DNA from: an uncultured Candidatus Saccharibacteria bacterium | GTDB lineage: Bacteria > Patescibacteriota > Minisyncoccia > Phycocordibacterales > Phycocordibacteraceae | Length of the DNA stretch: 64,000 nt | Assembly (NCBI GenBank): GCA_964357395.1 | Contig: CAYHLC010000002.1 | Coordinates: 41,033-105,032 of the forward strand | Direction: 5' to 3' | Part shown: positions 1 to 64,000 of the stretch, one piece after another | How positions within the stretch are numbered: position 1 is the first letter of the stretch | Layout of the letters: every line of letters begins with the position of its first letter | Notes under the pieces: generated by a model | Seen by the model: only the letters and a program-made list of their open reading frames with translations | Databases searched by the model: none | What the model was told of the DNA's origin: nothing | Made by a program: the position numbers and the translations under genes

Positions 1-130
1 TCGTTGTTAGGAGGTCTTTAAGGAATTCTTTCATGGCGGCCCTCCCCTTTAGGGCACTTGTGGCTGTATAGAGCGTGTCGAGTGTCTCGATCCTCTCTTC
101 CTCGCTCAGCTCTTTGATCTTCCGCTTCAT
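1..130 (-). CDS. TrpR-like YerC/YecD family protein (5' part only; start codon at 128-130, runs off window)
   Basis: Reverse-strand translation MKRKIKELSEEERIETLDTLYTATSALKGRAAMKEFLKDLLTT resembles the YerC/YecD TrpR-like motif (..E..FLxDLLT..E). Partial gene. Confidence 0.45.
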   Translation of the reverse strand, partial: MKRKIKELSEEERIETLDTLYTATSALKGRAAMKEFLKDLLTT

Positions 131-148
131 ACTGTTAGCTTATGATTA

Positions 149-174
149 TTATGATATTACATAATATCATAATA
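149..174. promoter_or_regulatory. AT-rich 26-bp motif TTATGATATTACATAATATCATAATA (inverted repeat ATGATAT-N6-ATATCAT) in the divergent intergenic region; 24/26 identical to 51650-51675
   Basis: Direct read. Contains the extended -10-like TGATATTAC and a near-duplicate elsewhere in the window. Confidence 0.4.
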
Positions 175-261
175 GCGTAAGAGATCTCGCATAGGAGAGA
201 GGCAGGGGGGCAGATGATGGACTTCATTTGGGGCTCATGTTATAGCGAGTAACATAACCCA

Positions 262-522
262 ATGGAGAAGCTTAGTGTCGAGAGTGCATCCCGCAGCCCC
301 GTGGCGATTGCTGCTGAGGAGCTTGGCGAGGACATAGAGCAGACAAGGGCCGGCTGGAAGGATGAACTTGGAAAATACTTCCCGATAATACCGCTTTGCG
401 CCCCATGCCTACTCAAGCGCCTCGCCTTTATCTCGGACGGTGCCAAGTATCGACCTGAGTTTAGACAGGTAATGTGCGACCATTGCTATGCAAATGAAAT
501 GGGGCCGTACCACAAGAAGTAG
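262..522 (+). CDS. Small Cys-containing (CxxC...CxxC) zinc-ribbon-like hypothetical protein
   Basis: 86-aa ORF with CAPC and CDHC pairs. No recognisable family. Confidence 0.3.
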   Translation: MEKLSVESASRSPVAIAAEELGEDIEQTRAGWKDELGKYFPIIPLCAPCLLKRLAFISDGAKYRPEFRQVMCDHCYANEMGPYHKK

Positions 523-543
523 CAAGTGATACAATAGCTATAT

Positions 544-1509
544 ATGGATACACCGAAACCAAAGATAACCCCCAAGGACTTTTTCCTCTGGCTCGGAGCG
601 ATGGCGTCTCTCTACGTCTCTATCGTCTCTATCCTCACACTTTATTTCCAATACATTAACCACCTGTTCCCAGACCCGCTTGCGGGCTATGTGGACCCAT
701 ATTCCTCGACCATCCGTTTTGCTATCGCATCCTTAGTGGTTGCAACGCCGCTCTATATATACCTGACCCGCAAGATCAATACTGACATCCGCACCATCCC
801 CGAGAAGAAGGACCTATGGGTCCGCCGCTGGTTGATATACATCACCCTCTTTATTGGCGGGCTCACACTAGCAATCGATCTCGTCGCGCTCATCAACGCC
901 TTTCTCGGTGGTGATATCACCATGCGCTTTGTGCTCAAGGTGGTTGCAGTATTCGTCGTCGTCTCAGGATTCTTTTGGTACTACCTATCGGACCTTCGTG
1001 GCAAGTGGGAGCGGCAGGCGCAGTTGGGGCACATACTCGGCTACGGCGTAGGGGCACTCGTGGTCGCCTCTATCCTTGCTGGCTTCCTGATTATCGGATC
1101 GCCGATCGATCAGCGCTTGTACCGCTTTGATGAGCAGAAGGTTATGGACCTTGGCGGTATCCAGTCGCAGTTGGTGTACGGCTACTGGCAGCAGAAGGGC
1201 GAGTTGCCCGAAGACCTCAGCGCGCTCCAGGACCCTATAAACGGCTACATAGTCCCGATGGATGCACAGACGGGGGTGCCGTACGTGTACGAAAAGACCG
1301 GAGAGATGTCGTTCAAGCTCTGTGCGACATTCAACAAAGAGACTCGCGCCAATGACCCGTACGCTCGGCCCACTGTTGCCGTGCCGTCTAAAATGGTTCC
1401 AGGCGAAGTCGGTATCGACCTGCAGGCGCTACCATGGACCCACGGAGTAGGGGAGACCTGTTTTGACCGCACCATTGATCCGGAGCGCTACCCCGTATTC
1501 AAAAAATAG
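544..1509 (+). CDS. Hypothetical polytopic membrane protein
   Basis: 321-aa ORF with several hydrophobic helices in the N-terminal two thirds. No recognisable motif. Confidence 0.55.
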   Translation: MDTPKPKITPKDFFLWLGAMASLYVSIVSILTLYFQYINHLFPDPLAGYVDPYSSTIRFAIASLVVATPLYIYLTRKINTDIRTIPEKKDLWVRRWLIYITLFIGGLTLAIDLVALINAFLGGDITMRFVLKVVAVFVVVSGFFWYYLSDLRGKWERQAQLGHILGYGVGALVVASILAGFLIIGSPIDQRLYRFDEQKVMDLGGIQSQLVYGYWQQKGELPEDLSALQDPINGYIVPMDAQTGVPYVYEKTGEMSFKLCATFNKETRANDPYARPTVAVPSKMVPGEVGIDLQALPWTHGVGETCFDRTIDPERYPVFKK

Positions 1510-1523
1510 GGTACGATTCCTAG

Positions 1524-1958
1524 ATGACTGATGCTGCGCCGCGCATAAAAGTTGGTGTAGGTGTTTGGGTCTGGAAGGACGGGAAAGTCCTGATGGGACG
1601 TAGGCTTGTTAAGAACCATAGTGATAACACTTTTGCTTCCCCGGGAGGGCATTTGGAGTTCGGAGAGAGCTTTGAGGACTGTGCCAAGCGCGAGGCGATG
1701 GAAGAGGCTGGCATTGTGGTAGATAACGTTCGAGTCACAACCGTATCCAACCTACTTTTGTGGGAGGGCAAGCACTATGTCGACATAGGCCTGGATGCTG
1801 AGTGGAAGTCTGGTGAGCCGCAGGTGCTTGAGCCAGATAAGTGCGCAGGGTGGGAATGGGTAGATCCTAAAGATCTTAAAGAGCCATTGATGGTGGGTGA
1901 CAGGCTTCGCATAGAGGCAGGCCAGACGGGGAAATGGTATTTTGGGACAATCAAATGA
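1524..1958 (+). CDS. NUDIX hydrolase
   Basis: Canonical Nudix box GHLEFGESFEDCAKREAMEEAGI (Gx5Ex7REUxEExGU). Its stop overlaps the leuS ATG (ATGA). Confidence 0.85.
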   Translation: MTDAAPRIKVGVGVWVWKDGKVLMGRRLVKNHSDNTFASPGGHLEFGESFEDCAKREAMEEAGIVVDNVRVTTVSNLLLWEGKHYVDIGLDAEWKSGEPQVLEPDKCAGWEWVDPKDLKEPLMVGDRLRIEAGQTGKWYFGTIK

Positions 1959-4843
1959 AAGACTACAACCACAAGGATATAGAAAAGAAGTGGCAAGACG
2001 AGTGGCAGAAGAGTGGTATCTACAAAACTCCTGACGTACCGAAGAAGAAGGCATATGTCCTCGACATGTTTCCGTACCCATCAGGCGAGGGGCTCCACGT
2101 GGGCCACCCGAAGGGCTACATAGCGACCGACGTCTACTCGCGCATGAAGCGCATGCAGGGCTACTCGGTACTGCACCCCATGGGTTGGGACGCCTTCGGC
2201 TTGCCGGCAGAGAACTATGCGCTCAAAACCAAGACCCATCCAAGTAAGGCGGTCGCAAAGAATGTTGCGAGATACAAGGAGCAACTCTCAATCATTGGCT
2301 TCGATTACGACTGGACGCGAGAGATAGATACGACCGATCCTAAGTACTACAAGTGGACGCAGTGGATCTTCCTGAAGTTGCTGGAGAAGGGGCTCGCAGT
2401 CCAGTCCTTCGCACCTATCAACTGGTGCCCGTCATGTCAGACCGGACTTGCGAACGAGGACGTCGAGGCTGATGGTACGTGCGAGCGCTGTGGCACTAAG
2501 GTAGAGAAGCGCCCTATGCGCCAATGGGTACTGAAGATAACTGATTATGCCGAGCGACTCCTTGCAGACATCGACCAGCTTACCCGCTGGCCGGAGCATA
2601 TAAAGGAGATGCAGCGCAACTGGATTGGCAAGAGCGAGGGCGCTGAAATATACTTTGAACTAAAGTTTACGGACGCGAAGCAAAACGAGAATCGTGACCC
2701 TGAGGGCAATAAGGCTCGCATACCAGTATTCACCACTCGACCCGACACGCTCTATGGCGCGACCTACATGGTGCTTGCCCCCGAGCATCCGTGGGTGACG
2801 CTCGCCTTGGATAAGAACCATAAAGGAATACTTCCGAATGTTGATGAGGTCCGCGCATATGTGGAGGGTGCAAAGCAGAAAGGTGAGATAGAGAGAACGG
2901 CGGAAGGAAAGGAGAAGACGGGCGTAGAGCTGCAGGGAGTTAAGGCAATCAATCCAGCAACAAAAGAGGAAATACCAATGTATGTTGCGGACTATGTCCT
3001 CGGCCACTATGGCACCGGCGCGGTGATGGCTGTCCCTGCGCACGACGAGCGCGATTACGCCTTTGCTAAGAAGTATGACCTACCGATTAAGCAGGTGGTC
3101 ATGCCGTGCATGCACGACCTAGTTAAGCCGCCTCAGCCAGGCCTCCCCGAGGTCGCGCGCGACACCGTGGTTGTCTTCTTGAAGGACACTGCAACCGGTA
3201 AGTATGCGGTCTTGGATTGGCACGGTGCACAGGACGGCGTCTCGACCGGCATTATGGGTGGTATCGAGAACGGGGACACACCGGAGGAGGCAGCGCTTGG
3301 TGAGATACGCGAGGAAGCATCCATTCCGAACGCCCGCATCGTGCATACGCTCCGCTGGACCAGCGCAGCTACGTACTGCGCTGCGCATAAGGGTGAGAAC
3401 CGAAGGGCTACTGCGCGCGCCTTCCTTGCGGAAGTAGATGGACTAGCAGAGCAGGGAGCAATAAGCGCAGAGGAGGACACAAAGCACACCCTCGCATGGA
3501 TAACAGAGGATGAACTATTGAAGCGTACAGGACTACCTGAGCATCAGAGGTGGCTGTGGCAGCAGCTCCACATCGAGACGCCTCTTATAGAGGGGGGTGC
3601 TCTCATAAACTCGGGAGAGTTTGATGGCACAGATAACGAGGAAGCAAAAAAGAAGATTACGGAAGCGGTAGGGGGCAAGATGGTGACGACATACAAGTTG
3701 CAGGACTGGGTGTTCAGCAGACAGCGTTATTGGGGTGAGCCGATCCCAGTCATCCATTGCGAGAAGGATGGCGTGGTGCCAGTGCCGGAAAAGGACCTAC
3801 CTGTCGTGCTCCCTGAGGTAGAGCATTACGAGCCAACAGGGACAGGCGAGTCACCACTCGCTAACATCCCCGATTGGGTTAACACAACGTGTCCGAAATG
3901 TGGAGGGCCAGCAAAGCGCGAGACCAATACCATGCCGCAATGGGCCGGCAGTAGCTGGTACTACCTCAGGTACATGGACCCGGATAACAACGATGTGCTT
4001 GTTGATCCGAAAAAGGAAAAGGCATGGGCACCGGTCGACCTGTACGTGGGCGGGGCGGAACACGCAACGCGCCATCTCATATATGCACGCTTCTGGCACA
4101 AGTTCCTGTATGACCAAGGCGTTGTATCTAGCGTTGAGCCATTTACTGAGCTGCATTCAGTCGGCCTCATCCAAGCAGAGGACGGACGCAAGATGAGTAA
4201 GCGCTGGGGCAATGTGATCAACCCGGACGATATAGTGGATCGGTTTGGCGCGGACTCGTTGCGCGTGTATGAGATGTTTATGGGTCCGTTTGGAAACGCG
4301 ATTGCATGGTCCACCAATGGCCTAGTCGGTGCACGCCGATTCATTGAGCGTATCTGGAGGCTTAGCGAGAAGGCGGGGGATGAAATACCCGTACTCGAAA
4401 CTGTACTCAACTTTACTATCCAAAAGGTGGGGGTTGATATTGCGGAATTCAAGTTCAATACGGCCGTGTCCCAAATGATGATCCTCCTGAATGCTGCCGA
4501 AGCAGCTGGTATAGGTCGTACCCAGCTTGCAACCTTCCTTAAGTTAGTCGCCCCGTTCGCGCCACACGTGGCTGAGGAGCTCTGGCAGGGGATGGGGAAC
4601 AAGGGCTCCGTCCACCTGGAGGAGTGGCCGACCTATGACCCCGCAAAACTGGTCGCGGAGACCGTAGTGGTGGCAATTCAGGTAGGAGGGAAAATGAAAG
4701 GAACAATCCAGGTACCCCGCGACTCTAGCCAGGATGAGGTCCTGAATGAAGTGCGGAAGAGCGAAAAAATGGCTCAATATATGGCTGAAAAGCCATCCAA
4801 GGTAATCTTCGTGGCTAACAAGATTATTAACCTAATTCCATGA
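1955..4843 (+). CDS. leuS: Leucyl-tRNA synthetase with an extra ~160-aa Nudix-like insertion
   Basis: HVGH (HIGH) motif, editing-domain TTRPDT and GTGAVMAVPAHDERD, KMSKR (KMSKS) motif, and a conserved C-terminal domain. Likely start is the ATG at 1955 (MKDYNH..). The ORF track starts at 1934. Confidence 0.95.
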   Translation: MKDYNHKDIEKKWQDEWQKSGIYKTPDVPKKKAYVLDMFPYPSGEGLHVGHPKGYIATDVYSRMKRMQGYSVLHPMGWDAFGLPAENYALKTKTHPSKAVAKNVARYKEQLSIIGFDYDWTREIDTTDPKYYKWTQWIFLKLLEKGLAVQSFAPINWCPSCQTGLANEDVEADGTCERCGTKVEKRPMRQWVLKITDYAERLLADIDQLTRWPEHIKEMQRNWIGKSEGAEIYFELKFTDAKQNENRDPEGNKARIPVFTTRPDTLYGATYMVLAPEHPWVTLALDKNHKGILPNVDEVRAYVEGAKQKGEIERTAEGKEKTGVELQGVKAINPATKEEIPMYVADYVLGHYGTGAVMAVPAHDERDYAFAKKYDLPIKQVVMPCMHDLVKPPQPGLPEVARDTVVVFLKDTATGKYAVLDWHGAQDGVSTGIMGGIENGDTPEEAALGEIREEASIPNARIVHTLRWTSAATYCAAHKGENRRATARAFLAEVDGLAEQGAISAEEDTKHTLAWITEDELLKRTGLPEHQRWLWQQLHIETPLIEGGALINSGEFDGTDNEEAKKKITEAVGGKMVTTYKLQDWVFSRQRYWGEPIPVIHCEKDGVVPVPEKDLPVVLPEVEHYEPTGTGESPLANIPDWVNTTCPKCGGPAKRETNTMPQWAGSSWYYLRYMDPDNNDVLVDPKKEKAWAPVDLYVGGAEHATRHLIYARFWHKFLYDQGVVSSVEPFTELHSVGLIQAEDGRKMSKRWGNVINPDDIVDRFGADSLRVYEMFMGPFGNAIAWSTNGLVGARRFIERIWRLSEKAGDEIPVLETVLNFTIQKVGVDIAEFKFNTAVSQMMILLNAAEAAGIGRTQLATFLKLVAPFAPHVAEELWQGMGNKGSVHLEEWPTYDPAKLVAETVVVAIQVGGKMKGTIQVPRDSSQDEVLNEVRKSEKMAQYMAEKPSKVIFVANKIINLIP

Positions 4844-4864
4844 CCTGGGGATAACTCTCTATAT

Positions 4865-4893
4865 TTGACGCTTTTAGCATCACGTGCTATAAA
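4865..4893 (+). promoter_or_regulatory. Sigma70-type promoter candidate (TTGACG-17-TATAAA) upstream of the 4914 gene
   Basis: Direct read: TTGACG at 4865-4870, 17-nt spacer, TATAAA at 4888-4893, about 20 nt before the ATG. Confidence 0.4.
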
Positions 4894-4913
4894 GATATGG
4901 CATAATAAACTCA

Positions 4914-5969
4914 ATGGCAAAACTAACATTCAAACCCCAGGCAGTTAGCAAGCGTCTCGTACAGAATCTTCCGGAGCGATCGAGAGACGTCGTCGTGAGT
5001 CGTTACGGACTAGGAGACAAGAAGGGCGCAGAGACCTTGGATGCCATCGGCAAGCGATACGGCATTACTCGCGAGCGTGTACGCCAGATCGAGAGCCACG
5101 CTATCAAGGCTATCCAGGACTCGCCAGCGCTCGCCAAGGAAGCTGGCGCGCTACAGTCACTCGAGAGCGCTATTCGCGACATGGGCGCCGTACTTCCGGA
5201 GCACAGCATCCTCACCGAGTTTGCTACTGATCCTGAGACCAAGAATCATTTGTATTTCCTCATGGTTGTTGGCAAGCCGTTCATTTCGAGGAAGGAGGAC
5301 GACAACTTCAAGACGCGTTGGTACGTCGATGAGTCAGTCGCCAAGGCAGTCGAGGATGCACTAAAGACGGTACACCAGAGTATCAAGCCGAACGATGTGG
5401 TGACTGAAGACAAGCTGGTTGATCACGTACTCTCGTGCCTCTCTCGCGTCAACGTTAAGTACAAGAACAAGGACACCGCACGCCGCTGGCTCGACCTCTC
5501 AAACTGCCTGATGCGCAACCCGCTTGGAGAGTGGGGCCGCTCGGGCGCACCAGGTATCAAGCTCAAGAACATTCGTGATCATGCGTACCTCGCTCTCAAG
5601 CGCCACGGTTCCCCAATGCACTTCCGTGAGGTAGCCAAGGAGATCGACAAGCTTTTCGGCAAACGCGCGCACCAGGCGACGACGCACAACGAGCTGATTA
5701 AGGACAAGCGCTTTGTGTTGGTAGGTCGCGGTATCTATGCCCTCTCTGAGTGGGGCTACCGCCCGGGTGCAGTTATCGACATCATCAAGCATGTCTTGAA
5801 GGAGAAGGGTCCGCTGACTCGAGATGAACTGATCAAGGCCGTTGGTAACGAACGTCACGTTAAGCTCAACACCATCATAGTTAACTTGCAGAGCCCGGCG
5901 CTCTCGAAGACCAAGGACGGCAAGTACGCACTCGCGAAATTGTTCCAAGTTCTGAGTCCAGAGTTCTGA
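4914..5969 (+). CDS. DNA-binding protein with an N-terminal sigma-70 region-4-like HTH and a C-terminal HARE-HTH (RpoE-delta-like) winged helix
   Basis: N-terminus LPERSRDVVVSRYGLGDKKGAETLDAIGKRYGITRERVRQIESHAIKAI resembles sigma70_r4. C-terminus KDKRFVLVGRGIYALSEWGY resembles the HARE-HTH signature. Confidence 0.55.
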   Translation: MAKLTFKPQAVSKRLVQNLPERSRDVVVSRYGLGDKKGAETLDAIGKRYGITRERVRQIESHAIKAIQDSPALAKEAGALQSLESAIRDMGAVLPEHSILTEFATDPETKNHLYFLMVVGKPFISRKEDDNFKTRWYVDESVAKAVEDALKTVHQSIKPNDVVTEDKLVDHVLSCLSRVNVKYKNKDTARRWLDLSNCLMRNPLGEWGRSGAPGIKLKNIRDHAYLALKRHGSPMHFREVAKEIDKLFGKRAHQATTHNELIKDKRFVLVGRGIYALSEWGYRPGAVIDIIKHVLKEKGPLTRDELIKAVGNERHVKLNTIIVNLQSPALSKTKDGKYALAKLFQVLSPEF

Positions 5970-5989
5970 GTTTCTGATACCATGGGCAC

Positions 5990-7228
5990 ATGAACCGTGG
6001 CTTTTGGCTGCGCAGCGGGCTTATCGCATTCGTCGTGCTTACGCCGATCCTTATTTTTGCTGCGCCTTCGGTGGCTGCGTTTATCTACCTCACTATTGTG
6101 ACGCTCGCACCGTTCTGGCTTCCCGTCGTACTTGCACTGATCGCATGGCCGCTGTGGCTGACCTACGCGCGGTCCAAGTACGTCTCACAGATTCCGTACA
6201 CGACGCTCGAGCTGAAGCCGGGCGACAACACCCCAAAGACTGCACGACCGATGGAATTGATCCTCTACTCACTCTACTACCGCACCGACGTAACATGGAC
6301 GAGTGCGCTCCTCCAGGGAGCGACTCGTGTTCCGTGGAGCTTGGAGGTATGTGCAACAGGTGGCACCGTGCGTTTTTATATTCACATACCAACGCACCAC
6401 CGCCAGGCAGTCGAGGCGCGTCTCCGCTCCGAGTACAAAGACATTGATATCGACGAGGCGCGCGACTACTCGAGGGAGCACCACTTCAATCCGTTCGAAA
6501 CAAAACTGAAGATGGTTGAGTTCCAACTTGCTAAGGCGGATCCGTATCCACTCATGACCTACGAAGCACACGAGCACGCAAAGGAGCATCGAGACGTGTT
6601 CGCGGAACTCCTTGAAGAGCTTGCAAAGGTACCGAACGGGCAGCAGGTGTGGGTGGCACTCATCATTCGGCCGCACCAAAGAGACTGGGGCCGCGGCTGG
6701 TATGACTGGCTCAACCCGCCTGTAGACACGCTGCACGAAGATGCATCAGTTGAGATACAAAAACTGATTGGTACTGCAGGCGACATGCGACATGTCGCTG
6801 CAGGGGTCAAGGATACGGTGAACGCGATAGAGAAGGCGCTGCAGAAGCCTTCATTCGATTGTGGCCTCCGCGTTGCGTACACTGCGCCTCGTAATCAGTG
6901 GAGCGTGGATAGGGCAGAGTCCTTGGAACACCTCTTCGACCGCTTTGGCGATCATACTCTCAACAGCTTAGTGCCGTACGATCCTCGCCTCGACGTTGGC
7001 TGGCCTCTGTCTGACATCTTTGCTGTTGCGCCTGCCTTGGACGACGAGTACTACCTCAAGCTGTACCGCCGTCGCGCCTTCTTTGCGCCACCCTACTACG
7101 GACGCGCATTCGTACTGAACACGGAGGAGCTGGCAACACTGTGGCACCTCCCAAAGTTTGGACGCTCGAGCGCGCTTGCGCGCGCGCGAGGATCGCGCCT
7201 CGAGGCACCTGCTAATCTACCGGTATGA
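5990..7228 (+). CDS. Hypothetical protein with two N-terminal TM helices
   Basis: 412-aa ORF with no recognised motif. Its stop overlaps the mltG start (ATGA). Confidence 0.5.
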   Translation: MNRGFWLRSGLIAFVVLTPILIFAAPSVAAFIYLTIVTLAPFWLPVVLALIAWPLWLTYARSKYVSQIPYTTLELKPGDNTPKTARPMELILYSLYYRTDVTWTSALLQGATRVPWSLEVCATGGTVRFYIHIPTHHRQAVEARLRSEYKDIDIDEARDYSREHHFNPFETKLKMVEFQLAKADPYPLMTYEAHEHAKEHRDVFAELLEELAKVPNGQQVWVALIIRPHQRDWGRGWYDWLNPPVDTLHEDASVEIQKLIGTAGDMRHVAAGVKDTVNAIEKALQKPSFDCGLRVAYTAPRNQWSVDRAESLEHLFDRFGDHTLNSLVPYDPRLDVGWPLSDIFAVAPALDDEYYLKLYRRRAFFAPPYYGRAFVLNTEELATLWHLPKFGRSSALARARGSRLEAPANLPV

Positions 7229-8118
7229 AGTTCCGAATCCGTGCCTTTGGTATTTTTGCTGCGCTCGTAGTCCTGTACGCGTTCCTCATCGCGCCGCCAC
7301 TGAACTATCCAACAGGTATGACGGTGCAGGTTGCGCAGGGCGAGTCGGTCGGGGCTGTTGCAGACAACCTGTACCTCCTCGGTGCCATCCAGTCTCGACC
7401 AATCTTCAAGCTTGCCGTGATACTCCTCGGTGGGAGTGTGCAGGCGGGCGCGTACCTCTTGGACAAGAACAACACACTGTTCCTCGCATATCGGATGACA
7501 CGCGGCGAGACAGGTCTCGAGCAAGTACGCATAACTATCAGAGAGGGTATGACCCTGCGGGAGATAGAGAAGTTGGTGGGGACTGACCTCCCGGATGACC
7601 AGGAGGGGTACCTATTCCCAGACACGTACGACTTCCTTCCCGGCTCGCCCGCAGACTTGGTAGTAGCGCGTATGCATAGCAGGTACGAGGAGCACGTGGC
7701 ACCACTCCGAGCAGAGATCGAAGCTTCGGGACACACCGAGGAAGAGATCATAATCTTGGCATCAATACTCGAGAAAGAGGCACGGCAACCTGAAACGATG
7801 CGTATCGTCTCCGGCATACTCTGGGATCGAATCAAGATAGGGATGCCGCTCCAGGTGGATGCCGTCTTCGGCTACATCAACAATCGGCCGACATACCATC
7901 CGAGTGGGGAGGATCTCGAAATCGATTCGCCGTACAACACGTATAAGTATCCAGGCCTCCCGCCAGGCCCCATTGGTAACCCCGGTATGACTGCTATTGA
8001 GGCCGCCCTCCGGCCGGGAGAGAGCCCGTACCTCTACTACCTCACCGGCGTCGACGGAACCATGCACTACGCCAAGACCTTTGAGGAGCATGTCCGCAAC
8101 CGCCGCTTCCTTAAGTAG
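7225..8118 (+). CDS. mltG: Endolytic murein transglycosylase MltG (YceG-like)
   Basis: N-terminal TM helix followed by YceG-like motifs ILASILEKEA, PLQVDAVFGY and YNTYKYPGLPPGPIGNPG. Confidence 0.85.
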   Translation: MKFRIRAFGIFAALVVLYAFLIAPPLNYPTGMTVQVAQGESVGAVADNLYLLGAIQSRPIFKLAVILLGGSVQAGAYLLDKNNTLFLAYRMTRGETGLEQVRITIREGMTLREIEKLVGTDLPDDQEGYLFPDTYDFLPGSPADLVVARMHSRYEEHVAPLRAEIEASGHTEEEIIILASILEKEARQPETMRIVSGILWDRIKIGMPLQVDAVFGYINNRPTYHPSGEDLEIDSPYNTYKYPGLPPGPIGNPGMTAIEAALRPGESPYLYYLTGVDGTMHYAKTFEEHVRNRRFLK

Positions 8119-8121
8119 TTG

Positions 8122-8150
8122 ACCGCCCCCATATGGGGGCGGTAGCTTGT
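8122..8150 (+). terminator. Possible intrinsic terminator after mltG (9-bp GC stem ACCGCCCCC/GGGGGCGGT, weak U tract)
   Basis: Direct read of a hairpin with a 4-nt loop. The downstream U tract is poor. Confidence 0.35.
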
Positions 8151-8154
8151 ATGA

Positions 8155-8358
8155 ATGGCTGATGAAGGCAAGGAAGGCTACTTCAAGAAACAGGAAGGGG
8201 TATACAACACCCTCGCGGCGATATTCCGTGGTCGCGCAGAGGAGCATATGCAAAAGGGAGATATGAAAAGGACGGTGCTCAACTGGAAGAACGCAAGGCT
8301 TGCTGCCGGCGTGGCCACTCTCGCTGGCATTGTTGCAAAGATAGTCACTGACCTATAA
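8155..8358 (+). CDS. Small hypothetical protein
   Basis: 67-aa ORF between mltG and mnmA, C-terminal hydrophobic segment. Confidence 0.3.
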   Translation: MADEGKEGYFKKQEGVYNTLAAIFRGRAEEHMQKGDMKRTVLNWKNARLAAGVATLAGIVAKIVTDL

Positions 8359-8365
8359 TAGCCAA

Positions 8366-9394
8366 GTGCAGACGGTATATGTAGGACTCTCGGGAGGCGT
8401 GGATAGCGCCGTTGCAGCGTACCTCCTCAAGGAGGAGGGCTACCGCGTCGTAGGCGCGTTCATCAAGGGCTGGGAACCAGATTTCCTCCCGTGTACTGGT
8501 GTCGAGGATCGCCTAGCAGCTATGCAGGTAGCGGCACACCTACAGATCCCATTTGTTTCGTATGATCTTAGCGAGGAGTATAAGAAATCGGTCGTAGACT
8601 ACTTCATCGCCGAGTACAAAGTAGGCAGGACACCGAACCCCGACGTTATGTGCAACCGCACTATCAAGTTTGGTGCGTTTTGGGAGCGGGTCCGCGCCGA
8701 CGGCGCCGACTTTATAGCTACAGGACACTACGCCCGAAATCCCCAAGGCGACGCCTTGGGGATTTCGGATGACAAAGAGAAGGATCAAACGTATTTCCTC
8801 TGGACTCTCACCAAGGACGATCTTGCACACACACTGTTCCCGATAGGAAAGTATAAGAAGAGAGAAGTTCGGAAGATAGCAGAAAAGATTAAGCTGCCTA
8901 ACGCCGCAAGGCGAGATTCCCAGGGCCTCTGTTTCCTTGGACACGTCGATATGCACGCCTTTCTGAAGCGTTACCTACCTACTACCGTCGGTACCATATA
9001 TGATACCGATGGCGCAAAAGTGGGTGAGCATGATGGTGCTTGGTTCTATACCCTCGGGCAGCATGTGCCAGTTTCTGGTGACAAGCGCCTGTACGTAGTT
9101 AGCAAGGATGTGGACAGGAATGAACTCGTAGTAGCTGAAACACCCAATTCTGAACGAGGTCGGATCTCATTCACGCTAACCAACGTGAGCTGGGTGTCGG
9201 GGACAGCCCCAACTGGCAAGGTCTTGGTACAGTACCGCTACCACGGTCCCCTGGTCCCTGCCAGCGTTGCGGATTCTGAGCGAGATCGGATCTCGCTCAG
9301 CCTCGCAGAGCCGGTACTCGCAGCTCCTGGCCAGTCGCTCGTCGTCTATTCTGCCAACGGGAAGCTCTGCCTCGGCGGCGGCGTCATCGTTTGA
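8366..9394 (+). CDS. mnmA: tRNA-specific 2-thiouridylase MnmA
   Basis: PP-loop SGGVDSAV, mid-region DQTYFL, and a typical C-terminal barrel. Confidence 0.9.
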   Translation: MQTVYVGLSGGVDSAVAAYLLKEEGYRVVGAFIKGWEPDFLPCTGVEDRLAAMQVAAHLQIPFVSYDLSEEYKKSVVDYFIAEYKVGRTPNPDVMCNRTIKFGAFWERVRADGADFIATGHYARNPQGDALGISDDKEKDQTYFLWTLTKDDLAHTLFPIGKYKKREVRKIAEKIKLPNAARRDSQGLCFLGHVDMHAFLKRYLPTTVGTIYDTDGAKVGEHDGAWFYTLGQHVPVSGDKRLYVVSKDVDRNELVVAETPNSERGRISFTLTNVSWVSGTAPTGKVLVQYRYHGPLVPASVADSERDRISLSLAEPVLAAPGQSLVVYSANGKLCLGGGVIV

Positions 9395-9615
9395 CATTGG
9401 TGCGAGGCCGGGCTACTTTACTCGGTATGTCGTTTAACCAACCATCAGGAGTACAGAGCCCTCAGCGGGATGAGCGGGCAGCCAAGGCAGCCCCAAAAGG
9501 CGGGTGGGCCATCTACCGTTTTTGGAGAGGTGAAGGGTACTCGCGTGGCTGGGCACTAGAACTAGCTATAGCCTCGCTAGTCGCGGGCGCAATTTTTGCA
9601 GCCTGGCGAGCGTAG
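9391..9615 (+). CDS. Small hypothetical protein
   Basis: 74-aa ORF with a C-terminal hydrophobic segment. Weak support. Confidence 0.25.
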   Translation: MTLVRGRATLLGMSFNQPSGVQSPQRDERAAKAAPKGGWAIYRFWRGEGYSRGWALELAIASLVAGAIFAAWRA

Positions 9616-9643
9616 CATTTTTTGAGGATGGTACCATAGTGGG

Positions 9644-10471
9644 ATGACGGAAATAGTGAAGGGCGATGGATCCCGAGAGCTCTTCAATATTCACAAACTT
9701 GCAGACTCATTGGCCCGCTCTGGCGCCAACAAGGACCTCGCGATCCGTGTGTCCGAGCAGATTGCCTCGTCGATACAAGACGGCATGTCGACAACCGAGA
9801 TATACAGAAACGCATACAAGATCCTGCACAAAGAGGAGCGCATTGCTGCAGCCCGGTACTCCATGCGCCGCGCTATATTGGAACTCGGCCCGACTGGATA
9901 TCCGTTCGAGGACTATGTGTCGGAGCTGATGAGGGCGAAGGGGTACGAAGTCCGCACCCGCGTCATGGTTCCTGGTAGATGCATCGAGCACGAGGTGGAC
10001 GTCGTGATGACCAAGGACGGCAAGACTATCGGCGCGGAACTCAAGTTCCATAACCAACCTGGATTTAAGACGGATGTGAAGATTGCCCTGTATGTCAAAG
10101 CTCGGTTCGACGATATCGACCAAGCGGTACGCGAGACGCACAAGGAGCGCGAGATCCACGAGGGATGGCTGATCACCAACACCAAATTTACTGACCACGC
10201 TATCCGCTACGCAAGCTGCGGGGGCATCAACCTGCTTGGGTGGGACTACCCAAACAAAGGGAACCTCGACGATCTCATCCGCGAGACTGGCGTGTACCCG
10301 ATCACCGTGCTCACCTCATTAACTGGCGCGGAGAAGAATAGACTCCTCGCAAGCCAGGTTCCACTCTGCAGCATGGTGGCAGAGAATCCAGCACTCCTCA
10401 GGAATGCTGGTGTTCCAGATAAGAAAGTGGCAGGAGTGATAGCCGAGTCTACAGCGCTCTGTAAAGTCTAG
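9644..10471 (+). CDS. ATP-cone domain fused to an Mrr-type (PD-(D/E)XK) restriction-endonuclease catalytic domain
   Basis: Residues 1-90 IVKGDGSRELFNIHKL..RYSMRRAILE fit the ATP-cone. FEDYVSELMRAKGYEV..EHEVDVV..ELKF..GWLITNTKFTDHAIRYAS..INLLGWD fits the Mrr_cat core. Confidence 0.7.
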   Translation: MTEIVKGDGSRELFNIHKLADSLARSGANKDLAIRVSEQIASSIQDGMSTTEIYRNAYKILHKEERIAAARYSMRRAILELGPTGYPFEDYVSELMRAKGYEVRTRVMVPGRCIEHEVDVVMTKDGKTIGAELKFHNQPGFKTDVKIALYVKARFDDIDQAVRETHKEREIHEGWLITNTKFTDHAIRYASCGGINLLGWDYPNKGNLDDLIRETGVYPITVLTSLTGAEKNRLLASQVPLCSMVAENPALLRNAGVPDKKVAGVIAESTALCKV

Positions 10472-10472
10472 T

Positions 10473-11312
10473 ATGTCGGGCTTCTACAAACCGAATCGCA
10501 ACGAGGCCTGGAACTATGGGGGACTGAAGTGGACGCTGTCGCGTTCCAAGATTGACCTGTTTGAGGAGTGTCAACGCTGCTTCTACATCGACAACAAGCT
10601 CGGCACTGCGCGGCCACCTGGATTCCCGTTCAACCTCAACTCGGCAGTAGACGCATTGCTCAAGAAGGAGCTGGATACCCACCGCGCAAACGGGACGCAG
10701 CACCCTCTTGCTAAGGCATATGGAATAGACGCAGTGCCGCTCCAGGACGAGCACATGGACGAATGGCGTGACGCACTCAGCCGCGGTGTTAAGGTACTGC
10801 ACAAGCCAACGGGGCTCTTGGTACGCGGAGCGGTCGACGATATCTGGGTCAACAAGGCTGGCGAACTAATCGTCATCGACTACAAGGCGACGAGCAAGGA
10901 CTCGAAGATAGAGTCACTCGACGAGGACTGGCACCGCGGATACAAAAGGCAGATGGAGATCTATCAGTGGCTGTTGCGGCAAAACGGGTTTAAGGTGTCT
11001 GCAACAGGGTACTGGTTCTATGCCAACGCTACTAGGGATCGCGAGGCATTTGATGGCAGGCTCGACTTCGAGCTCACACTCGTCCCATACACCGGCAACA
11101 CAGATTGGATAGAGGATACACTCATCCGCCTCAAGGAATGCCTTGATAGCGACGTCATACCGCCAGCGGGAGACGACTGCGACTACTGTAAGTACCGCGA
11201 GGTTGTAGGCAAAAAATTAATCGCCCAGCACGCTCTGACCAAGAAGGTAGCAGAACCAGCAAAGGAATCAAAAAAGAAAGACAACAACGACATAACAAAG
11301 CCACTCTTCTAA
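10473..11312 (+). CDS. PD-(D/E)XK nuclease, Cas4/RecB-like with putative Fe-S cysteines
   Basis: Core motif GELIVIDYKAT plus QMEIYQWLL, with an N-terminal CQRC and a C-terminal CDYC. Starts 2 nt after the previous gene. Confidence 0.65.
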   Translation: MSGFYKPNRNEAWNYGGLKWTLSRSKIDLFEECQRCFYIDNKLGTARPPGFPFNLNSAVDALLKKELDTHRANGTQHPLAKAYGIDAVPLQDEHMDEWRDALSRGVKVLHKPTGLLVRGAVDDIWVNKAGELIVIDYKATSKDSKIESLDEDWHRGYKRQMEIYQWLLRQNGFKVSATGYWFYANATRDREAFDGRLDFELTLVPYTGNTDWIEDTLIRLKECLDSDVIPPAGDDCDYCKYREVVGKKLIAQHALTKKVAEPAKESKKKDNNDITKPLF

Positions 11313-11324
11313 ATTAAGGCACTT

Positions 11325-12059
11325 ATGGACCTCCAGGCAACGAACCCAGCTCAGTATGATTCCCCTGATCTGAACTGGGGAATAATTGGAGCGGAGGACA
11401 ACCCCACTAGGATCTTTTTTAGGGCAGCGCTTGACGAACTGCTTGGGCAGGATGTGTTACATGGCAGGGTTCTGGATGCTGGATGTGGAGTGGGGCACCT
11501 CTTTAATTGGCTCAAGGACAAAGGAGTTACGGAAGTGGTTGGGATAGACCCTTCGGGGCGGAATATCCAGATAGCGGGAGAGCGATATCCGTCAGTGGAA
11601 CTGCATCAATGCACCATCGACGAATATGCAAAACAAGCAAAGAAGAAGTTTGACTACATTTTTGTAGTACTTGTTTTTGAGCATATTCGAGATTTGAGGC
11701 AGGCATGCACTGATCTTAGAGGACTCATGCATACTGGTGGCGACCTGTACGTCATATCCGGAGATATGGATTACCACATCACAACGGGCAAGGATATTAG
11801 AAAGAACTTAATTAGTATCGACGTAGTACAGGAACTTGGTGACGGTGCACTTGAAACACGCGTAGTGAGAGGAGCGAGGCATGGAGTGGAAACGACCATG
11901 TACGATATCGTCAGGCCCACTGAACACTACCGGACGATGGCCAATGAGGCTGGGTTCGAGCTTACTTATGAAGCATCATTTCGTGGACCTATCGGTATGC
12001 CTCCGGAACTTCAGGCCCCGAATCCAATGTCACACGGTTTCAGGTTCAAGGCTGTGTGA
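11325..12059 (+). CDS. Class I SAM-dependent methyltransferase (small-molecule type, not an obvious DNA MTase)
   Basis: Motif I VLDAGCGVGHL. No DPPY/NPPY motif. Confidence 0.75.
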   Translation: MDLQATNPAQYDSPDLNWGIIGAEDNPTRIFFRAALDELLGQDVLHGRVLDAGCGVGHLFNWLKDKGVTEVVGIDPSGRNIQIAGERYPSVELHQCTIDEYAKQAKKKFDYIFVVLVFEHIRDLRQACTDLRGLMHTGGDLYVISGDMDYHITTGKDIRKNLISIDVVQELGDGALETRVVRGARHGVETTMYDIVRPTEHYRTMANEAGFELTYEASFRGPIGMPPELQAPNPMSHGFRFKAV

Positions 12060-12165
12060 TACGAGCTGCTGCCAATACGCCTCAGCAACTCCAAGTACTT
12101 TGTAGAGCACAAGGACCGGGTCTTTGCCCTCGCCGACGATCTTTAATAGACTTTGCTTAAAAACA

Positions 12166-12193
12166 CATCATATATGATGCATCATATATGAGT
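12166..12193. promoter_or_regulatory. Tandem 14-bp palindrome CATCATATATGATG x2 (second copy 12/14), an operator-like site upstream of the ogt-like gene
   Basis: Direct read. Near-identical to the 32-bp perfect palindrome at 25831-25862 and shares flanks (AAAAC..palindrome..TTGATTGGCAGCG). Confidence 0.5.
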
Positions 12194-12224
12194 TGATTGG
12201 CAGCGAGAGTGGTAATGGTAAACT

Positions 12225-12503
12225 GTGAACATGATAAAGCGGAACTTGTTTCGGGAGAAAGTGATACAGATTGTAAGGGGAATCAGGAAAGGTAAGGTGA
12301 TGACATACAAGGAGGTCGCGGCGCGGGCCGGGCACCCCGGCGCTGCGCGAGCAGTGGGTGCCATCATGCGAGTAAATAAGGACAAGAGCATGCCCTGCCA
12401 CCGCGTCATCCGCTCTGACGGCACTCCCGGCGGCTACAATGGATTGCAGGGCACAAAGAGCAAGCGTGTGCTGCTCCTTAAGGAAGGTGTGCGCCTAAAA
12501 TGA
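12225..12503 (+). CDS. ogt: Methylated-DNA-protein-cysteine methyltransferase (Ogt/MGMT) DNA-binding/active-site domain protein
   Basis: Active-site motif PCHRVI and HTH region TYKEVAARAG. GTG at 12225 or ATG at 12231. Confidence 0.8.
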   Translation: MNMIKRNLFREKVIQIVRGIRKGKVMTYKEVAARAGHPGAARAVGAIMRVNKDKSMPCHRVIRSDGTPGGYNGLQGTKSKRVLLLKEGVRLK

Positions 12504-13129
12504 AATCAAAGAAGACCAAGAATCCGGTCCACGAACTTCTGCGGAATCGGTGGAGTCCTCGTTCGTTTTCGAGTGAGGATATTACTGACACCGAGCTCGC
12601 GACCATACTCGAGGCGGCTGCCTGTGCGCCAAGCGCCTTTAACAAGCAGCCGTGGCAGTATCTCTATGCGCGTCGGGGCACGCAGACTTTTGAAAAAATG
12701 CTTTCCTGCATAGCACCGATGAATGCTACGTGGGCCAAGAACGCCGCAGTCCTCATGTTCGGAGTGCTCACTAAGGATTTTGATGGCGGCCGGACTAACT
12801 TATGGGCCGAGCATGATATGGGAGCAGCGGAGATGTCGATGTATGTGCAAGCAACTGCGCTTGGCATCTATGGCCACACAATTGCTGGCTACTGGCATGA
12901 CCCACGCAATACGGTAGATGACTATCCAGGTTCAGTCGGTTTTGATAAGGAGGAAGCAAAGAAACTATTTGTAATACCAAAGGGTTACGAGCCTTATGAC
13001 TTCCTAGCTTTCGGCAGACTTGGCGCCCCAGAATTGTTACCTGCTGAGTATCAGGAAGCTGAGCGCGCAGACAAACCAATAGCTGCAATCGAGACCTTTG
13101 CCTTTAAGGACGAGTTTCCTAAAGCTTAA
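12500..13129 (+). CDS. Nitroreductase family protein
   Basis: Nitroreductase N-terminal motif RRSxRxF..AP..SA.N.QPW (WSPRSFSS..LEAAACAPSAFNKQPWQY). Confidence 0.85.
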   Translation: MKSKKTKNPVHELLRNRWSPRSFSSEDITDTELATILEAAACAPSAFNKQPWQYLYARRGTQTFEKMLSCIAPMNATWAKNAAVLMFGVLTKDFDGGRTNLWAEHDMGAAEMSMYVQATALGIYGHTIAGYWHDPRNTVDDYPGSVGFDKEEAKKLFVIPKGYEPYDFLAFGRLGAPELLPAEYQEAERADKPIAAIETFAFKDEFPKA

Positions 13130-13812
13130 CTCCAGTCGATGGGCGAGCGGCCATTTTGGGTGAGGTAGTCGTTTGCTAGCTTGAAGTGGCCGTTACCGAG
13201 GAAGCCGTTGTGGGCGGAGAGCGGGGACGGGTGCGCGGACTCGAGCGCCAGATGCTTTGATGCATCGATCAGTACAGCCTTTTTGCGAGCAAATGCTCCC
13301 CAGAGCATAAAGACGACATGCTCTTGCGTGTGCGATATCGCAGCGATTGCTGCGTCGGTAAAGAGGTGCCAGCCCATATCAGCATGCGAGTTTGCCTGGC
13401 CGCTGCGAACAGAAAGCGATGCATTGAGGAGGAGTACACCCTGCTCTGCCCATCTTGTTAAGTTTGGATCGCGCGAGGGTGGTGTGCCGAACTCAGCAGC
13501 AATTTCTTTAAAGATATTCTGGAGCGATGGTGGGACTGGACTGGGAGGCACTGTAGAGAAGGCGAGTCCGTCCGCAACGCCCGGCGTGTGGTATGGATCC
13601 TGGCCGAGTATGACGACGCGGACCTCGCTCGGCTTCACCAGCTCAAACGCGCGGAACACACGTGATGGGTGTGGGAAGACGGGACCCTTGAGGTACTCCT
13701 CGCGCACAGCACTTGAGAGCTCTACAAAGTAAGGCTTGCCGAACTCCTCTTCAAGAAGGAGTCTCCATTCGGGGGCAATCTTTACGTCTTGCGCGGGGCC
13801 GGGCATCACCAA
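13126..13812 (-). CDS. ung: Uracil-DNA glycosylase (family 1)
   Basis: Motifs ILGQDPYH, GLAFS and LLLNASLSV, plus a His-containing C-terminal motif. Confidence 0.9.
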   Translation of the reverse strand: MVMPGPAQDVKIAPEWRLLLEEEFGKPYFVELSSAVREEYLKGPVFPHPSRVFRAFELVKPSEVRVVILGQDPYHTPGVADGLAFSTVPPSPVPPSLQNIFKEIAAEFGTPPSRDPNLTRWAEQGVLLLNASLSVRSGQANSHADMGWHLFTDAAIAAISHTQEHVVFMLWGAFARKKAVLIDASKHLALESAHPSPLSAHNGFLGNGHFKLANDYLTQNGRSPIDWS

Positions 13813-15785
13813 ATCTTAGCGCGAGACGCTGGGGGGAGGTACATCTTGTCGCCCTTCTTGATACCAAACGCCTCGTAGAACTCGGTTACGTGGACCAAGG
13901 GACCATTGATGCGGAATACAGCAGGAGAGTGCGGGTCGTTGATAGCCGTCATCTTCTGGTACTCCGGACGAGTGAGCTCCTGCTCCTGCTGCGCAAACCC
14001 GAGGAAGAAGCGTTGCTCGTCAGTAAATCCGTCTATCGTCTTGCGGCCCGCTTTCTGCAGATGCTTCTGCAAGGCGTCGTACGCGATGACCGCGCCGCCG
14101 AGGTCAGCGATGTTCTCGCCGAGGGTAAGCTTGCCATTAACAGCCACTCCGTCTGCGACCTTAAAGGTGTTGAACTGCTTCACAATCATGTTGGCCTTCT
14201 TCATAAACGCCTTCCGATCCTTCGGCGTCCACCAAGAACGCATATTGCCCTTCCAGTCAAACTTGGAGCCCTGGTCGTCAAAGGCGTGGGTGAGCTCGTG
14301 CCCGATGACGGAGCCGATCGCTCCATAGTTAACCGCATCGTCGTTGTGTGCATCGAAGAATGGGTGCTGCAGGATGGCGGCAGGGAAGACTATCTCGTTG
14401 AGGTTGAAGTTGCAGTACGCATTAACCGTCTGCGGGGTCATATGCCACTCGGTCCTATCGATGGGCTTCTTCAATTTGGCCATATCGCGCCTTCGTGAGT
14501 GTTCCTCCGAGCGCATAATGTTGCCGAAGTAGTCGTCCTTGTCCAACCTGAGGCCTTTGTACGAGCGCCACTTGGTTGGATAGCCGATCTTGCGACTGAT
14601 AGCACGGAGCTTGTGGATCGCAAGCTTCTTAGTCTTCGGACTCATCCAGTCCAGCTCAGTCATGCGCTTCTCATACGCTGCAAAGAGGTTGTCCACCAAG
14701 ACGCCCATCTTCTTCCTCGCCTCTGAACCAAAATGTTTGTCTATGTATATCTTGCCGAGCGCAAAGCCAACTACGGCGTTTGTGACCGAAAGAGATCGCC
14801 TCCATGGGGCACGCATCTGTTTCTGACCCGCAAGTGTCTTGCCATAAAAGTTGAAGTTGGTGCGTGCAATAGGCATCGACAGGTGCGACCCGGCATAGAG
14901 CATAAGTTGCCAGGTGAGATAGGTCTTCCACTCATCCAGGGAGAGTGTATCGACGAGCGCGACACTCTTCTTGAGGAACTCTGGCTGCATAACAATGACA
15001 GAGCGGACTGGTGGAACCCCAGCATCCTTGAAGTAGGAGCTCCAGTTCAGGGGTGCGAGCTTTTTGAGGCCGGCAGTAGGGTATTTGTGATACGTCTTTT
15101 CCGCATCGCGAGCGTCCACCTTGTCCATACTCATTTTTGCAAGCTCGGTCTCGACCTTCAGTACTGCTTCCGCTGCCGCTGCTGCCTCATTGGCACTGCG
15201 GCCGAGGTGGCGGAACATCGCTACTACGAACGGCTTGTATGCAGTGCGGACGCGTGCGAACTCCGTGCCGTCCTTGAGGTAGTAGTCCCTGTCTGGCATA
15301 CCAAGGCCAGATTGATAGAAATGGAGTATGTATCGCGAGCTGTCTTTGGAGTCCTGATCCACGCCAAAGCCCCATGGTGCGTGTACCCCGAGGCGATGCA
15401 GCGCGCAGAGGGTGGCGAGTAGGCTCTTTCGGTCCCGAATGGCACCAATCTCCTTAAGGTACGGAGCAAGTGGGGTAGTGCCAAGCTTGTTTCGAGTCTT
15501 CAGGTCCATTGCCGAGCTATACATATCGCGGACCAGCTGTTCGGAGCTGCCTACGGCAGCCTTAGTGGTCTGCATATCGGCGAGGATAGCTCGCAACTGC
15601 TTTTCTGTATTGTGACGGAGGATATTGAACGAGCCCCAGCGCACCTCTGCGGGCGGGATCGTGTTTTTCTTTAGCCACGCGCCATTCGCATAGTGGTAGA
15701 AGTCGTCTTGCGGCCTGACCTTACGGTCCATCGTCTTCGTATCAAATCCCCATCCTTTAGTTTTTGCCATTTGCCCAGTGTACAA
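13806..15785 (-). CDS. pepO: M13 family zinc endopeptidase (PepO/neprilysin-like)
   Basis: HELTHAFD (HExxH) and ENIADLGG motifs, 659 aa. Confidence 0.9.
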   Translation of the reverse strand: MYTGQMAKTKGWGFDTKTMDRKVRPQDDFYHYANGAWLKKNTIPPAEVRWGSFNILRHNTEKQLRAILADMQTTKAAVGSSEQLVRDMYSSAMDLKTRNKLGTTPLAPYLKEIGAIRDRKSLLATLCALHRLGVHAPWGFGVDQDSKDSSRYILHFYQSGLGMPDRDYYLKDGTEFARVRTAYKPFVVAMFRHLGRSANEAAAAAEAVLKVETELAKMSMDKVDARDAEKTYHKYPTAGLKKLAPLNWSSYFKDAGVPPVRSVIVMQPEFLKKSVALVDTLSLDEWKTYLTWQLMLYAGSHLSMPIARTNFNFYGKTLAGQKQMRAPWRRSLSVTNAVVGFALGKIYIDKHFGSEARKKMGVLVDNLFAAYEKRMTELDWMSPKTKKLAIHKLRAISRKIGYPTKWRSYKGLRLDKDDYFGNIMRSEEHSRRRDMAKLKKPIDRTEWHMTPQTVNAYCNFNLNEIVFPAAILQHPFFDAHNDDAVNYGAIGSVIGHELTHAFDDQGSKFDWKGNMRSWWTPKDRKAFMKKANMIVKQFNTFKVADGVAVNGKLTLGENIADLGGAVIAYDALQKHLQKAGRKTIDGFTDEQRFFLGFAQQEQELTRPEYQKMTAINDPHSPAVFRINGPLVHVTEFYEAFGIKKGDKMYLPPASRAKIW

Positions 15786-15835
15786 CAGTGACTCCTATTT
15801 GACAGCAGCTCGGCACGATAGTACTCTCGCGTCAC

Positions 15836-15982
15836 ATGGGTCCCGAAGGTGCACACAAACCGCTCGAGAAGCCGCCATGCGCCGAGTGTCCGCGCACCTC
15901 GATTGGTACCTGCACCAGATGCAACAAGAGTCTCTGCGGCGAGCACGCCGCAGTCCGGAAGCACGGCTGTATCAAAGCCTGA
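15836..15982 (+). CDS. Small zinc-ribbon protein (48 aa)
   Basis: MGPEGAHKPLEKPPCAECPRTSIGTCTRCNKSLCGEHAAVRKHGCIKA. Carries Cx2C and Cx2C pairs in the pepO/alaS intergenic region. Confidence 0.3.
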   Translation: MGPEGAHKPLEKPPCAECPRTSIGTCTRCNKSLCGEHAAVRKHGCIKA

Positions 15983-16022
15983 GGAGATCGACTGAGTTTC
16001 AGATTTTTGGTACAGTAACAGG

Positions 16023-17870
16023 ATGACCGTTTCGGAGATACGAGCCAAGTACTTTGAGTTCTTTACGGCGCACGGCCACACCGTGATTCCTCCAGTGCCG
16101 CTCGTGCCAGAGAACGACCCGACGACACTCTTTGTCGGGTCAGGTATGCAACCCCTCTTGCCATACTTTCTTGGTACGCCTCACCCAGAGGGTACACGCG
16201 TTGTAAACTCTCAGCTCTCGTTCCGTGCCGAGGATATCGAGGAGATAGGGGACAACCGACACACCTCCACTTTCGAGATGCTCGGTAATTGGTCGTTTGG
16301 GGACTACTTCAAGGCTGAGCAGCTCCCATGGTTGTTTGAGTTTCTCACCGTTGTAGTCGGCCTGAATCCAGAAAAGTTGTACGTAACCGTATTCATGGGC
16401 GACGAGTCGCTCGGTATCCCGAAGGACGATGACTCTATCAATATATGGAAGGAACTGTTCAGCACAAAAGGTATTGATGCCAAGGACGTTGTTATAGGCA
16501 GCGAGGCAAATGGGTACGAGGTCGGCATGCAGGGCGGACGGATCTTCGCATACGACGCTAAGAAGAACTGGTGGTCCCGCGCTGGTGTACCAGCCAAGAT
16601 GCCCGCAGGCGAGCCAGGCGGACCAGACTCTGAGATCTTTTATGACTTTGGGACCCCACACGATACGAAGTGGGGCCCTGAGTGCCATCCAAACTGCGAT
16701 TGTGGTCGCTTCGTTGAGATCGGTAACTCGGTCTTTATGCAGTACATCAAGCAGGAGAACGGCAGCTTTGCCAAGCTGCCTAAGGCGAACGTCGACTTTG
16801 GTGGGGGACTCGAGCGTATCGCTGCAGCTGCGGTCGACAAGGGTGATGTATTCCTTATCGACACACTGCTCGGCACTATCCGCGAGCTTGCGGCTGCGTC
16901 CGGCAAACACTACGACGATCCGCTGTACCAAAAGTCATTCCGCATCGTTGCTGACCACATGAAGGGGGCAGTGTTTATGATCTCGGACGGGGTGATGCCG
17001 TCTAATACTGAGCAGGGGTATATACTCCGCAGACTTATTCGCCGCGCAGTTCGACACTTCGACTTACTTGGACAGGCACAAGAGACCATACCGCGTGTGA
17101 TAGAACAGGTGGTTGCTTCCTACAAGGACTTTTATCCCAAGCTTGAGAAGCTGCACACCAGAATCCTCACCACTATCCTCGATGAGGAGGCACGCTTCCG
17201 CAAGACCCTGGTGCAGGGCCTGAAAGAGTTTGAGCGCGGGACGGATCCGTTCGTGCTCTTTACTACCTACGGCTTTCCTATCGAGCTGACGCAGGAGCTG
17301 GCAGCGGAAAAGGGGAAGACGATAGATGCCGAAAAGTTTAAGGTGGAGATGCAGAAGCACCAAGACCTCTCGCGGGCGGGGTCGGAGCAGAAGTTTAAGG
17401 GTGGCCTGGCTGACACGTCGGAGAAGACGACCATGCTCCACACCTCGACGCACCTTATGCTGGCAGCGCTCCGCAAGTACCTCGGCGAGCATGTGCACCA
17501 GGCAGGCAGTAACATTACTACAGAGCGTACCCGGTTCGACTTCACCCACCCTGAGAAGGTGCCGCGTGATGTGCTCGATAAGGTCGAGGCGTATGTGAAT
17601 GAGGCTATCTCAAAAAGTGCTGAAGTGACTATTGTGCCAATGAAGAAAGAAGAGGCGAAGGCGAAGGGGGTAGAGGGCAGCTTTTGGGAAAAGTATCCAG
17701 ACGTGGTGAACGTGTACCAAGTTAAGGCCCCCGACGGAACAGTGTATAGTCGCGAGCTCTGCGGTGGCCCACACGTAACCAACACCGGTACCATCACCGG
17801 CACCTTCAAGATCGTTAAAGAAGAGGCCTCCTCCGCCGGCGTCCGTCGTATCAAAGCCGTACTCGAATAG
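16023..17870 (+). CDS. alaS: Alanyl-tRNA synthetase, short form (catalytic, tRNA-recognition and editing domains; no C-Ala domain)
   Basis: N-terminus FTAHGHTVIPPVPLVPENDPTTLFVGSGMQP. Editing-domain motifs HTSTHLMLAALRKYLG and CGGPHV. The protein ends at 615 aa. Confidence 0.9.
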   Translation: MTVSEIRAKYFEFFTAHGHTVIPPVPLVPENDPTTLFVGSGMQPLLPYFLGTPHPEGTRVVNSQLSFRAEDIEEIGDNRHTSTFEMLGNWSFGDYFKAEQLPWLFEFLTVVVGLNPEKLYVTVFMGDESLGIPKDDDSINIWKELFSTKGIDAKDVVIGSEANGYEVGMQGGRIFAYDAKKNWWSRAGVPAKMPAGEPGGPDSEIFYDFGTPHDTKWGPECHPNCDCGRFVEIGNSVFMQYIKQENGSFAKLPKANVDFGGGLERIAAAAVDKGDVFLIDTLLGTIRELAAASGKHYDDPLYQKSFRIVADHMKGAVFMISDGVMPSNTEQGYILRRLIRRAVRHFDLLGQAQETIPRVIEQVVASYKDFYPKLEKLHTRILTTILDEEARFRKTLVQGLKEFERGTDPFVLFTTYGFPIELTQELAAEKGKTIDAEKFKVEMQKHQDLSRAGSEQKFKGGLADTSEKTTMLHTSTHLMLAALRKYLGEHVHQAGSNITTERTRFDFTHPEKVPRDVLDKVEAYVNEAISKSAEVTIVPMKKEEAKAKGVEGSFWEKYPDVVNVYQVKAPDGTVYSRELCGGPHVTNTGTITGTFKIVKEEASSAGVRRIKAVLE

Positions 17871-17871
17871 T

Positions 17872-18093
17872 ATGGGCGACCGCGCGTGGACAACTCACGA
17901 GCAAAAGAAGGCCCGCAATGTTGGTATAGCAATTTTCGGTGCCGCTCTTGCCATTTGGGGCGCTGCCATCGACCGTTGGCCTATTGTTGTGGTTGGTGGG
18001 CTGATCCCAATAGCAGTATTGGTAAAGGGATTGTGGTTCCACATCGGTAAGTCAGAGTGTGGCCATACCTATACTGGCGCCGAGCAGCAGTAG
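17872..18093 (+). CDS. Small membrane protein
   Basis: 73-aa ORF with two hydrophobic helices. Confidence 0.3.
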   Translation: MGDRAWTTHEQKKARNVGIAIFGAALAIWGAAIDRWPIVVVGGLIPIAVLVKGLWFHIGKSECGHTYTGAEQQ

Positions 18094-18095
18094 TG

Positions 18096-18125
18096 GACTC
18101 TAAGGACCGTCCTTAGAGTCTTTAC
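18096..18125 (+). terminator. Hairpin (GACTCTAAGGAC/GTCCTTAGAGTC) plus TTTAC, terminator candidate
   Basis: Direct read of a perfect ~10-12-bp stem immediately after the 17872-18093 ORF. Confidence 0.45.
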
Positions 18126-18666
18126 GGAGTCCGCCGCATCAAAGCCGTACTACAGTAATCGCTAATGACAACACTCGATCACGATCGTGTGCCAGCCAAG
18201 TTCTCAATCTCTCCTGACTTTGCGACGTTCCTGCTTTCGATTGCGGCATTCTCGACGCTTGTGGGGCTCCTCTGTGCTGCCTACTTTGGCGGGTACGACC
18301 TCACCGAGCTCACCTCACCAGACAATTGACTTTCTGAAAAATAGGCGTACGCTGGTAGTATGCCAGACCCAGAGAAGAAGCAGACGGAGCCAAAGAGCAT
18401 GCGAGGTATCCTCCTTGCACTATTCGTCGCCTTCCTCATTGCTGGGGTCGCTGTCGCAACAGGTGACAGGCCAGAATTAAAAGCTGTAGGTGAATAACAT
18501 ATGACACGCGATGAACTGATACGCAGAGTAGCGATCCTAGGAGCCACCTTTGTCTTCGGTGCCCTTGCGGTCATATTGCTCAACGCAACAGAGACCGAGC
18601 TTGAGCGATAGGCCCCGCCACTTGCGCAACTTTTGCAATCATGCGGAAGTATGATATAATACATAC

Positions 18667-18918
18667 ATGGAAAAAGGCCTCTGGTGGAGATTCATGATAT
18701 CGGGTACCAAGTGGGCGGCTTGGGGTGGGTTGCTCGGTGCGATAGTGCCATACGCAAATGATTCATTTGTAGAGTTTTGGAATGGTACATATAACTATGA
18801 CGGAATACACGTTGATCTTAGTGAGGCTCTCATCTCAGGGGCAATAGGAGCACTGATTACTGGTATCATTCTTGGTTTCGTGGAAGCGAGAATGAATACT
18901 CAGCAGAGTGGACACTAA
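18667..18918 (+). CDS. Small membrane protein
   Basis: 83-aa ORF with two hydrophobic helices, preceded by an extended -10-like TGATATAAT at 18651-18659. Confidence 0.35.
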   Translation: MEKGLWWRFMISGTKWAAWGGLLGAIVPYANDSFVEFWNGTYNYDGIHVDLSEALISGAIGALITGIILGFVEARMNTQQSGH

Positions 18919-18923
18919 TATTC

Positions 18924-20102
18924 TTGCGTTACAATAGTAACGTGAGTACTGGAGCGACTCTTATTATTGATATCGATTCATCGAGCGTTGGCGCGTGTGT
19001 TTTGACTGAGATCAACCACGAGCCAGTCGTGAGTAATGTGAAGCGCGTGCCGGTGGGGACTGGCGCTGTGCGCGATGCTAACGCGCTCGTACCGCAGCTG
19101 AAGGAAGCGCTCGGAACACTCCTCGCAGACTACAAGAGCCTCAACCCAAAGAATGTGTTTGTGGTCACTGCCTCGCCGTGGTTCACGGCCTCCTTGCGCA
19201 CCCTTGCATCCAAGTCCGAAAAGCCGGTCAAAGTGAGCCAATCCACCGTAGCCCGAGTTGTTTCTGACTATCGGAAGACTGAGCACCCCGCAGGGCACGT
19301 CCTAGAGTCGCTGCCTATTAGTGTAACTGTGAATGGTTATCGAACCCGCGTTCTGAAGCCACTCCTCGGGAGCACGCTTGGGGTAACGCTATACGAATCC
19401 GCAATCGACGAGGGGTGTGCGCGCACGGTGACGGAAGCGATAGCCGGAGTAGCGCCGCACGCTCGGCTGGTATGGCACTCGACCCCAATAGTGTATGCAG
19501 AGATGGTGACGAGCCTCCTCGGGGCAGAGTACGTCACCGTCGTTGATGTGGGTGGCGAGCAGACCGACCTCATGATCATTTCGCGTGGCTCTATTGGATT
19601 TGTGGGGTCGCTGCCGGAGGGTGCGCGTTCTGTAGCACGCACCGTTGCGACCGCGCTTGCTGGCAAGGGCGAGGGCTCGCTTCCGGACGCGCTTAGTCGA
19701 CTTAATATGCTCGCCAGCAGCGAACTCGCCGAAGCAGATACACAGGCAACCGCAGCAGCACTGACGAATGCCGGTACCAGCTGGAGCAAAAACTTTATGG
19801 AGGTGTTGGTGGGAGTCAGTAATACCGTACCGGTGCCGCACCGCGTCGTAGCAATAGGGGAGGGCGACGATATGTCCTGGTTCTCCCGTGTGATTCGCGG
19901 AGCGGGCGACGCGCCCGCTGCAGCGATCCATGTAGGTGAGCCAGAGGTCGTGGGACCAGAGTTCTTCAAAGGTGGACTCTCATTTGGAGAGGGCGGTGCA
20001 TACGACGCATCCCTCGCGCTCTCGGCACTTTTTTTCCACACGAGGCACCGCACTACTGCTGCAGGTCCAGATTACCCACCCGTGCTATACTCGGTACATT
20101 AA
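18924..20102 (+). CDS. Actin-like ATPase of the FtsA/PilM family (divergent)
   Basis: LIIDIDSSSVGACVL (phosphate-1-like) and VVDVGGEQTDLMIISRG (phosphate-2-like), 392 aa, GTG start. Confidence 0.45.
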   Translation: MRYNSNVSTGATLIIDIDSSSVGACVLTEINHEPVVSNVKRVPVGTGAVRDANALVPQLKEALGTLLADYKSLNPKNVFVVTASPWFTASLRTLASKSEKPVKVSQSTVARVVSDYRKTEHPAGHVLESLPISVTVNGYRTRVLKPLLGSTLGVTLYESAIDEGCARTVTEAIAGVAPHARLVWHSTPIVYAEMVTSLLGAEYVTVVDVGGEQTDLMIISRGSIGFVGSLPEGARSVARTVATALAGKGEGSLPDALSRLNMLASSELAEADTQATAAALTNAGTSWSKNFMEVLVGVSNTVPVPHRVVAIGEGDDMSWFSRVIRGAGDAPAAAIHVGEPEVVGPEFFKGGLSFGEGGAYDASLALSALFFHTRHRTTAAGPDYPPVLYSVH

Positions 20103-20107
20103 TCATT

Positions 20108-21409
20108 ATGAATGAGAGGAGGTCAATACAAGATATAATCCCACCCGCACGCTCGAGGCCACAGCGCCACTCGGTACAACCGATGATGCCGCCTGGGGTT
20201 AGAGAGTCGGTACCGCCTCCTCAGCAACCACCAGAAAACCAAGATCCATTTCCTATGCCACAAGAACCAGCACGTAGTTATTGGCCGTTCATCCTTATCG
20301 CGCTTGGCGCGATACTGCTGATTGCAGTCGTTATTGGACTTATGAGCACGGTGTTCCATACCGCCGAGGCAACCGTTACGGTTGCAGAGTGGAAGTCTGA
20401 CATATCCGGCACCTATACCGCCGGCGGGACTGCCCCCATTACATACGAGCCCACATCAGTTGAGGAGCGTGCATCAAAGTCAGTGCCAGCGACCGGTACG
20501 ACAGAGGCCGAGGATCACGCCTCAGGCACCATAGTCGTGACCAACATGGGTACGGAGCAGCGCCTCATAACCAACACCCGTTTCGAGACCAAAGAGGGCC
20601 TTATCTACCGCATCCATACCCCAATAGTAGTTCCCGCAGCGGTGACGAAGGGTGGGACCAAAACCCCCGGCTCTATCGAGGCAATAGTCTATGCAGACCA
20701 GCCGGGCGATAAATACAACGTGACGAACGCCGACTTCACCATACCTGGCCTCAAGGGCGGAGCGCAGTTTGAGCTTATTACTGCTAAGTCCAAGGGGGCT
20801 ATGAGCGGAGGCTTTGTTGGCACGAGAGCCAAGGTAGAGAAGTCGACTGAGGACGCTGCCGTGTCCGAACTTAAGGCAGGCCTCGACCGCGCCCTGCGCG
20901 ACAAACTCCTTGCATCGCATGGCGAGGGGACAGTCGTCTTTGCAGACTCTATCGAGATCAACTACCGGACAGAGCCAGCAGCAGGCGCCGACAGCGGCAA
21001 CGCGACTATAACGGTTGTTGGGACTGCCAGGGCACCAGCCTTCAGCGCCGATGCATTATCAGTAGAACTTGCTGGCAAGGCGCAGATAGCTGCGGGTGGC
21101 AGACTGGTACTCAAGAACGCGAGCGAACTCTCGTATACCGCAGGACCCGGAGGCAATGTGGATGCGGCTGGGGCGCTCAGCTTCACTCTCTCTGGGGTTG
21201 CCCACCTTGCGTCAGAATTTGATCCCCTCAAACTATCATCAGACCTCTCGGGCAAGTCGGAGACCGAAGTTGAGTCCGTCCGCGTGAGCTACCCATCGCT
21301 CGTAGGGCCCATCAATCTCACCGTATACCCCTTCTGGATGTCGACCTTGCCAGACGAGCCAGAGCAGATAACGGTCATTGTCAAAGGAGCGCTTGACCAG
21401 AACCTCTAA
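20108..21409 (+). CDS. Bitopic membrane protein with a Pro-rich cytoplasmic N-terminus and a large extracytoplasmic domain
   Basis: PPGVRESVPPPQQPPENQDPFPMPQEP followed by one TM helix (FILIALGAILLIAVVIGL). No recognised domain. Confidence 0.45.
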   Translation: MNERRSIQDIIPPARSRPQRHSVQPMMPPGVRESVPPPQQPPENQDPFPMPQEPARSYWPFILIALGAILLIAVVIGLMSTVFHTAEATVTVAEWKSDISGTYTAGGTAPITYEPTSVEERASKSVPATGTTEAEDHASGTIVVTNMGTEQRLITNTRFETKEGLIYRIHTPIVVPAAVTKGGTKTPGSIEAIVYADQPGDKYNVTNADFTIPGLKGGAQFELITAKSKGAMSGGFVGTRAKVEKSTEDAAVSELKAGLDRALRDKLLASHGEGTVVFADSIEINYRTEPAAGADSGNATITVVGTARAPAFSADALSVELAGKAQIAAGGRLVLKNASELSYTAGPGGNVDAAGALSFTLSGVAHLASEFDPLKLSSDLSGKSETEVESVRVSYPSLVGPINLTVYPFWMSTLPDEPEQITVIVKGALDQNL

Positions 21410-21452
21410 TGTCTGTTACTATAGCCAGGCCCACACCGGAAGCTAGTACCGC

Positions 21453-21668
21453 ATGGGAAACATGAATGGCGCAGACGAAGTTATCGGGACCGTAACCGAA
21501 ACGCTTCCTAACGCCCTCTTTCGTGTCCAGCTCGAAGACGGCACTGAGGTCCTCGCTTACCTTGCGGGTAAGATGAGGCTCCATCGTATCCGTGTCCTTA
21601 TGGGAGATCGAGTGTCCTTGGTATTAGATCCGTATGGCGGAAGGGCCCGAGTGGTCCGCCGTCTGTAG
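21453..21668 (+). CDS. infA: Translation initiation factor IF-1
   Basis: S1-like fold [31 protein letters not shown]. Confidence 0.9.
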
Positions 21669-21683
21669 GCGTTTTGCAAAAAA

Positions 21684-21800
21684 TGAAAGTACGCGCATCA
21701 GTCAAAAAGCAGCAGGTTGGCGACATTCTTGTTCGTCGGCGTGGGCGTATATACCGGATTAACAAACGAAACCCACGCCGTAAGGCGCGCCAGGGATAAC
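21684..21800 (+). CDS. rpmJ: Ribosomal protein L36 (Cys-less variant)
   Basis: Manual translation [38 protein letters not shown] (38 aa). Not in the ORF track because it is shorter than 60 aa. Confidence 0.8.
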
Positions 21801-21810
21801 CTTTTTTCAT

Positions 21811-22191
21811 ATGCGTGTCGCAGGTGTAACATTGCCCGATCATAAACAAATTGCATTTGCGCTCACCGCACTTCATGGTGTTGGTCGTGCACGTGCATCG
21901 ACACTGCTTAGCGAGGCGAAGATCGACCCAGTCAAGAAAACTAAGGATGTAACCACCGACGAGGAGAACCGCCTCCGCGCACTCATCGAGCAATACACCA
22001 TCGAGGGCGATCTCCGCCGCGAGGTGTCGCAGAACGTCAAACGCCTTAAGGACATCAAGGCGTACCGCGGTATCCGCCACATGAAGGGCCTGCCAACCCG
22101 TGGCCAGCGCACCAAAGTCAACTCGCGTACCGTCCGCGGTAACGTTCGTAAGACCATGGGTAGCGGTCGCCGTAAGTTGGAAAAGACCTAA
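21811..22191 (+). CDS. rpsM: Ribosomal protein S13
   Basis: MRVAGVTLPDHKQIAFALTALHGVG, 126 aa. Confidence 0.95.
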   Translation: MRVAGVTLPDHKQIAFALTALHGVGRARASTLLSEAKIDPVKKTKDVTTDEENRLRALIEQYTIEGDLRREVSQNVKRLKDIKAYRGIRHMKGLPTRGQRTKVNSRTVRGNVRKTMGSGRRKLEKT

Positions 22192-22200
22192 ACATACTAT

Positions 22201-22635
22201 ATGGGAAAAAAACGAGTAAACAGGATGCAATGGTCAGGAGTCGACTCCGGAAAGCGCGATCGCGCGCTCTCGAAGATCGCCAAGCGAAAGATCGACAAGG
22301 CCATCCTCTATATCGAGTCCACCTTCAATAACACCAAGCTCACCCTTACCGATGAGAGCGGCGCTACTGTTATGTGGTCTTCGGCAGGTGCACTCGGCTT
22401 TACGGGTAACCGCAAGGCGACTCCGTTTGCAGCAGCAAAGGTGGGCGAGGTGATCGGCGAGAAGGCCGCTACCGTTGGTGTTAAGGAGGCAGATGTCTTT
22501 ATCAAGGGGGTCGGCTCGGGTCGCGAGTCAGCACTGCGATCTTTTGCAGGGAAGGGTATCGCAATCCTCTCCATCCACGATGTTACTCCAGTGCCACATA
22601 ATGGCCCACGTCCACCTAAGCCTCGTCGCGTATAA
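22201..22635 (+). CDS. rpsK: Ribosomal protein S11
   Basis: ESTFNNTKLTLTDESG...GFTGNRKATPFAA. Confidence 0.95.
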   Translation: MGKKRVNRMQWSGVDSGKRDRALSKIAKRKIDKAILYIESTFNNTKLTLTDESGATVMWSSAGALGFTGNRKATPFAAAKVGEVIGEKAATVGVKEADVFIKGVGSGRESALRSFAGKGIAILSIHDVTPVPHNGPRPPKPRRV

Positions 22636-22641
22636 AAAAGT

Positions 22642-23244
22642 ATGATAATCGGACCAAAGTACAAGATCTGTAAGCGCCTCGGTGGAAGCGTGTTTGAGAA
22701 GTGCCAGACCAAGGCCTTTGCAAATGCTGCGATGCGTGTGCCTGACAAGAAGGGCAAGCGTGCCGGATCCGACTTCAACCGCCAGCTGTTGGAGAAGCAG
22801 AAGCTACGCCTCATCTACTCCTTGACGGAGCGCCAGTTTTCTTCCTACGTGCACGCGGCACTAAAGAGCGGTGGGAACCCATCTCAGCACCTCTTTGCCT
22901 CACTCGAGACTCGTCTCGACTCGGTCGCGTATCGCATGGGGCTCGTCTCTACTCGCCGCGCAGCACGCCAACTGGCAGCGCACGGACACCTCACCGTCAA
23001 CGGCAAGCGTGTAACTATTCCGTCATACCGCGTGTCCGTCGGCGACAAGATCGAGGTACGAGACGGATCGAAGGGCAGCGCATTGTTCGAGAACTTGGTT
23101 GATAAGAGCCGCGACTACAACCCACCAAATTGGGTAACGATTGATCCCCAGGCAAAGGCAGGTACCCTCTCTGCTGCGCCTACGTGGGGTGCGGCAGACT
23201 CTATGGTTGATTTTGGCGCGGTGTTCGAATACTACACCCGTTAA
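22642..23244 (+). CDS. rpsD: Ribosomal protein S4
   Basis: GPKYKICKRLG and the S4 domain LDSVAYRMG..RQL..HGH..VNG. Confidence 0.95.
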   Translation: MIIGPKYKICKRLGGSVFEKCQTKAFANAAMRVPDKKGKRAGSDFNRQLLEKQKLRLIYSLTERQFSSYVHAALKSGGNPSQHLFASLETRLDSVAYRMGLVSTRRAARQLAAHGHLTVNGKRVTIPSYRVSVGDKIEVRDGSKGSALFENLVDKSRDYNPPNWVTIDPQAKAGTLSAAPTWGAADSMVDFGAVFEYYTR

Positions 23245-23275
23245 AAATATTAATAATAGTAAATACGATTGCGTT

Positions 23276-24226
23276 ATGGACTACTCAATTATGTTACCAA
23301 GTAAGCCCCGCATAATCTCCGAGGAGGGGAATAGCGGTGTGTACGAAATTGATGGCTTTTATCCTGGATACGGCCACACACTAGGCAACTCACTGCGCCG
23401 TATCATCCTCTCCTCGATTCCGGGAGCGGCTATCACCAGCGTCAAGATCGATGGTGTGTCGCACGAGTTCTCGACTATCAGTGGAGTGAAGGAGGATGTC
23501 ATTGCGATCATTCTGAACCTCAAGAAGGTGCGTATCCGAATTTCTGACAACACCGCACACAACCTCACGCTCTCGGTGAAGGGGGTGAAGACCGTGACCG
23601 CAGGCGACCTTATTGCGCCTGGCCAAGTAGAGATACTAAACCCGGACGCGCACATTGCAGAGTTAACCGACAAGAATGCGAAATTGGAGATCGAGCTCAC
23701 CGTAGACATGGGCCTCGGCTATGTACCAAAGGAGGTACTACAGCGCGAGCGGGCAGAGATCGGTGCTATCGTCCTTGATGCCACCTTTACCCCTATCCGC
23801 CGCGCCCACTACGAGGTAGAGAACATGCGCGTGGGAGACAAGACCAACTTCAACCGCGTACGACTTACTATCGAGACAGATGGTACGCTCACCCCGCGCG
23901 AGGCACTCGAGCGCTCTATCGCTATCATGATCCAGCAGCTGAAGGCGATCGTCGGCTTTAAGGAAGACGAGCCAGCGCTCGCCTCTGACAACGGTCCAAC
24001 TGCGGAGGAGGCATCGGAAGATGCTATGAAGACCCGCGTCGAGGATTTGGAGCTCTCGACTCGTACCGCAAACGCGTTGACTGGTGCGTCTATCCGTACC
24101 GTTGGAGGCTTGGTCCGCAAGACCGAGGCAGACATCCTCGGCATCGAGGGTGTCGGCGAGAAGGCGGTGGACGAGATCAAGGACTCTCTGAAGCGCTACG
24201 GACTCGGCCTACGAAAGGAAGATTAG
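23276..24226 (+). CDS. rpoA: DNA-directed RNA polymerase alpha subunit
   Basis: GYGHTLGNSLRRIILSSIPG in the N-terminal domain, and LELSTRTANAL in the C-terminal domain. Start ATG at 23276; the track ORF from 23141 overlaps rpsD. Confidence 0.95.
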   Translation: MDYSIMLPSKPRIISEEGNSGVYEIDGFYPGYGHTLGNSLRRIILSSIPGAAITSVKIDGVSHEFSTISGVKEDVIAIILNLKKVRIRISDNTAHNLTLSVKGVKTVTAGDLIAPGQVEILNPDAHIAELTDKNAKLEIELTVDMGLGYVPKEVLQRERAEIGAIVLDATFTPIRRAHYEVENMRVGDKTNFNRVRLTIETDGTLTPREALERSIAIMIQQLKAIVGFKEDEPALASDNGPTAEEASEDAMKTRVEDLELSTRTANALTGASIRTVGGLVRKTEADILGIEGVGEKAVDEIKDSLKRYGLGLRKED

Positions 24227-24227
24227 T

Positions 24228-24581
24228 ATGCGACACCACAATACCGTACGAAAGTTTGGCATGAAGGCGGGGCCACGCAAGGCCTTGCTCTCGTCCCTTG
24301 CAGAATCGCTGATCCTGAAGGAAAAGATATTGACTACCGAGGCACGCGCCAAGGAACTGAAGAAGGTGGTGGAGCCCCTGATTACTGCAGGAAAGACAGG
24401 CACCTTGGCCGCGCGACGCAACATCATCAGCAAGCTACAGGGCCGCGAGCGCGTCGCCAAGAAGGTGATGGACACTCTCGCACCTCGCTACAAGGACAGG
24501 AAGGGTGGGTACACCCGGATCACCAAGGTCTTTCAGAAGTCCTCGGACGCTCGAAAGAAGGCGCTTATCGAATTTGTATAG
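24228..24581 (+). CDS. rplQ: Ribosomal protein L17
   Basis: MRHHNTVRKFGMKAGPRKALL. Confidence 0.95.
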   Translation: MRHHNTVRKFGMKAGPRKALLSSLAESLILKEKILTTEARAKELKKVVEPLITAGKTGTLAARRNIISKLQGRERVAKKVMDTLAPRYKDRKGGYTRITKVFQKSSDARKKALIEFV

Positions 24582-24584
24582 CAT

Positions 24585-24941
24585 ATGACTGACGTAAAAA
24601 CATACACCATAGATGCGAAGGGGAAGAGGCTCGGGCGCGTTGCCTCAGAGGCAGCGACCTACCTCATGGGCAAGAACCGCGCCGACTTTGTCCGCCACAA
24701 GAGCCCGTCTGTCCGTGTCGTTATTACGAACGCCGGCAAGTTGGTCCTCACAGAGAGCAAGAAGGCAGACACTAAGTACATGAAGTACTCTGGCTACCAG
24801 GGTGGCCTCAAGATCCAGGACATGACAGAGCTTTCAGCAAAGCATGGCTACAAGGAGGTTATGAAGCGTGCAATAAAGGGTATGATCCCAAACAACAAGC
24901 TCCGACCCGATATGCTTAAGAGACTAGCTATCACCGATTAG
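24585..24941 (+). CDS. rplM: Ribosomal protein L13
   Basis: KTYTIDAKGKRLGRVASEAA..LMGK. Confidence 0.95.
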   Translation: MTDVKTYTIDAKGKRLGRVASEAATYLMGKNRADFVRHKSPSVRVVITNAGKLVLTESKKADTKYMKYSGYQGGLKIQDMTELSAKHGYKEVMKRAIKGMIPNNKLRPDMLKRLAITD

Positions 24942-24942
24942 T

Positions 24943-25329
24943 ATGACTAAATACATCGAAACAGTTGGCCGCCGCAAGACCTCGTCCGCACGCGTACGCA
25001 TTACGCCTGCGAAGAGCCAGTCAGTCATAGTCAACGGCAAGTCGCTCGAAGACTACTTCTCCGTCCTCGAGCTGCAGCACGTCGTCCGATCGCCACTCAC
25101 CATGAGCGAGGAAAAGTTTGCTGTCACCGCTGTTGTAAACGGAGGTGGTATTGCTGGGCAAGCTGCTGCTATCCGCCACGGTATAGCCCGCGCGCTCGTG
25201 GAGCATGACAAGGCCAAGCGAATTGATCTTAAGAAGGCCGGCTTCCTCAAACGCGATCCGCGCGCCAAGGAACGCCGCAAGCCAGGCTTGAAGAAGGCCC
25301 GCAAGAGCCCACAGTGGTCGAAGCGCTAG
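24943..25329 (+). CDS. rpsI: Ribosomal protein S9
   Basis: GGGIAGQAAAIRHGIARAL ... RDPRAKERRKPGLKKARKSPQWSKR. Confidence 0.95.
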   Translation: MTKYIETVGRRKTSSARVRITPAKSQSVIVNGKSLEDYFSVLELQHVVRSPLTMSEEKFAVTAVVNGGGIAGQAAAIRHGIARALVEHDKAKRIDLKKAGFLKRDPRAKERRKPGLKKARKSPQWSKR

Positions 25330-25525
25330 TTCATGGCAAAGTACGACGGAGCGATCGAAGAATTGCGATTTCAAAAGGGAGTGCTGGAAGAAGACGCGCG
25401 AGGCTCAAATGCTCCTGTAGAGAAGCGCTTGGAGTATTTGCGTGCTGCAGCAAGCTGCTTAGTAGCGATAGTTGCACTTCTTGCCCTCCAACAGGCAGCA
25501 AGTTGAACATACACTCTGAGCAAAA

Positions 25526-25552
25526 GCCCTGCGAAAGCGGGGTTTTACTTTT
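25526..25552 (+). terminator. Rho-independent terminator (GCCCTGC-GAAA-GCGGGGT followed by TTTTACTTTT) ending the ribosomal-protein block
   Basis: Direct read of a stem with a GAAA tetraloop plus a U run. Confidence 0.55.
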
Positions 25553-25577
25553 GCAGCTCTAGGCATAGGATGTACAG

Positions 25578-25811
25578 ATGGCAGAGGCACCACAGTGGGC
25601 GAATGATGCAGCAGCAGTACTGGCGCTCGCCGGCACGCTTGGGGTTATAGACGCTGGCTACGCGCTCATTAATGATGTTCAGAGCACCTATGAACTGGCC
25701 TTCGGTCTTGCGCCTGGCAGGCTGTCTATTGCAGAAGGCCTAGTAGGGCTCGCGATGCTCTGTGGGGCCTTCTGGTTCGTCCTCAAGTACGAAGACAAAC
25801 CACGACAGTAG
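25578..25811 (+). CDS. Small membrane protein
   Basis: 77-aa ORF with two hydrophobic helices. Confidence 0.3.
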   Translation: MAEAPQWANDAAAVLALAGTLGVIDAGYALINDVQSTYELAFGLAPGRLSIAEGLVGLAMLCGAFWFVLKYEDKPRQ

Positions 25812-25830
25812 CTAGTCGTTTCCTCAAAAC

Positions 25831-25862
25831 CATATCATATATGATGCATCATATATGATATG
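25831..25862. promoter_or_regulatory. Perfect 32-bp palindrome CATATCATATATGATGCATCATATATGATATG (two tandem 14-bp palindromes CATCATATATGATG), an operator-like site upstream of the small-ORF/grpE-dnaK-dnaJ region
   Basis: Direct read. Followed by a TTGACT-17-TATCTT promoter candidate at 25892-25920. No CIRCE sequence is present. Confidence 0.55.
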
Positions 25863-26288
25863 AATTTGGTCAGCGTTCGGTTTGTAACGCTTTGACTTTG
25901 GACTAAAGTAGGCGTATCTTGCAAACAATGGCAAATCTAGATCGAGGAGTCGTAGAGGGTCTGTCGCGTGGCGCTGAGGAGGCAGCCGCTCGCCATGAAA
26001 CTGCATCAGGCCTTATGAAGTGGGTATACAGATCATCCGCTGTTGGACTCAGCCTCACACTCTTTTGCGCGATCTTCGCAGCGGCAAACGGATAGTGTAG
26101 TATGCCGGCATGCAAGAAGGTGCAATACAGGAGTCAGTGCCGAGCGAGGGTGACGAGGAGCTGAGGAAGTGCTCAACCTGCGGCAAGGATACCTGGCAGG
26201 TGTATGTGCAAGGTAAATGGGTTTGCTTCCAGAGAGCCTAGCCCAAACATTGGCGGATAGGCAGAATAGTTTTATACTGACAGATACT

Positions 26289-26792
26289 ATGACAGACGAT
26301 GTTGATGATGTTGTATTAGAGGACGATGATGGCGGGGGGCATACGGGGACCCCAGAGCAGAAGCTGAAGACCTTGCGAGATAAGTTGCGAAAGGCCGAGC
26401 ATGAGGCGGGGGAGAACCTTGCTGGGTGGCAACGCGCCAAGGCAGACTATGTCAACTTACAGAAGCGTCTCCGCGAGACCGAGAGCGCGGTAGGGCAGGC
26501 CGGCGCAGCGGCAGCACTGCGCGAGTTAGTACCACTCTTCGACTCACTAGAGGCAGGCGGGCAAGAGGTGCTTCTGAAGCAGCTCGACACGACGTTATTG
26601 AGACTCGGAGCCACACGCTACCGGCCTGAAAGCGGAGAGGTATTCGATCCTGTTCGTGAGGAGGCGATGTCGGTAGTTGCGCCGGAAGCGAAAGAGGAGG
26701 ATAATACTATTCACTCCGTCCTGCAATCTGGGTATAGCATCGGAACACTCATTATTAGGCCAGCTCGCGTAACCGTATATCATCAGTCATAA
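26289..26792 (+). CDS. grpE: Nucleotide exchange factor GrpE
   Basis: Coiled-coil region, then GrpE C-terminal region [12 protein letters not shown]...[34 protein letters not shown]. Start is uncertain: ATG at 26289 chosen (acidic N-terminus); the track ORF starts at 26217 but overlaps an upstream small ORF. Confidence 0.8.
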
Positions 26793-26797
26793 ATCCT

Positions 26798-28642
26798 ATG
26801 GGAAAAATTTTGGGAATCGACCTTGGAACTACTAACTCAGCCGCCGCAATAATTGAGGGTGGTGAGCCGCGCATCATCGAGAACTCGGAGGGCAACCGTA
26901 CGACCCCATCGGTCGTCGCGATCTCCAAGACCGGAGAGCGCCTTGTCGGCCTTGTTGCCAAGCGCCAGGCAGTCACGAACCCAACGAACACGGTGTACGG
27001 CATCAAGCGCTTCATGGGCCACAAGTTCTCTGACCCTGCAGTCCAGAAGGACAAGGGGATAGTCCCCTACATCATTAGCGCTGCGAGTAACAGTGGCGTG
27101 CAGGTTAAGCTGGGTGATAAGGAGTACAGCCCCGAGGAGATCTCCGCCATGATCTTGCAAAAGCTGAAGGGCGACGCGGAGGCCAAGCTCGGCGAGCCGA
27201 TAACGGAGGCCATCATTACCGTTCCGGCATACTTCGATGACGCGCAGCGTCAGGCGACCAAGGACGCAGGCAAGATCGCTGGCCTCGACGTAAAGCGTAT
27301 TATCAACGAGCCAACGGCAGCAGCGCTCGCATACGGATTTAACAAGCGGAAGAACGAGCAGATAGTAGTCTATGACTTTGGAGGAGGGACCTTCGACATC
27401 TCCGTACTCGAGGTTGGGGATGATGTGATCGAGGTCAAGGCGACTGGGGGCGATAGCCACATGGGCGGCAGAGACATCGACCAAAAGATCGTCCGCTGGG
27501 TTGCTAACGAGTTTAAGAAGGAGAGCGGACTTGATGTCACTAACGACCCACTCGCCCTGCAGCGCCTCGACGAGGCCGCAGAGAAAGCGAAGCACGAGCT
27601 CTCGACCACAATGGAGACGGAGATCAACATCCCGTTCATCACCTCTGACTCGTCTGGCCCGCGGCATCTCCTCCTGAAGCTCACACGCGCAACGCTCGAG
27701 GAGCTCTCGCGCGAGTATATCGATCGATCTATTGACATCACCAAGCAGGTCTTGGAGTCAGCCAAGATGCAGTCATCCGCTATCGAGGAGATAGTGATGG
27801 TTGGCGGCCAGACTCGCATGCCTGCTATCCAGGAAGCTGTTAAGAAGCTCTTCAACAAGGAGCCAAACCGTAGCATCAACCCGGACGAGGTAGTAGCAGC
27901 CGGCGCCGCTATCCAGGCAGGCATCTTGCAGGGCGACGTCAAAGACGTCTTACTCCTCGACGTCATCCCGCTCTCACTCGGTATCGAGACTATGGGTGGG
28001 GTTGCAACCAAGCTTATCGAGCGGAACACTACTATTCCGACATCCAAGTCTCAAGTCTTCTCTACCGCATCCGATAGTCAGACATCTGTAGAGATCCATA
28101 TCGTCCAAGGCGAGCGTGCAATGGCGAATGACAACAAGTCCCTTGGCCGCTTCCACCTCGACGGAATACCGCCAGCACCAAGAGGCATGCCACAGGTCGA
28201 GGTGTCGTTCGATGTCGACGCTAACGGAATCCTGAAGGTGACCGCCAAGGACAAGTCGACGAACAAAGAACAGACCATACGTATCGAGAGCCGCGGGGGC
28301 CTGAGTGATGCAGATATTGAGAAGATGAAGAGCGACGCGGCCGCACACGCCGACCAGGACCAAAAGGCAAAGGAGCTTATAGAGACCAGGAACATCGCAG
28401 ACTCCATGATCTATACCGCGGAAAAGTCGCTTTTGGATCATAAGGACAAGATCGCAGAGGATGTACGCACATCGGTGCAGGCTGCAATCGATGAGGTGAA
28501 GAGGGTGAAGGATAGTGGAGACACTGGAGGGATTAAGGAAGCAACGCAGCGCCTCTCAGCGGAGATGCAGAAGATAGGTCAAGCAATGCAGGGCCAACAG
28601 ACACCGCCGCAGGAAGGACAGCAAGACGCACCTCCTAATTAA
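26798..28642 (+). CDS. dnaK: Chaperone DnaK (Hsp70)
   Basis: [18 protein letters not shown] and the full Hsp70 architecture (614 aa). Confidence 0.97.
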
Positions 28643-29733
28643 TGGCTACCGACTACTATTCGATTCTGGGCGTTGACAAGAAAGCGTCGAAAGACGATAT
28701 CAAAAAGGCGTTTCGCAAGCTCGCGCACAAGTATCACCCCGACAAGTCGGGCGGCGACGAAAAGAAGTTTAAGGAAGCGAGCGAGGCGTACGCAGTCCTC
28801 TCGGATGACAAGAAGCGCGCTGAGTACGACTCGTACGGACGCGTCTTCGGCTCCGGTGGTGGAGGGGCGGGCGGCAATCCGTTTGATGGATTCGACTTCT
28901 CACAGTTTGGTGGCTTCGGCAACGGTCAAGGTGGCGGGTTCGAGGTCAACTTGGACGACTTGTTTGGTGGCTTCTCTGACATATTTGGTAGTGGAGGCAA
29001 GCGCAGCGGCCGGAGGGGTAGAGACATATCGATAGATATCGAGCTCTCGTTCAAGGAGTCTGTGTTCGGTGTCGAGCGCCATGTCCTCCTCACCAAGGAC
29101 AGTAGCTGCAGCCGCTGCTCGGGGAATGGTGCCGAGCCGGGTTCGAAGACCAAGACCTGTCCAACCTGTAACGGCAAGGGACAGATAGTCGAGAGCCAGC
29201 GCTCTCCGTTTGGGACCTTCTCGGTTGCAAAGACTTGCACCACTTGCCACGGCAAGAAGACGGTACCCGAAACTGTGTGTACCAAGTGTCGTGGTGCTGG
29301 TGTCGAGCGGAAGGAGGAGGAGATCGTGATAGCAGTGCCACCAGGAATAGATAACGGGCAGGTGATCCGCATGACCGAGATGGGTGAGGCTATTAGTGGC
29401 GGGAAGTCGGGGGACCTCTATATCAAGGTGCATGTTTCTGCGGACTCCAAGTTCCGCAAAGAGGGCTTCAACATCGTTACCGATCTATCTATCAAAGTCA
29501 CTGATGCATTGATGGGGGCGGACTATACACTCGATACGCTAGACGGACCGGTCACTGTGACTGTGCCGCCGCTCCGCGCCACAGACGAGATCTTGCGCGT
29601 CAAGGGCAAGGGCGTGCCGATGGATGGCGGGAAGCGTGGCGACCTCCTCATCCGCGTCAAGCTCGAGTTCCCACACAAACTCTCGCGCGATGCACAGGAA
29701 CTCCTGAGGCAGCTGAAGCAGGAAGGCATATGA
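28642..29733 (+). CDS. dnaJ: Chaperone DnaJ
   Basis: J-domain with HPD (KYHPDK), a G/F-rich region, and a CxxCxGxG zinc finger x4. Confidence 0.95.
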
Positions 29734-30164
29734 TGCACTTCCGCGCCCGTGGTGTTGCAGTGCAGAGCGACAAGATCTTCCTCGCGCATCATCTTGGAGG
29801 CAAGGGCCATTACTTCCTACCAGGCGGACATATCGAGGATGGAGAGGCAGCACGAAGGACGGTCGAGCGCGAGTACCTCGAGGAAACGGGCCTGACGGTA
29901 ACTGCTACCGATTTTCTGTTTGCGTCTGAGCATGCGTATGTGGACGAGCAGGGCCAGCATGCAGAGATCAATCTGATATTCAAAGTAGAAGGGGACATAC
30001 CTACGGAGCCTACTTCGGCTGAGGAGCACTTGGAGTTTGTGTGGGTGGCCGCAGCCGACTTGCATACTATTAACTTTCTCCCTACTCAGTTCATTCCACC
30101 ACTCGTCGCTTACATCGAGGGCAGGGCAGTGCCCTCATTCCACAGCACTATTCGGAAGGAGTAA
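29730..30164 (+). CDS. NUDIX hydrolase
   Basis: Nudix box [24 protein letters not shown]. Overlaps the dnaJ stop (ATGA). Confidence 0.85.
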
Positions 30165-30214
30165 CGAATCAGTGGAAAACGCGAAGAACCTGTGGTACAG
30201 TAGCAAGGTTAGAT

Positions 30215-30712
30215 ATGGATAGTATGCCTGATATAGGCAGCGCTTTGCAGAATATAACGGGGCTCATATTCAGCTTCGGATCAGATTTTTTTGCTTTTCT
30301 GGCTATCGTCGCGCTGGTCGCGGCGTTTGCGTTTTACTTTGGACGCGATCGCCTGGTCCCACTGATTGCTGGCACGTACGCAGCGCTCGCGCTCTATACA
30401 GCGTTTCCATACTTCGGAGCGATCGGCGCAAGCCCCTACGTCCTCATCGGCCTCTTCGTCCTATTCGTACTCCTCGCGACCCTCGCGCTCTCTGGCATCG
30501 CTGGCTTCTTTTCCGGGGGTGGGATCGGGTTTATCAAGGTGGCAGGCCTCTCGATACTCGCCTCGGGGCTGCTGATGGCTATTGCGATACACAACCTACC
30601 GATGGCGCAGGTGTACACATTCAGTGCCCCGACTTTGGCACTCTTTAGCAACGACTTCCATTTTTGGTGGCTGCTGGCTCCACTTGTGGGCGCCTTTTTC
30701 TTAGGCAAATGA
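30215..30712 (+). CDS. Hypothetical polytopic membrane protein
   Basis: 165-aa hydrophobic ORF. Its stop overlaps the plsC ATG. Confidence 0.45.
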   Translation: MDSMPDIGSALQNITGLIFSFGSDFFAFLAIVALVAAFAFYFGRDRLVPLIAGTYAALALYTAFPYFGAIGASPYVLIGLFVLFVLLATLALSGIAGFFSGGGIGFIKVAGLSILASGLLMAIAIHNLPMAQVYTFSAPTLALFSNDFHFWWLLAPLVGAFFLGK

Positions 30713-31455
30713 AGTTCAAGTCATATTTCATTGCCCCGTTCATCTTCCAGGCAACCATTTGGCGCATCATTATGCGTCCATTTTTTTATTACTTCGGACG
30801 CTTGCAGGTGAGCGGACTTGAAAATCTGCACGGCATCAAGGGCCCGGTTATCTTTGCCGCCAATCACCCGAGCGAGATAGACGCGATCATACTCCCACTC
30901 GCACTCCCGCTCTGGTCACGCTTCATGCCACTGTTCTACGTCGTACGCGAGCCAAAGTATTACCAAGACCCATACTTCAAGTGGCGCCGTTTTTTGTACT
31001 TGGGCTGGGTCTTCAAGCTCCTCGGGGCATTTCCGATCCGCTCGGGCGCGCATGACTATGCGCTGTCGCTCAAAAACCATGTGCAAATTCTGAATGATGG
31101 CGGCTCGATCTGCATCTTCCCGGAGGGCGTGCTCTCGCGTGGCGGAGTTATCGGTGAGGCACACGGTGGGGTGGGGTACCTCGCACTCGCAACCGGTGCC
31201 ACAGTGGTCCCTGTATACTTCGGTGGTATGGATACAGTGAGCGGCAAAAGTTTTTTTAGTCGCACGAGCTCATTCCGCACCCTGATTGGCGCTCCTCTTA
31301 CTGCAGTGGATGTTTTGCCAGCGGATCTTGAACCAGCTTCGATTGAGGCATGTAAAACGGTCGCAGCGGCCGTCCTTGCTCGAGTCCAGCAGATGCAGCA
31401 TGCTGGCAGTCGACAGCCAGCAGTTCAGACACAAAAGTATACGTATCGCATATGA
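30709..31455 (+). CDS. plsC: 1-acyl-sn-glycerol-3-phosphate acyltransferase family (PlsC-like)
   Basis: H(x)4D acyltransferase motif NHPSEID and FPEG motif CIFPEGVLSRGG. Start ATG at 30709 (MKFKSYF). Confidence 0.75.
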   Translation: MKFKSYFIAPFIFQATIWRIIMRPFFYYFGRLQVSGLENLHGIKGPVIFAANHPSEIDAIILPLALPLWSRFMPLFYVVREPKYYQDPYFKWRRFLYLGWVFKLLGAFPIRSGAHDYALSLKNHVQILNDGGSICIFPEGVLSRGGVIGEAHGGVGYLALATGATVVPVYFGGMDTVSGKSFFSRTSSFRTLIGAPLTAVDVLPADLEPASIEACKTVAAAVLARVQQMQHAGSRQPAVQTQKYTYRI

Positions 31456-33497
31456 GTTTTCTTTATCGATTTCTGTTTTTGATATTCAAAAAATCTGCCC
31501 CCGAGATGTCGAGAACGGAGCTTGAGGCCGTTGAGAGTGGAGATGTGTGGTTTGATCGTGAGCTTTTTTCGGGTAGACCGGATTTTTCTGTTTTGGATCA
31601 GCTTGTACTGCGAGACCTTACTGACGAGGAGCAAGCATTTCTGCGTGGCCCTGTGGAGCGTGTGTGCCAAATGGCAGATGAATGGACCATCACGACCGGT
31701 AATAAGGATTTGCCCAAAGAGGTGTGGGAGTATCTGAAGAAGGAAAAGTTTTTTGGCATCTTGGTGCCCAAGCTGTACGAAGGACTTGGTTTCTCACACA
31801 ACGCCTTTTCAATAATCGTTAAAAAGATTATGACCCGCGCATTTGCTGCTGGCTCAACCATGCTCATACCCAACTCTCTCGGTGCAGTGGGACTTATCGT
31901 TGAGCATGGCACTCCTGAGCAACAGGCTCACTACTTGCCGCGGCTCGCCTCAGGGGAGGAAGTGCCATCCTTTGTTATGACAGGACCTTTTGCCGGCTGC
32001 GATCTTGAGCGCATGCCGGATACAGGGCAAGTGGAGTATGGTGACTATAACGGCGAGAAGGTGCTTGGCATCCGCTTGTCATGGGAAAAGCGTTACATCA
32101 CTCTTGCCCCGGTTGCTACTGTTCTTGAGCTCGCATTTCAGACAATGCGTGATGGAGAGAATGTAGGTATTACCTGTGCACTCGTTCCCACCAGCCACCC
32201 TGGGGTAGTGATCGGGCGCCGTCACTGGCCGGCGCGCCAAAACTTTATGAACGGGCCGACGTCAGGTAAGGATGTCTTTATACCGATGAGTATGGTGCTT
32301 GGGGGAGAAAAGATGTTGGGCCAAGGTTGGAGGATGACAATGGAGCAGTTGCATGCGGCACGAGCGTTTTCAATTCCATCCCTCGGTACCGCTGCAGCGC
32401 AGTTTGTGGCCAGGAATGTTGGTGCATACGCGCGACTGCGCGAGCAGTTCAAGCGGCCAATAGGGACCTTTGAGGGTGTCCAAACAAAGCTAGCGAGTAT
32501 TGCCGCGGACGCCTTCATGCTTGAGTGCGCGCGCAAGGTGAGTATGGCCGCCTTGGACAGCGGCACTGTGCCCGCAGTGATCTCAGCGATACTCAAGTAC
32601 CAATCAACCGAGCGTGCACGGACGGCCGTACTTGATGGTATGGACATACTTGGCGGGCGAGGAGTATTTGAGGGGCCTCGGAATTTCCTTTTCAACATCT
32701 ATCAGATGATCCCTATAATAATTACTGTAGAGGGAGCTAATATTTTGACCCGGAGCTTTATTACCTTTGGGCACGGTCTTATGCGCTGTCACCGTTACTT
32801 ACTCGATGAGTTTATGGGACTCAGCAGTAATGACCACAAACGGTTTGGGCGGGCGTTTATTGCACACGTGAGACACGTCGTTGTTTCACTTATACGAGTT
32901 CTGCTGCTGAATGTCGCCGCACTCTTTTGGGGTCGCATGGCATACCGAAGTCATATTCGGCTCACGAGCGCGCGTTTTGCACTCCTTACCGAGGTATTAC
33001 TCGCGGTGTACGGCGGCACCATTAAGCGTCGCGAGCGTATCTCGGGGGCTATGGCTGACATCCTCAGCGAGATGTATCTGATGAGTTGTGTGCTCCGCTC
33101 GGCCGACCCTGGTGATCCTGATGTGCAAACACTCGTTCAGTGGATACATATGCGCGGCAGAGTTGTAATCCAGCAGCGCTTTACCGACGTGCTGCAAAAT
33201 CTACCCAGCGCACTGCTATCGGTTGCTGTTCGCTTAATTCTGTTTCCGTTTGGGAGATGCGCACAGCAGCCGAATAGTGAAATGGACAAGCGTGTGGCCC
33301 GCCTAATCATGAACGCTGGCCCCATACGTGACCTCATTACTGACGGAATATATGTTTCTACTGATCCAGGGGATAAGACAGGGTGCCTTGAAGCAGGTTT
33401 GCAGTACATTTTGCGCAACGAGCCTCTGCCGACTGAGCTATTGAGACGTATAATAGATGTTGACGACTTTGACAAACAGGAATTAGCGGAGCTATGA
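31452..33497 (+). CDS. fadE: Large acyl-CoA dehydrogenase of the FadE type
   Basis: Long collinear similarity to E. coli FadE recalled from memory (LTDEEQAFL.GPVE, GITCALVPT, GPTSGKDVF, GQGWRM, ITVEGANILTRS, CHRYLLDE). Confidence 0.75.
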   Translation: MSFLYRFLFLIFKKSAPEMSRTELEAVESGDVWFDRELFSGRPDFSVLDQLVLRDLTDEEQAFLRGPVERVCQMADEWTITTGNKDLPKEVWEYLKKEKFFGILVPKLYEGLGFSHNAFSIIVKKIMTRAFAAGSTMLIPNSLGAVGLIVEHGTPEQQAHYLPRLASGEEVPSFVMTGPFAGCDLERMPDTGQVEYGDYNGEKVLGIRLSWEKRYITLAPVATVLELAFQTMRDGENVGITCALVPTSHPGVVIGRRHWPARQNFMNGPTSGKDVFIPMSMVLGGEKMLGQGWRMTMEQLHAARAFSIPSLGTAAAQFVARNVGAYARLREQFKRPIGTFEGVQTKLASIAADAFMLECARKVSMAALDSGTVPAVISAILKYQSTERARTAVLDGMDILGGRGVFEGPRNFLFNIYQMIPIIITVEGANILTRSFITFGHGLMRCHRYLLDEFMGLSSNDHKRFGRAFIAHVRHVVVSLIRVLLLNVAALFWGRMAYRSHIRLTSARFALLTEVLLAVYGGTIKRRERISGAMADILSEMYLMSCVLRSADPGDPDVQTLVQWIHMRGRVVIQQRFTDVLQNLPSALLSVAVRLILFPFGRCAQQPNSEMDKRVARLIMNAGPIRDLITDGIYVSTDPGDKTGCLEAGLQYILRNEPLPTELLRRIIDVDDFDKQELAEL

Positions 33498-34627
33498 AGG
33501 GTTTTATAAACGCATTGCTTGACCTTATTAGGCTCTTTGTGCCTCTTTTTCCTAGTAGCGCACCCGGAGTTGCGTTTATCGTCCATATGCGCAATGTGGA
33601 TGACGTATATCGCAAATTTCCTCTATTTAAGATATTTCCTGAATCGTTCACATTGAGATTTTTCCGATTTATGTGGCCAATTACTGTTTCGCACATTACT
33701 GGCCTCCATAGTCTCGTAACAGGCAATGCAATACCGGGGTGGATTATTTCAATACCATTGACAGCAAGACAAATGCTTGAGAATAGAGAGTATGCCAAAC
33801 GCAAAATTCTGCAGGCAGTCAGGGTGGCAGAGCACCGCGGCGCGAGGCTTGCATCTCTCGGCGCACTTACTGCCTCGCTTACACACGGAGGCACATACAT
33901 TGCTGATCGCACTCCAGTTGTTGTCACAACAGGTCACGCGTATACCGTGCATAATGTTACACAGACAGTGCTCAATATTATGCAGGCGGTTGGTCGCACA
34001 CCAGGTAATACAACCCTTGCTATTGTCGGCGCAAATGGCTCCATCGGCTCTAATTGCGCTCGAGTGCTTGCGCGATCCACGTTTAAAAAGATCCTTCTTG
34101 TTGACATAGTGCGCAGATCGGATGGCCTTGATGAGTTGTGCGATGAGGTTAAAAATCATTGCCAAGCGACGGAGGTGATTATTGACCACAGGATTAGTTC
34201 AATCAAAGAGGCAGACATTATTATCGCTGCTACGAACGCGCCTGAGGCACTCATCAGAGCAGACGATCTGAAATCCGGCACGGTCGTTGTTGATGACGCT
34301 CAGCCAACAGATGTTGACAGTTCAGTGTTCGAGCGAGACGACGTCCTTGTTCTTGAAGCGGGAGCTGTCCGCACACCTGGCATTAGTGCGAATTTTGATA
34401 TTGATTTGCAAAATAGTGACGACAACTACTCCTGTCTCGTAGAGTCCTTCATTCTGGCGGCGACGGAAAATTATGAGGCGCATGTCCTCGGTAGGCCAAC
34501 ACTCGAGCAAATAGACACTATGGGGAGTGAGGGGGCACGCCTCGGTTTTCGCACTGCGAACTTTCAAAACATGTTCGGGCTCATTGATGAAAAGAAAATA
34601 GCCCACATACGCTCAAAACAGGTGTAG
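33494..34627 (+). CDS. Acyl-ACP/acyl-CoA reductase-like oxidoreductase (cyanobacterial AAR-like, Rossmann fold)
   Basis: TTGHAYTV, LAIVGANGSIGSNCARVL, IIIAATNAP and VVDDAQP parallel the AAR motifs TTGNTHTAYV, VAVVGATGDIGSAVCRWL and FIVWVASMP (from memory). Confidence 0.55.
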   Translation: MKGFINALLDLIRLFVPLFPSSAPGVAFIVHMRNVDDVYRKFPLFKIFPESFTLRFFRFMWPITVSHITGLHSLVTGNAIPGWIISIPLTARQMLENREYAKRKILQAVRVAEHRGARLASLGALTASLTHGGTYIADRTPVVVTTGHAYTVHNVTQTVLNIMQAVGRTPGNTTLAIVGANGSIGSNCARVLARSTFKKILLVDIVRRSDGLDELCDEVKNHCQATEVIIDHRISSIKEADIIIAATNAPEALIRADDLKSGTVVVDDAQPTDVDSSVFERDDVLVLEAGAVRTPGISANFDIDLQNSDDNYSCLVESFILAATENYEAHVLGRPTLEQIDTMGSEGARLGFRTANFQNMFGLIDEKKIAHIRSKQV

Positions 34628-34640
34628 AATTAATCTATAC

Positions 34641-36269
34641 ATGCTTTTTGTTGGAATCACCCTTACCGGCTGGGTCGCCATCATCATGGCACTCTCCTTA
34701 AGTATTCTCTCGGGCATAATGTTTATGCTCGGCACAAAAAAGCTACACTATTTGTGGGGTGCGTTTACAGCAACCGGAGCAGTATGGGGTATTGGATTTT
34801 ATATGGTTTCGGTCGCTGGTGATTACGAAAGTGCACAATTTTGGTGGCGCTTTGCTCTAATTGGCGTTATTTGTGCGCCATTTACTTTTTTTCATTTCGT
34901 CACAGAGTTTATTCATTTGCAGTTATCTCGAAGCACTCGAATACTTGTATTCGGGCTGTTTTACTCGGTGTGTGCCGTATTTGTAACTTTGGCACTTACA
35001 ACAAACTTGCTCGTAAACGAGCTTACTTTCTTATTCGGTGAAGTCTACTACGATACGCCTCCGGCAGCACTGCATCCATTCTTTACACTGCTTTACGTCT
35101 CTATAATCTCATTTTCTTACTTGTTGATTTTTAAGTCACTCTATTTTGGCTCCTTGCCTGCGGCAGAGCGCAGGCAGGCATGGTATCTTATTGCCGGTTC
35201 CGGTATCGGGCTTATGGGTGGGAGTATGGATTTGCTGCTGATCTACGACGTACTGTATGTGCATCCAATTAGAAATTTGCTGGTTATAGTCGGTACTGCA
35301 ATCGTGGGCTTTTCAATCCTAAAGTATAGACTGTTTGATGTGAAAGTGGTCACTGCCCAGTTCCTCACTTTTTTCATTGTTGCATTTTCAATAATCAGGC
35401 TTGCGACCTCTGCATCCTCGCAGGAGATAATTTTTAACACTTTGATGCTTGGGGTTACTGTTGCTGTAGGAGTCTACCTCATCCGAAGCGTACGCAGAGA
35501 AGTGGAGCAGCGCGATGAGATTCAGGGCCTGTATGTGCAGCTTGAAGAGAAGAATAAAAAGCTCGTAGAGCTGGATAAGCTGAAGTCCCAGTTCCTCTCT
35601 ATTGCAACGCACGAGCTTCGTACGCCGCTCACCATTGTGCGCAACTTCATTGCCCTAATGCAGGACGGCAGCTACGGCAAGGTGCCGGAGGCAATGGCGG
35701 AGGCAGGGCGGCAGGTCTTTGACCGCGTCACCGACATGGCCAAGTCGGTGGACACGTACCTCAACGTCTCACGCATCGAGCAAGGCAAGATCACCTATGA
35801 CTTTGCCGACGCCAACCTTAGCACCCTTGTTGTCGAGGGTGTCGCTGGTATGCAAGAGGGGGCTAAGAAGCGCGATCTTGCCCTAACACTCAAAGTGGTG
35901 CAGGGTAGCGAGAAGTTGATGGCCAAGCTGGACGCACCGAAGATCAATGAGGTGATCAACAACTTGATCGATAACTCGCTCAAGTACACCCCCAAAGGCT
36001 CGGTGACTCTCACGTTGGAGAAGGTAGGGAAGATTGCCCGCCTCACAATTGTAGACACAGGTGTTGGTATGACCCAAAAGACGATGGACGGACTCTTCCA
36101 ACTCTTTAGTCCTGGCGAGGACTCGAAGAAGCTTAACCCTGCGTCAACTGGCGTCGGTCTCTACATCACCAAGGCGCACGTCGAGGCCCACAAGGGCACT
36201 CTCACCGCCCACTCCGATGGCAAAGGAAAAGGGAGCAAGTTTGTGCTAGATATGCCTCTTGCACTCTGA
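34641..36269 (+). CDS. Sensor histidine kinase with an N-terminal ~7-TM sensor region (no adjacent response regulator)
   Basis: H-box SIATHELRTPLT, N-box LIDNSLKYT, G1 box TIVDTGVGM, and about 7 hydrophobic helices in the N-terminal 330 aa. Confidence 0.85.
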   Translation: MLFVGITLTGWVAIIMALSLSILSGIMFMLGTKKLHYLWGAFTATGAVWGIGFYMVSVAGDYESAQFWWRFALIGVICAPFTFFHFVTEFIHLQLSRSTRILVFGLFYSVCAVFVTLALTTNLLVNELTFLFGEVYYDTPPAALHPFFTLLYVSIISFSYLLIFKSLYFGSLPAAERRQAWYLIAGSGIGLMGGSMDLLLIYDVLYVHPIRNLLVIVGTAIVGFSILKYRLFDVKVVTAQFLTFFIVAFSIIRLATSASSQEIIFNTLMLGVTVAVGVYLIRSVRREVEQRDEIQGLYVQLEEKNKKLVELDKLKSQFLSIATHELRTPLTIVRNFIALMQDGSYGKVPEAMAEAGRQVFDRVTDMAKSVDTYLNVSRIEQGKITYDFADANLSTLVVEGVAGMQEGAKKRDLALTLKVVQGSEKLMAKLDAPKINEVINNLIDNSLKYTPKGSVTLTLEKVGKIARLTIVDTGVGMTQKTMDGLFQLFSPGEDSKKLNPASTGVGLYITKAHVEAHKGTLTAHSDGKGKGSKFVLDMPLAL

Positions 36270-36293
36270 TACTAAGCGTGCTTTAATATTCAC

Positions 36294-36530
36294 ATGTCAA
36301 ATGAGGGCGGGGAGAGGCCCATTCACATGCACCCGCTCGTATGGATGCTGATTGGCGCAGCAGCAGGGGCGGGTGTCACTACATTTGTTGGTATTGGATA
36401 TCCGATCTCGATTAAGATGACGGAGGCATCGATGATCGATATCGACGGCATAATCTTTTTAAATTCGTGTATTGGAGCCATAGCCTTTGGTCTTGCCTCA
36501 ATATATCTCGATCGACGCACCTACTGGTAG
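36294..36530 (+). CDS. Small membrane protein
   Basis: 78-aa ORF with two hydrophobic helices. Confidence 0.3.
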   Translation: MSNEGGERPIHMHPLVWMLIGAAAGAGVTTFVGIGYPISIKMTEASMIDIDGIIFLNSCIGAIAFGLASIYLDRRTYW

Positions 36531-36797
36531 CAATTGCCGCTTTCTCGTCAGGGGGAGGGAAGTATATTTGCATTAGATCTTCCAGACATACAGTGTATAA
36601 TTGCTCTGTGAGCGAGGGCAATGATGGCACGTTGTATGAGCGTGTGTACCGTACACACAAATCTTGGTCATCAGATGACTCACTTGGGGAGATGATTAGT
36701 GAGGACCCTGCTACTGCAGCAAAAGGGCGCAGCCGTTTAATCACTTTAAGTATTGTGCTCCCTCCGCTATTTACGTATATGCTCATATTGGCTTTTA

Positions 36798-36932
36798 ATG
36801 CGAGTATTTCAACTAACTAGAAAGAACGGTACCCGCACCATTTCTGCATTTCCTCACAAGGGCACCCTTACTGCCCACTCCGATGGCAAGGACAAAGGCT
36901 CCCAATTCGTACTCGAACTACCGCTTCTTTAG
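36798..36932 (+). pseudogene. Remnant duplicate of the histidine-kinase 3' end (HKGTLTAHSDGKDKGSQFVLELPLL*)
   Basis: 36855-36932 encodes 25 aa about 80% identical to the last 26 aa of the HK at 36190-36269. A possible 44-aa ORF from the ATG at 36798. Confidence 0.45.
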
Positions 36933-37712
36933 GGTTGGATTACTCTTTGTAGTATTAATATCAAGTCTCGTCGCCTCCTCAAAGGCGAGATCAAACACTT
37001 TTTTCATAGCATCTGCGATTGCAGCATTCTCAATATGAATTGCCACCAAGTCCTTATGCAGCATAAATCCGACTGTGTCGTCAAAGATTGCGAAATCTGA
37101 ATTGAACGCCCAGCGCTCGGGCGGGATAAGTTTGATCTGGTCAAGCGGTGCATAGTGCTTGCGTATGTAGTCTCCTTGCTCCGAAAAGGGATGGATGCCA
37201 TACATCGCGATACCTAACTCCGTACGTCTTTGCACATATTTTGGCAAATAATCGGGCAGACTTCGCTGTATATCATCGGCTGATGAAACTACGCGCATGA
37301 CTTTATCGCGTACTCGCAAGGTCTCCTCAAACGATTGGATCAGACCGGCCTTACCCTCAAGAATTCTAACTCTTGGTTTTTGTTTGGTATCTCTGTGCAG
37401 AGATTTTAGATCGGGGAGTAGGTCGTTAATGCTGCGTTCGATTTTTGCCTGCTTCTCAGCAGCGTCCGCTGCTCTTTCTACCAACATGTCTGGCGATGAG
37501 GCAACGTACTGCTTGGTCGTCTCGCCGACAGACACACTTGCCAAGCCTTTTTCGCGCAGAGATTCAAGAACCACATAGGCAGAGCTTCGATTGAGCTCCG
37601 CCTTGCTTGCCACCTCGTGTGCTGTCGCAACCTCAAGCTCTAGGAGCGCAAGGTACGCCCGTGCCTCCTTGTCTGAGAGGCCAAACTTGGTCAGTGCAGC
37701 TAGGGGTTTCAT
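36918..37712 (-). CDS. TrmB-family transcriptional regulator
   Basis: N-terminal HTH FGLSDKEARAYLALLELEVATAHEVASKAELNRSSAYVVLESLREKGL typical of TrmB, and a C-terminal TrmB-like regulatory domain. Confidence 0.65.
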   Translation of the reverse strand: MKPLAALTKFGLSDKEARAYLALLELEVATAHEVASKAELNRSSAYVVLESLREKGLASVSVGETTKQYVASSPDMLVERAADAAEKQAKIERSINDLLPDLKSLHRDTKQKPRVRILEGKAGLIQSFEETLRVRDKVMRVVSSADDIQRSLPDYLPKYVQRRTELGIAMYGIHPFSEQGDYIRKHYAPLDQIKLIPPERWAFNSDFAIFDDTVGFMLHKDLVAIHIENAAIADAMKKVFDLAFEEATRLDINTTKSNPTLKKR

Positions 37713-37996
37713 ATGTTAATAAAGTCTAACAACCAAAAGCATTTTATGCAATAACTTGTACACACATGTCAAAGCGAAAAGACATAGCGAGAGAATACAT
37801 AGAGATGAAAGCCCAGTTCACGTTAATGCGCGGTAACAGCACTTGACGGTCGACAAACTCTTGTGTTTTTCACAGGTGTTATCCATTTACAACAGCCGAC
37901 ACTGACCTAATCTAAGCATGGTAGTAATATGTCACATCACTTTCGGCCATTTCGGGAAGTTGGGGCTGTTATGGACATAGACATACAGTCAAAATC

Positions 37997-39136
37997 ATGA
38001 GGATCCTCGACCTATTTCGCAATGCTAATAGTCTCAGTGAGGATGCGCTGATTGCGGTTGTAGCATCGGCCGAACTCGACACTGAGGAGAAGGCTGCTCT
38101 GCTTGATTCAATACAAGGAGATAACCGCAAGATGAATAAGTGGCTATTCTCACTCCCTGCTGATTATGCAAAGGAGATACATTGGATGGTTCCGGTTAAG
38201 TGGGAAGGCAAAAGGATGTTTGCATGGATGATTGGGCGTCAGTCTGATAAAACCTCAAAGGTTAGAGACCTCTTTGACCTCGCAGCGAAGGGCTGCGAGG
38301 CTGACCCGCTTCTGATTCAAAAGAGTGTCCCGTTACCTTTGTTGTTCATTTGGCCACGCGAGGTGACTAAATTTGATGGGTGGGAGTATCGGAAGGATAC
38401 GGATAAAAATGAGTTTGCGATTTTCCAAACCGGGTATGACGCCGTAGTGGAGGAGTACACGGACTTTGATCAGCGCATGGCGCTTAACATGCAGTATCTG
38501 ACCGACTTTCGCCTCGCTGCACTCAAAAGGCTGGAGTTGCTGACGGGCCCACAGCAATACATCGACTCCTTAAGATCTGACATAGATTTTTTTGCGATGC
38601 TACATACAGAGGGTCATAATAGAGCCCACTTTGTTGGTCCGTGGCCGCTTGATTCCGAAAAGGTATGCATAGCACACGAATTAGTGGAGGAGTGTCGTTC
38701 CTGCCTAGGGGCGATCGCCATGGCAGAGCATATGCCTCTCACAGAGGAGCAGAGAGACAATCTTGCCGTAAGCATATTTACTACCCGTTTTTTTGGGTAT
38801 GCCTATGGGGCATATAAAACTGAAAAGAAGCTGCGCGAGGAGGTGCGCGAGACTATGGTGGGACTCATGTTCTTTATGCGTGGTATTGAGAGTGGTGCAG
38901 TCTCTTGGGACGGCAAGACATTAAAGATCGATCCGCGCAAACTCAGGAAAGCCCTTTTGGCTATGCTAAAAGAGCAGCATGAGGCAGAGGCAAGGATAAA
39001 GCCAAGTATACCGGACCTCAAAGAGCTGGGCCTCAAGTGGACGAGGCGCATATTTCCTCATTCCAGATACCCTGACGCAGTGATGCAAGTGTATGATGCA
39101 CTTGATCGTCCACTGCAACCGGGTATGCATTATTAA
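37997..39136 (+). CDS. Hypothetical protein (379 aa, no family recognised; HELVEE / HTEGHNRAH His-rich stretch)
   Basis: Long ORF divergent from the TrmB-like regulator. Lower-GC region. Confidence 0.45.
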   Translation: MRILDLFRNANSLSEDALIAVVASAELDTEEKAALLDSIQGDNRKMNKWLFSLPADYAKEIHWMVPVKWEGKRMFAWMIGRQSDKTSKVRDLFDLAAKGCEADPLLIQKSVPLPLLFIWPREVTKFDGWEYRKDTDKNEFAIFQTGYDAVVEEYTDFDQRMALNMQYLTDFRLAALKRLELLTGPQQYIDSLRSDIDFFAMLHTEGHNRAHFVGPWPLDSEKVCIAHELVEECRSCLGAIAMAEHMPLTEEQRDNLAVSIFTTRFFGYAYGAYKTEKKLREEVRETMVGLMFFMRGIESGAVSWDGKTLKIDPRKLRKALLAMLKEQHEAEARIKPSIPDLKELGLKWTRRIFPHSRYPDAVMQVYDALDRPLQPGMHY

Positions 39137-39155
39137 TAATTTAAGCTTGCAAGCT

Positions 39156-39290
39156 ATGTCAGACAAAGAAAGTGCAGAGTTGAAGGAGATCGCGGCAGAG
39201 ACCCCTTTTACCGAGGTAGAGCTGCAGGGACAAGCGATGAAGGCTGGTCACATGATCGGCAGCGCTAACCCCCTAGGGGCAGCACAGTAA
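39156..39290 (+). CDS. Possible 44-aa peptide MSDKESAELKEIAAETPFTEVELQGQAMKAGHMIGSANPLGAAQ
   Basis: Short ORF followed by a GC hairpin (TGGGGTG-GCAA-CACCCCA, 39302-39319) just upstream of the GNAT gene. Weak. Confidence 0.2.
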   Translation: MSDKESAELKEIAAETPFTEVELQGQAMKAGHMIGSANPLGAAQ

Positions 39291-39336
39291 GTGTTGGGTG
39301 GTGGGGTGGCAACACCCCAATGCCCAAATAAAAAGT

Positions 39337-39819
39337 ATGAATCCAACCAAACGACTCACCTTTCATCCACTCACTCCCGAATGGGCTGGATTGATTTTTG
39401 AGCATAATACAGGAAATGTTAAGGATTACTTTTATAACTTTAAGTCAGAGGAGGATGCACGCGTTTGGGTTGCGCAGGCAATAGCAGCTGCCAAGGATAC
39501 TGATAAGGAAGAGTTTGTGATACTCGCTAATGGCGAGTTTGTCGGTATGATTTCGTCGCGCACAAATAGTGATAGCACTGGTGACATTGGCATGTGGATC
39601 GCAGAATCACAACAGCGAAAAGGGTATGGCCGCGAGGCGCTGAAGGCAGCAATTGATTATCTGAAAGCCAAAGGAGTTCTGAAGATTGTGTATGAGATAG
39701 AAAAAGGCAATGTAGCAAGCATGGCCCTCTCTACCTCACTGGGCATGAAGCCAGCTTCGAGCGATGACAAGTATCACCAATTTATTCTTGATCTCGTCTC
39801 ACCACAATGGCCTGGCTAG
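39337..39819 (+). CDS. GNAT family N-acetyltransferase (RimJ/RimL-like)
   Basis: Acetyl-CoA motif QQRKGYGREALKAAIDYL. Start ATG at 39337 (MNPTKRL); the track ORF begins at 39298. Confidence 0.75.
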   Translation: MNPTKRLTFHPLTPEWAGLIFEHNTGNVKDYFYNFKSEEDARVWVAQAIAAAKDTDKEEFVILANGEFVGMISSRTNSDSTGDIGMWIAESQQRKGYGREALKAAIDYLKAKGVLKIVYEIEKGNVASMALSTSLGMKPASSDDKYHQFILDLVSPQWPG

Positions 39820-39903
39820 TTGCAATCGCTTGTTCTCGAGACGGTTTACTACGGCGCTCTCCTCCGTCGTCATGGGATGTAATATTTGCATGAATTCATA
39901 TGA

Positions 39904-39932
39904 TTGACAACAAGTACCAGATTTGCATAACT
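39904..39932 (+). promoter_or_regulatory. Promoter candidate TTGACA-17-ATAACT upstream of the RHS gene, flanked by repeated ATTTGCAT motifs
   Basis: Direct read: TTGACA at 39904-39909 and ATAACT at 39927-39932. ATTTGCAT occurs at about 39885 and 39921. Confidence 0.4.
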
Positions 39933-39968
39933 GTAGGCATGAATGGGCTTTGGGGTCTACCCGGTCCT

Positions 39969-42900
39969 ATGCGCATCGTTTCGTTTGCGCTTCTCATTTT
40001 CTTTGCGTTGCCGATTACGCTTTATGCGGCGTTTGGTGATGGCGCTCCAACGATCTTTAACCCAGACGTATTTACCGATACGTCATCTCAACTTCGCGTC
40101 GATGGGTCTACTGGGGCGTTTACTCAGCGAGTTTCGATTGCTATTCCACCGGGGCGGAGTAGCCTGCAGCCGGACCTGGCGCTCGACTATAATAGTCAGC
40201 GCGCGGAGGACAGCATAGTTGGGTACGGTTGGTCGCTCTCGATCCCATATATCCAACGCTTCGCCCCAACAGGCTCGCAGGACTTGTACTCGGGCAATGC
40301 GCGCTTCATCTCTTCGATGGATGGTGAGCTGGTAGCAGTTACTGCACCAACAGTTACACACCGTGCCAGAGTTGATACCGGCGCGTATAACGCCTATACC
40401 TATTTGAACAATACGTGGGTGGTGTATGACAAAAAGGGTACCAAGTATACCTTCGGCTCCGCAGACAGTGGACGGCAGTACGATACTGCTACTACCTCGA
40501 CCCGGACGTACAAGTGGACGTTGCAGGAGATTCGGGACACCAACAATAACTACATTACCTATACCTACTCGAAGAGTGGTAACGAGATCTACCCGGCTAC
40601 CGTTACATATACCGGTAACAATGTTACCGAGGGACCCTTCACCGTCAACTTTGCGACTAGCACCAGGCCAGACGTGCGCGAGAGCTACAAGCCAGGCTTC
40701 AAAGTCACCACGAACTATCGGATTTCGGAGATAACCGCCTCGATCTCGGGCTCAGTAGTCAACCGCTATACACTCGCATACGGGACAGGCTCTAACAACA
40801 AGCGCTCGCTGCTTACCTCTGTGCAGCGCCAGGGCTATGCCGAGGACGCGTCGTCGGTGACGCTCCCTGCCATGACCTTTACCTACGCCAGCTCCTCGTC
40901 GATGTTCTATGCCCCAAGCGGAGGCGGGTACCAACTGCAACAGGCGTACCTAGCCGCTGATGCAAACGGCAACGGCATACTTGATGTCAACTATTTCAAC
41001 AACAATAATAACGGTACGGGGAACCATGGTGAGATTTACGCGGACCAAGCTACGAGTGTACAAAATCTAGTGCCACCAGAGTTCTGGGGCTATTTCGGTA
41101 CCCCACAGGAACGCGGTACTCGTTTTCTTGATGTGAATGGTGATGGCAAGGCTGACATTGTACGTGGTCTTAAGGACGACGCACAGAGCACAACAACATC
41201 GAGCCTCTATACCAACGCTGGCGGATACAGTTGGGCGGCGTCGTCAACGTTCAATGGGGTTATCCCAGCATTTGGATACTACGACCCGTCATCATACGCC
41301 TTCACCACCGGCATTTTCGGGGAGGTAAATGGTGATGGACTGCCGGACTATGCGATGCATTTCCCAAACACGGCAACAGAAACGTATCTGGGCAACGGCT
41401 CTGCATGGACTGCAACTTCCACTATATTTGCCCCACTATACGCCTTCCCATTCTCTGCGCCGACTGAACGTGCATCACAGCTGGTAGATGTTAATGCTGA
41501 TGGCCTCGATGATTGGGTGTATTCGGATGGCTCAAGCACGCTGGTGCGTCTCAATAACGGTACCGGGTGGGACGCTGCTGCAAGCAGCCAGTGGACTGTT
41601 GCCACCTCGACCCTCTATGCTATTGGCGGCGGATACCACGACCGCGGTATACGGTTTATGGACCTAAACGGCGACGGTCTGCAAGACTACGTGCGCTCAT
41701 ACGGAGCTGCGTGTACGCAGAGCACATTGGTAGAGGCGACTACTACCCAGCAGGTGTTGCTCAATACTGGCAATGGCTGGGCTACCTCGACCGCATACAC
41801 GCTTCCTGCAGCTGTCACCTACGCTCAGGGAAGTGGTGGTACGTGCAATGGTGGCTTTTCATACAGCGAATATGCAAATTGGACTGGGAACGGGCAGATG
41901 CTGCAGGACGTGATCACGAGTGTTACCTCGTCGCAAGGCGCGACCAAGACTATTACCTACACACCATCAGCGCAGCTCGGTACTAACCCCGATCTGCCAG
42001 TGTCGCTCCTCGTGGTCACGCAGATTGTTGAGAATGACGGCTTTAGTACCTCTGGTACTACGTCGTATGCGTATCAGGGTGGCAAGATCTACTTGGACGG
42101 GGGAGTGGCGGATAGGAAGTTTGCTGGCTTTGCAATCTCCACAGTCACCGCGCCCGACGCAATCACTACTACGTATTACAACCAGGGGGATGGTATCAAC
42201 ACTGCACTCGGCGAGCAAAGCGACGGCTTCGGTCAGATCAACCGACCATTCCGCAAGGACGTGCTGGACCTCAGCGAGACCCTGGTACAGCGCATGTACT
42301 ACCGATCCGACACCAATACCGCCTCGAGCAGCATATTTGTTGGTACTGGACGCGAGATGACGTTTGATTACGGTACGGGAGGGTCACACCGTGATAGGGC
42401 CTCTGAGTACGTGTATGCGACCACAAGTCGTGACGTAATAAGCATGACCGAGTATGGTCAGGTCACCGGCTCCGCAGACGGCACCTTTAGCGATACTGGC
42501 ACTGACAAGAGGACGGCAGTATTTGCATACACCGCAAGCAGTACAGCTGTCAGTCTACCGAGGACTAAAACATTGTTTGATAATGCTGGCGCGACCACCA
42601 CTGACGAACGTTATTACTACGACGGCCTGGCGCTTGGCAGTGCTACCAAGGGTAATAGAACGAAAGTGGAGCGACTCAAATCAGGATCGACCTATGTCAG
42701 TGACCAGCTCGCCTTTAATACATACGGCCTGGTCGCGTCTACAACTGATCCGCGGGGTAATATCACCACACTAACCTACGACGCACGTAACCTGTATGTT
42801 GCAACCAGTACCAACCCACTGTCGCATCAGACCCAGTTCTATTACGACTACACACTTGGCAAGCCGAAGCAGACGATAGATCCGAACACTCGTGTATTTG

Positions 42901-45900
42901 AGACCACGTATGATGGCCTAGACCGACCACTGTTAGAAAAGCAGCCGGACATCGCAAGTCCCGGTAGTCTTGCTAGCAAAAAAGCCTATACATACACCGA
43001 CACTGTTGGCTCGCGGAAGGTTGTGGAGACCAACTACCTAGATAGTTCAACTGACTTTATAGTACATACCTACCTTGATGGGCTGGACAAGGTGCTCCAG
43101 ACCCGCAAGGAAGCTGAGGCGACTGACGAGTTTGTAGTCAGGGACTTTGCGTATAACCCTACAACAGGTCTACTAAAGCAAGAGTCCTTGCCATACTTCG
43201 GGACCGGTTCGGCTCGGGCGAGTGCCACCACCAACCTGCCATACCTCGCTCGGTATACCTACGATCCGCTAAAGCGCATACTGACACTCGCAAACGCGGT
43301 GGGTACTACCACCAGCTCATACAATCAGGCAACGACAACTATTACAGACGTGCTCGGGAACTCTAAGGACTTTGGCTATGACGCATATGGCCGTCTTTCA
43401 GAAGTAATAGAGCGAGAAGATAGTAACAGCTACACCACCAAGTATCAGTATGATGCACCGGGTAACCTAACCCGGGTTACAGACGCGGATCAGAGCATAC
43501 GCAACTTTACCTACGACTCACTCGGTCGACGCCTTACCGCACAGGACCTGCATGATGCGGGCGACGGCACCTTCGGCACATGGACGTACGTGTACGATAC
43601 TGCATCTAACCTCGCTTCCACTACCGATCCGAAGGGTCAATTGGTCAACTACTCATACGACAGCCTCAACCGCGTGCTAACAGAGGACTATACCGGTCTT
43701 GCAGGTACCGAGGTGCAGTATGCATACGACACCTGTGCCGAGGGTAAGCCGCGCCTCTGCACGGCAACATCAACTGGCGCTGTCACCAAGTTTACCTACA
43801 ATGCACTTGGACTCCCCGCAACCGAAAGCAAGGCTATTGGAATTGCGAGTTATGTAACGAGCTACAGCTACAACCGCCTCGGTGGCCTGGCTGGCATTGT
43901 GTATCCAGACAGCTCGGAGGTGCAATACACCTACAACACCGCAGGCCTTTTGGAGAGCGTGGCGCAAAAGGAGTCCGGCGGGGCATTTGCCGATGTAGTA
44001 AATGGTATCCAGTACGCACCGACCGAAAAAGCTACCTTCAAAAACTTTGCAAACGGGGTGCAGAGCACCTATACGTTTGATGCAAACGAGCTATACCGCC
44101 TCCGCTCGATAGTGACCGGCGTGCCTCAGGGCGAGGGACTCATGGGTGGGGGAGGCGAACTCGGATTTGCTAACAATCCGTGGCAGAGCCTCGCACTTGC
44201 GCTCGAGGAACTGCCGTGGGCGCTCCTCGACGGGCTCGACCTCCCTGAGGAGATCGTGGATGCCCTGGAGCCGGAAGCCGCCACGACGACCGAGCCAGTA
44301 GTCGAAGAAGTAGTGGAGGAAGTCGCCACCACCACGGAACCGCTCCCGGAGCCTGAAATTGCAACGACCACCGAGCCAATACTCGAGGAAGTGCTAATGG
44401 AGGAGGCTACCTCAACTGAGCCGACGATAGTTGAGGAGCTTGTGTTTGATGAAATCAGCACAACTACACCAGAAACGATTCTTGAAGAGGTACTGAAGCC
44501 TGTAAGTATACGAGCACTGCTCACTGACAAATCGAGCGCAGAGAAAGCCACGATCAAGGGTGCGGAGATTGCAAAGGTGGGACAGATAGCGCGCACCGTT
44601 CGGGCTAACCATGACCTCGAGGTGGTATCGCTAGAGCCCATCGAGGGAGGGGTGCAGGTATTTGCACGAGCGTGGAGCAAGGAGGGTGAGCAAATAGGGT
44701 TTGGTGCTGACGGCACTGTTGATATCGAGCGCTTCCGCATCTACAACCCGCCAATCCTCGTACCCGACGAAGCGGGAGATATAGTCCAGACGTACGTAGA
44801 CTTTGATGGCAAGGAACATGCCCGTACGCTGCGCGAGGACCCCGAGGAGGCACTGCTCCAGGTTATCGAGCAAGCGCTCCCTACGATGAAGAACAAGCAC
44901 TCGGCCGAGCGTATAGAGAAGGACAAGCAGGGGAACACGACGTCGATCTTCTACCCCGACCCTAGTCCCGAAGTGTCGAGCGTTGACGGATATTTGGGGT
45001 ACAACGAAACGAGCTGTGCAACTGGTGTTGCCTTCAGTACTGCTCAGTCTGCTGCCGATGCAACGGGTGGGAGCGATACTACTGTGTCAGCCGCAGCGAT
45101 ACGTTTGGAGCGATGTGGTGGCGGCAACGGTGGCTCAGCTTCGACGTTCCGTACTCTATTCAAAGCGTACTTCCTGTTCGACACTGCCCCAATCGTCTCA
45201 GGCTCAACTATCGACTCTGCAACCCTGTCGCTGTACGGGATAGATGTAGGAGCACTGAGCTCCGGCTGGCTGACAGCTGCTGAACGGTCCTTCTATATCG
45301 CATCATCCAGCCCAGCCTCAAACACTGCTGTTACTAACGCAGACTGGGATCAGGTTGGAACAACGACAGCGTTCTATACGAATGATTTCGGCGACGCCGG
45401 CGGTTCGTGGAATATCAGTGGGTACAACGACATGGCGCTGAACGCCTCTGGAAAGGCAGCCATCAATGAGAGCGGTGTGACTACGTTAGCGACAATGACT
45501 GGTGCGCAGTTCCTTAATGACGAGCCGGCAGCGACGGCTGGAGCGATATACCAACTGACGTCATACCAGGCCGATGAGACAGGGACTACGCAAGACCCCA
45601 AGCTCACTGTCGAGACGAGTGCGGGCGGCGGCGGAGGGAGTCCGGATTTGCAAAACCTCACCTACACCTACGACGCAGTGGGGAATATAACACTTTTGCA
45701 AGACGCCTCCGACACCGACACCATCCACACCACCGTGTTCGGATACGACGACCTGTACCGACTCACCACCGCATCCACCACCGCGGCAAGCTCCACCCCG
45801 TTCAGCCACGTGTACACGTACGACAAGCTCGGCAACCTGACCTCCAAGACTGGCAGTGGCTCATACACATACGCAGAGACCGGGTACGCCAACCCTCACG

Positions 45901-47585
45901 CCCCAACGACCATAAATGGCAAGGTGCTGTCATACGACCAGAACGGCAACCTCACAAACTACGCCTCCACCACCAACACATGGGACTATCGCAACCGACT
46001 CAGTATCTCGTACGCCTCCTCCAGCCCCACCACCTTCTACCAATACGACCACACTGTCCAGCGCATGACGAAGGGCAATGGCACTGCTACCACCACGTAT
46101 CCCAATCGATACTTCAACGTATCCTCCGCCACCACGACCAAACACATCTATACCCCCGATGGCGAACTGATCGTCACCGTCACCACACTTGGTGGTGGTG
46201 GCGGAGCTGCATCGAGCACTGCTGCGAAGGTCGCAGGCTCCATTCCATCCTCGACCGGCTGGTCCAACCTCACCCAGACACACCTCGGCACTTCAGACAA
46301 CTCCAAGGCAACCTGCAACGGCACCTGTGACAATAGTGACAACGGCCAGGCCTCCACCTTCACCTTTGGCATTGCTGCGAGCTCCACCATCTCTGGGATA
46401 GAGGTCCAGGCCGAGATGGCAGAGGGGAGCTCGTCAGGGAACATTGGAGCCCTCTTCAGCCTCTCTTGGAACAATGGCTCATCCTGGACCAGCACCAAGA
46501 CTGCCACCGTGGATGGCACGACCGACGCCACATACACCCTTGGGGGTGCCACCGACACCTGGGGGAGGAGCTGGACCGATACAGAGCTCGGAGATGCCAC
46601 CTTCAGAGTCAAGCTCGACAAGGTATCGAGCTCCGACACCCTCCATGTTGACTATCTCACTGTCCGCGTGTACTACACCCCTCCTGCTGGTGCGGCAACC
46701 TCCACCCTCGCCTATATCCACCTCGACCACCTCGGAGGGACGAATGTGGTCACCGACGCTACTGGCACTGCTACCCAACTCCTCGACTACTACCCCTATG
46801 GCACCGAGCGTATCAACACTGGCTCCACCACATCGCAGCGCACCTTCATAGGGGAGATGACCGACACCGAGACCTCGATGAGTTATCTCAATGCACGTAT
46901 GTACCAGGACGAGCGTGGCCAGTTCCTCAGCCAGGATCCGGTGTTTTGGGAGATCAGCCAAACGCAAGACGGCAAGATGATGCTTGCGAACCCACAACTC
47001 GCTAACAGCTACTCCTATGCAGGCGGAAACCCGATAACTCAGAAGGATCCTACAGGGAGGTACGTAGAGACTGCGTTTGATGTAGCCATGCTTGCGATAT
47101 CAGTAAACGCATTCCGCAATGACCCAAGTATTACAAATGCCGGAGCGGTTATACTGGATGGCGGAGCACTGCTGTTACCAGTCCCCGCGATTGGCGGTTG
47201 GGCGTTGCGCGGCGCAAATGCTGCAGGGGATGCTGCTCGTGTTCAAAACTGGGGTAATCCCGCCACACTAGCAGACCACTTTGGAAGACACGGTGCTGAT
47301 TTTGGTGCGAAATCTGCATCAAGCTACGCACAAAAGGCACAGAACTTCTATAAATCCTCACAATCAAATTCGTACCTACAAAAGGTGGACTCAAACGGTA
47401 TTATGCGTGTGTATGATCCAAAGACTAACACTTTAGGGGTTTATGGCAGTGACGGCTCAACAAAATCATTTTTCAAGCCCGATCCATCCGTCCACGGTTA
47501 CAAGTCAAATATGGATTATTGGAATGCCCAGAAAGGCCAGTCAGGATCAACTGGCACTTCTGCAAAATCAAAAAATGAAAAATAA
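39969..47585 (+). CDS. Giant secreted SpvB/TcB-like + FG-GAP + RHS/YD-repeat polymorphic toxin with an RHS core and a C-terminal variable toxin tip
   Basis: Signal peptide MRIVSFALLIFFALPITLYAAFG. SpvB-like region PPGRSSLQPDLALDYNSQ..GYGWSLSIPYIQR. FG-GAP repeats (DVNGDGKAD, VNGDGLPD, DVNADGLDD, DLNGDGLQD). Many YD repeats (YDAYGRL, YDAPGNL, YDSLGRR, YDKLGNL). RHS core YIHLDHLGG...YSYAGGNPITQKDPTGRY. Start options are 39900, 39939 and 39969; 39969 fits the promoter and signal peptide. Confidence 0.9.
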   Translation: MRIVSFALLIFFALPITLYAAFGDGAPTIFNPDVFTDTSSQLRVDGSTGAFTQRVSIAIPPGRSSLQPDLALDYNSQRAEDSIVGYGWSLSIPYIQRFAPTGSQDLYSGNARFISSMDGELVAVTAPTVTHRARVDTGAYNAYTYLNNTWVVYDKKGTKYTFGSADSGRQYDTATTSTRTYKWTLQEIRDTNNNYITYTYSKSGNEIYPATVTYTGNNVTEGPFTVNFATSTRPDVRESYKPGFKVTTNYRISEITASISGSVVNRYTLAYGTGSNNKRSLLTSVQRQGYAEDASSVTLPAMTFTYASSSSMFYAPSGGGYQLQQAYLAADANGNGILDVNYFNNNNNGTGNHGEIYADQATSVQNLVPPEFWGYFGTPQERGTRFLDVNGDGKADIVRGLKDDAQSTTTSSLYTNAGGYSWAASSTFNGVIPAFGYYDPSSYAFTTGIFGEVNGDGLPDYAMHFPNTATETYLGNGSAWTATSTIFAPLYAFPFSAPTERASQLVDVNADGLDDWVYSDGSSTLVRLNNGTGWDAAASSQWTVATSTLYAIGGGYHDRGIRFMDLNGDGLQDYVRSYGAACTQSTLVEATTTQQVLLNTGNGWATSTAYTLPAAVTYAQGSGGTCNGGFSYSEYANWTGNGQMLQDVITSVTSSQGATKTITYTPSAQLGTNPDLPVSLLVVTQIVENDGFSTSGTTSYAYQGGKIYLDGGVADRKFAGFAISTVTAPDAITTTYYNQGDGINTALGEQSDGFGQINRPFRKDVLDLSETLVQRMYYRSDTNTASSSIFVGTGREMTFDYGTGGSHRDRASEYVYATTSRDVISMTEYGQVTGSADGTFSDTGTDKRTAVFAYTASSTAVSLPRTKTLFDNAGATTTDERYYYDGLALGSATKGNRTKVERLKSGSTYVSDQLAFNTYGLVASTTDPRGNITTLTYDARNLYVATSTNPLSHQTQFYYDYTLGKPKQTIDPNTRVFETTYDGLDRPLLEKQPDIASPGSLASKKAYTYTDTVGSRKVVETNYLDSSTDFIVHTYLDGLDKVLQTRKEAEATDEFVVRDFAYNPTTGLLKQESLPYFGTGSARASATTNLPYLARYTYDPLKRILTLANAVGTTTSSYNQATTTITDVLGNSKDFGYDAYGRLSEVIEREDSNSYTTKYQYDAPGNLTRVTDADQSIRNFTYDSLGRRLTAQDLHDAGDGTFGTWTYVYDTASNLASTTDPKGQLVNYSYDSLNRVLTEDYTGLAGTEVQYAYDTCAEGKPRLCTATSTGAVTKFTYNALGLPATESKAIGIASYVTSYSYNRLGGLAGIVYPDSSEVQYTYNTAGLLESVAQKESGGAFADVVNGIQYAPTEKATFKNFANGVQSTYTFDANELYRLRSIVTGVPQGEGLMGGGGELGFANNPWQSLALALEELPWALLDGLDLPEEIVDALEPEAATTTEPVVEEVVEEVATTTEPLPEPEIATTTEPILEEVLMEEATSTEPTIVEELVFDEISTTTPETILEEVLKPVSIRALLTDKSSAEKATIKGAEIAKVGQIARTVRANHDLEVVSLEPIEGGVQVFARAWSKEGEQIGFGADGTVDIERFRIYNPPILVPDEAGDIVQTYVDFDGKEHARTLREDPEEALLQVIEQALPTMKNKHSAERIEKDKQGNTTSIFYPDPSPEVSSVDGYLGYNETSCATGVAFSTAQSAADATGGSDTTVSAAAIRLERCGGGNGGSASTFRTLFKAYFLFDTAPIVSGSTIDSATLSLYGIDVGALSSGWLTAAERSFYIASSSPASNTAVTNADWDQVGTTTAFYTNDFGDAGGSWNISGYNDMALNASGKAAINESGVTTLATMTGAQFLNDEPAATAGAIYQLTSYQADETGTTQDPKLTVETSAGGGGGSPDLQNLTYTYDAVGNITLLQDASDTDTIHTTVFGYDDLYRLTTASTTAASSTPFSHVYTYDKLGNLTSKTGSGSYTYAETGYANPHAPTTINGKVLSYDQNGNLTNYASTTNTWDYRNRLSISYASSSPTTFYQYDHTVQRMTKGNGTATTTYPNRYFNVSSATTTKHIYTPDGELIVTVTTLGGGGGAASSTAAKVAGSIPSSTGWSNLTQTHLGTSDNSKATCNGTCDNSDNGQASTFTFGIAASSTISGIEVQAEMAEGSSSGNIGALFSLSWNNGSSWTSTKTATVDGTTDATYTLGGATDTWGRSWTDTELGDATFRVKLDKVSSSDTLHVDYLTVRVYYTPPAGAATSTLAYIHLDHLGGTNVVTDATGTATQLLDYYPYGTERINTGSTTSQRTFIGEMTDTETSMSYLNARMYQDERGQFLSQDPVFWEISQTQDGKMMLANPQLANSYSYAGGNPITQKDPTGRYVETAFDVAMLAISVNAFRNDPSITNAGAVILDGGALLLPVPAIGGWALRGANAAGDAARVQNWGNPATLADHFGRHGADFGAKSASSYAQKAQNFYKSSQSNSYLQKVDSNGIMRVYDPKTNTLGVYGSDGSTKSFFKPDPSVHGYKSNMDYWNAQKGQSGSTGTSAKSKNEK
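44272..44500 (+). repeat. In-frame tandem acidic repeats (ATTTEP-x-EEV-like units, about 5 copies) inside the RHS gene
   Basis: Translation EPEAATTTEPVVEEVVEEVATTTEPLPEPEIATTTEPILEEVLMEEATSTEPTIVEELVFDEISTTTPETILEEVLKP. Confidence 0.6.
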
Positions 47586-47853
47586 TCACATAACATATTG
47601 TCCGGTTTGCGGGTATGATCTGGGTTTCCCTGCCTGGAATGATCAGGGCCCTTCAAATGAAATTTGCCCCTCCTGTGGTATCCAGTTTGGCTACGATGAC
47701 GCATTGGGCGGAAGAGTAAGTGACAGGGCGATTTTTTACCAGGGCTGGCGTAGGAAATGGGCTGTCGATGGCAAGCTATGGTTCTCGAAAACTACACCTC
47801 CCAAGAATTGGAGCGCTGAGACTCAAATTAAAAGCATCCTGGCTGACGAGTAA
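47575..47853 (+). CDS. Candidate cognate immunity protein (92-aa double zinc-ribbon: CPVC...CPSC)
   Basis: ATG at 47575 overlaps the RHS stop by 11 nt: MKNNHITYCPVCGYDLGFPAWNDQGPSNEICPSCGIQFGYDD. Position-based inference. Confidence 0.45.
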   Translation: MKNNHITYCPVCGYDLGFPAWNDQGPSNEICPSCGIQFGYDDALGGRVSDRAIFYQGWRRKWAVDGKLWFSKTTPPKNWSAETQIKSILADE

Positions 47854-47874
47854 CCGAGAGCATCACTAGAATCT

Positions 47875-48102
47875 ATGGAAAAAATTGTGTTTATCACCGC
47901 TGGTCTGATATCCACCTACTTCTCTGGACGTTGCTTCTTTGATATGGAGTTTGCGAAGAAGTATGCTGCGGAGAGTCCAAAAACATACTTACTTAGAACG
48001 CTCTTTAGTCACGAGAAGACATTGACTGCACTTCGATATTTCTTCGCCCCACTTGGAGTACTTCTTGGAATAATCTTAGTAGTATACGGTTTGTTGCTAT
48101 AA
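47875..48102 (+). CDS. Small membrane protein (possible second immunity or orphan)
   Basis: 75-aa ORF with two hydrophobic helices. Confidence 0.3.
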   Translation: MEKIVFITAGLISTYFSGRCFFDMEFAKKYAAESPKTYLLRTLFSHEKTLTALRYFFAPLGVLLGIILVVYGLLL

Positions 48103-48273
48103 ACCTTTGGAGATAAGTATCTCACTCCATTCCTATATGGTTATCGAGCAACGCGGGAAGAGAAGAGAAATGGTAACAGCAAGAACTGCCGATTTGGATA
48201 TTGAACTCTCACCAATGTGGGATGCATATCAGGGGAAACGGTGTCAGGTACCGTTTCGTGATACACTTGCCCT

Positions 48274-48948
48274 ATGGGCCGTCCTCCACGCATAGATCTG
48301 GGCAACTACCTATACCACATCATCAATCGCGCTAACAGTCGCCAGACTATATTCCGCACCACTAAGGACTATCAACATTTCGAGACACTCCTAGAGGAGG
48401 CGCAGAAAAAGTTCGACATGCGGATTGTTGCGTATACAATCATGCCGAACCACTGGCACCTCTTCCTATACCCTAAGGAGGAGGGTGACCTCTCCTCTTT
48501 CATGCAGTGGCTCACCTTAACCCACACGCAGCAGTATCATGCCAAGACACGGACCATAGGGTACGGCCACATCTATCAGGGAAGATACAAATCATTTATC
48601 GTAGAGAAGGATCCGTACTTCCTCACACTGCTCAAGTACATAGAGCGTAACCCTGTGCGTGCAAAGCTCGCAAACAGAGTCGAAGACTGGCACTGGGGGA
48701 GTGGATACCGAAGGATGTCTGGTACAGAGAAGGAACAGCAGCTTCTCTCTGAATCACCGGTCCATCTTCCAAAGAACTATCGTACCTGGGTTAATACTTC
48801 TGAATCTAAGAAGGAACTCGAATCAGTACGTGCCTCTGTCAACAAGGGGACTCCTCTTGGTACTATGGACTGGACCAGGCGGATGGTTGACCGCTTTGGA
48901 CTTGAACTTACTACGCGGAGTCCAGGAAGACCAAAGAATGGTACCTGA
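48274..48948 (+). CDS. tnpA: IS200/IS605-family Y1 (HUH) transposase, RAYT-like (REP-associated tyrosine transposase-like)
   Basis: HuH motif PNHWHLFL and catalytic-Tyr region IYQGRYKSF. N-terminus YHIINRANSRQTIF is typical of Y1_Tnp. Confidence 0.8.
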   Translation: MGRPPRIDLGNYLYHIINRANSRQTIFRTTKDYQHFETLLEEAQKKFDMRIVAYTIMPNHWHLFLYPKEEGDLSSFMQWLTLTHTQQYHAKTRTIGYGHIYQGRYKSFIVEKDPYFLTLLKYIERNPVRAKLANRVEDWHWGSGYRRMSGTEKEQQLLSESPVHLPKNYRTWVNTSESKKELESVRASVNKGTPLGTMDWTRRMVDRFGLELTTRSPGRPKNGT

Positions 48949-48991
48949 CACCATTTCCCCATTTCCATTTCCAAATGATATAATGTATTCT

Positions 48992-49192
48992 GTGATTGAA
49001 GCCAGCACCATTATTTGGGTAGGAATTGCAGGAATCTTACTGTATGTTGGCCTCCGCACTTTGTTGGACAAAAACTTTGTAAAGAAAATTGGTGGCAATT
49101 TCGTAACCCAGTATGTTATGAGTTTCAAGCTCATTGCTGCGGGGGTAGTAGTTTTGCTATTGCTCTACGCACTCTTTTTTGAAATACCATAG
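48992..49192 (+). CDS. Small membrane protein (66 aa)
   Basis: 3' part of track ORF 48659-49192. The ATG at 48992 sits inside an extended -10-like TGATATAAT. Two hydrophobic helices. Confidence 0.3.
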   Translation: MIEASTIIWVGIAGILLYVGLRTLLDKNFVKKIGGNFVTQYVMSFKLIAAGVVVLLLLYALFFEIP

Positions 49193-49211
49193 CGTTCGAA
49201 GTCTGCATTAA

Positions 49212-49469
49212 ACGTCCATTTTCTTCTCCCTCTCCTGGAACAATGGCTCCAGCTGGACCAGTACCAAGACCGCCACGGTGGATGGCACGACCGACGCCAC
49301 ATACACCCTTGGAGGTGTCACCGACACCTGGGGGAGAGCATGGACTGATACCGAGCTCGCAGACGGAACATTCCGTCTGATGGTCGATAAGGCAAGTGAT
49401 CCAGACACATATTCCAAAACGCGATACACTGCACCAGATGAAGCCTCAAATACAATTCATCACAGCTAA
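49212..49469 (+). pseudogene. 5'-truncated fragment homologous to an internal insert domain of the RHS protein (SLSWNNGSSWTSTKTATVDGTTDATYTLGG.TDTWGR.WTDTEL)
   Basis: The 85-aa frame, open from just after the TAA at 49209-49211, is closely similar to RHS region 46450-46640. No start codon and no RHS core. Confidence 0.55.
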
Positions 49470-49827
49470 GGGTATCCTGCGCAGAGAGGGAAGGATCTTG
49501 TGCCTGAAGGACACCAGTGGCAATTGGGAGCTGCCGGGCGGGCGGTTAGATTTTGGTGAGACACCCGAGCTGGCGCTTAAACGCGAATTTAAGGAGGAGC
49601 TCGAGGTGCAGGATGTGCAAGTTGGGAGGCTACTGCACGCATGGACGTTTATGGTTAGCGGGGAGGACAGTGACCGGCAGTATGTCCTACTGGTCTATGA
49701 ATGCGAGGCACCTCAGCAAGAGTTGCGGCGGAGCGATGAGCACTTGGAGATTGGCTGGTTTACCAAAGGTGAGATTGTGGATTTGCCAATGCGCGACGGC
49801 TATAAGCAGGCGATTAATAAACTCTAA
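49438..49827 (+). CDS. NUDIX hydrolase
   Basis: Nudix box LPGGRLDFGETPELALKREFKEELEV. Start ATG at 49438; the track ORF from 49396 overlaps the RHS fragment. Confidence 0.8.
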   Translation: MKPQIQFITAKGILRREGRILCLKDTSGNWELPGGRLDFGETPELALKREFKEELEVQDVQVGRLLHAWTFMVSGEDSDRQYVLLVYECEAPQQELRRSDEHLEIGWFTKGEIVDLPMRDGYKQAINKL

Positions 49828-49832
49828 CCGAC

Positions 49833-50264
49833 ATGACGAATCACTTTGCGGTGAATGTGGAGGCGGCTATCTATCGAGATGGCAGATGGTTAGTTGGCGT
49901 ACGGGGGAAAGGGGAGAGTGAGGCGCCAGGGTTATTGTCGTTCGTCGGTGGGACGGTGGAGCATACTGACCCCTTGGTAGATACGCTCGAAAGTGCCTTG
50001 GTACGAGAGATTGAGGAAGAGCTAGGAGTGAGAGTGGCGGTGAATGGCTTTGTAAACGACACGACATTTGTATCCAAGAAAGGGAATCACGTTATTAATA
50101 TTGTGTTCCTATGCACCATAGTGGAAGGTGAACCGAGGATTGTAGATGTGAACGAAAACGAGGAGTTGCTGTGGCTCACCTCTGAGGAGATATTGAGCTA
50201 TCCAAATGTCCCGCCCTGGCTCTCTGAAAGTGTTAAAAAGGCAGAGGGTATACTGAAGGGATGA
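49833..50264 (+). CDS. NUDIX hydrolase
   Basis: Nudix box FVGGTVEH..ESALVREIEEELGV. Confidence 0.8.
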   Translation: MTNHFAVNVEAAIYRDGRWLVGVRGKGESEAPGLLSFVGGTVEHTDPLVDTLESALVREIEEELGVRVAVNGFVNDTTFVSKKGNHVINIVFLCTIVEGEPRIVDVNENEELLWLTSEEILSYPNVPPWLSESVKKAEGILKG

Positions 50265-51637
50265 AGCGGTTTAAGTCGATCAGCCCGCACGATTTTGCAG
50301 TGTTGGGACAAGTGGCAATCACTACTGGCGAGGAGATCCGGGCGCGGGTGGCAGCGGCACGGATGATGCTGCCCGCATGGCGCGGGCTTGGGGTCGCAGG
50401 TAGGGTCGAGATACTCCGCCGCGTAGCAAGCAATATGCAGTCGCGTGCCGAGGAACTCGCAACGACTATTGCCAAAGAGATGGGTATGCCTATAACGAGC
50501 GCACACCATGATGTCACGGATGCCATAGCGTACCTCTCTTGGTATCTCGATAATGCTGCAACATACCTCGCGCCTGAAGTAACACTGGAGAACTCGGAGG
50601 AAGTCCACACAGTATACGCGGAGCCGATCGGAGTTGCGGGCGCTATCGTTCCTTGGAACTTCCCAGCATCCAACTTTGTGTGGGGCTGCGGGCAGGCATT
50701 GGTGGCAGGCAACACTGTCGTCTTTAAGCATTCAGAAGAAGTACCCCTTGTAGGGCAGATCATCGACAAGATCATGAAAGAGTCTGGAATACCAGAAGGG
50801 GTATTCAACCAGGTATATGGCCGTGGGCCCGTAGGGGCGCTACTGTCCCGATCCGACATCGACCTTATCATCTTTACGGGCTCGACCGAGACAGGGGCCT
50901 CGTTGTACCGCACCGCAGCAGCAGGCATGAAGCGCATCGTCATGGAGCTTGGTGGCTCGGCGCCCGGCATCATATTTGATGACGCCGACGTACCGGCTGC
51001 AGTGGGGAATGTGTACGACAACAGATTTACCAACGCAGGGCAGATGTGTGATGCACTCAAGCGTCTACTAGTCCACGAATCGGTGTGGGACCTCACGCTG
51101 CAGACGCTGCACAACAAGCTAGAGATGGTGCGGCTTGGGAACCCGAGTGACCCAAACACGACTATGGGCCCCTTGGTAAACCGTGACCAGTTGCGGACAC
51201 TGGAAGCGCAGGTAGCAGATGCAGTTAGTAAGGGCGCTACGGTCCTCCGTGGCGGCAAGCAGCCTGGGTTCGATGGCGCATACTACGAACCCACAGTACT
51301 AATCAATATCACCCCTGACATGCGCGTATGGCAGGAAGAGACGTTCGGACCGGTACTTCCCATAGTTAAGTTTAAGACTGAAGAGGAGGCAGTGCAGCTC
51401 GCCAACAACACCACCTACGGACTTGGCGCGTACGTGTATACCAAGAATAAAGAGCGCGCTACGCGAGTAGCGGCGCAGCTACAAAGCGGCATGGTGAGTG
51501 TTAACAGCGTGAGCTATGTAAAGCCGATGAACCCGTTTGGCGGGTACAAGCGCTCGGGATTAGGCCGCGAGCACGGGCGGTGGGGCTTTGACGAAGTGAC
51601 GCAGAAGAAGGTAATCTCGAGGCCAAAGAATTCCTGA
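50261..51637 (+). CDS. NAD(P)-dependent aldehyde dehydrogenase (succinate-semialdehyde DH-like)
   Basis: ALDH motifs FTGSTETG, VMELGGSAPG and the catalytic Cys in NAGQMCDAL. Confidence 0.9.
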   Translation: MKRFKSISPHDFAVLGQVAITTGEEIRARVAAARMMLPAWRGLGVAGRVEILRRVASNMQSRAEELATTIAKEMGMPITSAHHDVTDAIAYLSWYLDNAATYLAPEVTLENSEEVHTVYAEPIGVAGAIVPWNFPASNFVWGCGQALVAGNTVVFKHSEEVPLVGQIIDKIMKESGIPEGVFNQVYGRGPVGALLSRSDIDLIIFTGSTETGASLYRTAAAGMKRIVMELGGSAPGIIFDDADVPAAVGNVYDNRFTNAGQMCDALKRLLVHESVWDLTLQTLHNKLEMVRLGNPSDPNTTMGPLVNRDQLRTLEAQVADAVSKGATVLRGGKQPGFDGAYYEPTVLINITPDMRVWQEETFGPVLPIVKFKTEEEAVQLANNTTYGLGAYVYTKNKERATRVAAQLQSGMVSVNSVSYVKPMNPFGGYKRSGLGREHGRWGFDEVTQKKVISRPKNS

Positions 51638-51649
51638 TTACTTACATTG

Positions 51650-51675
51650 TTATGATATAACATAATATCAAAATA
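51650..51675. promoter_or_regulatory. AT-rich 26-bp motif TTATGATATAACATAATATCAAAATA (24/26 identical to 149-174), 8 nt upstream of the Nudix ATG
   Basis: Direct read. Contains TGATAT-N6-ATATCA and the extended -10-like TGATATAAC. Confidence 0.4.
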
Positions 51676-51682
51676 ATTTAAC

Positions 51683-52123
51683 ATGAATGCGTTTCGGGTC
51701 AGTGTCGCTGGGGTGATCTTGGATGCGGACGGGAGGATACTCCTTTGCCAGCGGAGCCAAACAAAGAAGTTTGCTCCGGGCGCGTGGCACATGCCTGGCG
51801 GTGGGGTAGACGAGGGCGAGAGTATTGAGGATGCTCTCCGCCGCGAACTACGCGAGGAGCTGGCGCTCGAGCTAGTGGATACGCCACTCAATACTGGTGT
51901 CGTGTATACATACGACGACCCAGAGCGCACAGATGAAGTCCGCTTTTATGCAGCGCGGGCTGCTAATGCTCCACAACTGGTTAACTATGAGAACAGCGCC
52001 TTTGTGTTTGTAAACGAGGATGAGTTTCCTAAATACCTCTCGATCGCACGCGGCGATGATGTAGCAGCTGTCCTCGACGTCAACCTCCGTGCTGCAGCCG
52101 CAGCGCGCAGTATCCTAGGCTAG
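51683..52123 (+). CDS. NUDIX hydrolase
   Basis: Nudix box MPGGGVDEGESIEDALRRELREELAL. Confidence 0.85.
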   Translation: MNAFRVSVAGVILDADGRILLCQRSQTKKFAPGAWHMPGGGVDEGESIEDALRRELREELALELVDTPLNTGVVYTYDDPERTDEVRFYAARAANAPQLVNYENSAFVFVNEDEFPKYLSIARGDDVAAVLDVNLRAAAAARSILG

Positions 52124-52146
52124 GAACAAAGCTAAAAACTGGTACT

Positions 52147-53169
52147 ATGGCAGCTATGGGAAAGAAGCGCATTTTGACTGGGGACACGCCAACAGGACGT
52201 TTGCATATTGGGCATTATGTGGGGACCTTAGAAAATCGCGTTAAGCTCCAGAGCGAGTACGAGACATTCATCCTCCAAGCTGACACGCATGCGTTGACGA
52301 CGCTAGCCAAGACCCCTCAGGTTATTGAGGATCATACGTTCCAAGTAGTGCTCGATAACCTTGCGGCTGGTCTGGACCCCAAAAACGTGACTTTTTGGGT
52401 AGAGTCCGGGGTGCCGGAGCTGTATGAGCTGGCGGCACTATTCTCGATGTACGTGTCGCACAACCGTGCGCTGAGGAATCCAACCATCAAGGATGAGATC
52501 AAGATGAAGGGGCTTGGCGACCAATTCTCGCTCGGGTTTGTGAACTATCCGATATATCAAGCTGTCGACATATTGGGTGTTAAGGCAAACTTGGTGCCTG
52601 TTGGCGTAGACCAGATACCGCACCTCGAGCAGTCACGCGAGATCGCTCGCGACATCAATACAGTGATAGGGCAGGAGCTGTTTCCGATCCCAGAGGCGTT
52701 GGTAGGGAAAGTAGGCAAGCTGGTAGGTACTGACGGCAACCCAAAGATGGGTAAGTCGCTCGGTAACACCATATTCCTCGGCGAGGCGGTTGATGAGATA
52801 GAGCGTAAGGTAATGAACATGTACACGGACCCCAAGCGCATCCGCGCTACTGACCCAGGCACTGTCGAGGGCAATCCAGTATTCGTATACCTTGACATCT
52901 TTGGTACTGAGTCGGACGCAGCAACGATTGCGGATTTCAAGGCTAGATACACGGAAGGCAAAGTGGGCGATATCGAGGTTAAGAAGTACTTGTGCGGCGT
53001 AATGGAGCGTTTCATCAGCCCAATGCGCGAGCGTCGGGCTGACTATGAGTCACGCCCGGATGATGTGCGCAGGATTATGATTGAGGGGACAGCTCGTGCT
53101 CGTGAGGAAAACGTAAAGACGTTGAGAGAATTGCGCACACTGCTCAAACTTAACATTTTTGTCGGATAA
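52147..53169 (+). CDS. trpS: Tryptophanyl-tRNA synthetase
   Basis: HIGH-type motif TGRLHIGHYVG and KMSKS-type KMGKS. About 340 aa, a typical class Ic size. Confidence 0.9.
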   Translation: MAAMGKKRILTGDTPTGRLHIGHYVGTLENRVKLQSEYETFILQADTHALTTLAKTPQVIEDHTFQVVLDNLAAGLDPKNVTFWVESGVPELYELAALFSMYVSHNRALRNPTIKDEIKMKGLGDQFSLGFVNYPIYQAVDILGVKANLVPVGVDQIPHLEQSREIARDINTVIGQELFPIPEALVGKVGKLVGTDGNPKMGKSLGNTIFLGEAVDEIERKVMNMYTDPKRIRATDPGTVEGNPVFVYLDIFGTESDAATIADFKARYTEGKVGDIEVKKYLCGVMERFISPMRERRADYESRPDDVRRIMIEGTARAREENVKTLRELRTLLKLNIFVG

Positions 53170-53225
53170 GTATGATTAGCACCGAGATGGCAGACGTACG
53201 GCAGAAGATCGGTGTCGCGCTGTAG

Positions 53226-53393
53226 ATGGGACACGAGTCAGCATTTTTGGAGCTGTCGGAGAGGTACACTTTCGAGTGTACTTGTGGCACCCGTTATAAA
53301 AAGAAACTGGAGGTGGGGCGCCTGTACGAGTTCAAGTGTGGCAAATGCGGCAGGACTATCGAAGTCGACACCCGTGTCCCCAAGCCCCACTAA
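53226..53393 (+). CDS. Small zinc-ribbon protein (55 aa)
   Basis: MGHESAFLELSERYTFECTCGTRYKKKLEVGRLYEFKCGKCGRTIEV. Carries C-x-C and CxxC pairs. Confidence 0.3.
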   Translation: MGHESAFLELSERYTFECTCGTRYKKKLEVGRLYEFKCGKCGRTIEVDTRVPKPH

Positions 53394-53624
53394 CCTTGCT
53401 TGCAAGATTGGGCACGATGTGTGACACTCAGAGTACAGGCATCGACGCTGCTGACACAGCCGAGCTGGGGGAAGAAGGCCGAAAGGCAGGTAGACCCCTC
53501 CGTATGACGCACGTAACGCGCACGCTGCTGGGAGGCAGAAAAGAACAAAGTAAGGTGGTACCGCGATTGATCGCCCTTACAAGTAAGCTTTATCCAAGTT
53601 TATTTGTAAGGGCATTTAATATAT

Positions 53625-54941
53625 ATGGCACGAACACTGATAGGAGAGCTGGGAACAAAGGCGGGTGAGGAGGTCACCATCAAGGGGTGGGTGGACGTGC
53701 GCCGCGACCAGGGCAAGATGATCTTTTTTGACTTCCGCGACCGCAGTGGAAAGGTGCAGGGCGTCGTCCTACCTGCCTCCGCCGCTATGGATACCGCCAA
53801 AGAGCTCCGCCACGAGTATGCAGTGTCAATTGCAGGCAAAGTTAATAAGCGCCCCGAAAAGAATGTGAACGCTGGTGTGCAGAACGGAGACATTGAGCTC
53901 GAGGTACTTGGTATAGAGGTACTGGGCGAAGCTGAGCCGCTCCCATTTGATATGTCCGCGATGGGTATGAACCTAGATCTCGTCACGGAGCTCGACCACC
54001 GCGCGCTGGTGCTGCGCCACCCAAAGCTCCAAGCAATCTTCAAGGTCCAGGCGGTCATCATCGACTCGTTCCGCGAGTTTATGAAGGAGCAAGACTTCTT
54101 CGAATTCCAAGCGCCCTCTATAGTCCCGGCTACCGCAGAAGGCGGCGCAGAAGTGTTCAAGATCGATTACTTTGACAAGAAAGCCTACCTCAGCCAGTCA
54201 CCACAACTCTACAAGCAGATTGTGATGACCGCGTTCGAGCGCGTCTTTAGCGTTAACAAGATGTTCCGTGCAGAACCGTCACAAACAACAAGGCACCTAA
54301 CAGAGGTAGTGTCGCTCGACGCGGAGATGGCGTTCATCGACTCGTGGACAGATGTACGCGATATGGCTGAAGAGACTGTCCGCTACATCCTCGGTGAGGT
54401 AGGCAAACGCTGCAAGGCGGAACTAAAGCTCTTAGGGGCTGAGCTGCCAACGATGTTAGACAGGACCCCAACATTGTCGCTCACAGAAGCGTTTGCCAAG
54501 CTCGGTGTTCCTGCAGACAAGGACCTTAGTGACTCGCAGGAGCGCCAGCTCGGTGAGATAGTGAAAAACGAAACAGGCTCCGATTTCGTGTTTGTCTACG
54601 GGTACCCAACAAAGCAGAGAGCGTTTTATGTATACCCAAACGCAGAGAACCCTGAGTTCAACGAGGGTATGGATCTCATCTGTAGGGGTGTTGAGTGGCT
54701 CTCGGGTGGCAGACGTATCAACGACTACAAGCAGCTGATGCGCCACGTCAGCGAGTGGGGGATGGACCCAGCAAAGATCGAGATGTTCCTCGAAGCGTTC
54801 CGCTATGGCGTACCACCCGAGGGTGGCTTTGCCTTCGGTGCAGAGCGCATGACGATGCAGATACTGGGACTCAAGAACGTGCGTGAGGCATCGATGTTCC
54901 CCCGCGACATGAACCGCATCGACCAATCATTAAATCAGTAA
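53625..54941 (+). CDS. aspS: Aspartyl-tRNA synthetase, archaeal/eukaryal type (438 aa, possibly non-discriminating)
   Basis: N-terminal OB fold; LSQSPQLYKQ; motif 2 FRAEPSQTTRHLTEVVSLDAE; motif 3 GFAFGAERMTM..FPRD. Confidence 0.85.
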   Translation: MARTLIGELGTKAGEEVTIKGWVDVRRDQGKMIFFDFRDRSGKVQGVVLPASAAMDTAKELRHEYAVSIAGKVNKRPEKNVNAGVQNGDIELEVLGIEVLGEAEPLPFDMSAMGMNLDLVTELDHRALVLRHPKLQAIFKVQAVIIDSFREFMKEQDFFEFQAPSIVPATAEGGAEVFKIDYFDKKAYLSQSPQLYKQIVMTAFERVFSVNKMFRAEPSQTTRHLTEVVSLDAEMAFIDSWTDVRDMAEETVRYILGEVGKRCKAELKLLGAELPTMLDRTPTLSLTEAFAKLGVPADKDLSDSQERQLGEIVKNETGSDFVFVYGYPTKQRAFYVYPNAENPEFNEGMDLICRGVEWLSGGRRINDYKQLMRHVSEWGMDPAKIEMFLEAFRYGVPPEGGFAFGAERMTMQILGLKNVREASMFPRDMNRIDQSLNQ

Positions 54942-54983
54942 ATTGCACTTGCTAGTCTTTAGTGTGAGCGATACACTGGACAA

Positions 54984-56366
54984 ATGCGTGATTGGGTAGA
55001 CAAGTACTGGGAAGAGGAGGCGCTGCCAGCCTTGATGGAGTTCGGACGCATCCCGAACGTCTCGCCTGCATTCGCTCCCAAGTGGAGTGAGGAGGGGCAC
55101 ATGGATAGGGCAGCCGAGTACCTGAAAACATGGGCAGAGAGCCGCAGCATCCAGGGCATGACGATAGAGCTGCACCGCAAGGACATGCGCACGCCACTCC
55201 TCTTTATTGAGATTGAGGGGCAGACAAAGGAAAACGTGCTGATGTACGGCCACCTTGATAAGCAGCCACCGATGCTACCGTGGCGCGAGGGCCTCGACCC
55301 CTGGGTGCCACTCCGTGAGGGTGACCTCCTCTATGGCAGGGGCCTTGCGGACGACGGCTATGCTATCTTTTGCGCGCTTGGAGCTGTCGAAGCTGCGCAG
55401 CAGACAGGGAAGCCGATGCCGCGCATCGTAATCATGATCGAGGCATCCGAGGAGAGCGGCAGCGCAGACCTCCTCCACTATGTCAACTTTCTGAAGCCTC
55501 GCATTGGCAAGCCGGACGTGATCATTACGCTCGACGCAGAGGACCGCGATGGCAACAAGCTGTGGCTCACGCAGTCGCTACGCGGATTAGTAAATGGGTT
55601 CCTAACGGTCGACACGATACCAGGCACCATGCACTCGGGTATTGCTACCGGCGTTATACCGTCCACGCACCGCATTATGCGAATGCTGATCTCTCGCATA
55701 GAGAACCAAGAGACGGGGCATATCATAAACGAGATACTGAGCCCGCCACTCACCAAGGAATTGGAGGAGTACGCCGAGTCGATTGCTCGCGATGTGCCGA
55801 GCTTCCTCGACCCCTACGACCTACCCGAAGGCCTTGCGCCATCAGCAGACACCCTCGTCGAGGTGGTCAAAAACAACTTGGTCCGTGCAGGGCTCGAGAT
55901 CACTGGTATTACTGGAGTACCAGAGGCAGAGAAGTCGGGCAATGTAATGGTCGGGAGGTTGGTGGCACGATTGTCGGTGCGTATCCCCCCACATGTAGAT
56001 TCGGAGACGGCGAGCACCGAGTTGAAGCGAGTGCTGGAAGCAGAGCCACCCTATGGGGCAAAAGTCACCTTTGATATTGCTGACCACGCAGGAGGGTGGC
56101 TCGCAAAGCCGATGTCTACGAGGATGGCCAAGCGCCTCAAGGACATCACCTGCGACATATTCGGTAGCGCACCTGGCCTTATTGGTGACGGTGCCTCGAT
56201 CCCGTTTGTTAAGGTGATGGTCAATGAGTTTCCTGATGCTGAACATATCTTGACTGGCGTGCTCACACACGCCTCGCACGCGCACGGCCCGAACGAGAAT
56301 ATGGATATCAGGAAGGTGAAGAAGCTGACAGAGTTTGTCGCAACGCTACTCGTTACTCCAGCATGA
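54984..56366 (+). CDS. M20 family metallopeptidase (dipeptidase-like)
   Basis: MYGHLDKQP, GRGLADDGY and EASEESGS metal-ligand motifs. Confidence 0.8.
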   Translation: MRDWVDKYWEEEALPALMEFGRIPNVSPAFAPKWSEEGHMDRAAEYLKTWAESRSIQGMTIELHRKDMRTPLLFIEIEGQTKENVLMYGHLDKQPPMLPWREGLDPWVPLREGDLLYGRGLADDGYAIFCALGAVEAAQQTGKPMPRIVIMIEASEESGSADLLHYVNFLKPRIGKPDVIITLDAEDRDGNKLWLTQSLRGLVNGFLTVDTIPGTMHSGIATGVIPSTHRIMRMLISRIENQETGHIINEILSPPLTKELEEYAESIARDVPSFLDPYDLPEGLAPSADTLVEVVKNNLVRAGLEITGITGVPEAEKSGNVMVGRLVARLSVRIPPHVDSETASTELKRVLEAEPPYGAKVTFDIADHAGGWLAKPMSTRMAKRLKDITCDIFGSAPGLIGDGASIPFVKVMVNEFPDAEHILTGVLTHASHAHGPNENMDIRKVKKLTEFVATLLVTPA

Positions 56367-58381
56367 CCCCGTCTCGGAAACCAAGCCGGGCAAGCAAGAA
56401 GTCCCCACTCTATGGCGATGAGGGGATGTGGGTGCTGAACAATATCCCATTTCAGCGCATTAAGGAGCGTTACGACGCTCAGCTACCTGCTGATTTTGGA
56501 CAAGACGTGATGCGCGCAGCGGTGCGTATCAATAGCGGCGGCTCTGCATCATTTGTATCTAAAGACGGACTACTCATCACTAACCACCACGTCGCGCACT
56601 CGCACATCGCGAGTCTCTCTACGGCCGACAACGACCTGGTTAAGAATGGCTACCTTGCCAAGAGTAGAGCGGAGGAGCTGAAGCTCCCACAGGCGGAGGT
56701 GAACGTACTTCGCGAGATAGTGGATGTCACCAAGCGTGTCCTTGGCAAAAAAGGCCCGGCCAGGAAAGCTGAGATTGCCAAGATTGAGGAAGAGTCTAAG
56801 AAGAAGACGGGTATGCGCTCGGACGTAGTCGAGCTATACCAAGGCGGCGCGTACCACCTGTACCTGTACGAGCGCTACACCGACGTGCGACTCGTGTTTG
56901 CCCCTGAGATGGCGATCGCGTCGTTCGGCGGTGACTTTGATAACTACGAGTTCCCACGATATGACCTCGACATTGCCTTGCTCCGCGTATACAAAGACGG
57001 CAAGCCAGTGACACCTAAGAAGTATCTGAAGTTTGCAGACCGAGCTCCTATTGAAGGCGAGCTACTGTTTGTAACCGGGCACCCTGGGCGCACCGACCGG
57101 CTCAGTACCTACGACGCGCTCATCGATATTCGAGATAACTCCCTTCCATATCGACTGCGCTCGATGCGTAGACAGGAGGTGAGCTTCGATCAGTATGCGG
57201 GTCGTGGACCAGAGTATGCGAGGCGAGCTGGCCGTGAGATAGCGACTATCAAGAACCTGCGTAAGCGCTACGTGGGCCAACTCGAGGCGCTGCAGGACCC
57301 TGCATTTATGCAGCGCGCCAAGCGCGAGGAGGACGCTCTTAAGAAGCTTGCGCAGGGTGCTGCGCCGTGGAAGAAGGTGACGTCTGCCCTCAAGGCATAT
57401 GACAAGTACTTCCTCGAGTATGACATTTGGGAGTCGATGATCGGATTTGGCGGCCACTACGACAAGCCTACACCAACCCGAAGTAACTGGAGCACCTACC
57501 TAGCGATAGCCCGCTGCATGCTGCGTATGCAAGAGGAGGATAGGAAGCCGAGTGGCAAGAGACTACCCGAATATGCAGACGCGCGCAGACAGTCGCTCCT
57601 CGATGTGCTCTACTCACCAGCACCGATATACAACGATCTAGAGGTATGGAAGTTGACCGACGCCTTCCGCCTGCTCCTCGAAACATACGGACCGGAAGAC
57701 AGATCGGTTAAGGAGATACTGGCTGGTAAGGCGCCTGAAGTACGTGCAGCGGAATTGATCGCTGGCACTAAGCTTGAGGATCCAGAGAACCGGAAGCGGG
57801 TAAGCCAGAAGGACACTATGATCTGGCTTGCTAAGGTGATAGACAAGCGCGCCCGCGCCGCTCGTAAGCTGGTAGAGGAAAAGGTTAAGAGCCCATTTGA
57901 TGAAGCGTACCGAGCAATAGCGCAGGCGCAGTTCAAGGCCTACGGCAACGATCACTATCCTGATGCCACCTTTACCCTCCGACTCGCATATGGCACACCA
58001 AAGAGCCTTGTGAAGAATGGCGAGACCTATCCGCACTACACGACTATTGCTGACACACTGAAGCATCAAGATGCGCACGAGGGCGTCGCGCCGTGGGTGC
58101 TCCCGCCGTCATGGATCAAAGCGCGCGAGTGGGTCAAGGGGAGTCGCGCACCGTTCAACTTTATGACGACGCATGATAGCCACGGCGGCAACTCGGGCTC
58201 GCCAGTACTGACCAAGGACTTCGAGTTCGTCGGTATCCTATTCGACGGTATCTCTTCGGGGCAGGGGAGCACATTCCGCTACGGAGACTACGAGCGCACC
58301 GTGTGTGTCTCCGCCGCCGGCATCCTCGCAATCCTCAAGAATATCTACAAAGCCGACCACCTTGTCAAAGAGCTACTCTAG
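56363..58381 (+). CDS. S46 family dipeptidyl-peptidase (DPP7/DPP11-like)
   Basis: N-terminal DEGMW motif, His in ITNHHVA, and catalytic Ser in GGNSGSPV. 672 aa. Confidence 0.8.
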   Translation: MTPSRKPSRASKKSPLYGDEGMWVLNNIPFQRIKERYDAQLPADFGQDVMRAAVRINSGGSASFVSKDGLLITNHHVAHSHIASLSTADNDLVKNGYLAKSRAEELKLPQAEVNVLREIVDVTKRVLGKKGPARKAEIAKIEEESKKKTGMRSDVVELYQGGAYHLYLYERYTDVRLVFAPEMAIASFGGDFDNYEFPRYDLDIALLRVYKDGKPVTPKKYLKFADRAPIEGELLFVTGHPGRTDRLSTYDALIDIRDNSLPYRLRSMRRQEVSFDQYAGRGPEYARRAGREIATIKNLRKRYVGQLEALQDPAFMQRAKREEDALKKLAQGAAPWKKVTSALKAYDKYFLEYDIWESMIGFGGHYDKPTPTRSNWSTYLAIARCMLRMQEEDRKPSGKRLPEYADARRQSLLDVLYSPAPIYNDLEVWKLTDAFRLLLETYGPEDRSVKEILAGKAPEVRAAELIAGTKLEDPENRKRVSQKDTMIWLAKVIDKRARAARKLVEEKVKSPFDEAYRAIAQAQFKAYGNDHYPDATFTLRLAYGTPKSLVKNGETYPHYTTIADTLKHQDAHEGVAPWVLPPSWIKAREWVKGSRAPFNFMTTHDSHGGNSGSPVLTKDFEFVGILFDGISSGQGSTFRYGDYERTVCVSAAGILAILKNIYKADHLVKELL

Positions 58382-58495
58382 GGTACACTTTATATACATG
58401 AGTCTCTGGACCCTCATGACCGTGCGTCATACCCGCAAGACAAGCGGGGGGGTCTTTGATTATGTGAGTTAGCACCAAACTAAATCGTTTAAAGC

Positions 58496-58525
58496 AAGAC
58501 CCCTCTTTCGAGGGGTCTTTTTGTT
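58496..58525 (+). terminator. Rho-independent terminator (AAGACCCCTC-TTTC-GAGGGGTCTT plus TTTTTGTT)
   Basis: Direct read of a 10-bp stem and T run about 115 nt after the S46 peptidase stop. Confidence 0.7.
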
Positions 58526-58572
58526 GGCACATACGGCCTTGCCAGCCAACCATTACACATAAGAAACAGAGT

Positions 58573-58722
58573 ATGGGACCTGAAAACCTGAACGTAGAAC
58601 CGTTCTGCCCGTGTGGGTGCGGCGGCGTCATCGGCAAGTGTAGAAAAGCAGGAGAGTCAGCATTATTCGAGAGATGCCCCAGCTGCGGAGCCCCCTTGGG
58701 CACTTGCGGCTGCGTGGACTAA
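58573..58722 (+). CDS. Cys-rich small protein (49 aa; CPCGCGG...CPSC...CGC)
   Basis: MGPENLNVEPFCPCGCGGVIGKCRKAGESALFERCPSCGAPLGTCGCVD. Nine Cys in 49 aa. Confidence 0.35.
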   Translation: MGPENLNVEPFCPCGCGGVIGKCRKAGESALFERCPSCGAPLGTCGCVD

Positions 58723-58731
58723 CAAAAACAT

Positions 58732-59007
58732 ATGACGTTAAGATCACAAAGTGAGGTTGTCGCTGATGCAGTTGGCACGGCCCAAAGAGCAGGAGCAGTA
58801 GAGAGTAATGTATTCAGAGCATTAGTAGTGGCGGTCGTAGTGGATGCCGCTCTTGTTGGACTATCAGTCCTCGATACCGAGTTCGTGCCTCTCACCATCA
58901 TCGCCATTATCGGCACCTGTATGATCGGTATGCAATACAAGCGTACCCGCCATACATCCGCCGAGAGGTCGCAAGACGCTGAGCGTGAGGCGCGCGATCT
59001 TTGGTAA
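58732..59007 (+). CDS. Hypothetical protein with a hydrophobic core segment
   Basis: 91-aa ORF followed by a terminator. Confidence 0.4.
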   Translation: MTLRSQSEVVADAVGTAQRAGAVESNVFRALVVAVVVDAALVGLSVLDTEFVPLTIIAIIGTCMIGMQYKRTRHTSAERSQDAEREARDLW

Positions 59008-59027
59008 AGGGTACTAATAGCTAAAGC

Positions 59028-59054
59028 AAGGGCCCCCATGGGGCCTTTTTGCTT
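59028..59054 (+). terminator. Rho-independent terminator (GGGCCCC-CAT-GGGGCC plus TTTTTGCTT)
   Basis: Direct read of a GC stem plus T run after the 58732-59007 ORF. Confidence 0.65.
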
Positions 59055-59328
59055 AGTCCCTCTTATCGTGGACGGGACAACCCTTGACGATCATAGTATC
59101 GAAGCAGCCAAGGCAGCCGTCATTAGATGATTCTGTGATTGCTAGCTTTTCGAGTGACATATGTTTTGTTTGATGAAATGAATTAAAAAGGCCCCGGTCG
59201 GGGCCTTGGTGCGTTTGTGTAATTTATGCGCGACGCCAAGACCCCCACCTAAATGCGGTAAACCAAAAAGAATAGTTGGTAGTCGATAGTGGGTAGCCGA
59301 TAGTCATTAGAAATAGCATAGCATTTTT

Positions 59329-60075
59329 GTGGTATATTTGGCAAGTATGATTGGCGTATTTAGCGTTACAACTGGCCAGTTTGAGGGACCACTCGACCTC
59401 CTCCTATCCCTCGTCGAGGAGCGGAAGATGCTCATATCTGACGTCTCACTCTCAACTGTCGCAGACGCATTCCTCAACCATATATCGGGCAGGGAGTCGT
59501 TCCCACTCGGCGAGACAGCGCAGTTCGTCGCAGTCGCAGCTACCTTGCTCCTCCTCAAGTCACGCGCGCTCCTCCCGGTACTCACCCTCACCGACGATGA
59601 GGAGGGGGACATCAAGGACCTTGAGACGCGCCTCCGCCTGCTGCAGATCATGCGCAGTGCCTCGAGGAATATCGCAGCAATGCGTATCACCCGCATGTAC
59701 TTTGGCGAGGGGCTGCGCACTACGGAGCCAATCTTTACTCCGTCCAAGGATCTCTCGGCGGAGGCGCTGCATACGGCAGCAAAGTCCGCATTACAGAATG
59801 CCCCTCGCAAAAAGTTTGTCCAGGAGATAGCGGTCAAGGCGGTTATCTCTTTGGACGAGATGATTGAGCGACTTACCAAGCGTGTGCAGAGCGCTATTAG
59901 TATGAGCTTCCGCGAGTTTGCGTCCGGCAGTACTGACCCGAGGGAAATCGTCGTCGGCTTTCTTGCCATACTGGAATTAGTGAAGCGCGGCTTTGCACAA
60001 GTAACGCAGGACAAGCACTACGAGGATATAACTATCGAGTACGCAGGTAGCACAGGAACACCGACGTATGAGTAG
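59329..60075 (+). CDS. scpA: Segregation and condensation protein A
   Basis: FEGPLDLLLSLVEERKM motif at the N-terminus. Confidence 0.85.
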   Translation: MVYLASMIGVFSVTTGQFEGPLDLLLSLVEERKMLISDVSLSTVADAFLNHISGRESFPLGETAQFVAVAATLLLLKSRALLPVLTLTDDEEGDIKDLETRLRLLQIMRSASRNIAAMRITRMYFGEGLRTTEPIFTPSKDLSAEALHTAAKSALQNAPRKKFVQEIAVKAVISLDEMIERLTKRVQSAISMSFREFASGSTDPREIVVGFLAILELVKRGFAQVTQDKHYEDITIEYAGSTGTPTYE

Positions 60076-60646
60076 CACACCACTCCCCGTCCGCATCGAA
60101 GCGTATCTCTTCTTTAGGGGAGGGTCTGTGTCGCTAAAAGAGGTAGAGAAGGCACTTGGCGCCTCGCGAGAGCAGCTGCTTGCGGCACTTACCGAACTAC
60201 GAACTACACTTGAGGGCAGGGGACTCGCACTAGTGCAGACGAATAACGCAGTAGCTCTGGTAACGGCGCCGGCAGTGCACGAGGAGATAGAGCGGCTGCG
60301 TAAGGAGGAACTGGAGGGCCCGCTTGGTCGCGCAGGCCTCGAGACGCTTGCTATCGTCATGTACCGGGGCCCCTTGTCGAGGGCAGATATCGAGTATATC
60401 CGTGGCGTTAATGTCTCGACGACGCTCCGCACCTTGCAGATCCGTGGCCTGGTGGAGCGGATTGATAACCCGAATGATAAGCGCTCGTTCCTCTACCGTG
60501 TTACAACAGATACGCCTGCATACCTCGGAGTCTCCCGGATAGAGGATCTCCCCGAATACGCTGCGGTCGTTGCAGAGGTAGATGCGGTGCTCAAGGAGCG
60601 TGCAGATCTCGAAAAGGCCGAGGCAGCTACCAACGAAGAACTATGA
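60068..60646 (+). CDS. scpB: Segregation and condensation protein B
   Basis: Two winged-helix repeats (LALVQTNNAVALVT; LETLAIVMYRGPLSRADIEYIRGV). Confidence 0.85.
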   Translation: MSSTPLPVRIEAYLFFRGGSVSLKEVEKALGASREQLLAALTELRTTLEGRGLALVQTNNAVALVTAPAVHEEIERLRKEELEGPLGRAGLETLAIVMYRGPLSRADIEYIRGVNVSTTLRTLQIRGLVERIDNPNDKRSFLYRVTTDTPAYLGVSRIEDLPEYAAVVAEVDAVLKERADLEKAEAATNEEL

Positions 60647-61557
60647 ACTACAGACTACTTGCATTCGGTATAGGTGCGCTCATTGGGAGCGCGGTTATGC
60701 TTGGGGAGCTGCTGCCGCAGGGAGAAGTATACGTCGCCCAGATACCGTATTGCGAGAGCCGCGGCACAGAGCCGAACATACTGGCGCGCGCTGGATACGC
60801 GTACGATGGCGCGACCGGCGCCCTGCTCTACGACAAGAGCGCTGACGCGCAGCTCCCACTCGCGTCCCTCACCAAGGTAATGACGGTAGTAACCGCACTC
60901 GACACACTCGGCGCTACCTCGGTGACCATTACGCGTGACTCATTGACCCCAGATGGTGAGTACGGCCTCCGTGTGGGGGAAGTATGGGAGGCACAGGACC
61001 TTGCGGATTTCACATTGGTAGGTTCCGTCAATGATGGCGCGCGCGCCCTGATGCTTGCAGCAACACAAGTGCTTGGCGGTGAGCCGCGACTCTTTTATGA
61101 TGCAATGAATCGTCGGGCGCGTGCTGAGGGCCTCCTCTCCACCTACTTTGTTAACGAAACGGGACTCGATGAGACTGCTGTGACGGCAGGTGCGTACGGC
61201 TCGGCGCACGATGTAGCGCACCTCTTTATGCAGACCGCAGAGCGGTACCCATCCCTGGTAGAGAAGTCGGTGCAGCCGAGCGGGACCTTCACCTCCTTGA
61301 CCGGTATCCGCCACACGATAGACAACACCTCGCTCGTCGCCTCCACATTCGCATCACCCATACTCTCCAAAACTGGTTATACCGACCTCGCCGGAGGGAA
61401 CCTCGCAGTTGTATTCGAGCCCTTTCCTGGACATCCGATATCAGTTGCTATTCTTGGCTCCAGCAAGGAAGGTCGCGACCAAGATATGCGCGTCGTCGCG
61501 CAGTATGCGACCAAGGAGTTGAAGCGCATTCTGGAGTGTGAGTCGCTGCGCATATGA
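60643..61557 (+). CDS. D-alanyl-D-alanine carboxypeptidase (S11, DacA-like)
   Basis: SxxK (LASLTKVMT), SxN (SVND) and KTG (SKTGYT) motifs. Confidence 0.8.
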   Translation: MNYRLLAFGIGALIGSAVMLGELLPQGEVYVAQIPYCESRGTEPNILARAGYAYDGATGALLYDKSADAQLPLASLTKVMTVVTALDTLGATSVTITRDSLTPDGEYGLRVGEVWEAQDLADFTLVGSVNDGARALMLAATQVLGGEPRLFYDAMNRRARAEGLLSTYFVNETGLDETAVTAGAYGSAHDVAHLFMQTAERYPSLVEKSVQPSGTFTSLTGIRHTIDNTSLVASTFASPILSKTGYTDLAGGNLAVVFEPFPGHPISVAILGSSKEGRDQDMRVVAQYATKELKRILECESLRI

Positions 61558-62594
61558 TCGACGAAGTGATCAAAGTCTTTGTGCCCGCCGTTGCGGCCTT
61601 CTGGATCGGCATTGCAGGCGCGCCGCTCCTTACGCACTACTTGTATACCTGGAAGGTCTGGAAGAAGAAGGGTGGCAAGCGTGCTCTCGACGGGTCCGAG
61701 GCAGTCGAGTTTGGCAAGCTGCACGAGAATACTGAGGAAAAGACCAGGACGCCGCGCATGGGCGGCATATTGATCTGGGGGAGCGTACTCATCACTGCTG
61801 GGCTCTCGACACTGTTCCCTGATTTCTCGTTCATTAGTCGCTCGCAGACGTGGATACCGCTGATGACACTCCTTGTTGGAGCTGTTGTTGGATTTGCAAA
61901 CGATGTTTTGGATGTTGCAGATCGTTCGATGAAGGGGATACCGATCTCGGTGCGCCTTGCTGCGGTAACCATACTCTCCTTGTTCGTTGGGTCCTGGTTC
62001 CATACCAAGCTCGGCATCGAGGTTATTGGCATTCCGTTCTTCTCGGACCTGTACCTCGGTTGGCTGATCATCCCGCTCTTTGTACTCACCTCGCTATTCC
62101 TCTACGCCTCTGGCGTTATCGATGGCATCGACGGACTCTCGGGAGGCGTGTTCTCCTCTATCTTCGGTGCGTATGCTTTCATTGCGTATAGCAACGGCCA
62201 AGTCGACCTTGCAGCCTTCTGTGCCACCGTAGTTGGAGCTTTACTCGCATTCCTCTGGTTTAATGTCCCACCGGCGCGCTTCTGGATGACAGAAACAGGA
62301 TCAATGGCGCTCACCATTACCATCGCTGCGGTCGCATTCCTCACCGACATGAAGGGTGAGGGGAACGGCGTTGCGGTGTTGCCGATCATCGCGTTCCTCC
62401 TCGTCGCAACGGTGGCGTCTAACGTGCTGCAAATCCTTTCGAAGAAGTATCGCGGCAAAAAGCTGTTCCGCATCGCACCCCTCCACCATCACTTCGAGGC
62501 GCTCGGGTGGCCCGGGTACAAAGTCACGATGCGGTACTGGATCCTCTCTATCATCTTTGCTATTAGCGGAGTTGCGGTAGCATTAGTGGGATGA
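61554..62594 (+). CDS. mraY: Phospho-N-acetylmuramoyl-pentapeptide transferase
   Basis: KTRTPRMGGILI motif and a 10-TM profile. Confidence 0.9.
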   Translation: MIDEVIKVFVPAVAAFWIGIAGAPLLTHYLYTWKVWKKKGGKRALDGSEAVEFGKLHENTEEKTRTPRMGGILIWGSVLITAGLSTLFPDFSFISRSQTWIPLMTLLVGAVVGFANDVLDVADRSMKGIPISVRLAAVTILSLFVGSWFHTKLGIEVIGIPFFSDLYLGWLIIPLFVLTSLFLYASGVIDGIDGLSGGVFSSIFGAYAFIAYSNGQVDLAAFCATVVGALLAFLWFNVPPARFWMTETGSMALTITIAAVAFLTDMKGEGNGVAVLPIIAFLLVATVASNVLQILSKKYRGKKLFRIAPLHHHFEALGWPGYKVTMRYWILSIIFAISGVAVALVG

Positions 62595-63697
62595 GCTCAC
62601 GCAAAGTATTTGCAGTCGACAAAACACTTGCTGCAATAACTGGCATTTTGGTTGCCGCTGGAATGTTGATATTCCTCTCGGCTTCGTTCGGCCTCCTTGC
62701 AAAAGAGGGGCTGCAGTTCGAGTCGGCACTACTCACGCAGCTCGTCCTCGGCCTCGGTGGCGGGCTCCTCGTCGGTACGGCAGTACTCTATATCCCATTC
62801 AAGGCGTTTCGGAAGTATGCACACATACTTTTTGGACTCGGACTCCTCTTAACACTCGCCGTCTTCATTCCGGGTATTGGCCTTAGCGCAAATGGGGCTA
62901 CGCGCTGGCTCGACCTCCGTTTTACTACCGTGCAGCCCGTTGAGTTTCTGAAGATCGGATATGTCCTCTTTCTCGCGAGCTGGCTCGCAGCTGGGAAGGG
63001 GAGAGCGGCGAGCCTCTATGAGGGGATAGTCCCGTTCGGCGTCATTACGGCGCTCGTTGGTATCGCGCTCCTATTGCAGCCGGACACCGACACGTTCCTC
63101 ATCATAGCCGCATCCGGGTTCGCCATGATGTTTGCGGCCGGTATGCGCTGGCGGGACCTTGCGATCGGTGCGTGTATCGGGCTCCTCCTGGTCGGACTCC
63201 TTATTGCAGCGCGTCCGTACCTCTTAGAGCGGGTGAAGACGTACCTCAACCCGGGCCGCGACCCACAAGGCGCTGGGTATCAGATCCAGCAGTCGCTGAT
63301 TGCAGTTGGGTCAGGTGAACTTTTTGGTCGAGGCTTTGGGCAGAGCGTACAAAAGTTTAACTATCTTCCAGAAGCGCGCTCCGATTCCATTTTCGCTGTC
63401 TATGCAGAGGAGTTCGGATTTTTTGGGAGCATCCTCTTGGTACTTGGGTTCCTCGGCTTTGCGATGCGAGGCTTCTGGGTTGCAGCGCGCACTCCAGATT
63501 TGTTCAGTGGGCTCACCGTTGTTGGCCTTGTGACATTGATTGCCGCACAGGCCTTCCTCAACATCGCCGCCATGGTGGGCCTCGCTCCAGTCGGCGGGCT
63601 GCCCCTCGTCTTCGTCTCCCACGGGGGTACCGCGCTTATGCTTGCCCTCGTGATGGTGGCTCTGATCCTCAGCGCCTCCCGTACGGTTAGGCGTTAG
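62591..63697 (+). CDS. ftsW: SEDS family peptidoglycan glycosyltransferase FtsW/RodA
   Basis: GATRWLDL, QP(V)EF.KI and polytopic membrane topology. Confidence 0.9.
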   Translation: MSSRKVFAVDKTLAAITGILVAAGMLIFLSASFGLLAKEGLQFESALLTQLVLGLGGGLLVGTAVLYIPFKAFRKYAHILFGLGLLLTLAVFIPGIGLSANGATRWLDLRFTTVQPVEFLKIGYVLFLASWLAAGKGRAASLYEGIVPFGVITALVGIALLLQPDTDTFLIIAASGFAMMFAAGMRWRDLAIGACIGLLLVGLLIAARPYLLERVKTYLNPGRDPQGAGYQIQQSLIAVGSGELFGRGFGQSVQKFNYLPEARSDSIFAVYAEEFGFFGSILLVLGFLGFAMRGFWVAARTPDLFSGLTVVGLVTLIAAQAFLNIAAMVGLAPVGGLPLVFVSHGGTALMLALVMVALILSASRTVRR

Positions 63698-63724
63698 CAG
63701 AAGCGCTGATATACTGAAGGCGAT

Positions 63725-64000
63725 ATGCGGATCGTTTTTACGGGAGGAGGGACAGGGGGGCACTTTTATCCAATAGTCGCAGTAGCAGAGGCAGTACGCG
63801 AGTTGGTCAAGGAGCGCAGGCTCCTCGAGCCACAACTCTTTTTTCTTGGACCGAACGTTTTTGACGAGCGAGCTCTCTACGACCTCGACGTGCAGTACGT
63901 GCACACACCAGCAGGGAAGTCGCGTAGGTACTTTTCGATACTCAACGTTATAGACCTCTTCAAAACAGCGTTCGGTGTGCTAAAGACGTTGTGGGTGCTC
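63725..64000 (+). CDS. murG: MurG (N-terminal part, runs off the window end)
   Basis: MRIVFTGGGTGGHFYP N-terminal glycine-rich motif. Confidence 0.85.
   Translation, partial: MRIVFTGGGTGGHFYPIVAVAEAVRELVKERRLLEPQLFFLGPNVFDERALYDLDVQYVHTPAGKSRRYFSILNVIDLFKTAFGVLKTLWVL

Follow-up and report, generated by a model that had tools for sequence, protein, structure and literature searches.

A Nudix domain inserted in the CP1 editing domain of leucyl-tRNA synthetases of Patescibacteria

Related Nudix enzymes and synthetase fusions

ApnA hydrolases contain a conserved tyrosine about 16-18 residues past the Nudix box, the X-loop specificity motif. The Nudix insert that we describe here from the leucyl-tRNA synthetase (LeuRS) of a Candidatus Saccharibacteria bacterium shares the fold, the size, and the Glu triad with the ApnA hydrolases and RppH-type enzymes (NUDT2, Lupinus 1f3y, T. 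thermophilus Ndx1, and E. coli RppH). It also has a tyrosine 17 residues past the box, at the place of the ApnA-specificity tyrosine of NUDT2, and a lysine in the same loop, and its N-terminal arginine aligns to the Y-R-x-N-V motif of these enzymes. However, the identity is only about 15-20%, and the insert is embedded in LeuRS and not free. In addition, it has invariant H-K-x-x-N-R and H-x-x-W motifs of its own as well as an N-terminal D-x-x-N-P-P extension, and the copy analysed here lacks the arginine and the first glutamate of the box.

The best PDB profile matches of the insert are AvrM14, the Lupinus Ap4A hydrolase, and 2azw. The flax rust effectors AvrM14-A/B (8dp8, 8dp9) come first with an E-value of 1.9e-11, and the alignment covers the box, the Lys/Arg motif, and the C-terminal tryptophan, but these are eukaryotic secreted effectors from an unrelated context. 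The activity reported for AvrM14 is mRNA decapping in vitro. The MutT/Nudix protein 2azw of E. faecalis is a structural-genomics entry with 18% identity to the insert, but it lacks the family lysine and is free-standing. Its entry title gives no function, and it offers no functional lead for the insert.

Nudix folds within larger proteins are known from NUDT9H of TRPM2, NrtR, and DBC1, which like the insert have an altered box and which are involved in ligand-sensing (PMC5389931). However, these proteins have lost the catalytic glutamates whereas the Glu triad of the LeuRS inserts is almost invariant. Concerning the synthetases, IleRS with an N-acetyltransferase domain (NCBIfam NF040702) also combines a class I synthetase of the Leu/Ile/Val type with an unrelated enzyme domain. 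Both host and domain are different there. The Nudix domain lies within the editing domain, is found at several sites and in tandem, and occurs together with alpha/beta-hydrolase or ITPase inserts. We found no description of a Nudix insert in LeuRS in the literature, and it is apparently undescribed so far.

The leuS gene and its insert

The window, which is the whole analysed stretch of 64,000 nucleotides, belongs to an ultra-small groundwater bacterium. The features around leuS are the following:

1524..1958, + strand: free-standing Nudix gene, 144 aa, canonical box (Pfam NUDIX 74.6 bits)
1955..4843, + strand: leuS, leucyl-tRNA synthetase, 962 aa from the likely start ATG 1955
2615..3100, + strand: first part of the CP1 editing domain, ahead of the insert (PF13603, aa 228-394, profile positions 1-145 of 185)
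2732..2749 and 3011..3055, + strand: CP1 editing motifs TTRPDT and GTG...AHDERD, in the part before the insert
3101..3595, + strand: Nudix domain insert, 165 aa (aa 390-554 of the 969-aa ORF)
3257..3325, + strand: Nudix box variant GGIENGDTPEEAALGEIREEASI, with the register taken from the Lupinus Ap4A hydrolase and family alignments
3374..3403, + strand: family motif Y-C-A-A-H-K-G-E-N-R with Tyr481, the invariant Lys486, Asn489, and Arg490
3596..3703, + strand: CP1 editing domain after the insert, from GALINSGEFDG up to KLQDW, where the chain re-enters the catalytic core

The leuS ORF spans positions 1934-4843 and would encode 969 residues from the in-frame ATG at 1934, but the database copy of the protein (P0001, 100% identity) starts at the ATG at 1955. 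The bacterial LeuRS equivalog TIGR00396 gives 976.6 bits compared to a cut-off of 548.4, and the T. thermophilus LeuRS 1h3n is matched with an E-value of 7e-225. The HIGH motif reads HVGH (2096-2107) and the KMSKS motif reads KMSKR (4190-4204). The editing motifs TTRPDT and GTG and the conserved aspartate of AHD are present, and an alignment of 80 LeuRS, some with the insert and some lacking it, shows no variation in them. Judged from its sequence, the window LeuRS otherwise looks fully functional. A replacement of a dead editing site was rejected because of the invariant editing motifs. The leucine-specific domain is found in the LeuRS of T. thermophilus and E. coli but is not universal. In the alignment to 1h3n, residues 579-629 of the T. 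thermophilus protein have no counterpart in the window LeuRS, and the domain is also missing from relatives without insert. This, together with the strongly acidic nature of the inserts, led us to discard the idea that the insert is a tRNA-binding stand-in for this domain.

Between DLPIKQVV and GALINSGEFDG the window LeuRS has exactly 165 residues. At the same point the T. thermophilus LeuRS has about seven unaligned residues (loop 368-376, replaced by the insert, with residues 1-368 and 376-579 aligning to residues 8-395 and 550-748 of the query), and close relatives without insert have 3-41 residues. While this alignment confirms the insertion point, the earlier note had placed the insert between the editing domain and the catalytic core. 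It is actually located inside CP1, because it interrupts the PF13603 match at profile position 145 of 185, and the second stretch of this match falls in the part after the insert. The Nudix fold proposed in the same note is borne out by PF00293, which scores 34.1 bits on the insert alone and 29.4 bits on the full protein (gathering cut-off 21.1), and by a confident structure model with the alpha/beta/alpha Nudix fold. The 165 residues make up an entire Nudix domain, which is placed in a loop at the surface of CP1. In the model of the full-length LeuRS (pTM 0.80) the insert junctions have pLDDT values of 92-96, so that no floppy linker is predicted. An intein or mobile element was rejected because the insert, from MPC... 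to ...IEG/G, does not have the terminal residues of inteins and is confidently modelled as Nudix fold. An assembly chimera was rejected as well, since over 100 independent sequences, taken from NCBI, JGI, ENA, and Logan, contain the insert in frame.

The Nudix box of the window copy, G-x5-D-x7-G-E-I-R-E-E-A-S-I, deviates from the full consensus GX5EX7REUXEEXGU at three positions, with Asp for the first Glu, Gly for the Arg, and Ser for the last Gly. This departure had been recognised before, but the reading of the box as "REEAS" was misaligned. The EUxEE part is intact, and its metal-binding glutamates (E457, E460, and E461 in the window copy) are kept in 111-112 of the 112 inserts identified. 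Given the replaced Glu and Arg, catalysis is probably weakened or altered. Tyr481, the ApnA-type tyrosine, is found 17 residues downstream of the box, and all family-invariant residues are retained (R409, G442, E457, E460, E461, K486, N489, R490, H518, and W522).

Distribution, conservation, and origin of the insert

The survey of orthologs that the earlier note had proposed found the insert in 112 of the 120 nearest LeuRS, all of which have Patescibacteria names. The insertion is ancient in a large clade of Patescibacteria, and a recent event is not supported by this wide distribution. With the insert alone as query, a word-indexed search of proteins gave no match, and an exhaustive HMMER search with the insert family was needed, which resulted in 140 clusters. 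About 32 of these are free-standing proteins. The multi-domain matches are all LeuRS or fragments of LeuRS, except for two to three clusters (P0210, P0258, and P0129) of other or unresolved architecture. Single-sequence patterns run over the genome contigs were too specific and gave two marginal loci. Within LeuRS, the subfamily occupies at least three insertion sites and is sometimes present in tandem. Other loops of the LeuRS in the same clade contain alpha/beta-hydrolase and Ham1/ITPase inserts and extra Nudix copies. The insert belongs to a distinct Nudix subfamily, whose members are nearly confined to LeuRS and to small free-standing proteins, often encoded next to leuS. Free-standing members adjoin leuS in two contigs and one further member is part of the same co-directional cluster as a leuS without insert, which makes three linked cases in the seven contexts examined. 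Further neighbours of free-standing members are fpg, a MutT-like Nudix gene, an HD nucleotidase, and TatD.

These data bear on the possibility that the domain is a house-cleaning hydrolase of NTPs or the nucleotide pool, which hitch-hikes in a CP1 loop that tolerates insertions, within an essential and constitutively expressed gene, and is uncoupled from leucylation. The additional hydrolase inserts, the several positions from which the domain works, the neighbours of the free-standing members, and the five free-standing Nudix genes that the window contains besides the insert would all agree with this. However, the multi-domain hosts are LeuRS almost throughout, and the repeated linkage of the free genes to leuS is a pattern that pure hitch-hiking does not predict. 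We therefore regard this explanation as unlikely.

All 112 inserts have K486 and W522, and R409 is found in 110 of them. In the family motif, the lysine is found in 112, the asparagine in 107, the arginine in 101, and a tyrosine or phenylalanine at the position of Tyr481 in 109 inserts. The inserts are acidic with a mean net charge of -8.8 and a pI of about 5.3. A full canonical Nudix box is present in 50 of the 112 inserts, while 59 have other residues in place of both the Glu and the Arg of the box. The latter are the derived Q-type inserts, to which the window copy belongs. The Q-type inserts share 55-60% identity with one another compared to about 35% for the canonical inserts at equal divergence of the LeuRS cores, a contrast that may be inflated because the matches were ranked by their similarity to the query, itself of the Q-type.

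The LeuRS core of the window is closest to P0011 (76.4%), P0027, and P0047, and none of these contains the insert. In the neighbour-joining tree of the LeuRS cores, which is poorly resolved with canonical and Q-type sequences interleaved, we relied only on the local grouping of the query with LeuRS without insert. The window copy is part of a sub-lineage in which the insert is being lost. Because it was lost in close relatives, the insert is dispensable and accessory, and not essential to aminoacylation. It might even be that the insert is decaying in the window lineage and no longer has a function there. The box is eroding in the window copy (D/G/S) as well as in P0002 (N) and P0003 (E->G), and the window insert is more divergent (51% identity) than typical Q-type inserts (about 60%). 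However, its reading frame is intact, every family-invariant residue is retained, the domain is modelled with confidence, and the identical insert sequence is found in an independent assembly (L009, a 0.1 um metagenome of Hainich groundwater). A mere remnant is thus very unlikely.

The TGA of the upstream Nudix gene (1956-1958) overlaps the leuS ATG at 1955 as ATGA. This overlap had been noted before together with five more Nudix genes in the window, but there are only four more and five free-standing Nudix genes in all. A domain capture had also been suggested. In a BLASTP comparison, the upstream protein and the insert do not align, and the upstream protein reaches only 23 bits on the insert-family HMM, where genuine members score 120-230 bits. 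The upstream gene is from another, unrelated subfamily and is not the source of the insert, so that a recent capture from the adjacent gene was rejected. The occurrence of any Nudix gene upstream of leuS in only about four of some 48 Q-type loci also counts against such a capture. Orthologues of the upstream gene (44-48% identity) are found beside leuS in one other locus (L011) and beside a free-standing member of the insert family in another (L068).

Ligands and possible functions

In an hhalign alignment (probability 96%) the tyrosine and lysine of the insert fall on Y82 and K87 of human NUDT2. We take Y82 to be the "Tyr87" of PMC5389931, assuming a numbering offset of five residues in the NMR entry. 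With the ApnA-specificity tyrosine described in that work (PMC5389931) at the expected distance from the box, the Ap4A-like ligand proposed in the earlier note was a reasonable guess. Hydrolases of Ap4A, Ap6A, and ApnA rank high among the neighbours in sequence and structure, mixed at similar scores with NUDT15, NudI, NudB, PP-InsP phosphatases, and RppH. Because these neighbours are a mixture of small Nudix enzymes, the substrate class is not pinned down. In summary, the signatures and structural neighbours of the insert are suggestive of a resemblance to hydrolases of ApnA and nucleoside polyphosphates.

A role on RNA would be conceivable too, in which the insert, similar to RppH or AvrM14, removes pyrophosphate or a cap from the 5' end of tRNA-Leu or of other RNA bound by LeuRS. 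The match to AvrM14, the presence of RppH and BdRppH among the Foldseek and NCBIfam neighbours, and the alignment of the conserved N-terminal arginine to the Y-R-x-N-V motif point in this direction. However, the score of the insert for the RppH equivalog (NCBIfam NF001938) is 17.7 bits and thus far below the cut-off of 116, the acidic inserts fit a small-molecule ligand rather than RNA, and the 5' ends of mature tRNAs are monophosphates. Such an activity is highly improbable.

The best explanation, which we favour tentatively and with somewhat less than even confidence, is a pyrophosphohydrolase of the Ap4A/NTP type or a ligand-binding module tethered to LeuRS. A nucleoside polyphosphate would be held by the Glu triad of the Nudix box together with Mg2+ and by the basic residues R409, K486, and R490, and Tyr481 would stack on the adenine of the ligand. 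The most plausible ligands would be Ap4A-type dinucleotides, which synthetases make from aminoacyl-adenylate and ATP, or aberrant purine NTPs. In the lineages with canonical box the ligand would be hydrolysed at the synthetase, whereas in the window copy ligand binding may be the retained role. In general, the synthetases are a main source of Ap4A, which is degraded by Nudix enzymes (PMC10148737). LeuRS itself is not known to be a major producer of Ap4A. The lack of the Arg and the first Glu in the window box, and the decay of the box, as in P0003, or the loss of the insert in the nearest relatives weigh against this explanation. The tolerance of at least three insertion sites argues against a precise geometric coupling to the active site of LeuRS, and given the alpha/beta hydrolases and ITPases that are also inserted in these LeuRS, a generic carrier role would fit equally well.

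Alternatively, the domain could be a non-catalytic ligand sensor, with the Q-type inserts, that of the window included, as pseudo-enzymes. The binding of a nucleotide (Ap4A, an NTP, or an alarmone) would then allosterically tune aminoacylation or editing, comparable to the gating of TRPM2 by NUDT9H. Nudix domains without enzymatic function are known as a class of their own (PMC5389931). The joint replacement of the box Glu and Arg and the predicted rigid junctions would be in accordance with such a sensor, and the higher conservation of the Q-type inserts suggests extra constraints, for example intramolecular contacts, if it is not inflated by the ranking of the matches. However, the metal-binding glutamates are nearly invariant in the Q-type inserts as well, although binding alone would not require them, and close relatives do without the insert. 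We consider a non-catalytic sensor to be a rather doubtful alternative.

Returning to the tethered hydrolase or binding module, the pattern of fusions and gene neighbourhoods provides strong genomic evidence for a functional link of leucyl-tRNA synthesis to nucleoside-polyphosphate metabolism, be it Ap4A or the sanitation of NTPs. Accessory domains of synthetases usually mark non-canonical functions. Here, a nucleotide hydrolase of catalytic type is found within the proofreading domain of an essential enzyme, and this throughout an entire branch of the candidate phyla radiation. A more speculative reading, which we consider improbable, is that the LeuRS editing domain in a large clade of Patescibacteria has become a scaffold on which hydrolases are mounted, be it one to three Nudix domains, an ITPase, or alpha/beta hydrolases. 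Together they would form a so far unrecognised layer of nucleotide-level quality control or alarmone control that is coupled to aminoacylation. If this were true, the Nudix domain would destroy Ap4A-type or aberrant adenylate-derived nucleotides at their source, or would sense them and thereby tune leucylation and editing. The finding could also bear on how minimal genomes handle the by-products of synthetases or alarmones.

The host synthetase and the position of the insert

The leucyl-tRNA synthetase (LeuRS) of the window and the Nudix domain inserted into it are located as follows.

1934-4843 (+), leuS ORF, leucyl-tRNA synthetase; TIGR00396 score of 976.6 bits (cut-off 548.4)
3101-3595, insert of exactly 165 residues (residues 390-554 of the 969-aa ORF), flanked by DLPIKQVV and GALINSGEFDG

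Translation starts at the second ATG (1955) in P0001, the identical database copy of the protein, and in the homologues. As the earlier note had claimed, this codon shares bases with the stop (TGA) of the upstream gene, the two reading ATGA. In a phmmer alignment with the LeuRS of T. thermophilus (Tth; E 7e-225), residues 8-395 correspond to Tth 1-368 and residues 550-748 to Tth 376-579. The insert therefore takes the place of a loop of about seven residues, which bears out the proposed insertion of about 160 residues. Its supposed site between the editing domain and the catalytic core proved wrong, because the insert interrupts the Pfam LeuRS editing-domain model at profile position 145 of 185 and thus lies within the CP1 editing domain. 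The segment behind it (GALINSGEFDG...KLQDW) belongs to the same domain, which spans residues 224-417 in Tth. The leucine-specific domain is missing from the window LeuRS and its relatives (Tth 579-629 unmatched; window about 4170-4190, residues about 745-748).

All 80 aligned LeuRS, insert-bearing or not, retain the motifs of the editing site, namely the threonine-rich TTRPDT, the GTG and the aspartate of AHD. With these motifs, and with both HVGH and KMSKR, the host looks fully competent in aminoacylation and editing. The full-length model (pLDDT 90.5, pTM 0.80) has junctions with a pLDDT of 92-96, which suggests a docked domain and not one on a floppy tether. Compared by sequence, none of the solved LeuRS structures contains the insert.

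The Nudix box and the conserved residues

The insert alone passes the Pfam NUDIX gathering score (34.1 versus 21.1 bits), and AlphaFold2, given an alignment of 43 homologous inserts, modelled it with a pLDDT of 96.1. These profile and structure-prediction checks confirm its Nudix identity far beyond chance. The box reads G442-x5-D448-x7-G456-E457-I458-R459-E460-E461-A462-S463-I464. It had been called degenerate, and it does depart from the consensus by the change of the first Glu to Asp, of Arg to Gly and of the last Gly to Ser. However, the register proposed for it (REEAS) was wrong: the REUxEE element reads GEIREE, and all three metal-binding glutamates are retained.

A survey of orthologues found the same insert, 156-170 residues long and at the same site, in 112 of the 120 most similar LeuRS, while eight lack it. 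E457 and E461 are present in all 112 inserts and E460 in 111. K486 and W522 never vary, and R409, N489, R490, H485 and H518 hardly do. The complete canonical box pattern is found in 50 inserts. Another 59 are of the derived Q-type, to which the window's insert belongs. In this type Gln usually replaces the first Glu, and Ala, Ser or Met the Arg, with both positions changing in concert. Asp and Gly at these positions are found in the window alone, whose insert is also somewhat more divergent (51% identity versus about 60% for typical Q-type inserts). Q-type inserts share 55-60% identity versus about 35% for canonical ones at equal LeuRS-core divergence, and this higher conservation argues against general decay, although ranking the sample by its similarity to a query of the Q-type may inflate the contrast.

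C392 (3107-3109), H430 (3221-3223), C482 (3377-3379) and H537 (3542-3544) are conserved in Q-type but not in canonical-box inserts, and H485 (3386-3388) and H518 (3485-3487) in both. In the window's insert type these conserved cysteines and histidines may form a metal site or else a contact surface.

Distribution of the insert and its subfamily

Nearly all 112 insert-bearing LeuRS have precomputed Pfam NUDIX matches on record. Where source names are given they are Patescibacteria, Minisyncoccia or Parcubacteria, with one Candidatus Nanoarchaeia label as the sole exception. Scanning metagenomes with the insert type of the window added 59 loci, and one of them, L009 (ERZ1292625, Hain-H41 0.1 um, Hainich groundwater), has an insert identical in sequence to the window's and likely gives the habitat and small-cell size fraction of the organism. 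The Nudix insert in LeuRS is thus a clade-wide feature, and yet some of the closest relatives lack it.

Closest LeuRS by core identity to that of the window, with presence of the insert
P0002, 76.8%, present
P0011, 76.4%, absent
P0003, 75.8%, present, box E->G
P0027, 74.8%, absent
P0047, 74.4%, absent

The insert is accordingly dispensable for LeuRS function, and it is labile in the window's sub-lineage.

An exhaustive HMMER search with the insert against 1.84 billion representative proteins (E<=0.001) matched 140 clusters, which were mapped with HMMs of the LeuRS core and the insert. The multi-domain matches are LeuRS or LeuRS fragments, save two or three clusters whose architecture is different or unresolved (P0210, P0258, P0129). 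About 32 clusters are free-standing proteins of 150-200 residues, starting with Met and carrying the family motifs: an N-terminal D-x-x-N-P-P-x-x-G...V-x-R extension, the box, H-K-x-x-N-R and H-x-x-W. Within LeuRS the domain occupies at least three sites, of which the window's is by far the commonest. A second site lies near the start of CP1 (for example in P0018, P0122, P0124, P0125, P0128 and P0130) and often holds a tandem pair, bringing some LeuRS to three Nudix domains; a third, further downstream, is found in P0138, P0154 also has extra copies at other sites, and in P0125 the tandem pair is present and the window's site empty. When ordered by similarity, the free-standing proteins mix with the domains from the various sites. 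We assign the insert to a distinct LeuRS-associated Nudix subfamily.

In three of seven contexts examined, free-standing members are linked to leuS. P0131 is directly adjacent to a leuS that has the Nudix insert, with synteny as in the window, a 189-aa member abuts leuS in contig L041, and P0248 belongs to a co-directional cluster that contains an insert-less leuS 2.4 kb downstream of it, along with metG, tatD, an HD nucleotidase gene and a second Nudix gene. Fusion in some genomes and neighbourhood in others is a classic signature of a functional link, and thus ties the family to leuS. The remaining contexts are beside fpg, tig-clpP-rny, a MutT-like Nudix gene or a uridine-kinase-type gene. 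The free-standing P0143 starts 4 nt past fpg/mutM, the 8-oxoguanine glycosylase gene (contigs L005, 4016-5513, L006 and L007), which hints at an oxidised-nucleotide role of at least some members.

The window also encodes five free-standing Nudix genes, two of which overlap head-to-tail.

1524-1958, upstream Nudix gene, 144 residues
29505-30161, Nudix gene
49381-49824, Nudix gene
49821-50261, Nudix gene
51677-52120, Nudix gene

There are accordingly four besides the upstream gene and not five, as had been counted, and all five belong to subfamilies other than that of the insert. The upstream gene can be rejected as the insert's source: its product gives no BLASTP alignment with the insert, scores 23 bits on the family HMM versus 120-230 bits for members, and among about 48 Q-type loci with upstream sequence a Nudix gene precedes leuS only in the window, its twin L009, L011 and L041. 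In the contig of the nearest insert-less relative (P0011, L008) a DUF5671 gene is followed directly by leuS. Orthologues of the upstream gene (44-48% identity) adjoin leuS in L011 (3339-4206), in two copies, and in L068 (3478-3921) and L069 one stands head-to-head with a free gene of the insert's family. This Nudix type and the insert family, fused or free, tend to co-localise. Gene order around leuS is conserved in this clade: across the window (544-8118), L001, L008 and the contig of P0131 it is DUF5671 membrane protein, optional Nudix, leuS, sigma-70 region 4 plus HARE-HTH protein, DUF8128 and YceG.

Possible ligand and function

The top PDB-sequence profile matches of the insert are AvrM14-A/B, the Lupinus Ap4A hydrolase and 2azw, with NUDT15, BdRppH, CT771, NudI, human Ap4A hydrolase, RppH and NudB as further Foldseek neighbours. 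All of them are small single-domain Nudix enzymes for substrates with three or more phosphates, and none is of the ADP-ribose type. A tyrosine exactly 17 residues past the box (Phe in a quarter of members) and the family's invariant lysine match Tyr82 and Lys87 of human NUDT2 (hhalign, probability 96%). The adenine-stacking tyrosine of NUDT2 that confers ApnA specificity is 'residue 87' in the NMR-entry numbering (PMC5389931), which equals Tyr82 only under an assumed offset of five residues. Aminoacyl-tRNA synthetases are a main source of Ap4A in cells, and Nudix hydrolases cleave it asymmetrically (PMC10148737).

Our preferred reading, held tentatively, is an accessory pyrophosphohydrolase of the ApnA/NTP type tethered to LeuRS. 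The ligand would be held by the Glu triad with Mg2+, by the basic R409, K486 and R490, and by Tyr481. In lineages with a canonical box the insert would hydrolyse its ligand at the synthetase; the derived form in the window is probably a weakened catalyst, in which ligand binding may be what remains. A non-catalytic ligand sensor that modulates LeuRS is a less likely alternative. A precise geometric coupling is made less plausible by the domain's ability to work from several insertion sites. An RNA 5'-end hydrolase is very unlikely, as the strong acidity of the inserts (mean net charge -8.8, pI 5.3) speaks against tRNA or RNA binding, and the insert stays far below the cut-off of the NCBIfam RppH model. 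That the domain is a functionless remnant in the window's lineage is likewise very improbable.

Other hydrolases are also found in LeuRS of this clade. An alpha/beta-hydrolase domain of about 170-190 residues (PF06821/PF12697/PF00561) is inserted in the CP1 loop that immediately precedes TTRPDT (window equivalent about 2690-2720) in P0026, P0074, P0078, P0087, P0089, P0091, P0092, P0100 and P0101, and after the IHCEKD of the catalytic core (about 3768) in P0035 and P0048, always in addition to the Nudix insert. In P0119 this CP1 loop holds a Ham1/ITPase domain (PF01725), likewise in addition to the Nudix insert, so that LeuRS carries a further type of NTP house-cleaning enzyme. Such inserts favour a house-cleaning enzyme that is merely carried by LeuRS. 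However, pure hitch-hiking is unlikely, given that nearly all multi-domain hosts found are LeuRS and the free genes cluster with leuS.

Full-text literature searches yielded nothing relevant on LeuRS or aminoacyl-tRNA synthetases combined with Nudix, CPR, Patescibacteria or Parcubacteria. The comprehensive review of the Nudix clan (PMC5389931) does not mention synthetases, two CPR proteome studies are silent on the insert, and the NCBIfam exception models cover an IleRS with a GNAT domain but not the Nudix-bearing LeuRS. The architecture is visible in precomputed Pfam annotations and is merely undescribed. While LeuRS and Nudix domains are each well known, what is new is their combination, its location within the editing domain and the existence of a dedicated subfamily.

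What the first reader, a model, noticed from the sequence alone, without database searches (positions are those of the whole stretch)
9644..11312. Gene pair: ATP-cone-Mrr nuclease followed by a Cas4-like PD-(D/E)XK Fe-S nuclease, a candidate nucleotide-sensing defence or repair module
Seen in sequence: the 275-aa protein at 9644 fuses an N-terminal ATP-cone (IVKGDGSRELFNIHKL...RYSMRRAI) to an Mrr-type restriction-endonuclease core (E-x-ELM..GYEV, EHEVDVV, ELKF, GWLITNTKFTDHAIRYAS). Two nucleotides later a second gene encodes a PD-(D/E)XK nuclease (GELIVIDYKAT, QMEIYQWLL) bracketed by Cys pairs (CQRC...CDYC) like Cas4/AddB Fe-S nucleases. Established knowledge: the ATP-cone is the ATP/dATP allosteric sensor of ribonucleotide reductases and NrdR; Mrr is a modification-dependent type IV REase; Cas4-like nucleases are common in defence islands. 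Inference: a nuclease whose activity is gated by (d)NTP pools, paired with an end-processing nuclease. This could be an uncharacterised anti-phage module, or a damage-responsive repair unit, since Ogt-like, nitroreductase and ung genes follow immediately.
Basis: partly seen in the sequence, partly recalled or inferred. Interest (0 to 1): 0.7.

Follow-up and report, generated by a model that had tools for sequence, protein, structure and literature searches.

The report
Two unrelated nucleases, adjacent by synteny
The two adjacent nuclease genes are real and correctly read, but they are independent, chromosomally conserved genes of a Patescibacteria (CPR) bacterium rather than a dedicated defence pair; the first belongs to an already catalogued but never tested ATP-cone nuclease family shared with Archaea.

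Summary
Both ORFs and all quoted motifs are confirmed.

P1 (9644-10471) has three domains: ATP-cone, Mrr_cat and AF1548-like_C. It aligns end to end (37% identity, E 2e-60) with the native 265-aa Archaeoglobus AF1548 protein. The architecture is therefore old, widespread in Archaea and CPR, and already named in databases, but it has never been characterised.

P2 (10473-11312) is a stand-alone RecB/Cas4/Dna2-type nuclease with an invariant CxxC...CxxC. It scores below the Cas4 cut-off.

The "module" reading fails:
- The pair lies in a conserved housekeeping block (sigma/HARE, hyp412, YceG, MnmA, P1, P2, Ogt-like, UDG, M13 peptidase, AlaRS).
- P1-P2 adjacency holds only where P1 identity is at least 54%. 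Elsewhere membrane-protein genes are inserted, or P2 is missing.
- 26 of 53 assessable P2-centred loci lack P1, and 7 archaeal P1 loci lack P2.
- P1 co-diverges with its neighbours, whereas P2 alone has been replaced horizontally.
- There is no PADLOC system hit, no CRISPR array and no viral homologue of P1.

Most likely P1 is an ATP/dATP-gated housekeeping DNA endonuclease and P2 is a separate DNA-end-processing nuclease. Interest is modest and rests on the untested ATP-cone nuclease family.

The parts
9644..10471 (+). P1: 275-aa ATP-cone / Mrr_cat / AF1548-like_C nuclease, an orthologue of archaeal AF1548
   Evidence: ORF. Pfam. 1Y88 match at E 8e-32. End-to-end alignment to native AF1548 (P0241): 37% identity, E 2e-60. 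AlphaFold2 pLDDT 87.3.
9650..9868 (+). P1 ATP-cone domain (residues 3-75), with the motif K6-G-D8-G9-x2-E12-x-F14-x3-K18-L19
   Evidence: PF03477, 32.9 bits against a cut-off of 25.8. Foldseek matches to NrdR 9fvr and RNR R1. The profile hits E. coli NrdA residues 6-65 and NrdR 48-97 weakly, at E 0.05-0.2. K6, G9 and K18 are invariant or nearly so over 65 sequences.
9896..10237 (+). P1 PD-(D/E)XK nuclease core (Mrr_cat, residues 85-198), with catalytic E89, D119 and E132-x-K134
   Evidence: PF04471, 31.8 bits against 21. E89, D119, E132 and K134 are invariant in 65 of 65 sequences. They align with the catalytic D38/E51/K53 predicted for AF1548 in PMC1821046.
10295..10456 (+). P1 C-terminal helical domain (AF1548-like_C, residues 218-271)
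   Evidence: PF22357 scores 17 bits for this protein, below its cut-off of 23.9. Homologues P0061 and P0078 pass at 26-28 bits. The region is covered by the 1Y88 alignment.
10473..11312 (+). P2: 279-aa stand-alone RecB/Cas4/Dna2-type PD-(D/E)XK nuclease
10569..10580 (+). P2 N-terminal cysteine pair, C33-x2-C36
   Evidence: Invariant in alignments A2 and A3.
10836..10964 (+). P2 catalytic motifs: D122/D123, D136-Y-K138 and Q160-x3-Y164
   Evidence: Invariant columns in A2 and A3.
11178..11189 (+). P2 C-terminal cysteine pair, C236-x2-C239
   Evidence: Invariant in A2 and A3.
11220..11309 (+). P2 variable Lys/Pro-rich tail ending in a conserved T-x-x-L-F at the C-terminus
   Evidence: The tail has low pLDDT. 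91 of 120 homologues end in LF, and 65 of those 91 have T at position -5.
8366..9394 (+). mnmA (tRNA 2-thiouridylase), the most persistent upstream neighbour of P1
   Evidence: Pfam. It lies within 1.2 kb upstream of P1 in all 43 loci with an MnmA match.
12225..12503 (+). 92-aa Ogt-like protein (MGMT C-terminal domain only, PCHR motif present), a persistent neighbour of P2
   Evidence: PF01035, 89.9 bits. It lies within 1 kb of P2 in 30 of 31 loci. In L033 it lies next to P2, away from P1.
13126..13812 (-). Uracil-DNA glycosylase, a syntenic block member
   Evidence: PF03167. Present in most related loci.

Best explanation
These are two independent chromosomal nucleases that are neighbours only because they sit in a lineage-wide conserved block of a Paceibacteria-type Patescibacteria chromosome.

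P1 is the bacterial orthologue of the archaeal AF1548 family. It has an N-terminal ATP-cone, a catalytically intact Mrr-type PD-(D/E)XK core and a helical C-terminal domain. The following is inferred by analogy with RNR and NrdR, and is not shown here:
- ATP and dATP compete for the cone.
- Their ratio switches the oligomeric state, and so switches DNA binding and Mg2+-dependent cleavage by D119, E132 and K134.
- DNA incision or DNA turnover is thereby coupled to the nucleotide pool, in an organism that cannot make nucleotides de novo.

P2 is a separate 4-Cys RecB/Cas4/Dna2-type nuclease that processes DNA ends. It probably acts in repair, next to the Ogt-like and UDG genes. It may be tethered to a partner protein through its C-terminal T-x-x-L-F tail.

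The two are probably co-transcribed in this genome, since only one base separates them, but they are not a co-inherited system.
For: Shown:
- Domain and fold assignments.
- Catalytic and cone residues invariant across 65 P1 sequences of 39-74% identity.
- P1 aligns end to end with the native 265-aa AF1548 protein, and the three-domain architecture occurs in at least 100 archaeal clusters, including Ferroglobus placidus, Geoglobus and Archaeoglobus.
- 446 representatives at 50% identity match at E 1e-30 or better, and nearly all of the best 150 listed are 265-295 aa and matched end to end.
- The whole block sig_HARE, hyp412, YceG, MnmA, P1, P2, Ogt, UDG, M13, AlaRS is syntenic.
- P1 was present in 21 of 21 P2-centred loci that carry an upstream block gene.
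- P1 divergence tracks its neighbours: rho 0.80-0.88 to the window, and Mantel 0.52-0.76.
- P1's median identity (57.5%) is similar to that of MnmA (58%) and AlaRS (61%).
- GC content is even across the region.

Decoupling of P1 and P2:
- Adjacency statistics.
- Inserted DUF7282 and MgtC genes.
- No P2 in the archaeal loci.
- Replacement of the P2 gene alone, mapped to 10470-11164.

Background:
- ATP/dATP competition at ATP-cones controls RNR activity (PMC4390871).
- It also controls NrdR oligomerisation and DNA binding (abstract of 10.1101/2024.05.27.596032).
- CPR bacteria cannot synthesise nucleotides (abstract of 10.64898/2026.07.13.738296).
Against: - No biochemical data exist for any member of the P1 family. 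AF1548 was only predicted to be a restriction endonuclease (PMC1821046).
- The CPR cone has G, A or S where archaeal orthologues and RNRs have the Arg of K-R-D-G, so nucleotide binding or specificity could differ.
- 'Housekeeping' is inferred from conservation and synteny, not from genome-wide presence/absence or essentiality data.
- P2's history of horizontal replacement and its weak matches to phage exonuclease families fit a purely core repair enzyme less well.
- The one-base spacing and 44 directly adjacent cases among 75 loci still allow functional cooperation within this clade.
Confidence: 0.55

Rival explanations
1. P1 and P2 form a clade-specific DNA-repair operon. P1 makes a nucleotide-gated incision and P2 resects the end. 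They act together with the downstream Ogt-like alkyltransferase and UDG.
For: - The genes are co-directional with a one-base spacer.
- Direct adjacency is found in 44 of 75 P1-bearing loci.
- Ogt-like lies within 1 kb of P2 in 30 of 31 loci, and UDG is syntenic.
- P2's fold relatives are end-resection enzymes.
Against: - Unrelated membrane-protein genes (DUF7282, MgtC) sit between P1 and P2 in 20 loci, and four more loci have them with no P2.
- P2 often occurs without P1 (26 of 53 loci), and in archaea P1 occurs without P2.
- P2 alone was exchanged horizontally.
- In L033, P2 and Ogt lie 7 kb from P1 on the opposite strand.
Confidence: 0.2
2. The pair is an uncharacterised anti-phage module, with a (d)NTP-sensing Mrr-type restriction nuclease and a Cas4-like partner.
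For: - The Mrr_cat family includes type IV restriction enzymes.
- P1's core resembles those of MspJI and the ligand-gated defence nucleases Can2 and Cdn1.
- P2 gives weak Cas4 and PADLOC Cas4 matches.
- P2 shows horizontal replacement.
- One P2 homologue (L049) lies next to an Eco57I-type methylase and a large ATPase.
Against: - P1 is vertically inherited at a fixed place in a housekeeping block.
- P1 keeps 37% identity end to end with its archaeal orthologues.
- There are no PADLOC system hits, no Mrr_N domain, and no viral or PHROG relatives of P1.
- The window has no CRISPR array.
- The pair does not co-occur outside one clade.
- The window's real accessory region lies elsewhere, at 31-49 kb.
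Confidence: 0.07
3. P1 is not a working nuclease. It is an NrdR-like, nucleotide-sensing DNA-binding regulator that uses the nuclease fold and the C-terminal helical domain to bind DNA.
For: - Its architecture parallels NrdR: an ATP-cone plus a DNA-binding module. NrdR's cone controls DNA binding.
- It is a small protein of fixed length and conserved position.
Against: - E89, D119, E132 and K134, together with H116, H136, N179 and T180, are invariant in 65 of 65 sequences, and the catalytic D, E and K also align in AF1548. From my own knowledge, regulators derived from nuclease folds usually lose these residues.
- No operator-like repeats were looked for or seen.
Confidence: 0.08
4. The P1 family works with membrane transport or ion (Mg2+) homeostasis proteins rather than in DNA metabolism.
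For: - MgtC and/or a DUF7282 membrane protein directly follow P1 in 24 of 75 CPR loci.
- CorA and DUF389 flank P1 in Ferroglobus, MscS precedes it in Archaeoglobus, and an AA-permease-Usp gene adjoins it in Geoglobus and L143, some with overlapping reading frames.
Against: - The Archaeoglobi cases share local synteny, so they are not independent.
- Three other archaeal loci (L142, L144, L145) have no adjacent transporter.
- The window itself has no MgtC or DUF7282.
- The intact nuclease active site is left unexplained.
Confidence: 0.04

Closest known systems
AF1548 of Archaeoglobus fulgidus (PDB 1Y88; Pfam Mrr_cat + AF1548-like_C; COG1787)
   Same: P1 is an orthologue. It is 36-37% identical, and the 1Y88 alignment covers the nuclease and C-terminal domains. 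Native archaeal proteins carry the same N-terminal ATP-cone and align with P1 end to end. The catalytic D, E and K align.
   Different: The crystallised chain lacks the ATP-cone. Archaeal cones have the canonical K-R-D-G, where CPR has K-G/A/S-D-G. The genomic contexts differ. No member of the family has a tested function.
Mrr, the type IV modification-dependent restriction endonuclease
   Same: It shares the Mrr_cat catalytic domain and the D...(E/Q)xK active-site configuration (PMC3424549).
   Different: P1 has no Mrr_N winged-helix domain for recognising modified DNA. It has an ATP-cone and an AF1548-like_C domain instead. It is vertically inherited in a housekeeping block rather than patchy or island-borne.
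NrdR and the ATP-cones of ribonucleotide reductases
   Same: They share the ATP-cone fold and the K-x-D-G-x2-E-x-F-x3-K-[IL] motif. The likely logic is the same: the ATP/dATP ratio controls oligomerisation and output.
   Different: In P1 the output domain is a nuclease, not a Zn-ribbon DNA binder or a reductase. Nucleotide binding by P1 is untested.
Cas4 / AddB / Dna2 / EXO5 / RecE family of PD-(D/E)XK end-processing nucleases
   Different: P2 is below the Cas4 HMM cut-off (31.9 against 65). Its Cys spacing is CxxC...CxxC. There are no cas genes or CRISPR array and no helicase partner. It has an extra tail ending in LF.
Ligand-gated PD-(D/E)XK defence nucleases (Can2, Card1, Cdn1: CARF + nuclease)
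   Same: The design principle is the same: a nucleotide-sensing domain fused to a restriction-fold nuclease. Weak structural matches were found and weak PADLOC CARF-nuclease hits at E 1e-3 to 1e-2.
   Different: The sensor is an ATP-cone rather than CARF. There is no cyclase, CRISPR or CBASS context. The inheritance pattern is that of a core gene.

Membership tests
ATP-cone (PF03477) | Profile match above the curated cut-off | tested here: met
   32.9 bits against 25.8, residues 3-75.
ATP-cone (PF03477) | ATP-cone fold (beta-hairpin plus four-helix bundle) | tested here: met
   The AlphaFold2 model is confident at the N-terminus. Foldseek matches NrdR 9fvr/9fxk, E. coli and A. aeolicus RNR R1, and the NrdB cone 5olk.
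ATP-cone (PF03477) | Conserved nucleotide-contacting residues (K-R-D-G ... E ... K) | tested here: inconclusive
   K6, G9, E12 and K18 are conserved, but the Arg position is G, A or S in CPR. Archaeal orthologues keep K-R-D-G.
ATP-cone (PF03477) | Binds ATP/dATP and changes oligomeric state | not testable with these tools
   This needs ITC, SEC-MALS or similar on purified protein.
Mrr type IV restriction endonuclease | Mrr_cat catalytic domain with an intact D...(E/Q)xK | tested here: met
   PF04471, 31.8 bits against 21. D119, E132 and K134 are invariant.
Mrr type IV restriction endonuclease | N-terminal Mrr_N winged-helix domain for recognising modified DNA | tested here: not met
   No such Pfam match. 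The N-terminus is an ATP-cone.
Mrr type IV restriction endonuclease | Cleavage dependent on DNA modification | not testable with these tools
   This needs an enzyme assay.
AF1548 family (Mrr_cat + AF1548-like_C, with ATP-cone) | Full-length collinear homology to AF1548 and its orthologues | tested here: met
   1Y88 at E 8e-32. P0241: 37% identity over 270 aa, E 2e-60. Foldseek TM 0.78 on the target.
AF1548 family (Mrr_cat + AF1548-like_C, with ATP-cone) | AF1548-like_C profile above its cut-off | tested here: inconclusive
   P1 itself scores 17 bits against 23.9. Its close homologues score 26-28 bits.
Cas4 (TIGR00372) | Profile score above the curated cut-off | tested here: not met
   31.9 bits against 65.
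Cas4 (TIGR00372) | Genomic association with cas1/cas2 or a CRISPR array | tested here: not met
   No tandem array in the 64-kb window. No cas-like genes among the neighbours.
Cas4 / AddB Fe-S nucleases | Four-Cys cluster with one N-terminal and three C-terminal Cys (C...Cx2Cx5C) | tested here: not met
   The invariant pattern is C33x2C36 ... C236x2C239. It is a four-Cys staple with different spacing. The metal is unknown.
RecB-family PD-(D/E)XK nucleases (PDDEXK_1) | Profile above cut-off, D...DxK and QxxxY motifs, and fold | tested here: met
Known anti-phage defence systems (PADLOC-DB) | Match to a system-specific protein model | tested here: not met
   P1 gives only weak Csx1 and CARF-nuclease hits at E of 1e-3 or weaker. 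P2 gives only generic Cas4 models at about 32 bits.
Conserved two-gene module | Co-occurrence and shared evolutionary history of the two genes across lineages | tested here: not met
   Adjacency holds only at P1 identity of 54% or more. 26 of 53 P2 loci lack P1. 7 of 7 archaeal P1 loci lack P2. Mantel rho is 0.19, against 0.52-0.76 for P1 with other neighbours. P2 alone was replaced.

The most novel reading that the evidence does not exclude
The ATP-cone / AF1548 family, found in CPR bacteria and many Archaea, could be a so far unrecognised class of housekeeping nuclease whose DNA cleavage is switched by the ATP/dATP ratio. That would couple DNA degradation or repair incision directly to the deoxynucleotide pool. 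In nucleotide-auxotrophic CPR cells it could be a gate for salvaging DNA as a nucleotide source. It would be the first ATP-cone known to control an enzyme outside ribonucleotide reduction and its regulator NrdR.
Probability: 0.15. Interest if true: 0.65.

Novelty: new member of a known kind. Interest (0 to 1): 0.3.

Why it matters
The finding as stated, a new nucleotide-sensing defence or repair pair, does not hold up, so it should not be carried forward as a candidate defence system.

What remains is a useful pointer. An ATP-cone fused to an intact restriction-fold nuclease is a compact protein family of fixed architecture. It has at least 446 clusters at 50% identity, occurs in Archaea and CPR, has a crystal structure of two of its three domains, and has no known function. 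The only structure (1Y88) lacks the sensor domain, which may be why the family was filed as "restriction endonuclease".

Testing whether ATP or dATP gates its activity is simple biochemistry. It would extend ATP-cone allostery beyond RNR and NrdR.

Tried and rejected
I rebuilt it as A3.
- Literature searches for AF1548, 1y88, 'ATP-cone + Mrr / nuclease / endonuclease' and 'Patescibacteria + nucleotide salvage + nuclease' found no functional study of the family and no description of the fusion. Two searches failed on term syntax.
- The PDB search with the ATP-cone profile was dominated by spurious designed helical-repeat proteins. The genuine RNR and NrdR hits were only marginal, at E 0.05-0.2.
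- My first measure of P2 discordance (identity to the window only, rho -0.27) overstated the case. All-against-all Mantel tests gave 0.19 for P1-P2, but MnmA-AlaRS also gave only 0.30. I therefore rested the claim on the gene-by-gene table and the blastn boundaries instead.
- The apparent link between P1 and membrane transporters did not generalise beyond Archaeoglobi synteny, so I demoted it to a side note.
- The 'viral' P2 loci were not accepted as phage evidence. L049 carries YceG and other cellular genes.
- The promoter and terminator scan around the pair found no more sites than expected by chance.
- I rejected the idea that P1 is the Hjc-type Holliday-junction resolvase. Geoglobus encodes a separate Hjc 2 kb away, and Hjc is only a distant fold match.
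Full report
**1. Observation**

The window holds two co-directional ORFs at exactly the stated coordinates: 9644-10471 (275 aa, P1) and 10473-11312 (279 aa, P2). They are separated by a single base, TAG-T-ATG.

Profile searches support the domain calls above Pfam's curated cut-offs:
- P1: ATP-cone, 32.9 bits against 25.8, residues 3-75.
- P1: Mrr_cat, 31.8 bits against 21, residues 85-198.
- P2: PDDEXK_1, 53.3 bits against 22.

Residues 91-270 align with PDB 1Y88, the uncharacterised Archaeoglobus protein AF1548, at E 8e-32. The last ~55 residues are Pfam's AF1548-like_C. That model scores 17 bits for this protein and 26-28 bits for close homologues, against a cut-off of 23.9.

An AlphaFold2 model of P1 (pLDDT 87.3, pTM 0.79) matches 1Y88 (Foldseek E 4e-16, target TM 0.78). 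Its N-terminal part matches the ATP-cones of NrdR and of class I and III RNRs.

Two qualifications apply to P2:
- It does not reach the Cas4 equivalog cut-off (31.9 against 65).
- Its invariant cysteines are C33-x2-C36 ... C236-x2-C239. From my own knowledge, canonical Cas4/AddB enzymes have one N-terminal and three C-terminal cysteines.

**2. What organism and what kind of locus**

The exact proteins are on record from a 167,675-bp contig named "Patescibacteria group bacterium". Relatives come from Paceibacterota, Parcubacteria and Kaiserbacteria MAGs.

The surrounding genes are housekeeping:
- a sigma-70 region 4 / HARE-HTH protein, YceG and MnmA upstream;
- an Ogt-like protein, UDG, an M13 peptidase and AlaRS downstream;
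- further out, ribosomal proteins, DnaK/DnaJ, ScpAB, MraY and FtsW.

GC content is even (0.52-0.57) across the region. The window has no CRISPR or tandem array, no Rfam match and no tRNA.

The window's real accessory region is elsewhere. It comprises a lower-GC stretch at about 31-39 kb, a 2,561-aa RHS/SpvB/FG-GAP ORF at 39900-47585, and an IS200-type transposase at 48274-48948.

**3. Is the pair a module? P1-centred loci**

I fetched 47 loci encoding P1 relatives from species-representative genomes and mapped all window genes onto them. Almost the whole block (sig_HARE, hyp412, YceG, MnmA, P1, P2, Ogt-like, UDG, M13, AlaRS) is collinear.

The position of P2 relative to P1:

| Arrangement | Loci |
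|---|---|
| P2 directly adjacent | 28 |
| Same strand, 0.6-1.4 kb insert | 8 |
| P2 absent, with at least 2.5 kb of downstream sequence available | 6 |
| P2 elsewhere (L033: P2 with Ogt, 7 kb away, opposite strand) | 1 |
| Undetermined | 4 |

Direct adjacency occurs only where P1 identity is at least 54%. All the other arrangements occur at 54% or below. That is the pattern expected from ordinary decay of synteny.

The inserts encode a DUF7282 membrane-anchored protein and/or an MgtC-family protein.

Other adjacencies are kept more often than P1-P2. MnmA lies within 1.2 kb upstream of P1 in 43 of 43 loci, and Ogt-like lies within 1 kb of P2 in 30 of 31.

The methyltransferase (11325-12059) has no counterpart in any P1-centred locus. 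Its only match is in L100, a P2 locus without P1. The nitroreductase (12500-13129) has no counterpart anywhere.

**4. Reciprocal test: P2-centred loci**

I examined 80 P2-centred metagenome loci. Of the 53 with enough upstream sequence:
- 14 have P1 adjacent;
- 13 have P1 with an insert;
- 26 have no P1 and none of the other block genes.

In those P1-less contexts, P2 has no conserved neighbour. No neighbour cluster is shared by more than 3 of 29 loci.

Whenever an upstream block gene is present, P1 is present too (21 of 21).

Over all 75 P1-bearing loci the arrangements are:

| Arrangement | Loci |
|---|---|
| P1 > P2 | 44 |
| P1 > DUF7282 and/or MgtC > P2 | 20 |
| P1 > DUF7282 and/or MgtC, no P2 | 4 |
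| P1 alone | 4 |
| Contig ends | 3 |

P1 has no relative in IMG/VR or PHROGs. P2 has 8 IMG/VR hits, none with P1 nearby. At least one of these (L049) looks like a CPR chromosome fragment, since it carries YceG and a protease.

**5. Different evolutionary histories**

P1's identity to the window copy correlates with that of sig_HARE (rho 0.88), YceG (0.88), hyp412 (0.83) and MnmA (0.80). P2's does not correlate with P1 (-0.27) or with any other neighbour.

All-against-all Mantel tests give a smaller but consistent contrast:
- P1 with sig_HARE 0.76, with MnmA 0.57, with AlaRS 0.52;
- P1 with P2 0.19;
- MnmA with AlaRS only 0.30, so the matrices are noisy.

The gene-by-gene table settles the matter:

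| Loci | sig_HARE | MnmA | P1 | P2 | Ogt | UDG |
|---|---|---|---|---|---|---|
| L002-L006 (closest relatives) | 77-80% | 52-66% | 68-73% | 51-65% | 72-82% | 62-75% |
| L056, L057, L060, L061, L065 | 50-58% | 43-45% | 42-46% | 73-83% | 51-59% | 50-52% |

Within the window's own P1 cluster, four different P2 types occur. At the DNA level, similarity to L056 (74%) runs from 10470 to 11164, which is the P2 ORF and nothing else.

P2 alone has therefore been exchanged between lineages at the same chromosomal site, and the exchange is old. P1 was inherited vertically.

**6. The P1 family is older and wider than CPR**

I searched with the AF1548 sequence taken from the 1Y88 alignment. It returned archaeal proteins of 260-280 aa that nearly all carry PF03477, PF04471 and PF22357. 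One is a 265-aa protein 99% identical to the crystallised part (P0241). The deposited chain (199 residues) simply lacks the cone.

Members occur in Archaeoglobus, Geoglobus, Ferroglobus placidus DSM 10642, Korarchaeota, Bathyarchaeia, Aenigmarchaeota, Nanoarchaeota and Altiarchaeales. Databases already name them "Restriction endonuclease/ATP cone domain" or "ATP cone domain-containing protein".

P1 aligns with P0241 end to end: 37% identity over 270 aa, E 2e-60. The archaeal cone begins with the canonical K-R-D-G. In CPR that Arg is G, A or S.

Against 1.84 billion 50%-identity representatives, 446 proteins match at E 1e-30 or better. Nearly all of the best 150 are 265-295 aa and matched from residue ~4 to ~273. 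The architecture is fixed.

Seven archaeal loci were examined. None has a P2-like gene, and Geoglobus has a separate Hjc nearby.

The literature adds little:
- AF1548 was only ever predicted to be a restriction endonuclease, with catalytic D38/E51/K53 (PMC1821046).
- 1Y88 is filed under Mrr_cat/COG1787 (PMC3424549).
- I found no functional study and no paper on the fusion.

**7. Mechanism (inferred)**

Over 65 P1 sequences of 39-74% identity, the following are invariant: E89, D119, E132, K134, H116, E117, H136, D144, N179 and T180. The cone residues K6, G9, E12 and K18 are invariant or nearly so. The nuclease is therefore probably active, and the cone is probably functional.

In RNRs, competitive ATP/dATP binding to the cone sets activity (PMC4390871). 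In NrdR it switches oligomers between DNA-binding and non-binding forms. CPR bacteria cannot make nucleotides.

I therefore propose that P1 is a housekeeping DNA endonuclease whose oligomerisation, and hence DNA binding and cleavage, is set by the ATP/dATP ratio. No part of this proposal has been shown.

P2 is a separate end-processing nuclease of the RecB/Cas4/Dna2 type with a four-Cys metal site. Within this clade it travels with Ogt-like and UDG, which suggests a role in repair.

**8. Verdict**

The domain-level interpretation is sound. The "gene pair / defence module" interpretation is not supported.

P1 is a new member of an already catalogued but uncharacterised family. P2 is a new member of a large nuclease superfamily. 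Interest is modest (0.3) and rests on the untested idea of an ATP-cone-gated nuclease.

Noticed in passing
window 10470-11188 (P2 ORF), compared with L056, L057, L060, L061, L065 and L002-L006: P2 alone has been replaced horizontally at the same chromosomal site. It is 73-83% identical to copies in lineages whose flanking genes are only 42-59% identical, but only 51-65% identical to copies in the window's closest relatives. The DNA similarity is bounded by the ORF.
   Followed up: yes
window 11220-11309 (P2 residues 250-279): P2 has a variable Lys/Pro-rich, low-confidence tail that ends in a conserved T-x-x-L-F at the C-terminus. 91 of 120 homologues end in LF, and those without the tail are about 15 aa shorter. 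It looks like a short docking motif, perhaps for the sliding clamp or SSB, but it does not match the canonical QLxLF. No other ORF in the window ends this way.
   Followed up: partly
P0241 (265 aa), compared with PDB 1Y88 (199-residue chain): The only solved structure of the family lacks the N-terminal ATP-cone that the native Archaeoglobus protein and about 100 archaeal relatives carry. The sensor domain is therefore absent from the structural record.
   Followed up: yes
window P1 residues C113, C192, C242, C273 (nt 9980-9982, 10217-10219, 10367-10369, 10460-10462): P1 has four conserved cysteines spread over the nuclease and C-terminal domains: 65/65, 65/65, 61/65 and 58/65. The first three also align in AF1548.
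   Followed up: partly
L023, L026, L028, L029, L032, L034, L036, L039, L040, L041, L044 and 13 metagenome loci; L136-L141, L143: Membrane-protein genes recur next to P1-family genes. DUF7282 and/or MgtC directly follow P1 in 24 of 75 CPR loci. In Archaeoglobi the neighbours are CorA/DUF389, MscS/DUF432 and an AA-permease-Usp gene, some with overlapping reading frames. The pattern was not seen in three other archaeal loci.
   Followed up: partly
window 31452-48948: This is the window's real accessory region. It holds a lower-GC (0.48) stretch with an acyl-CoA dehydrogenase, a 7TM histidine kinase and a TrmB regulator, then a 2,561-aa RHS/SpvB/FG-GAP toxin-like ORF (39900-47585) and an IS200-type Y1 transposase (48274-48948).
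   Followed up: partly
window 12225-12503: The 'Ogt-like' gene encodes only 92 aa, the MGMT C-terminal DNA-binding domain alone, yet it keeps the PCHR active-site motif. It is the most faithful neighbour of P2, within 1 kb in 30 of 31 loci.
   Followed up: partly
window 11325-12059 and 12500-13129: The class I SAM methyltransferase and the nitroreductase have no counterpart in the related P1-bearing loci. The methyltransferase matches only in L100, a P2 locus without P1, and the nitroreductase matches nowhere. They look like lineage-specific insertions into the conserved block. The methyltransferase matches generic small-molecule methyltransferase families, not DNA methylase families.
   Followed up: partly
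window 9391-9615: The MnmA-P1 gap is 250 nt here, against 6-25 nt in most relatives. It holds a 74-aa TTG-start ORF with a hydrophobic C-terminus and no Pfam match, plus three weak terminator-like hairpins. A few relatives (L003, L021, L024, L043) have a gap of similar size.
   Followed up: no
L049 15-5723 (also L050 and L099): In a P1-less CPR lineage, the P2 homologue directly follows an Eco57I/TaqI-type N6-adenine methylase and a ~940-aa ATPase with an SMC/ABC-like P-loop. This context looks like restriction or defence. The ATPase is seen in 3 of 29 P1-less loci.
   Followed up: partly
L143 2163-3807: In one archaeal locus, an MjaI-type restriction enzyme and an N6/N4 methylase lie divergently upstream of the P1 orthologue. 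This was not seen in the other six archaeal loci.
   Followed up: no

Follow-up and report, generated by a model that had tools for sequence, protein, structure and literature searches.

Two adjacent 14-bp palindromes lie a short distance upstream of an alkyltransferase gene in the 64,000-nucleotide stretch of DNA analysed here, hereafter called the window. The question raised by this locus is what kind of element they form, which protein could recognise it and which genes it serves. The window is derived from a groundwater Patescibacteria (CPR) MAG from the 0.1 µm filter fraction of Hainich well H41, with a G+C content of 54%. Bacteria of the Candidate Phyla Radiation (CPR) are uncultivated and have tiny genomes with few regulators; to our knowledge, no gene regulation for DNA repair has been described in them. 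Literature searches yielded no publication dealing with CPR regulons or with the motif studied here, designated type A.

The tandem palindrome and its copies in the window

Two tandem type-A sites, both putative operators, are present in the window (the palindromes carry no strand):

12166–12179, no strand: distal 14-bp palindromic unit of site 1, CATCATATATGATG, centred at −58.5 from the MGMT ATG
12180–12193, no strand: proximal unit of site 1, CATCATATATGAGT, centred at −44.5 and lying 3 nt before the −35-like TTGGCA
25833–25860, no strand: site 2, TATCATATATGATG + CATCATATATGATA, a perfect 28-bp palindrome centred at −81.5 from the ATG at 25928

A preliminary description of this DNA had reported the tandem palindrome at site 1, a second tandem copy and conserved flanks, and all three are borne out: the sequence of site 1 is as it was given, site 2 is the second copy, and the sites are preceded by AAAAC or AAAACC and followed by TGA(A)TT(T)GG(T)CAGCG. 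A 25-nt core, ATCATATATGATGCATCATATATGA, is identical at the two sites. With the flanks included, a 45-nt segment is 87% identical, and the two regions can be aligned over about 45–60 nt. At site 2 the symmetry extends further, to arms of 22 nt.

The 14-mer occurs seven times in the window at three mismatches or fewer, against 2.06 matches expected, and none of 100 shuffled sequences reached seven, in agreement with the earlier view that the copies are unlikely to be due to chance. The only perfect or near-perfect intergenic matches are the two tandem sites. Two matches within genes were set aside as coding coincidences explained by conserved peptide motifs: one at 8992 in mnmA, where the same codons recur in the mnmA of a relative (L043), and one at 50968 in an aldehyde dehydrogenase gene. 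Over the 15 units collected from the window and its relatives, the consensus is YAYCATATATGRTR, that is, two inverted heptads YAYCATA 7 bp apart, and CATATATG is invariant in 14 of the 15. Successive units follow each other at 14 bp in the window and at 14 or 16 bp in the relatives.

Genes and promoters next to the two sites

The following features lie downstream of site 1:

12197–12224, + strand: predicted promoter TTGGCA-16-TGgTAAACT (extended −10), ending 6 nt before the ATG at 12231
12231–12503, + strand: MGMT/ogt-family O6-alkylguanine-DNA alkyltransferase, C-terminal domain only, 90 aa, with a PCHRV active site (Pfam PF01035, TIGR00589)
12500–13129, + strand: nitroreductase-family gene, whose start overlaps the MGMT stop (ATGA)
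13126–13812, − strand: uracil-DNA glycosylase (UDG) gene, convergent with MGMT-nitroreductase and with no site of its own in the window

The gene described earlier as ogt-like is a genuine member of the MGMT/ogt family by its active site and both family models, and it is translationally coupled to the nitroreductase gene. Its start had been placed at GTG 12225; homologues (P0192) instead support ATG 12231 and the 90-aa product. The −35-like hexamer TTGATT (12193–12198) proposed to overlap site 1 does share the last base of the site, but TTGGCA-16-TGgTAAACT is the better promoter. Genes standing first in operons of the window genome typically have a TG-n-TANNNT element whose end lies 6 nt ahead of the ATG (at least 13 cases), which implies leaderless mRNAs transcribed from extended −10 promoters. 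MGMT conforms to this rule: its extended −10 reads TGgTAAACT in the window and TGgTAAAAT, TGaTAGAAT and TGtTAGAAT in three relatives (L038, L042 and L034, respectively).

The slot between MGMT and UDG is occupied by the nitroreductase in the window, by a dCMP deaminase in L042 and by a 132-aa gene in L034, and is empty in L038 and L043. Among the homologues of the nitroreductase, leaving aside its own copy, a single relative reaches 61% identity and lies in another gene neighbourhood; the next nearest are about 43% identical, and the few of these that are named belong to non-CPR phyla. Judged from gene order and these similarities, the nitroreductase is a lineage-specific insertion in a variable slot, and its membership of the regulon would thus be recent. 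Nitro-stress, proposed earlier as part of a shared regulon, is therefore not a conserved component of it.

At site 2, the arrangement is different:

25892–25920, + strand: predicted promoter TTGACT-17-TATCTT, ending 7 nt before the ATG at 25928
25928–26095, + strand: 55-aa ORF with a hydrophobic C-terminal segment and no Pfam match, the gene immediately downstream of site 2
26250–26278, + strand: promoter-like element TTGGCG-17-TATACT, directly upstream of grpE, separate from site 2 and about 400 bp downstream of it
26289–26792, + strand: grpE, 167 aa, with its true start at 26289
26798–28642, + strand: dnaK
28642–29733, + strand: dnaJ
29730–30164, + strand: NUDIX gene

The gene order is rpoA-rplQ-rplM-rpsI, a 77-aa gene, site 2, the 55-aa ORF, grpE, dnaK, dnaJ and NUDIX. 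A distance of 430 nt, containing the 55-aa ORF, separates site 2 from grpE. The preliminary description held that both sites stand before stress or damage genes; this is true of site 1, which precedes MGMT, but site 2 directly precedes the 55-aa ORF and not dnaK. The grpE locus of two relatives (L031 and L032) has plain promoters and no motif, and no type-A site was found anywhere in the sequence of these relatives that was examined; the contig of a third (L030) begins 30 nt upstream of the −35 and is hence uninformative. The gene downstream of dnaJ, considered as a possible HspR, is the NUDIX hydrolase.

The link to the dnaK chaperone operon is consequently much weaker than had been supposed: it is seen in one genome, across 430 nt with an ORF and a separate promoter in between. 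At most, grpE-dnaK-dnaJ-NUDIX would come under site 2 if read-through from the promoter of the 55-aa ORF matters. The conserved partners of MGMT are UDG and the gene of a TrpR-like regulator, not the chaperone genes. The shared regulon once proposed is supported on its damage-repair side, which UDG extends, and is weak on its chaperone side.

Conservation in relatives and the TrpR-like gene

Among the sequences examined, the motif is carried by two lineages (three genomes): that of the window and that of L038 (GCA_964492095.1) and L042 (SRR31089947 contig 17114), which are close relatives of each other (AlaRS 94% identical, TrpR-like protein 99%). The association of the motif with the TrpR-like gene rests as a result on few independent events. 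The sites in the second lineage are:

L038, 331–358: tandem site, units 14 bp apart
L038, 3839–3868: tandem site upstream of MGMT, units 16 bp apart
L038, 4918–4947: tandem site upstream of UDG, units 16 bp apart
L042, at the contig start: tandem site
L042, 556–569: single unit between the TrpR-like gene and MGMT
L042, 2113–2142: tandem site upstream of UDG

All eight site locations in the window, L038 and L042 are intergenic, and the three tandem sites of L038 fall within 9.8 kb, in which the synteny MGMT-UDG-M13 peptidase-AlaRS is retained. The motif is conserved at orthologous loci, being present upstream of MGMT in both relatives. Since the window shares only 64–65% identity with them in AlaRS and 50% in the M13 peptidase, the motif has persisted at the MGMT promoter despite considerable divergence. 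Counting the A of the ATG as +1, the centres of the sites are placed as follows:

Window, MGMT: −51.5
Window, 55-aa ORF: −81.5
L038, MGMT: −78.5
L042, MGMT (single unit): −82.5
L038 and L042, UDG: −63.5

Type-A sites thus span −38 to −96 from the leaderless start, and none overlaps the −10 or +1. Helical phasing of these positions (−51.5, −63.5, −78.5 and −81.5/−82.5) hints at one face of the DNA and is too inconsistent to be retained. The targets seen downstream of type-A sites are MGMT, UDG, the TrpR-like gene, LCAT and a small ORF.

No site was found at MGMT in three relatives at similar distance (L034, L037 and L043), and L031 and L032, which lack one at grpE, are comparably distant; in L043 and L037, MGMT is fused into the upstream operon. 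The syntenic relatives that have no TrpR-like gene at these loci also have no motif. In L043, for example, where synteny with the window is complete from DUF5671 on, the place that would correspond to the TrpR-like gene lacks it and retains only the degenerate palindrome CCTGTATGATA + TATCATACAGG. Wider scans of genomes and metagenomes used patterns that proved too specific to the variant of the window. A scan of a genome collection with TCATATATGA-N4-TCATATATGA gave nine matches, none with a TGCA junction and none related. A metagenome scan with the 19-mer ATCATATATGATGCATCAT revealed no CPR relative besides the organism of the window itself (L024), the other matches being AT-rich chance ones, proteobacterial split-transketolase promoters and one XRE-antitoxin locus (L023). 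A scan of viral contigs gave one chance match, on a contig of 28% G+C.

At the left end of the window lie the start of the candidate regulator gene and a palindrome of a second type, B:

2–130, − strand: N-terminal 43 codons of a Trp_repressor-family gene continuing beyond the left edge of the window; over these 43 aa the product is 60% identical to its L038/L042 counterpart
149–172, no strand: type-B palindrome TTATGATATTA-CA-TAATATCATAA, at −19 to −42 of this TrpR-like gene

The DNA-binding part of the window protein falls outside the window. In L038 and L042, a type-A unit, TACCATATATGATA, stands 61 nt upstream of the TrpR-like gene start, and in L042 this gene is divergent from MGMT, with a spacer of 149 nt. 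It is the only DNA-binding gene that repeatedly adjoins the motif, and does so at a constant distance. Two other candidates were set aside: a TrmB-family gene (36918–37712) is not associated with any site, and a sigma70_r4/HARE-HTH gene (4914–5969) likewise shows no site association and is present in the motif-free L034 and L043.

The sequence comparisons place the TrpR-like protein solidly in the Trp_repressor family. The L038/L042 protein scores 37–40.6 bits against Pfam PF01371 (cutoff 27), and this model is matched by 12 of the 13 aligned family members (11 cluster representatives, the L042 protein and the window fragment). The family profile matches the YerC-like structures 3frw, 3kor and 3g1c with E-values of 5e-13 to 1e-9 (3frw at 5e-13) and E. 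coli TrpR with an E-value of about 6e-5. The protein falls below the NCBIfam cutoffs of both the TrpR equivalog TIGR01321 (22.2 against 67.25 bits) and YerC/YecD TIGR02531 (19.8 against 42.2). A search with the window fragment retrieved 22 cluster representatives at E<1e-3, which form a small separate subfamily. The closest full-length representative over all 43 residues is P0315 (67% identity), and identities of 69–70% were found in three partial or shorter matches. The recognition-helix segment reads TIWRVQKW in P0315 and TVYRVQKW in L042.

The gene in the window differs from its counterparts in carrying type B in place of type A. A second copy of the type-B palindrome is found at 51650–51673, before a NUDIX gene. 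Type B shares its heptads (TATGATA/TATCATA) with type A, but they are everted and 8 bp apart. Either one protein tolerates the two geometries or a second factor exists.

Proposed regulation, alternatives and known systems

Taken together, these comparisons suggest, with a probability of about 0.5, that the site is a tandem operator, its adjacent 14-bp palindromes accommodating two dimers of a TrpR-family protein that is specific to CPR and regulates MGMT(-nitroreductase) and UDG. For the nature of the element as a protein-binding operator, confidence is much higher than for the identity of the protein; it is the type-B complication that keeps confidence in the TrpR-like assignment only near one half. 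In the proposed mechanism, each 14-bp unit would bind one dimer, so that two dimers would lie side by side just upstream of the core promoter of the leaderless MGMT-nitroreductase transcript. The binding protein would be the CPR-specific member of the TrpR/YerC-HisR superfamily whose gene starts at window position 130 on the − strand. Once bound, it could modulate the MGMT(-nitroreductase) promoter in response to a small-molecule ligand. The conserved core of the regulon would comprise MGMT and UDG and, in the second lineage, the gene of the regulator itself. Site 2 would put the 55-aa ORF under the same control, and the chaperone operon at most by read-through.

Ligand-dependent repression appears the likeliest mode of action, because every characterised member of the family works in this way and because the promoters look self-sufficient, the site-free L034 having an equivalent extended −10. 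The proximal unit of site 1 ends 3 nt before the −35-like hexamer, and the corresponding distance at the TrpR-like gene of the second lineage is 5 nt. Sites that lie at −38 to −96 and never over the −10 or +1 are nevertheless atypical of simple steric repression. Given the sites at −63 to −96, activation or roadblocking of read-through may be involved instead.

The main rival retains an operator and changes the protein. The site could serve another transcription factor encoded elsewhere, for example of the XRE/Cro-type HTH class, the TrpR-like gene being merely another target with an operator of its own (type B). Since it is type B, and not type A, that lies across the promoter of this gene in the window, the factor cognate to type A there could indeed be a different protein. 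Two further observations point the same way: the half-site TATCA(Y), which we take to resemble lambda-type operator half-sites, and the L023 locus, where an identical 30-bp palindrome stands 17 nt before an antitoxin-like gene of the HTH_3 (XRE) type on an unrelated contig of 65% G+C. The latter is, however, a single match obtained by scanning a very large collection with a 19-mer, and may be a coincidence. No XRE or other candidate regulator was found near any CPR site in the approximately 120 kb examined, and the TrpR-like gene alone keeps its constant 61 nt from the motif. On balance, this explanation seems to us doubtful.

The remaining alternatives would give the palindromes a role outside transcription initiation, or no role. 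They could be recombination or mobility sites that bound gene cassettes, with their promoter position secondary and the TrpR-like protein a possible accessory factor. L038 and L042 do differ by a 3.5-kb LCAT + 127-aa cassette exactly between two sites, at whose junction L042 retains a single unit. In addition, the TrpR-like gene of L042 is bracketed by sites, its contig begins exactly at one of them, and the HTH of the TrpR-like protein has weak transposase- or resolvase-like matches (HTH_23, HTH_7, HTH_Tnp_ISL3, IS630). Deletion between short repeats, however, needs no dedicated system, and contig ends at repeats are an assembly effect. Moreover, no recombinase or transposase adjoins any site, and the only transposase of the window (IS200/Y1, 48274–48948) has unrelated inverted repeats. 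Finally, mobile junctions would not remain at the orthologous MGMT promoter across about 65% AlaRS identity, as the motif does, so that this role appears quite improbable. An action as RNA, in which upstream transcripts would end in a long AU-rich hairpin serving termination, processing or stability, is very improbable. The predicted hairpins are strong (−16 to −25 kcal/mol, z-scores of −2.4 to −6.9) and most sites have a co-directional gene upstream, but any palindrome has hairpin potential automatically. The stems are pure A/T plus two to four G:C pairs and not G+C-rich as in terminators or REP elements; there is no U-tract, a terminator scan does not flag the sites and no Rfam match was obtained. 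It is the sequence itself that is conserved across loci and lineages, with no pattern of compensatory changes. The sites at 331–358 in L038 and 556–569 in L042 belong to divergent promoter regions, which no upstream transcript enters. Each half of the element is itself palindromic and a lone 14-bp unit is kept in L042, which suits a dimeric DNA-binding protein and not an RNA hairpin. As for a neutral, functionless relic of a local duplication of a segment of about 60 nt, the alignable flanks suggest that the two window copies have a common descent. The motif nevertheless recurs in two genomes of another lineage, at three more loci in each, where it is always intergenic, close to a promoter and of perfectly maintained symmetry, so that a relic is barely credible.

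If a tandem operator of a TrpR-family regulator is accepted, a wider role can be sketched tentatively, and as an unlikely extension. This branch of the TrpR superfamily might be a master regulator of damage tolerance, covering alkyl-base and uracil repair, Nudix hydrolases and, in some lineages, nitroreductase and the Hsp70 operon. In these reduced genomes it would then hold the role that LexA and HrcA have in other bacteria, while sensing a metabolite. Were this true, the operator architecture, with tandem 14-bp palindromes ahead of leaderless extended −10 promoters, would be unlike that of any characterised family member.

A palindromic operator is an ordinary kind of element, and the value of the type-A site lies in its lineage and regulon, not in a new mechanism. 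By linking an alkyltransferase and a uracil glycosylase with a small TrpR-like protein of 145 aa, the conserved site offers a definite hypothesis, amenable to work in vitro with this protein and 28-bp DNA.

Among the known systems with comparable features, HrcA-CIRCE and HspR-HAIR also involve an inverted repeat upstream of a grpE-dnaK-dnaJ cluster. The CIRCE element TTAGCACTC-N9-GAGTGCTAA has no match in the window at three mismatches or fewer, no hrcA lies between rpsI and grpE, and neither hrcA nor hspR is present in the grpE-dnaK-dnaJ operon. The Ada response resembles the present case in that an alkyltransferase gene is placed under dedicated transcriptional control. However, Ada is its own sensor and activator through its N-terminal domain and binds boxes of the AAAGCGCA type, to which the operator described here is unrelated. 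The MGMT protein is not of the Ada type either, its 90 aa covering positions 267–348 only of the Ada model. With LexA and the SOS response, the element shares a palindromic operator common to several DNA-repair genes and, in L038 and L042, to the gene of the putative regulator itself. The differences are that MGMT and UDG are not typical SOS genes and that neither a LexA gene nor an SOS box of a known type (CTGT-N8-ACAG, GAAC-N4-GTTC) was found at these loci. Furthermore, the 64-kb window has no LexA-like gene, no recA, uvr or lexA is among the targets, and no description of a Patescibacteria LexA motif surfaced among the results of a literature search.

The closest solved or annotated relatives of the TrpR-like protein are the HisR (YerC/YecD) proteins of Firmicutes (3frw, 3kor, 3g1c). 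HisR, itself of the TrpR family, has a regulon that was identified through comparative genomics and an operator consensus that is lineage-specific (PMC9413887). It recognises the motif cacTTTAnnnnnnTAAAgtg and controls the biosynthesis and uptake of histidine, whereas no his genes are involved here. TrpR and HisR are ligand-dependent repressors, often autoregulated, that bind 20-bp palindromic operators (TGTAcTnGTnnACnAgTACA and cacTTTAnnnnnnTAAAgtg, respectively; PMC9413887). The type-A operator is unlike these known motifs of the family, 20-bp palindromes with GNACT or TTTA half-sites (PMC9413887). The resemblance to E. coli TrpR itself lies in the Trp_repressor fold signature, in palindromic operators with closely spaced half-sites (7 bp here, 8 bp for TrpR) and in the presence, in L038 and L042, of a site at the gene of the putative regulator. 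On TrpR operators, several dimers bind in tandem, as is proposed here. The present system differs in its motif (YAYCATATATGRTR against TGTAcTnGTnnACnAgTACA), in 14-bp units that repeat every 14–16 bp, in the extra C-terminal tail of the protein (LKRKYPLHFLLFP) and in sites that lie upstream of the core promoter and not over it. Its targets are DNA-repair genes, not tryptophan genes; if the proposed reading is true, the TrpR family, known so far only for amino-acid control (TrpR, HisR), would extend to the control of DNA repair.

Apparent rearrangement and gene gain at the type-A and MGMT-UDG loci

The type-A site is a candidate tandem operator made of 14-bp palindromic units. In the second lineage carrying it, the close relatives L038 and L042 differ by a 3.5-kb cassette (L038 331-3868 versus L042 496-644) encoding LCAT and a 127-aa membrane protein. 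This cassette sits exactly between two type-A operator sites, and L042 retains one type-A unit at the cassette junction. The L042 contig, moreover, starts exactly at a tandem type-A site. The repeats therefore seem to promote both rearrangement and assembly breaks.

The slot between MGMT, the ogt-like alkyltransferase gene, and the convergent UDG (uracil-DNA glycosylase) gene is a hot spot of gene gain. It is empty in L038 and in L043 and is occupied by a different gene in each of the following (L034, like L043, is a syntenic relative without type A at MGMT):

window 12500-13129, nitroreductase
L042 914-1396, dCMP/cytidine deaminase
L034 10273-10671, 132-aa protein

A perfect type-A unit, TACCATATATGATA, also lies inside mnmA of the window (8992-9005, codons GTIYDT). 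It was rejected as a type-A site: L043 lacks the regulon, yet its mnmA has the same codons at 7941-7954, so the match is a coding coincidence.

The TrpR-like gene, the type-B palindrome and leaderless promoters

The candidate regulator for type A belongs to a small family (22 cluster representatives) with a conserved core, TLDxLYTAA...GRxAMKxFLRDLLTxSERIMLGRR, and the C-terminal tail LKRKYPLHFLLFP. Near it lies one copy of a second palindrome class of the window, type B, of the form TTATGATAT-W-ACATAATATCAWAA:

2-130 (-), N-terminal 43 codons of the Trp_repressor-family gene, which continues past the left window edge
149-172, type-B copy covering -19 to -42 of this leaderless gene
51650-51673, type-B copy 10 nt upstream of the NUDIX gene 51683

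Type B shares its heptads with the type-A operator; in type B they are everted and separated by an 8-bp spacer. Type B was not found in L038, L042 or L043.

At many gene starts of the window (for example 1524, 5990, 7225, 8366, 9644, 12231, 16023, 48274, 50261 and 54984) the start codon is preceded, at a distance of exactly 6 nt, by the motif TG-n-TANNNT; a Shine-Dalgarno sequence is missing at these starts. The prevailing arrangement in this genome appears to be a leaderless transcript made from an extended -10 promoter.

Other genes and repeats of the window

1934-4843, leucyl-tRNA synthetase of 969 aa, in which residues 435-539 are a NUDIX insertion (E 9e-7)
4914-5969, gene whose product has a sigma-70 region-4 domain at its N-terminus and a HARE-HTH domain at its C-terminus
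48274-48948, IS200-like Y1 transposase gene, in an element with flanking repeats (48232-48960)
46453-46623 and 49222-49392, 171-nt direct repeat, 83% identical

The syntenic leucyl-tRNA synthetase of L043 is shorter (807 aa versus 969 aa). Together with this insert, at least six NUDIX domains are found in the 64 kb, the others in the free-standing genes 1524, 29730, 49396, 49833 and 51683. The sigma-70 region-4/HARE-HTH gene is conserved and syntenic, being present also in L034 (76-1104) and L043 (4114-5148). Inverted repeats of 24 nt (GGGGAAACGGTGTCAGGTACCGTT and the complementary sequence) border the transposase gene on both sides and show no relation to the type-A operator. As for the direct repeat, one copy (46453-46623) falls within the 3' part of a 2561-aa ORF (39900-47585), and the other (49222-49392) is directly upstream of the NUDIX gene 49396.

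Similar palindromes in unrelated metagenome contigs

An identical 30-bp palindrome, ATATCATATATGATGCATCATATATGATAT, is present at 479-512 of L023, an unrelated metagenome contig of 65% G+C, where 17 nt separate it from a downstream HTH_3 (XRE) gene. The small ORF ahead of this gene has no Pfam match; on visual inspection it is reminiscent of a RelE/ParE-type toxin. In metagenome contigs of high G+C, presumed to be proteobacterial, ATCATATATGATGCATCAT is followed after 2 nt by a TTGAC -35 element (L012 2521, L017 6474, L025 5739, L028 3020; also L015 and L026). The downstream gene looks, on visual inspection, like a putative N-terminal subunit of a split transketolase, and ATCATATATGATGCATCAT appears to be a conserved operator recognised by some regulatory factor.
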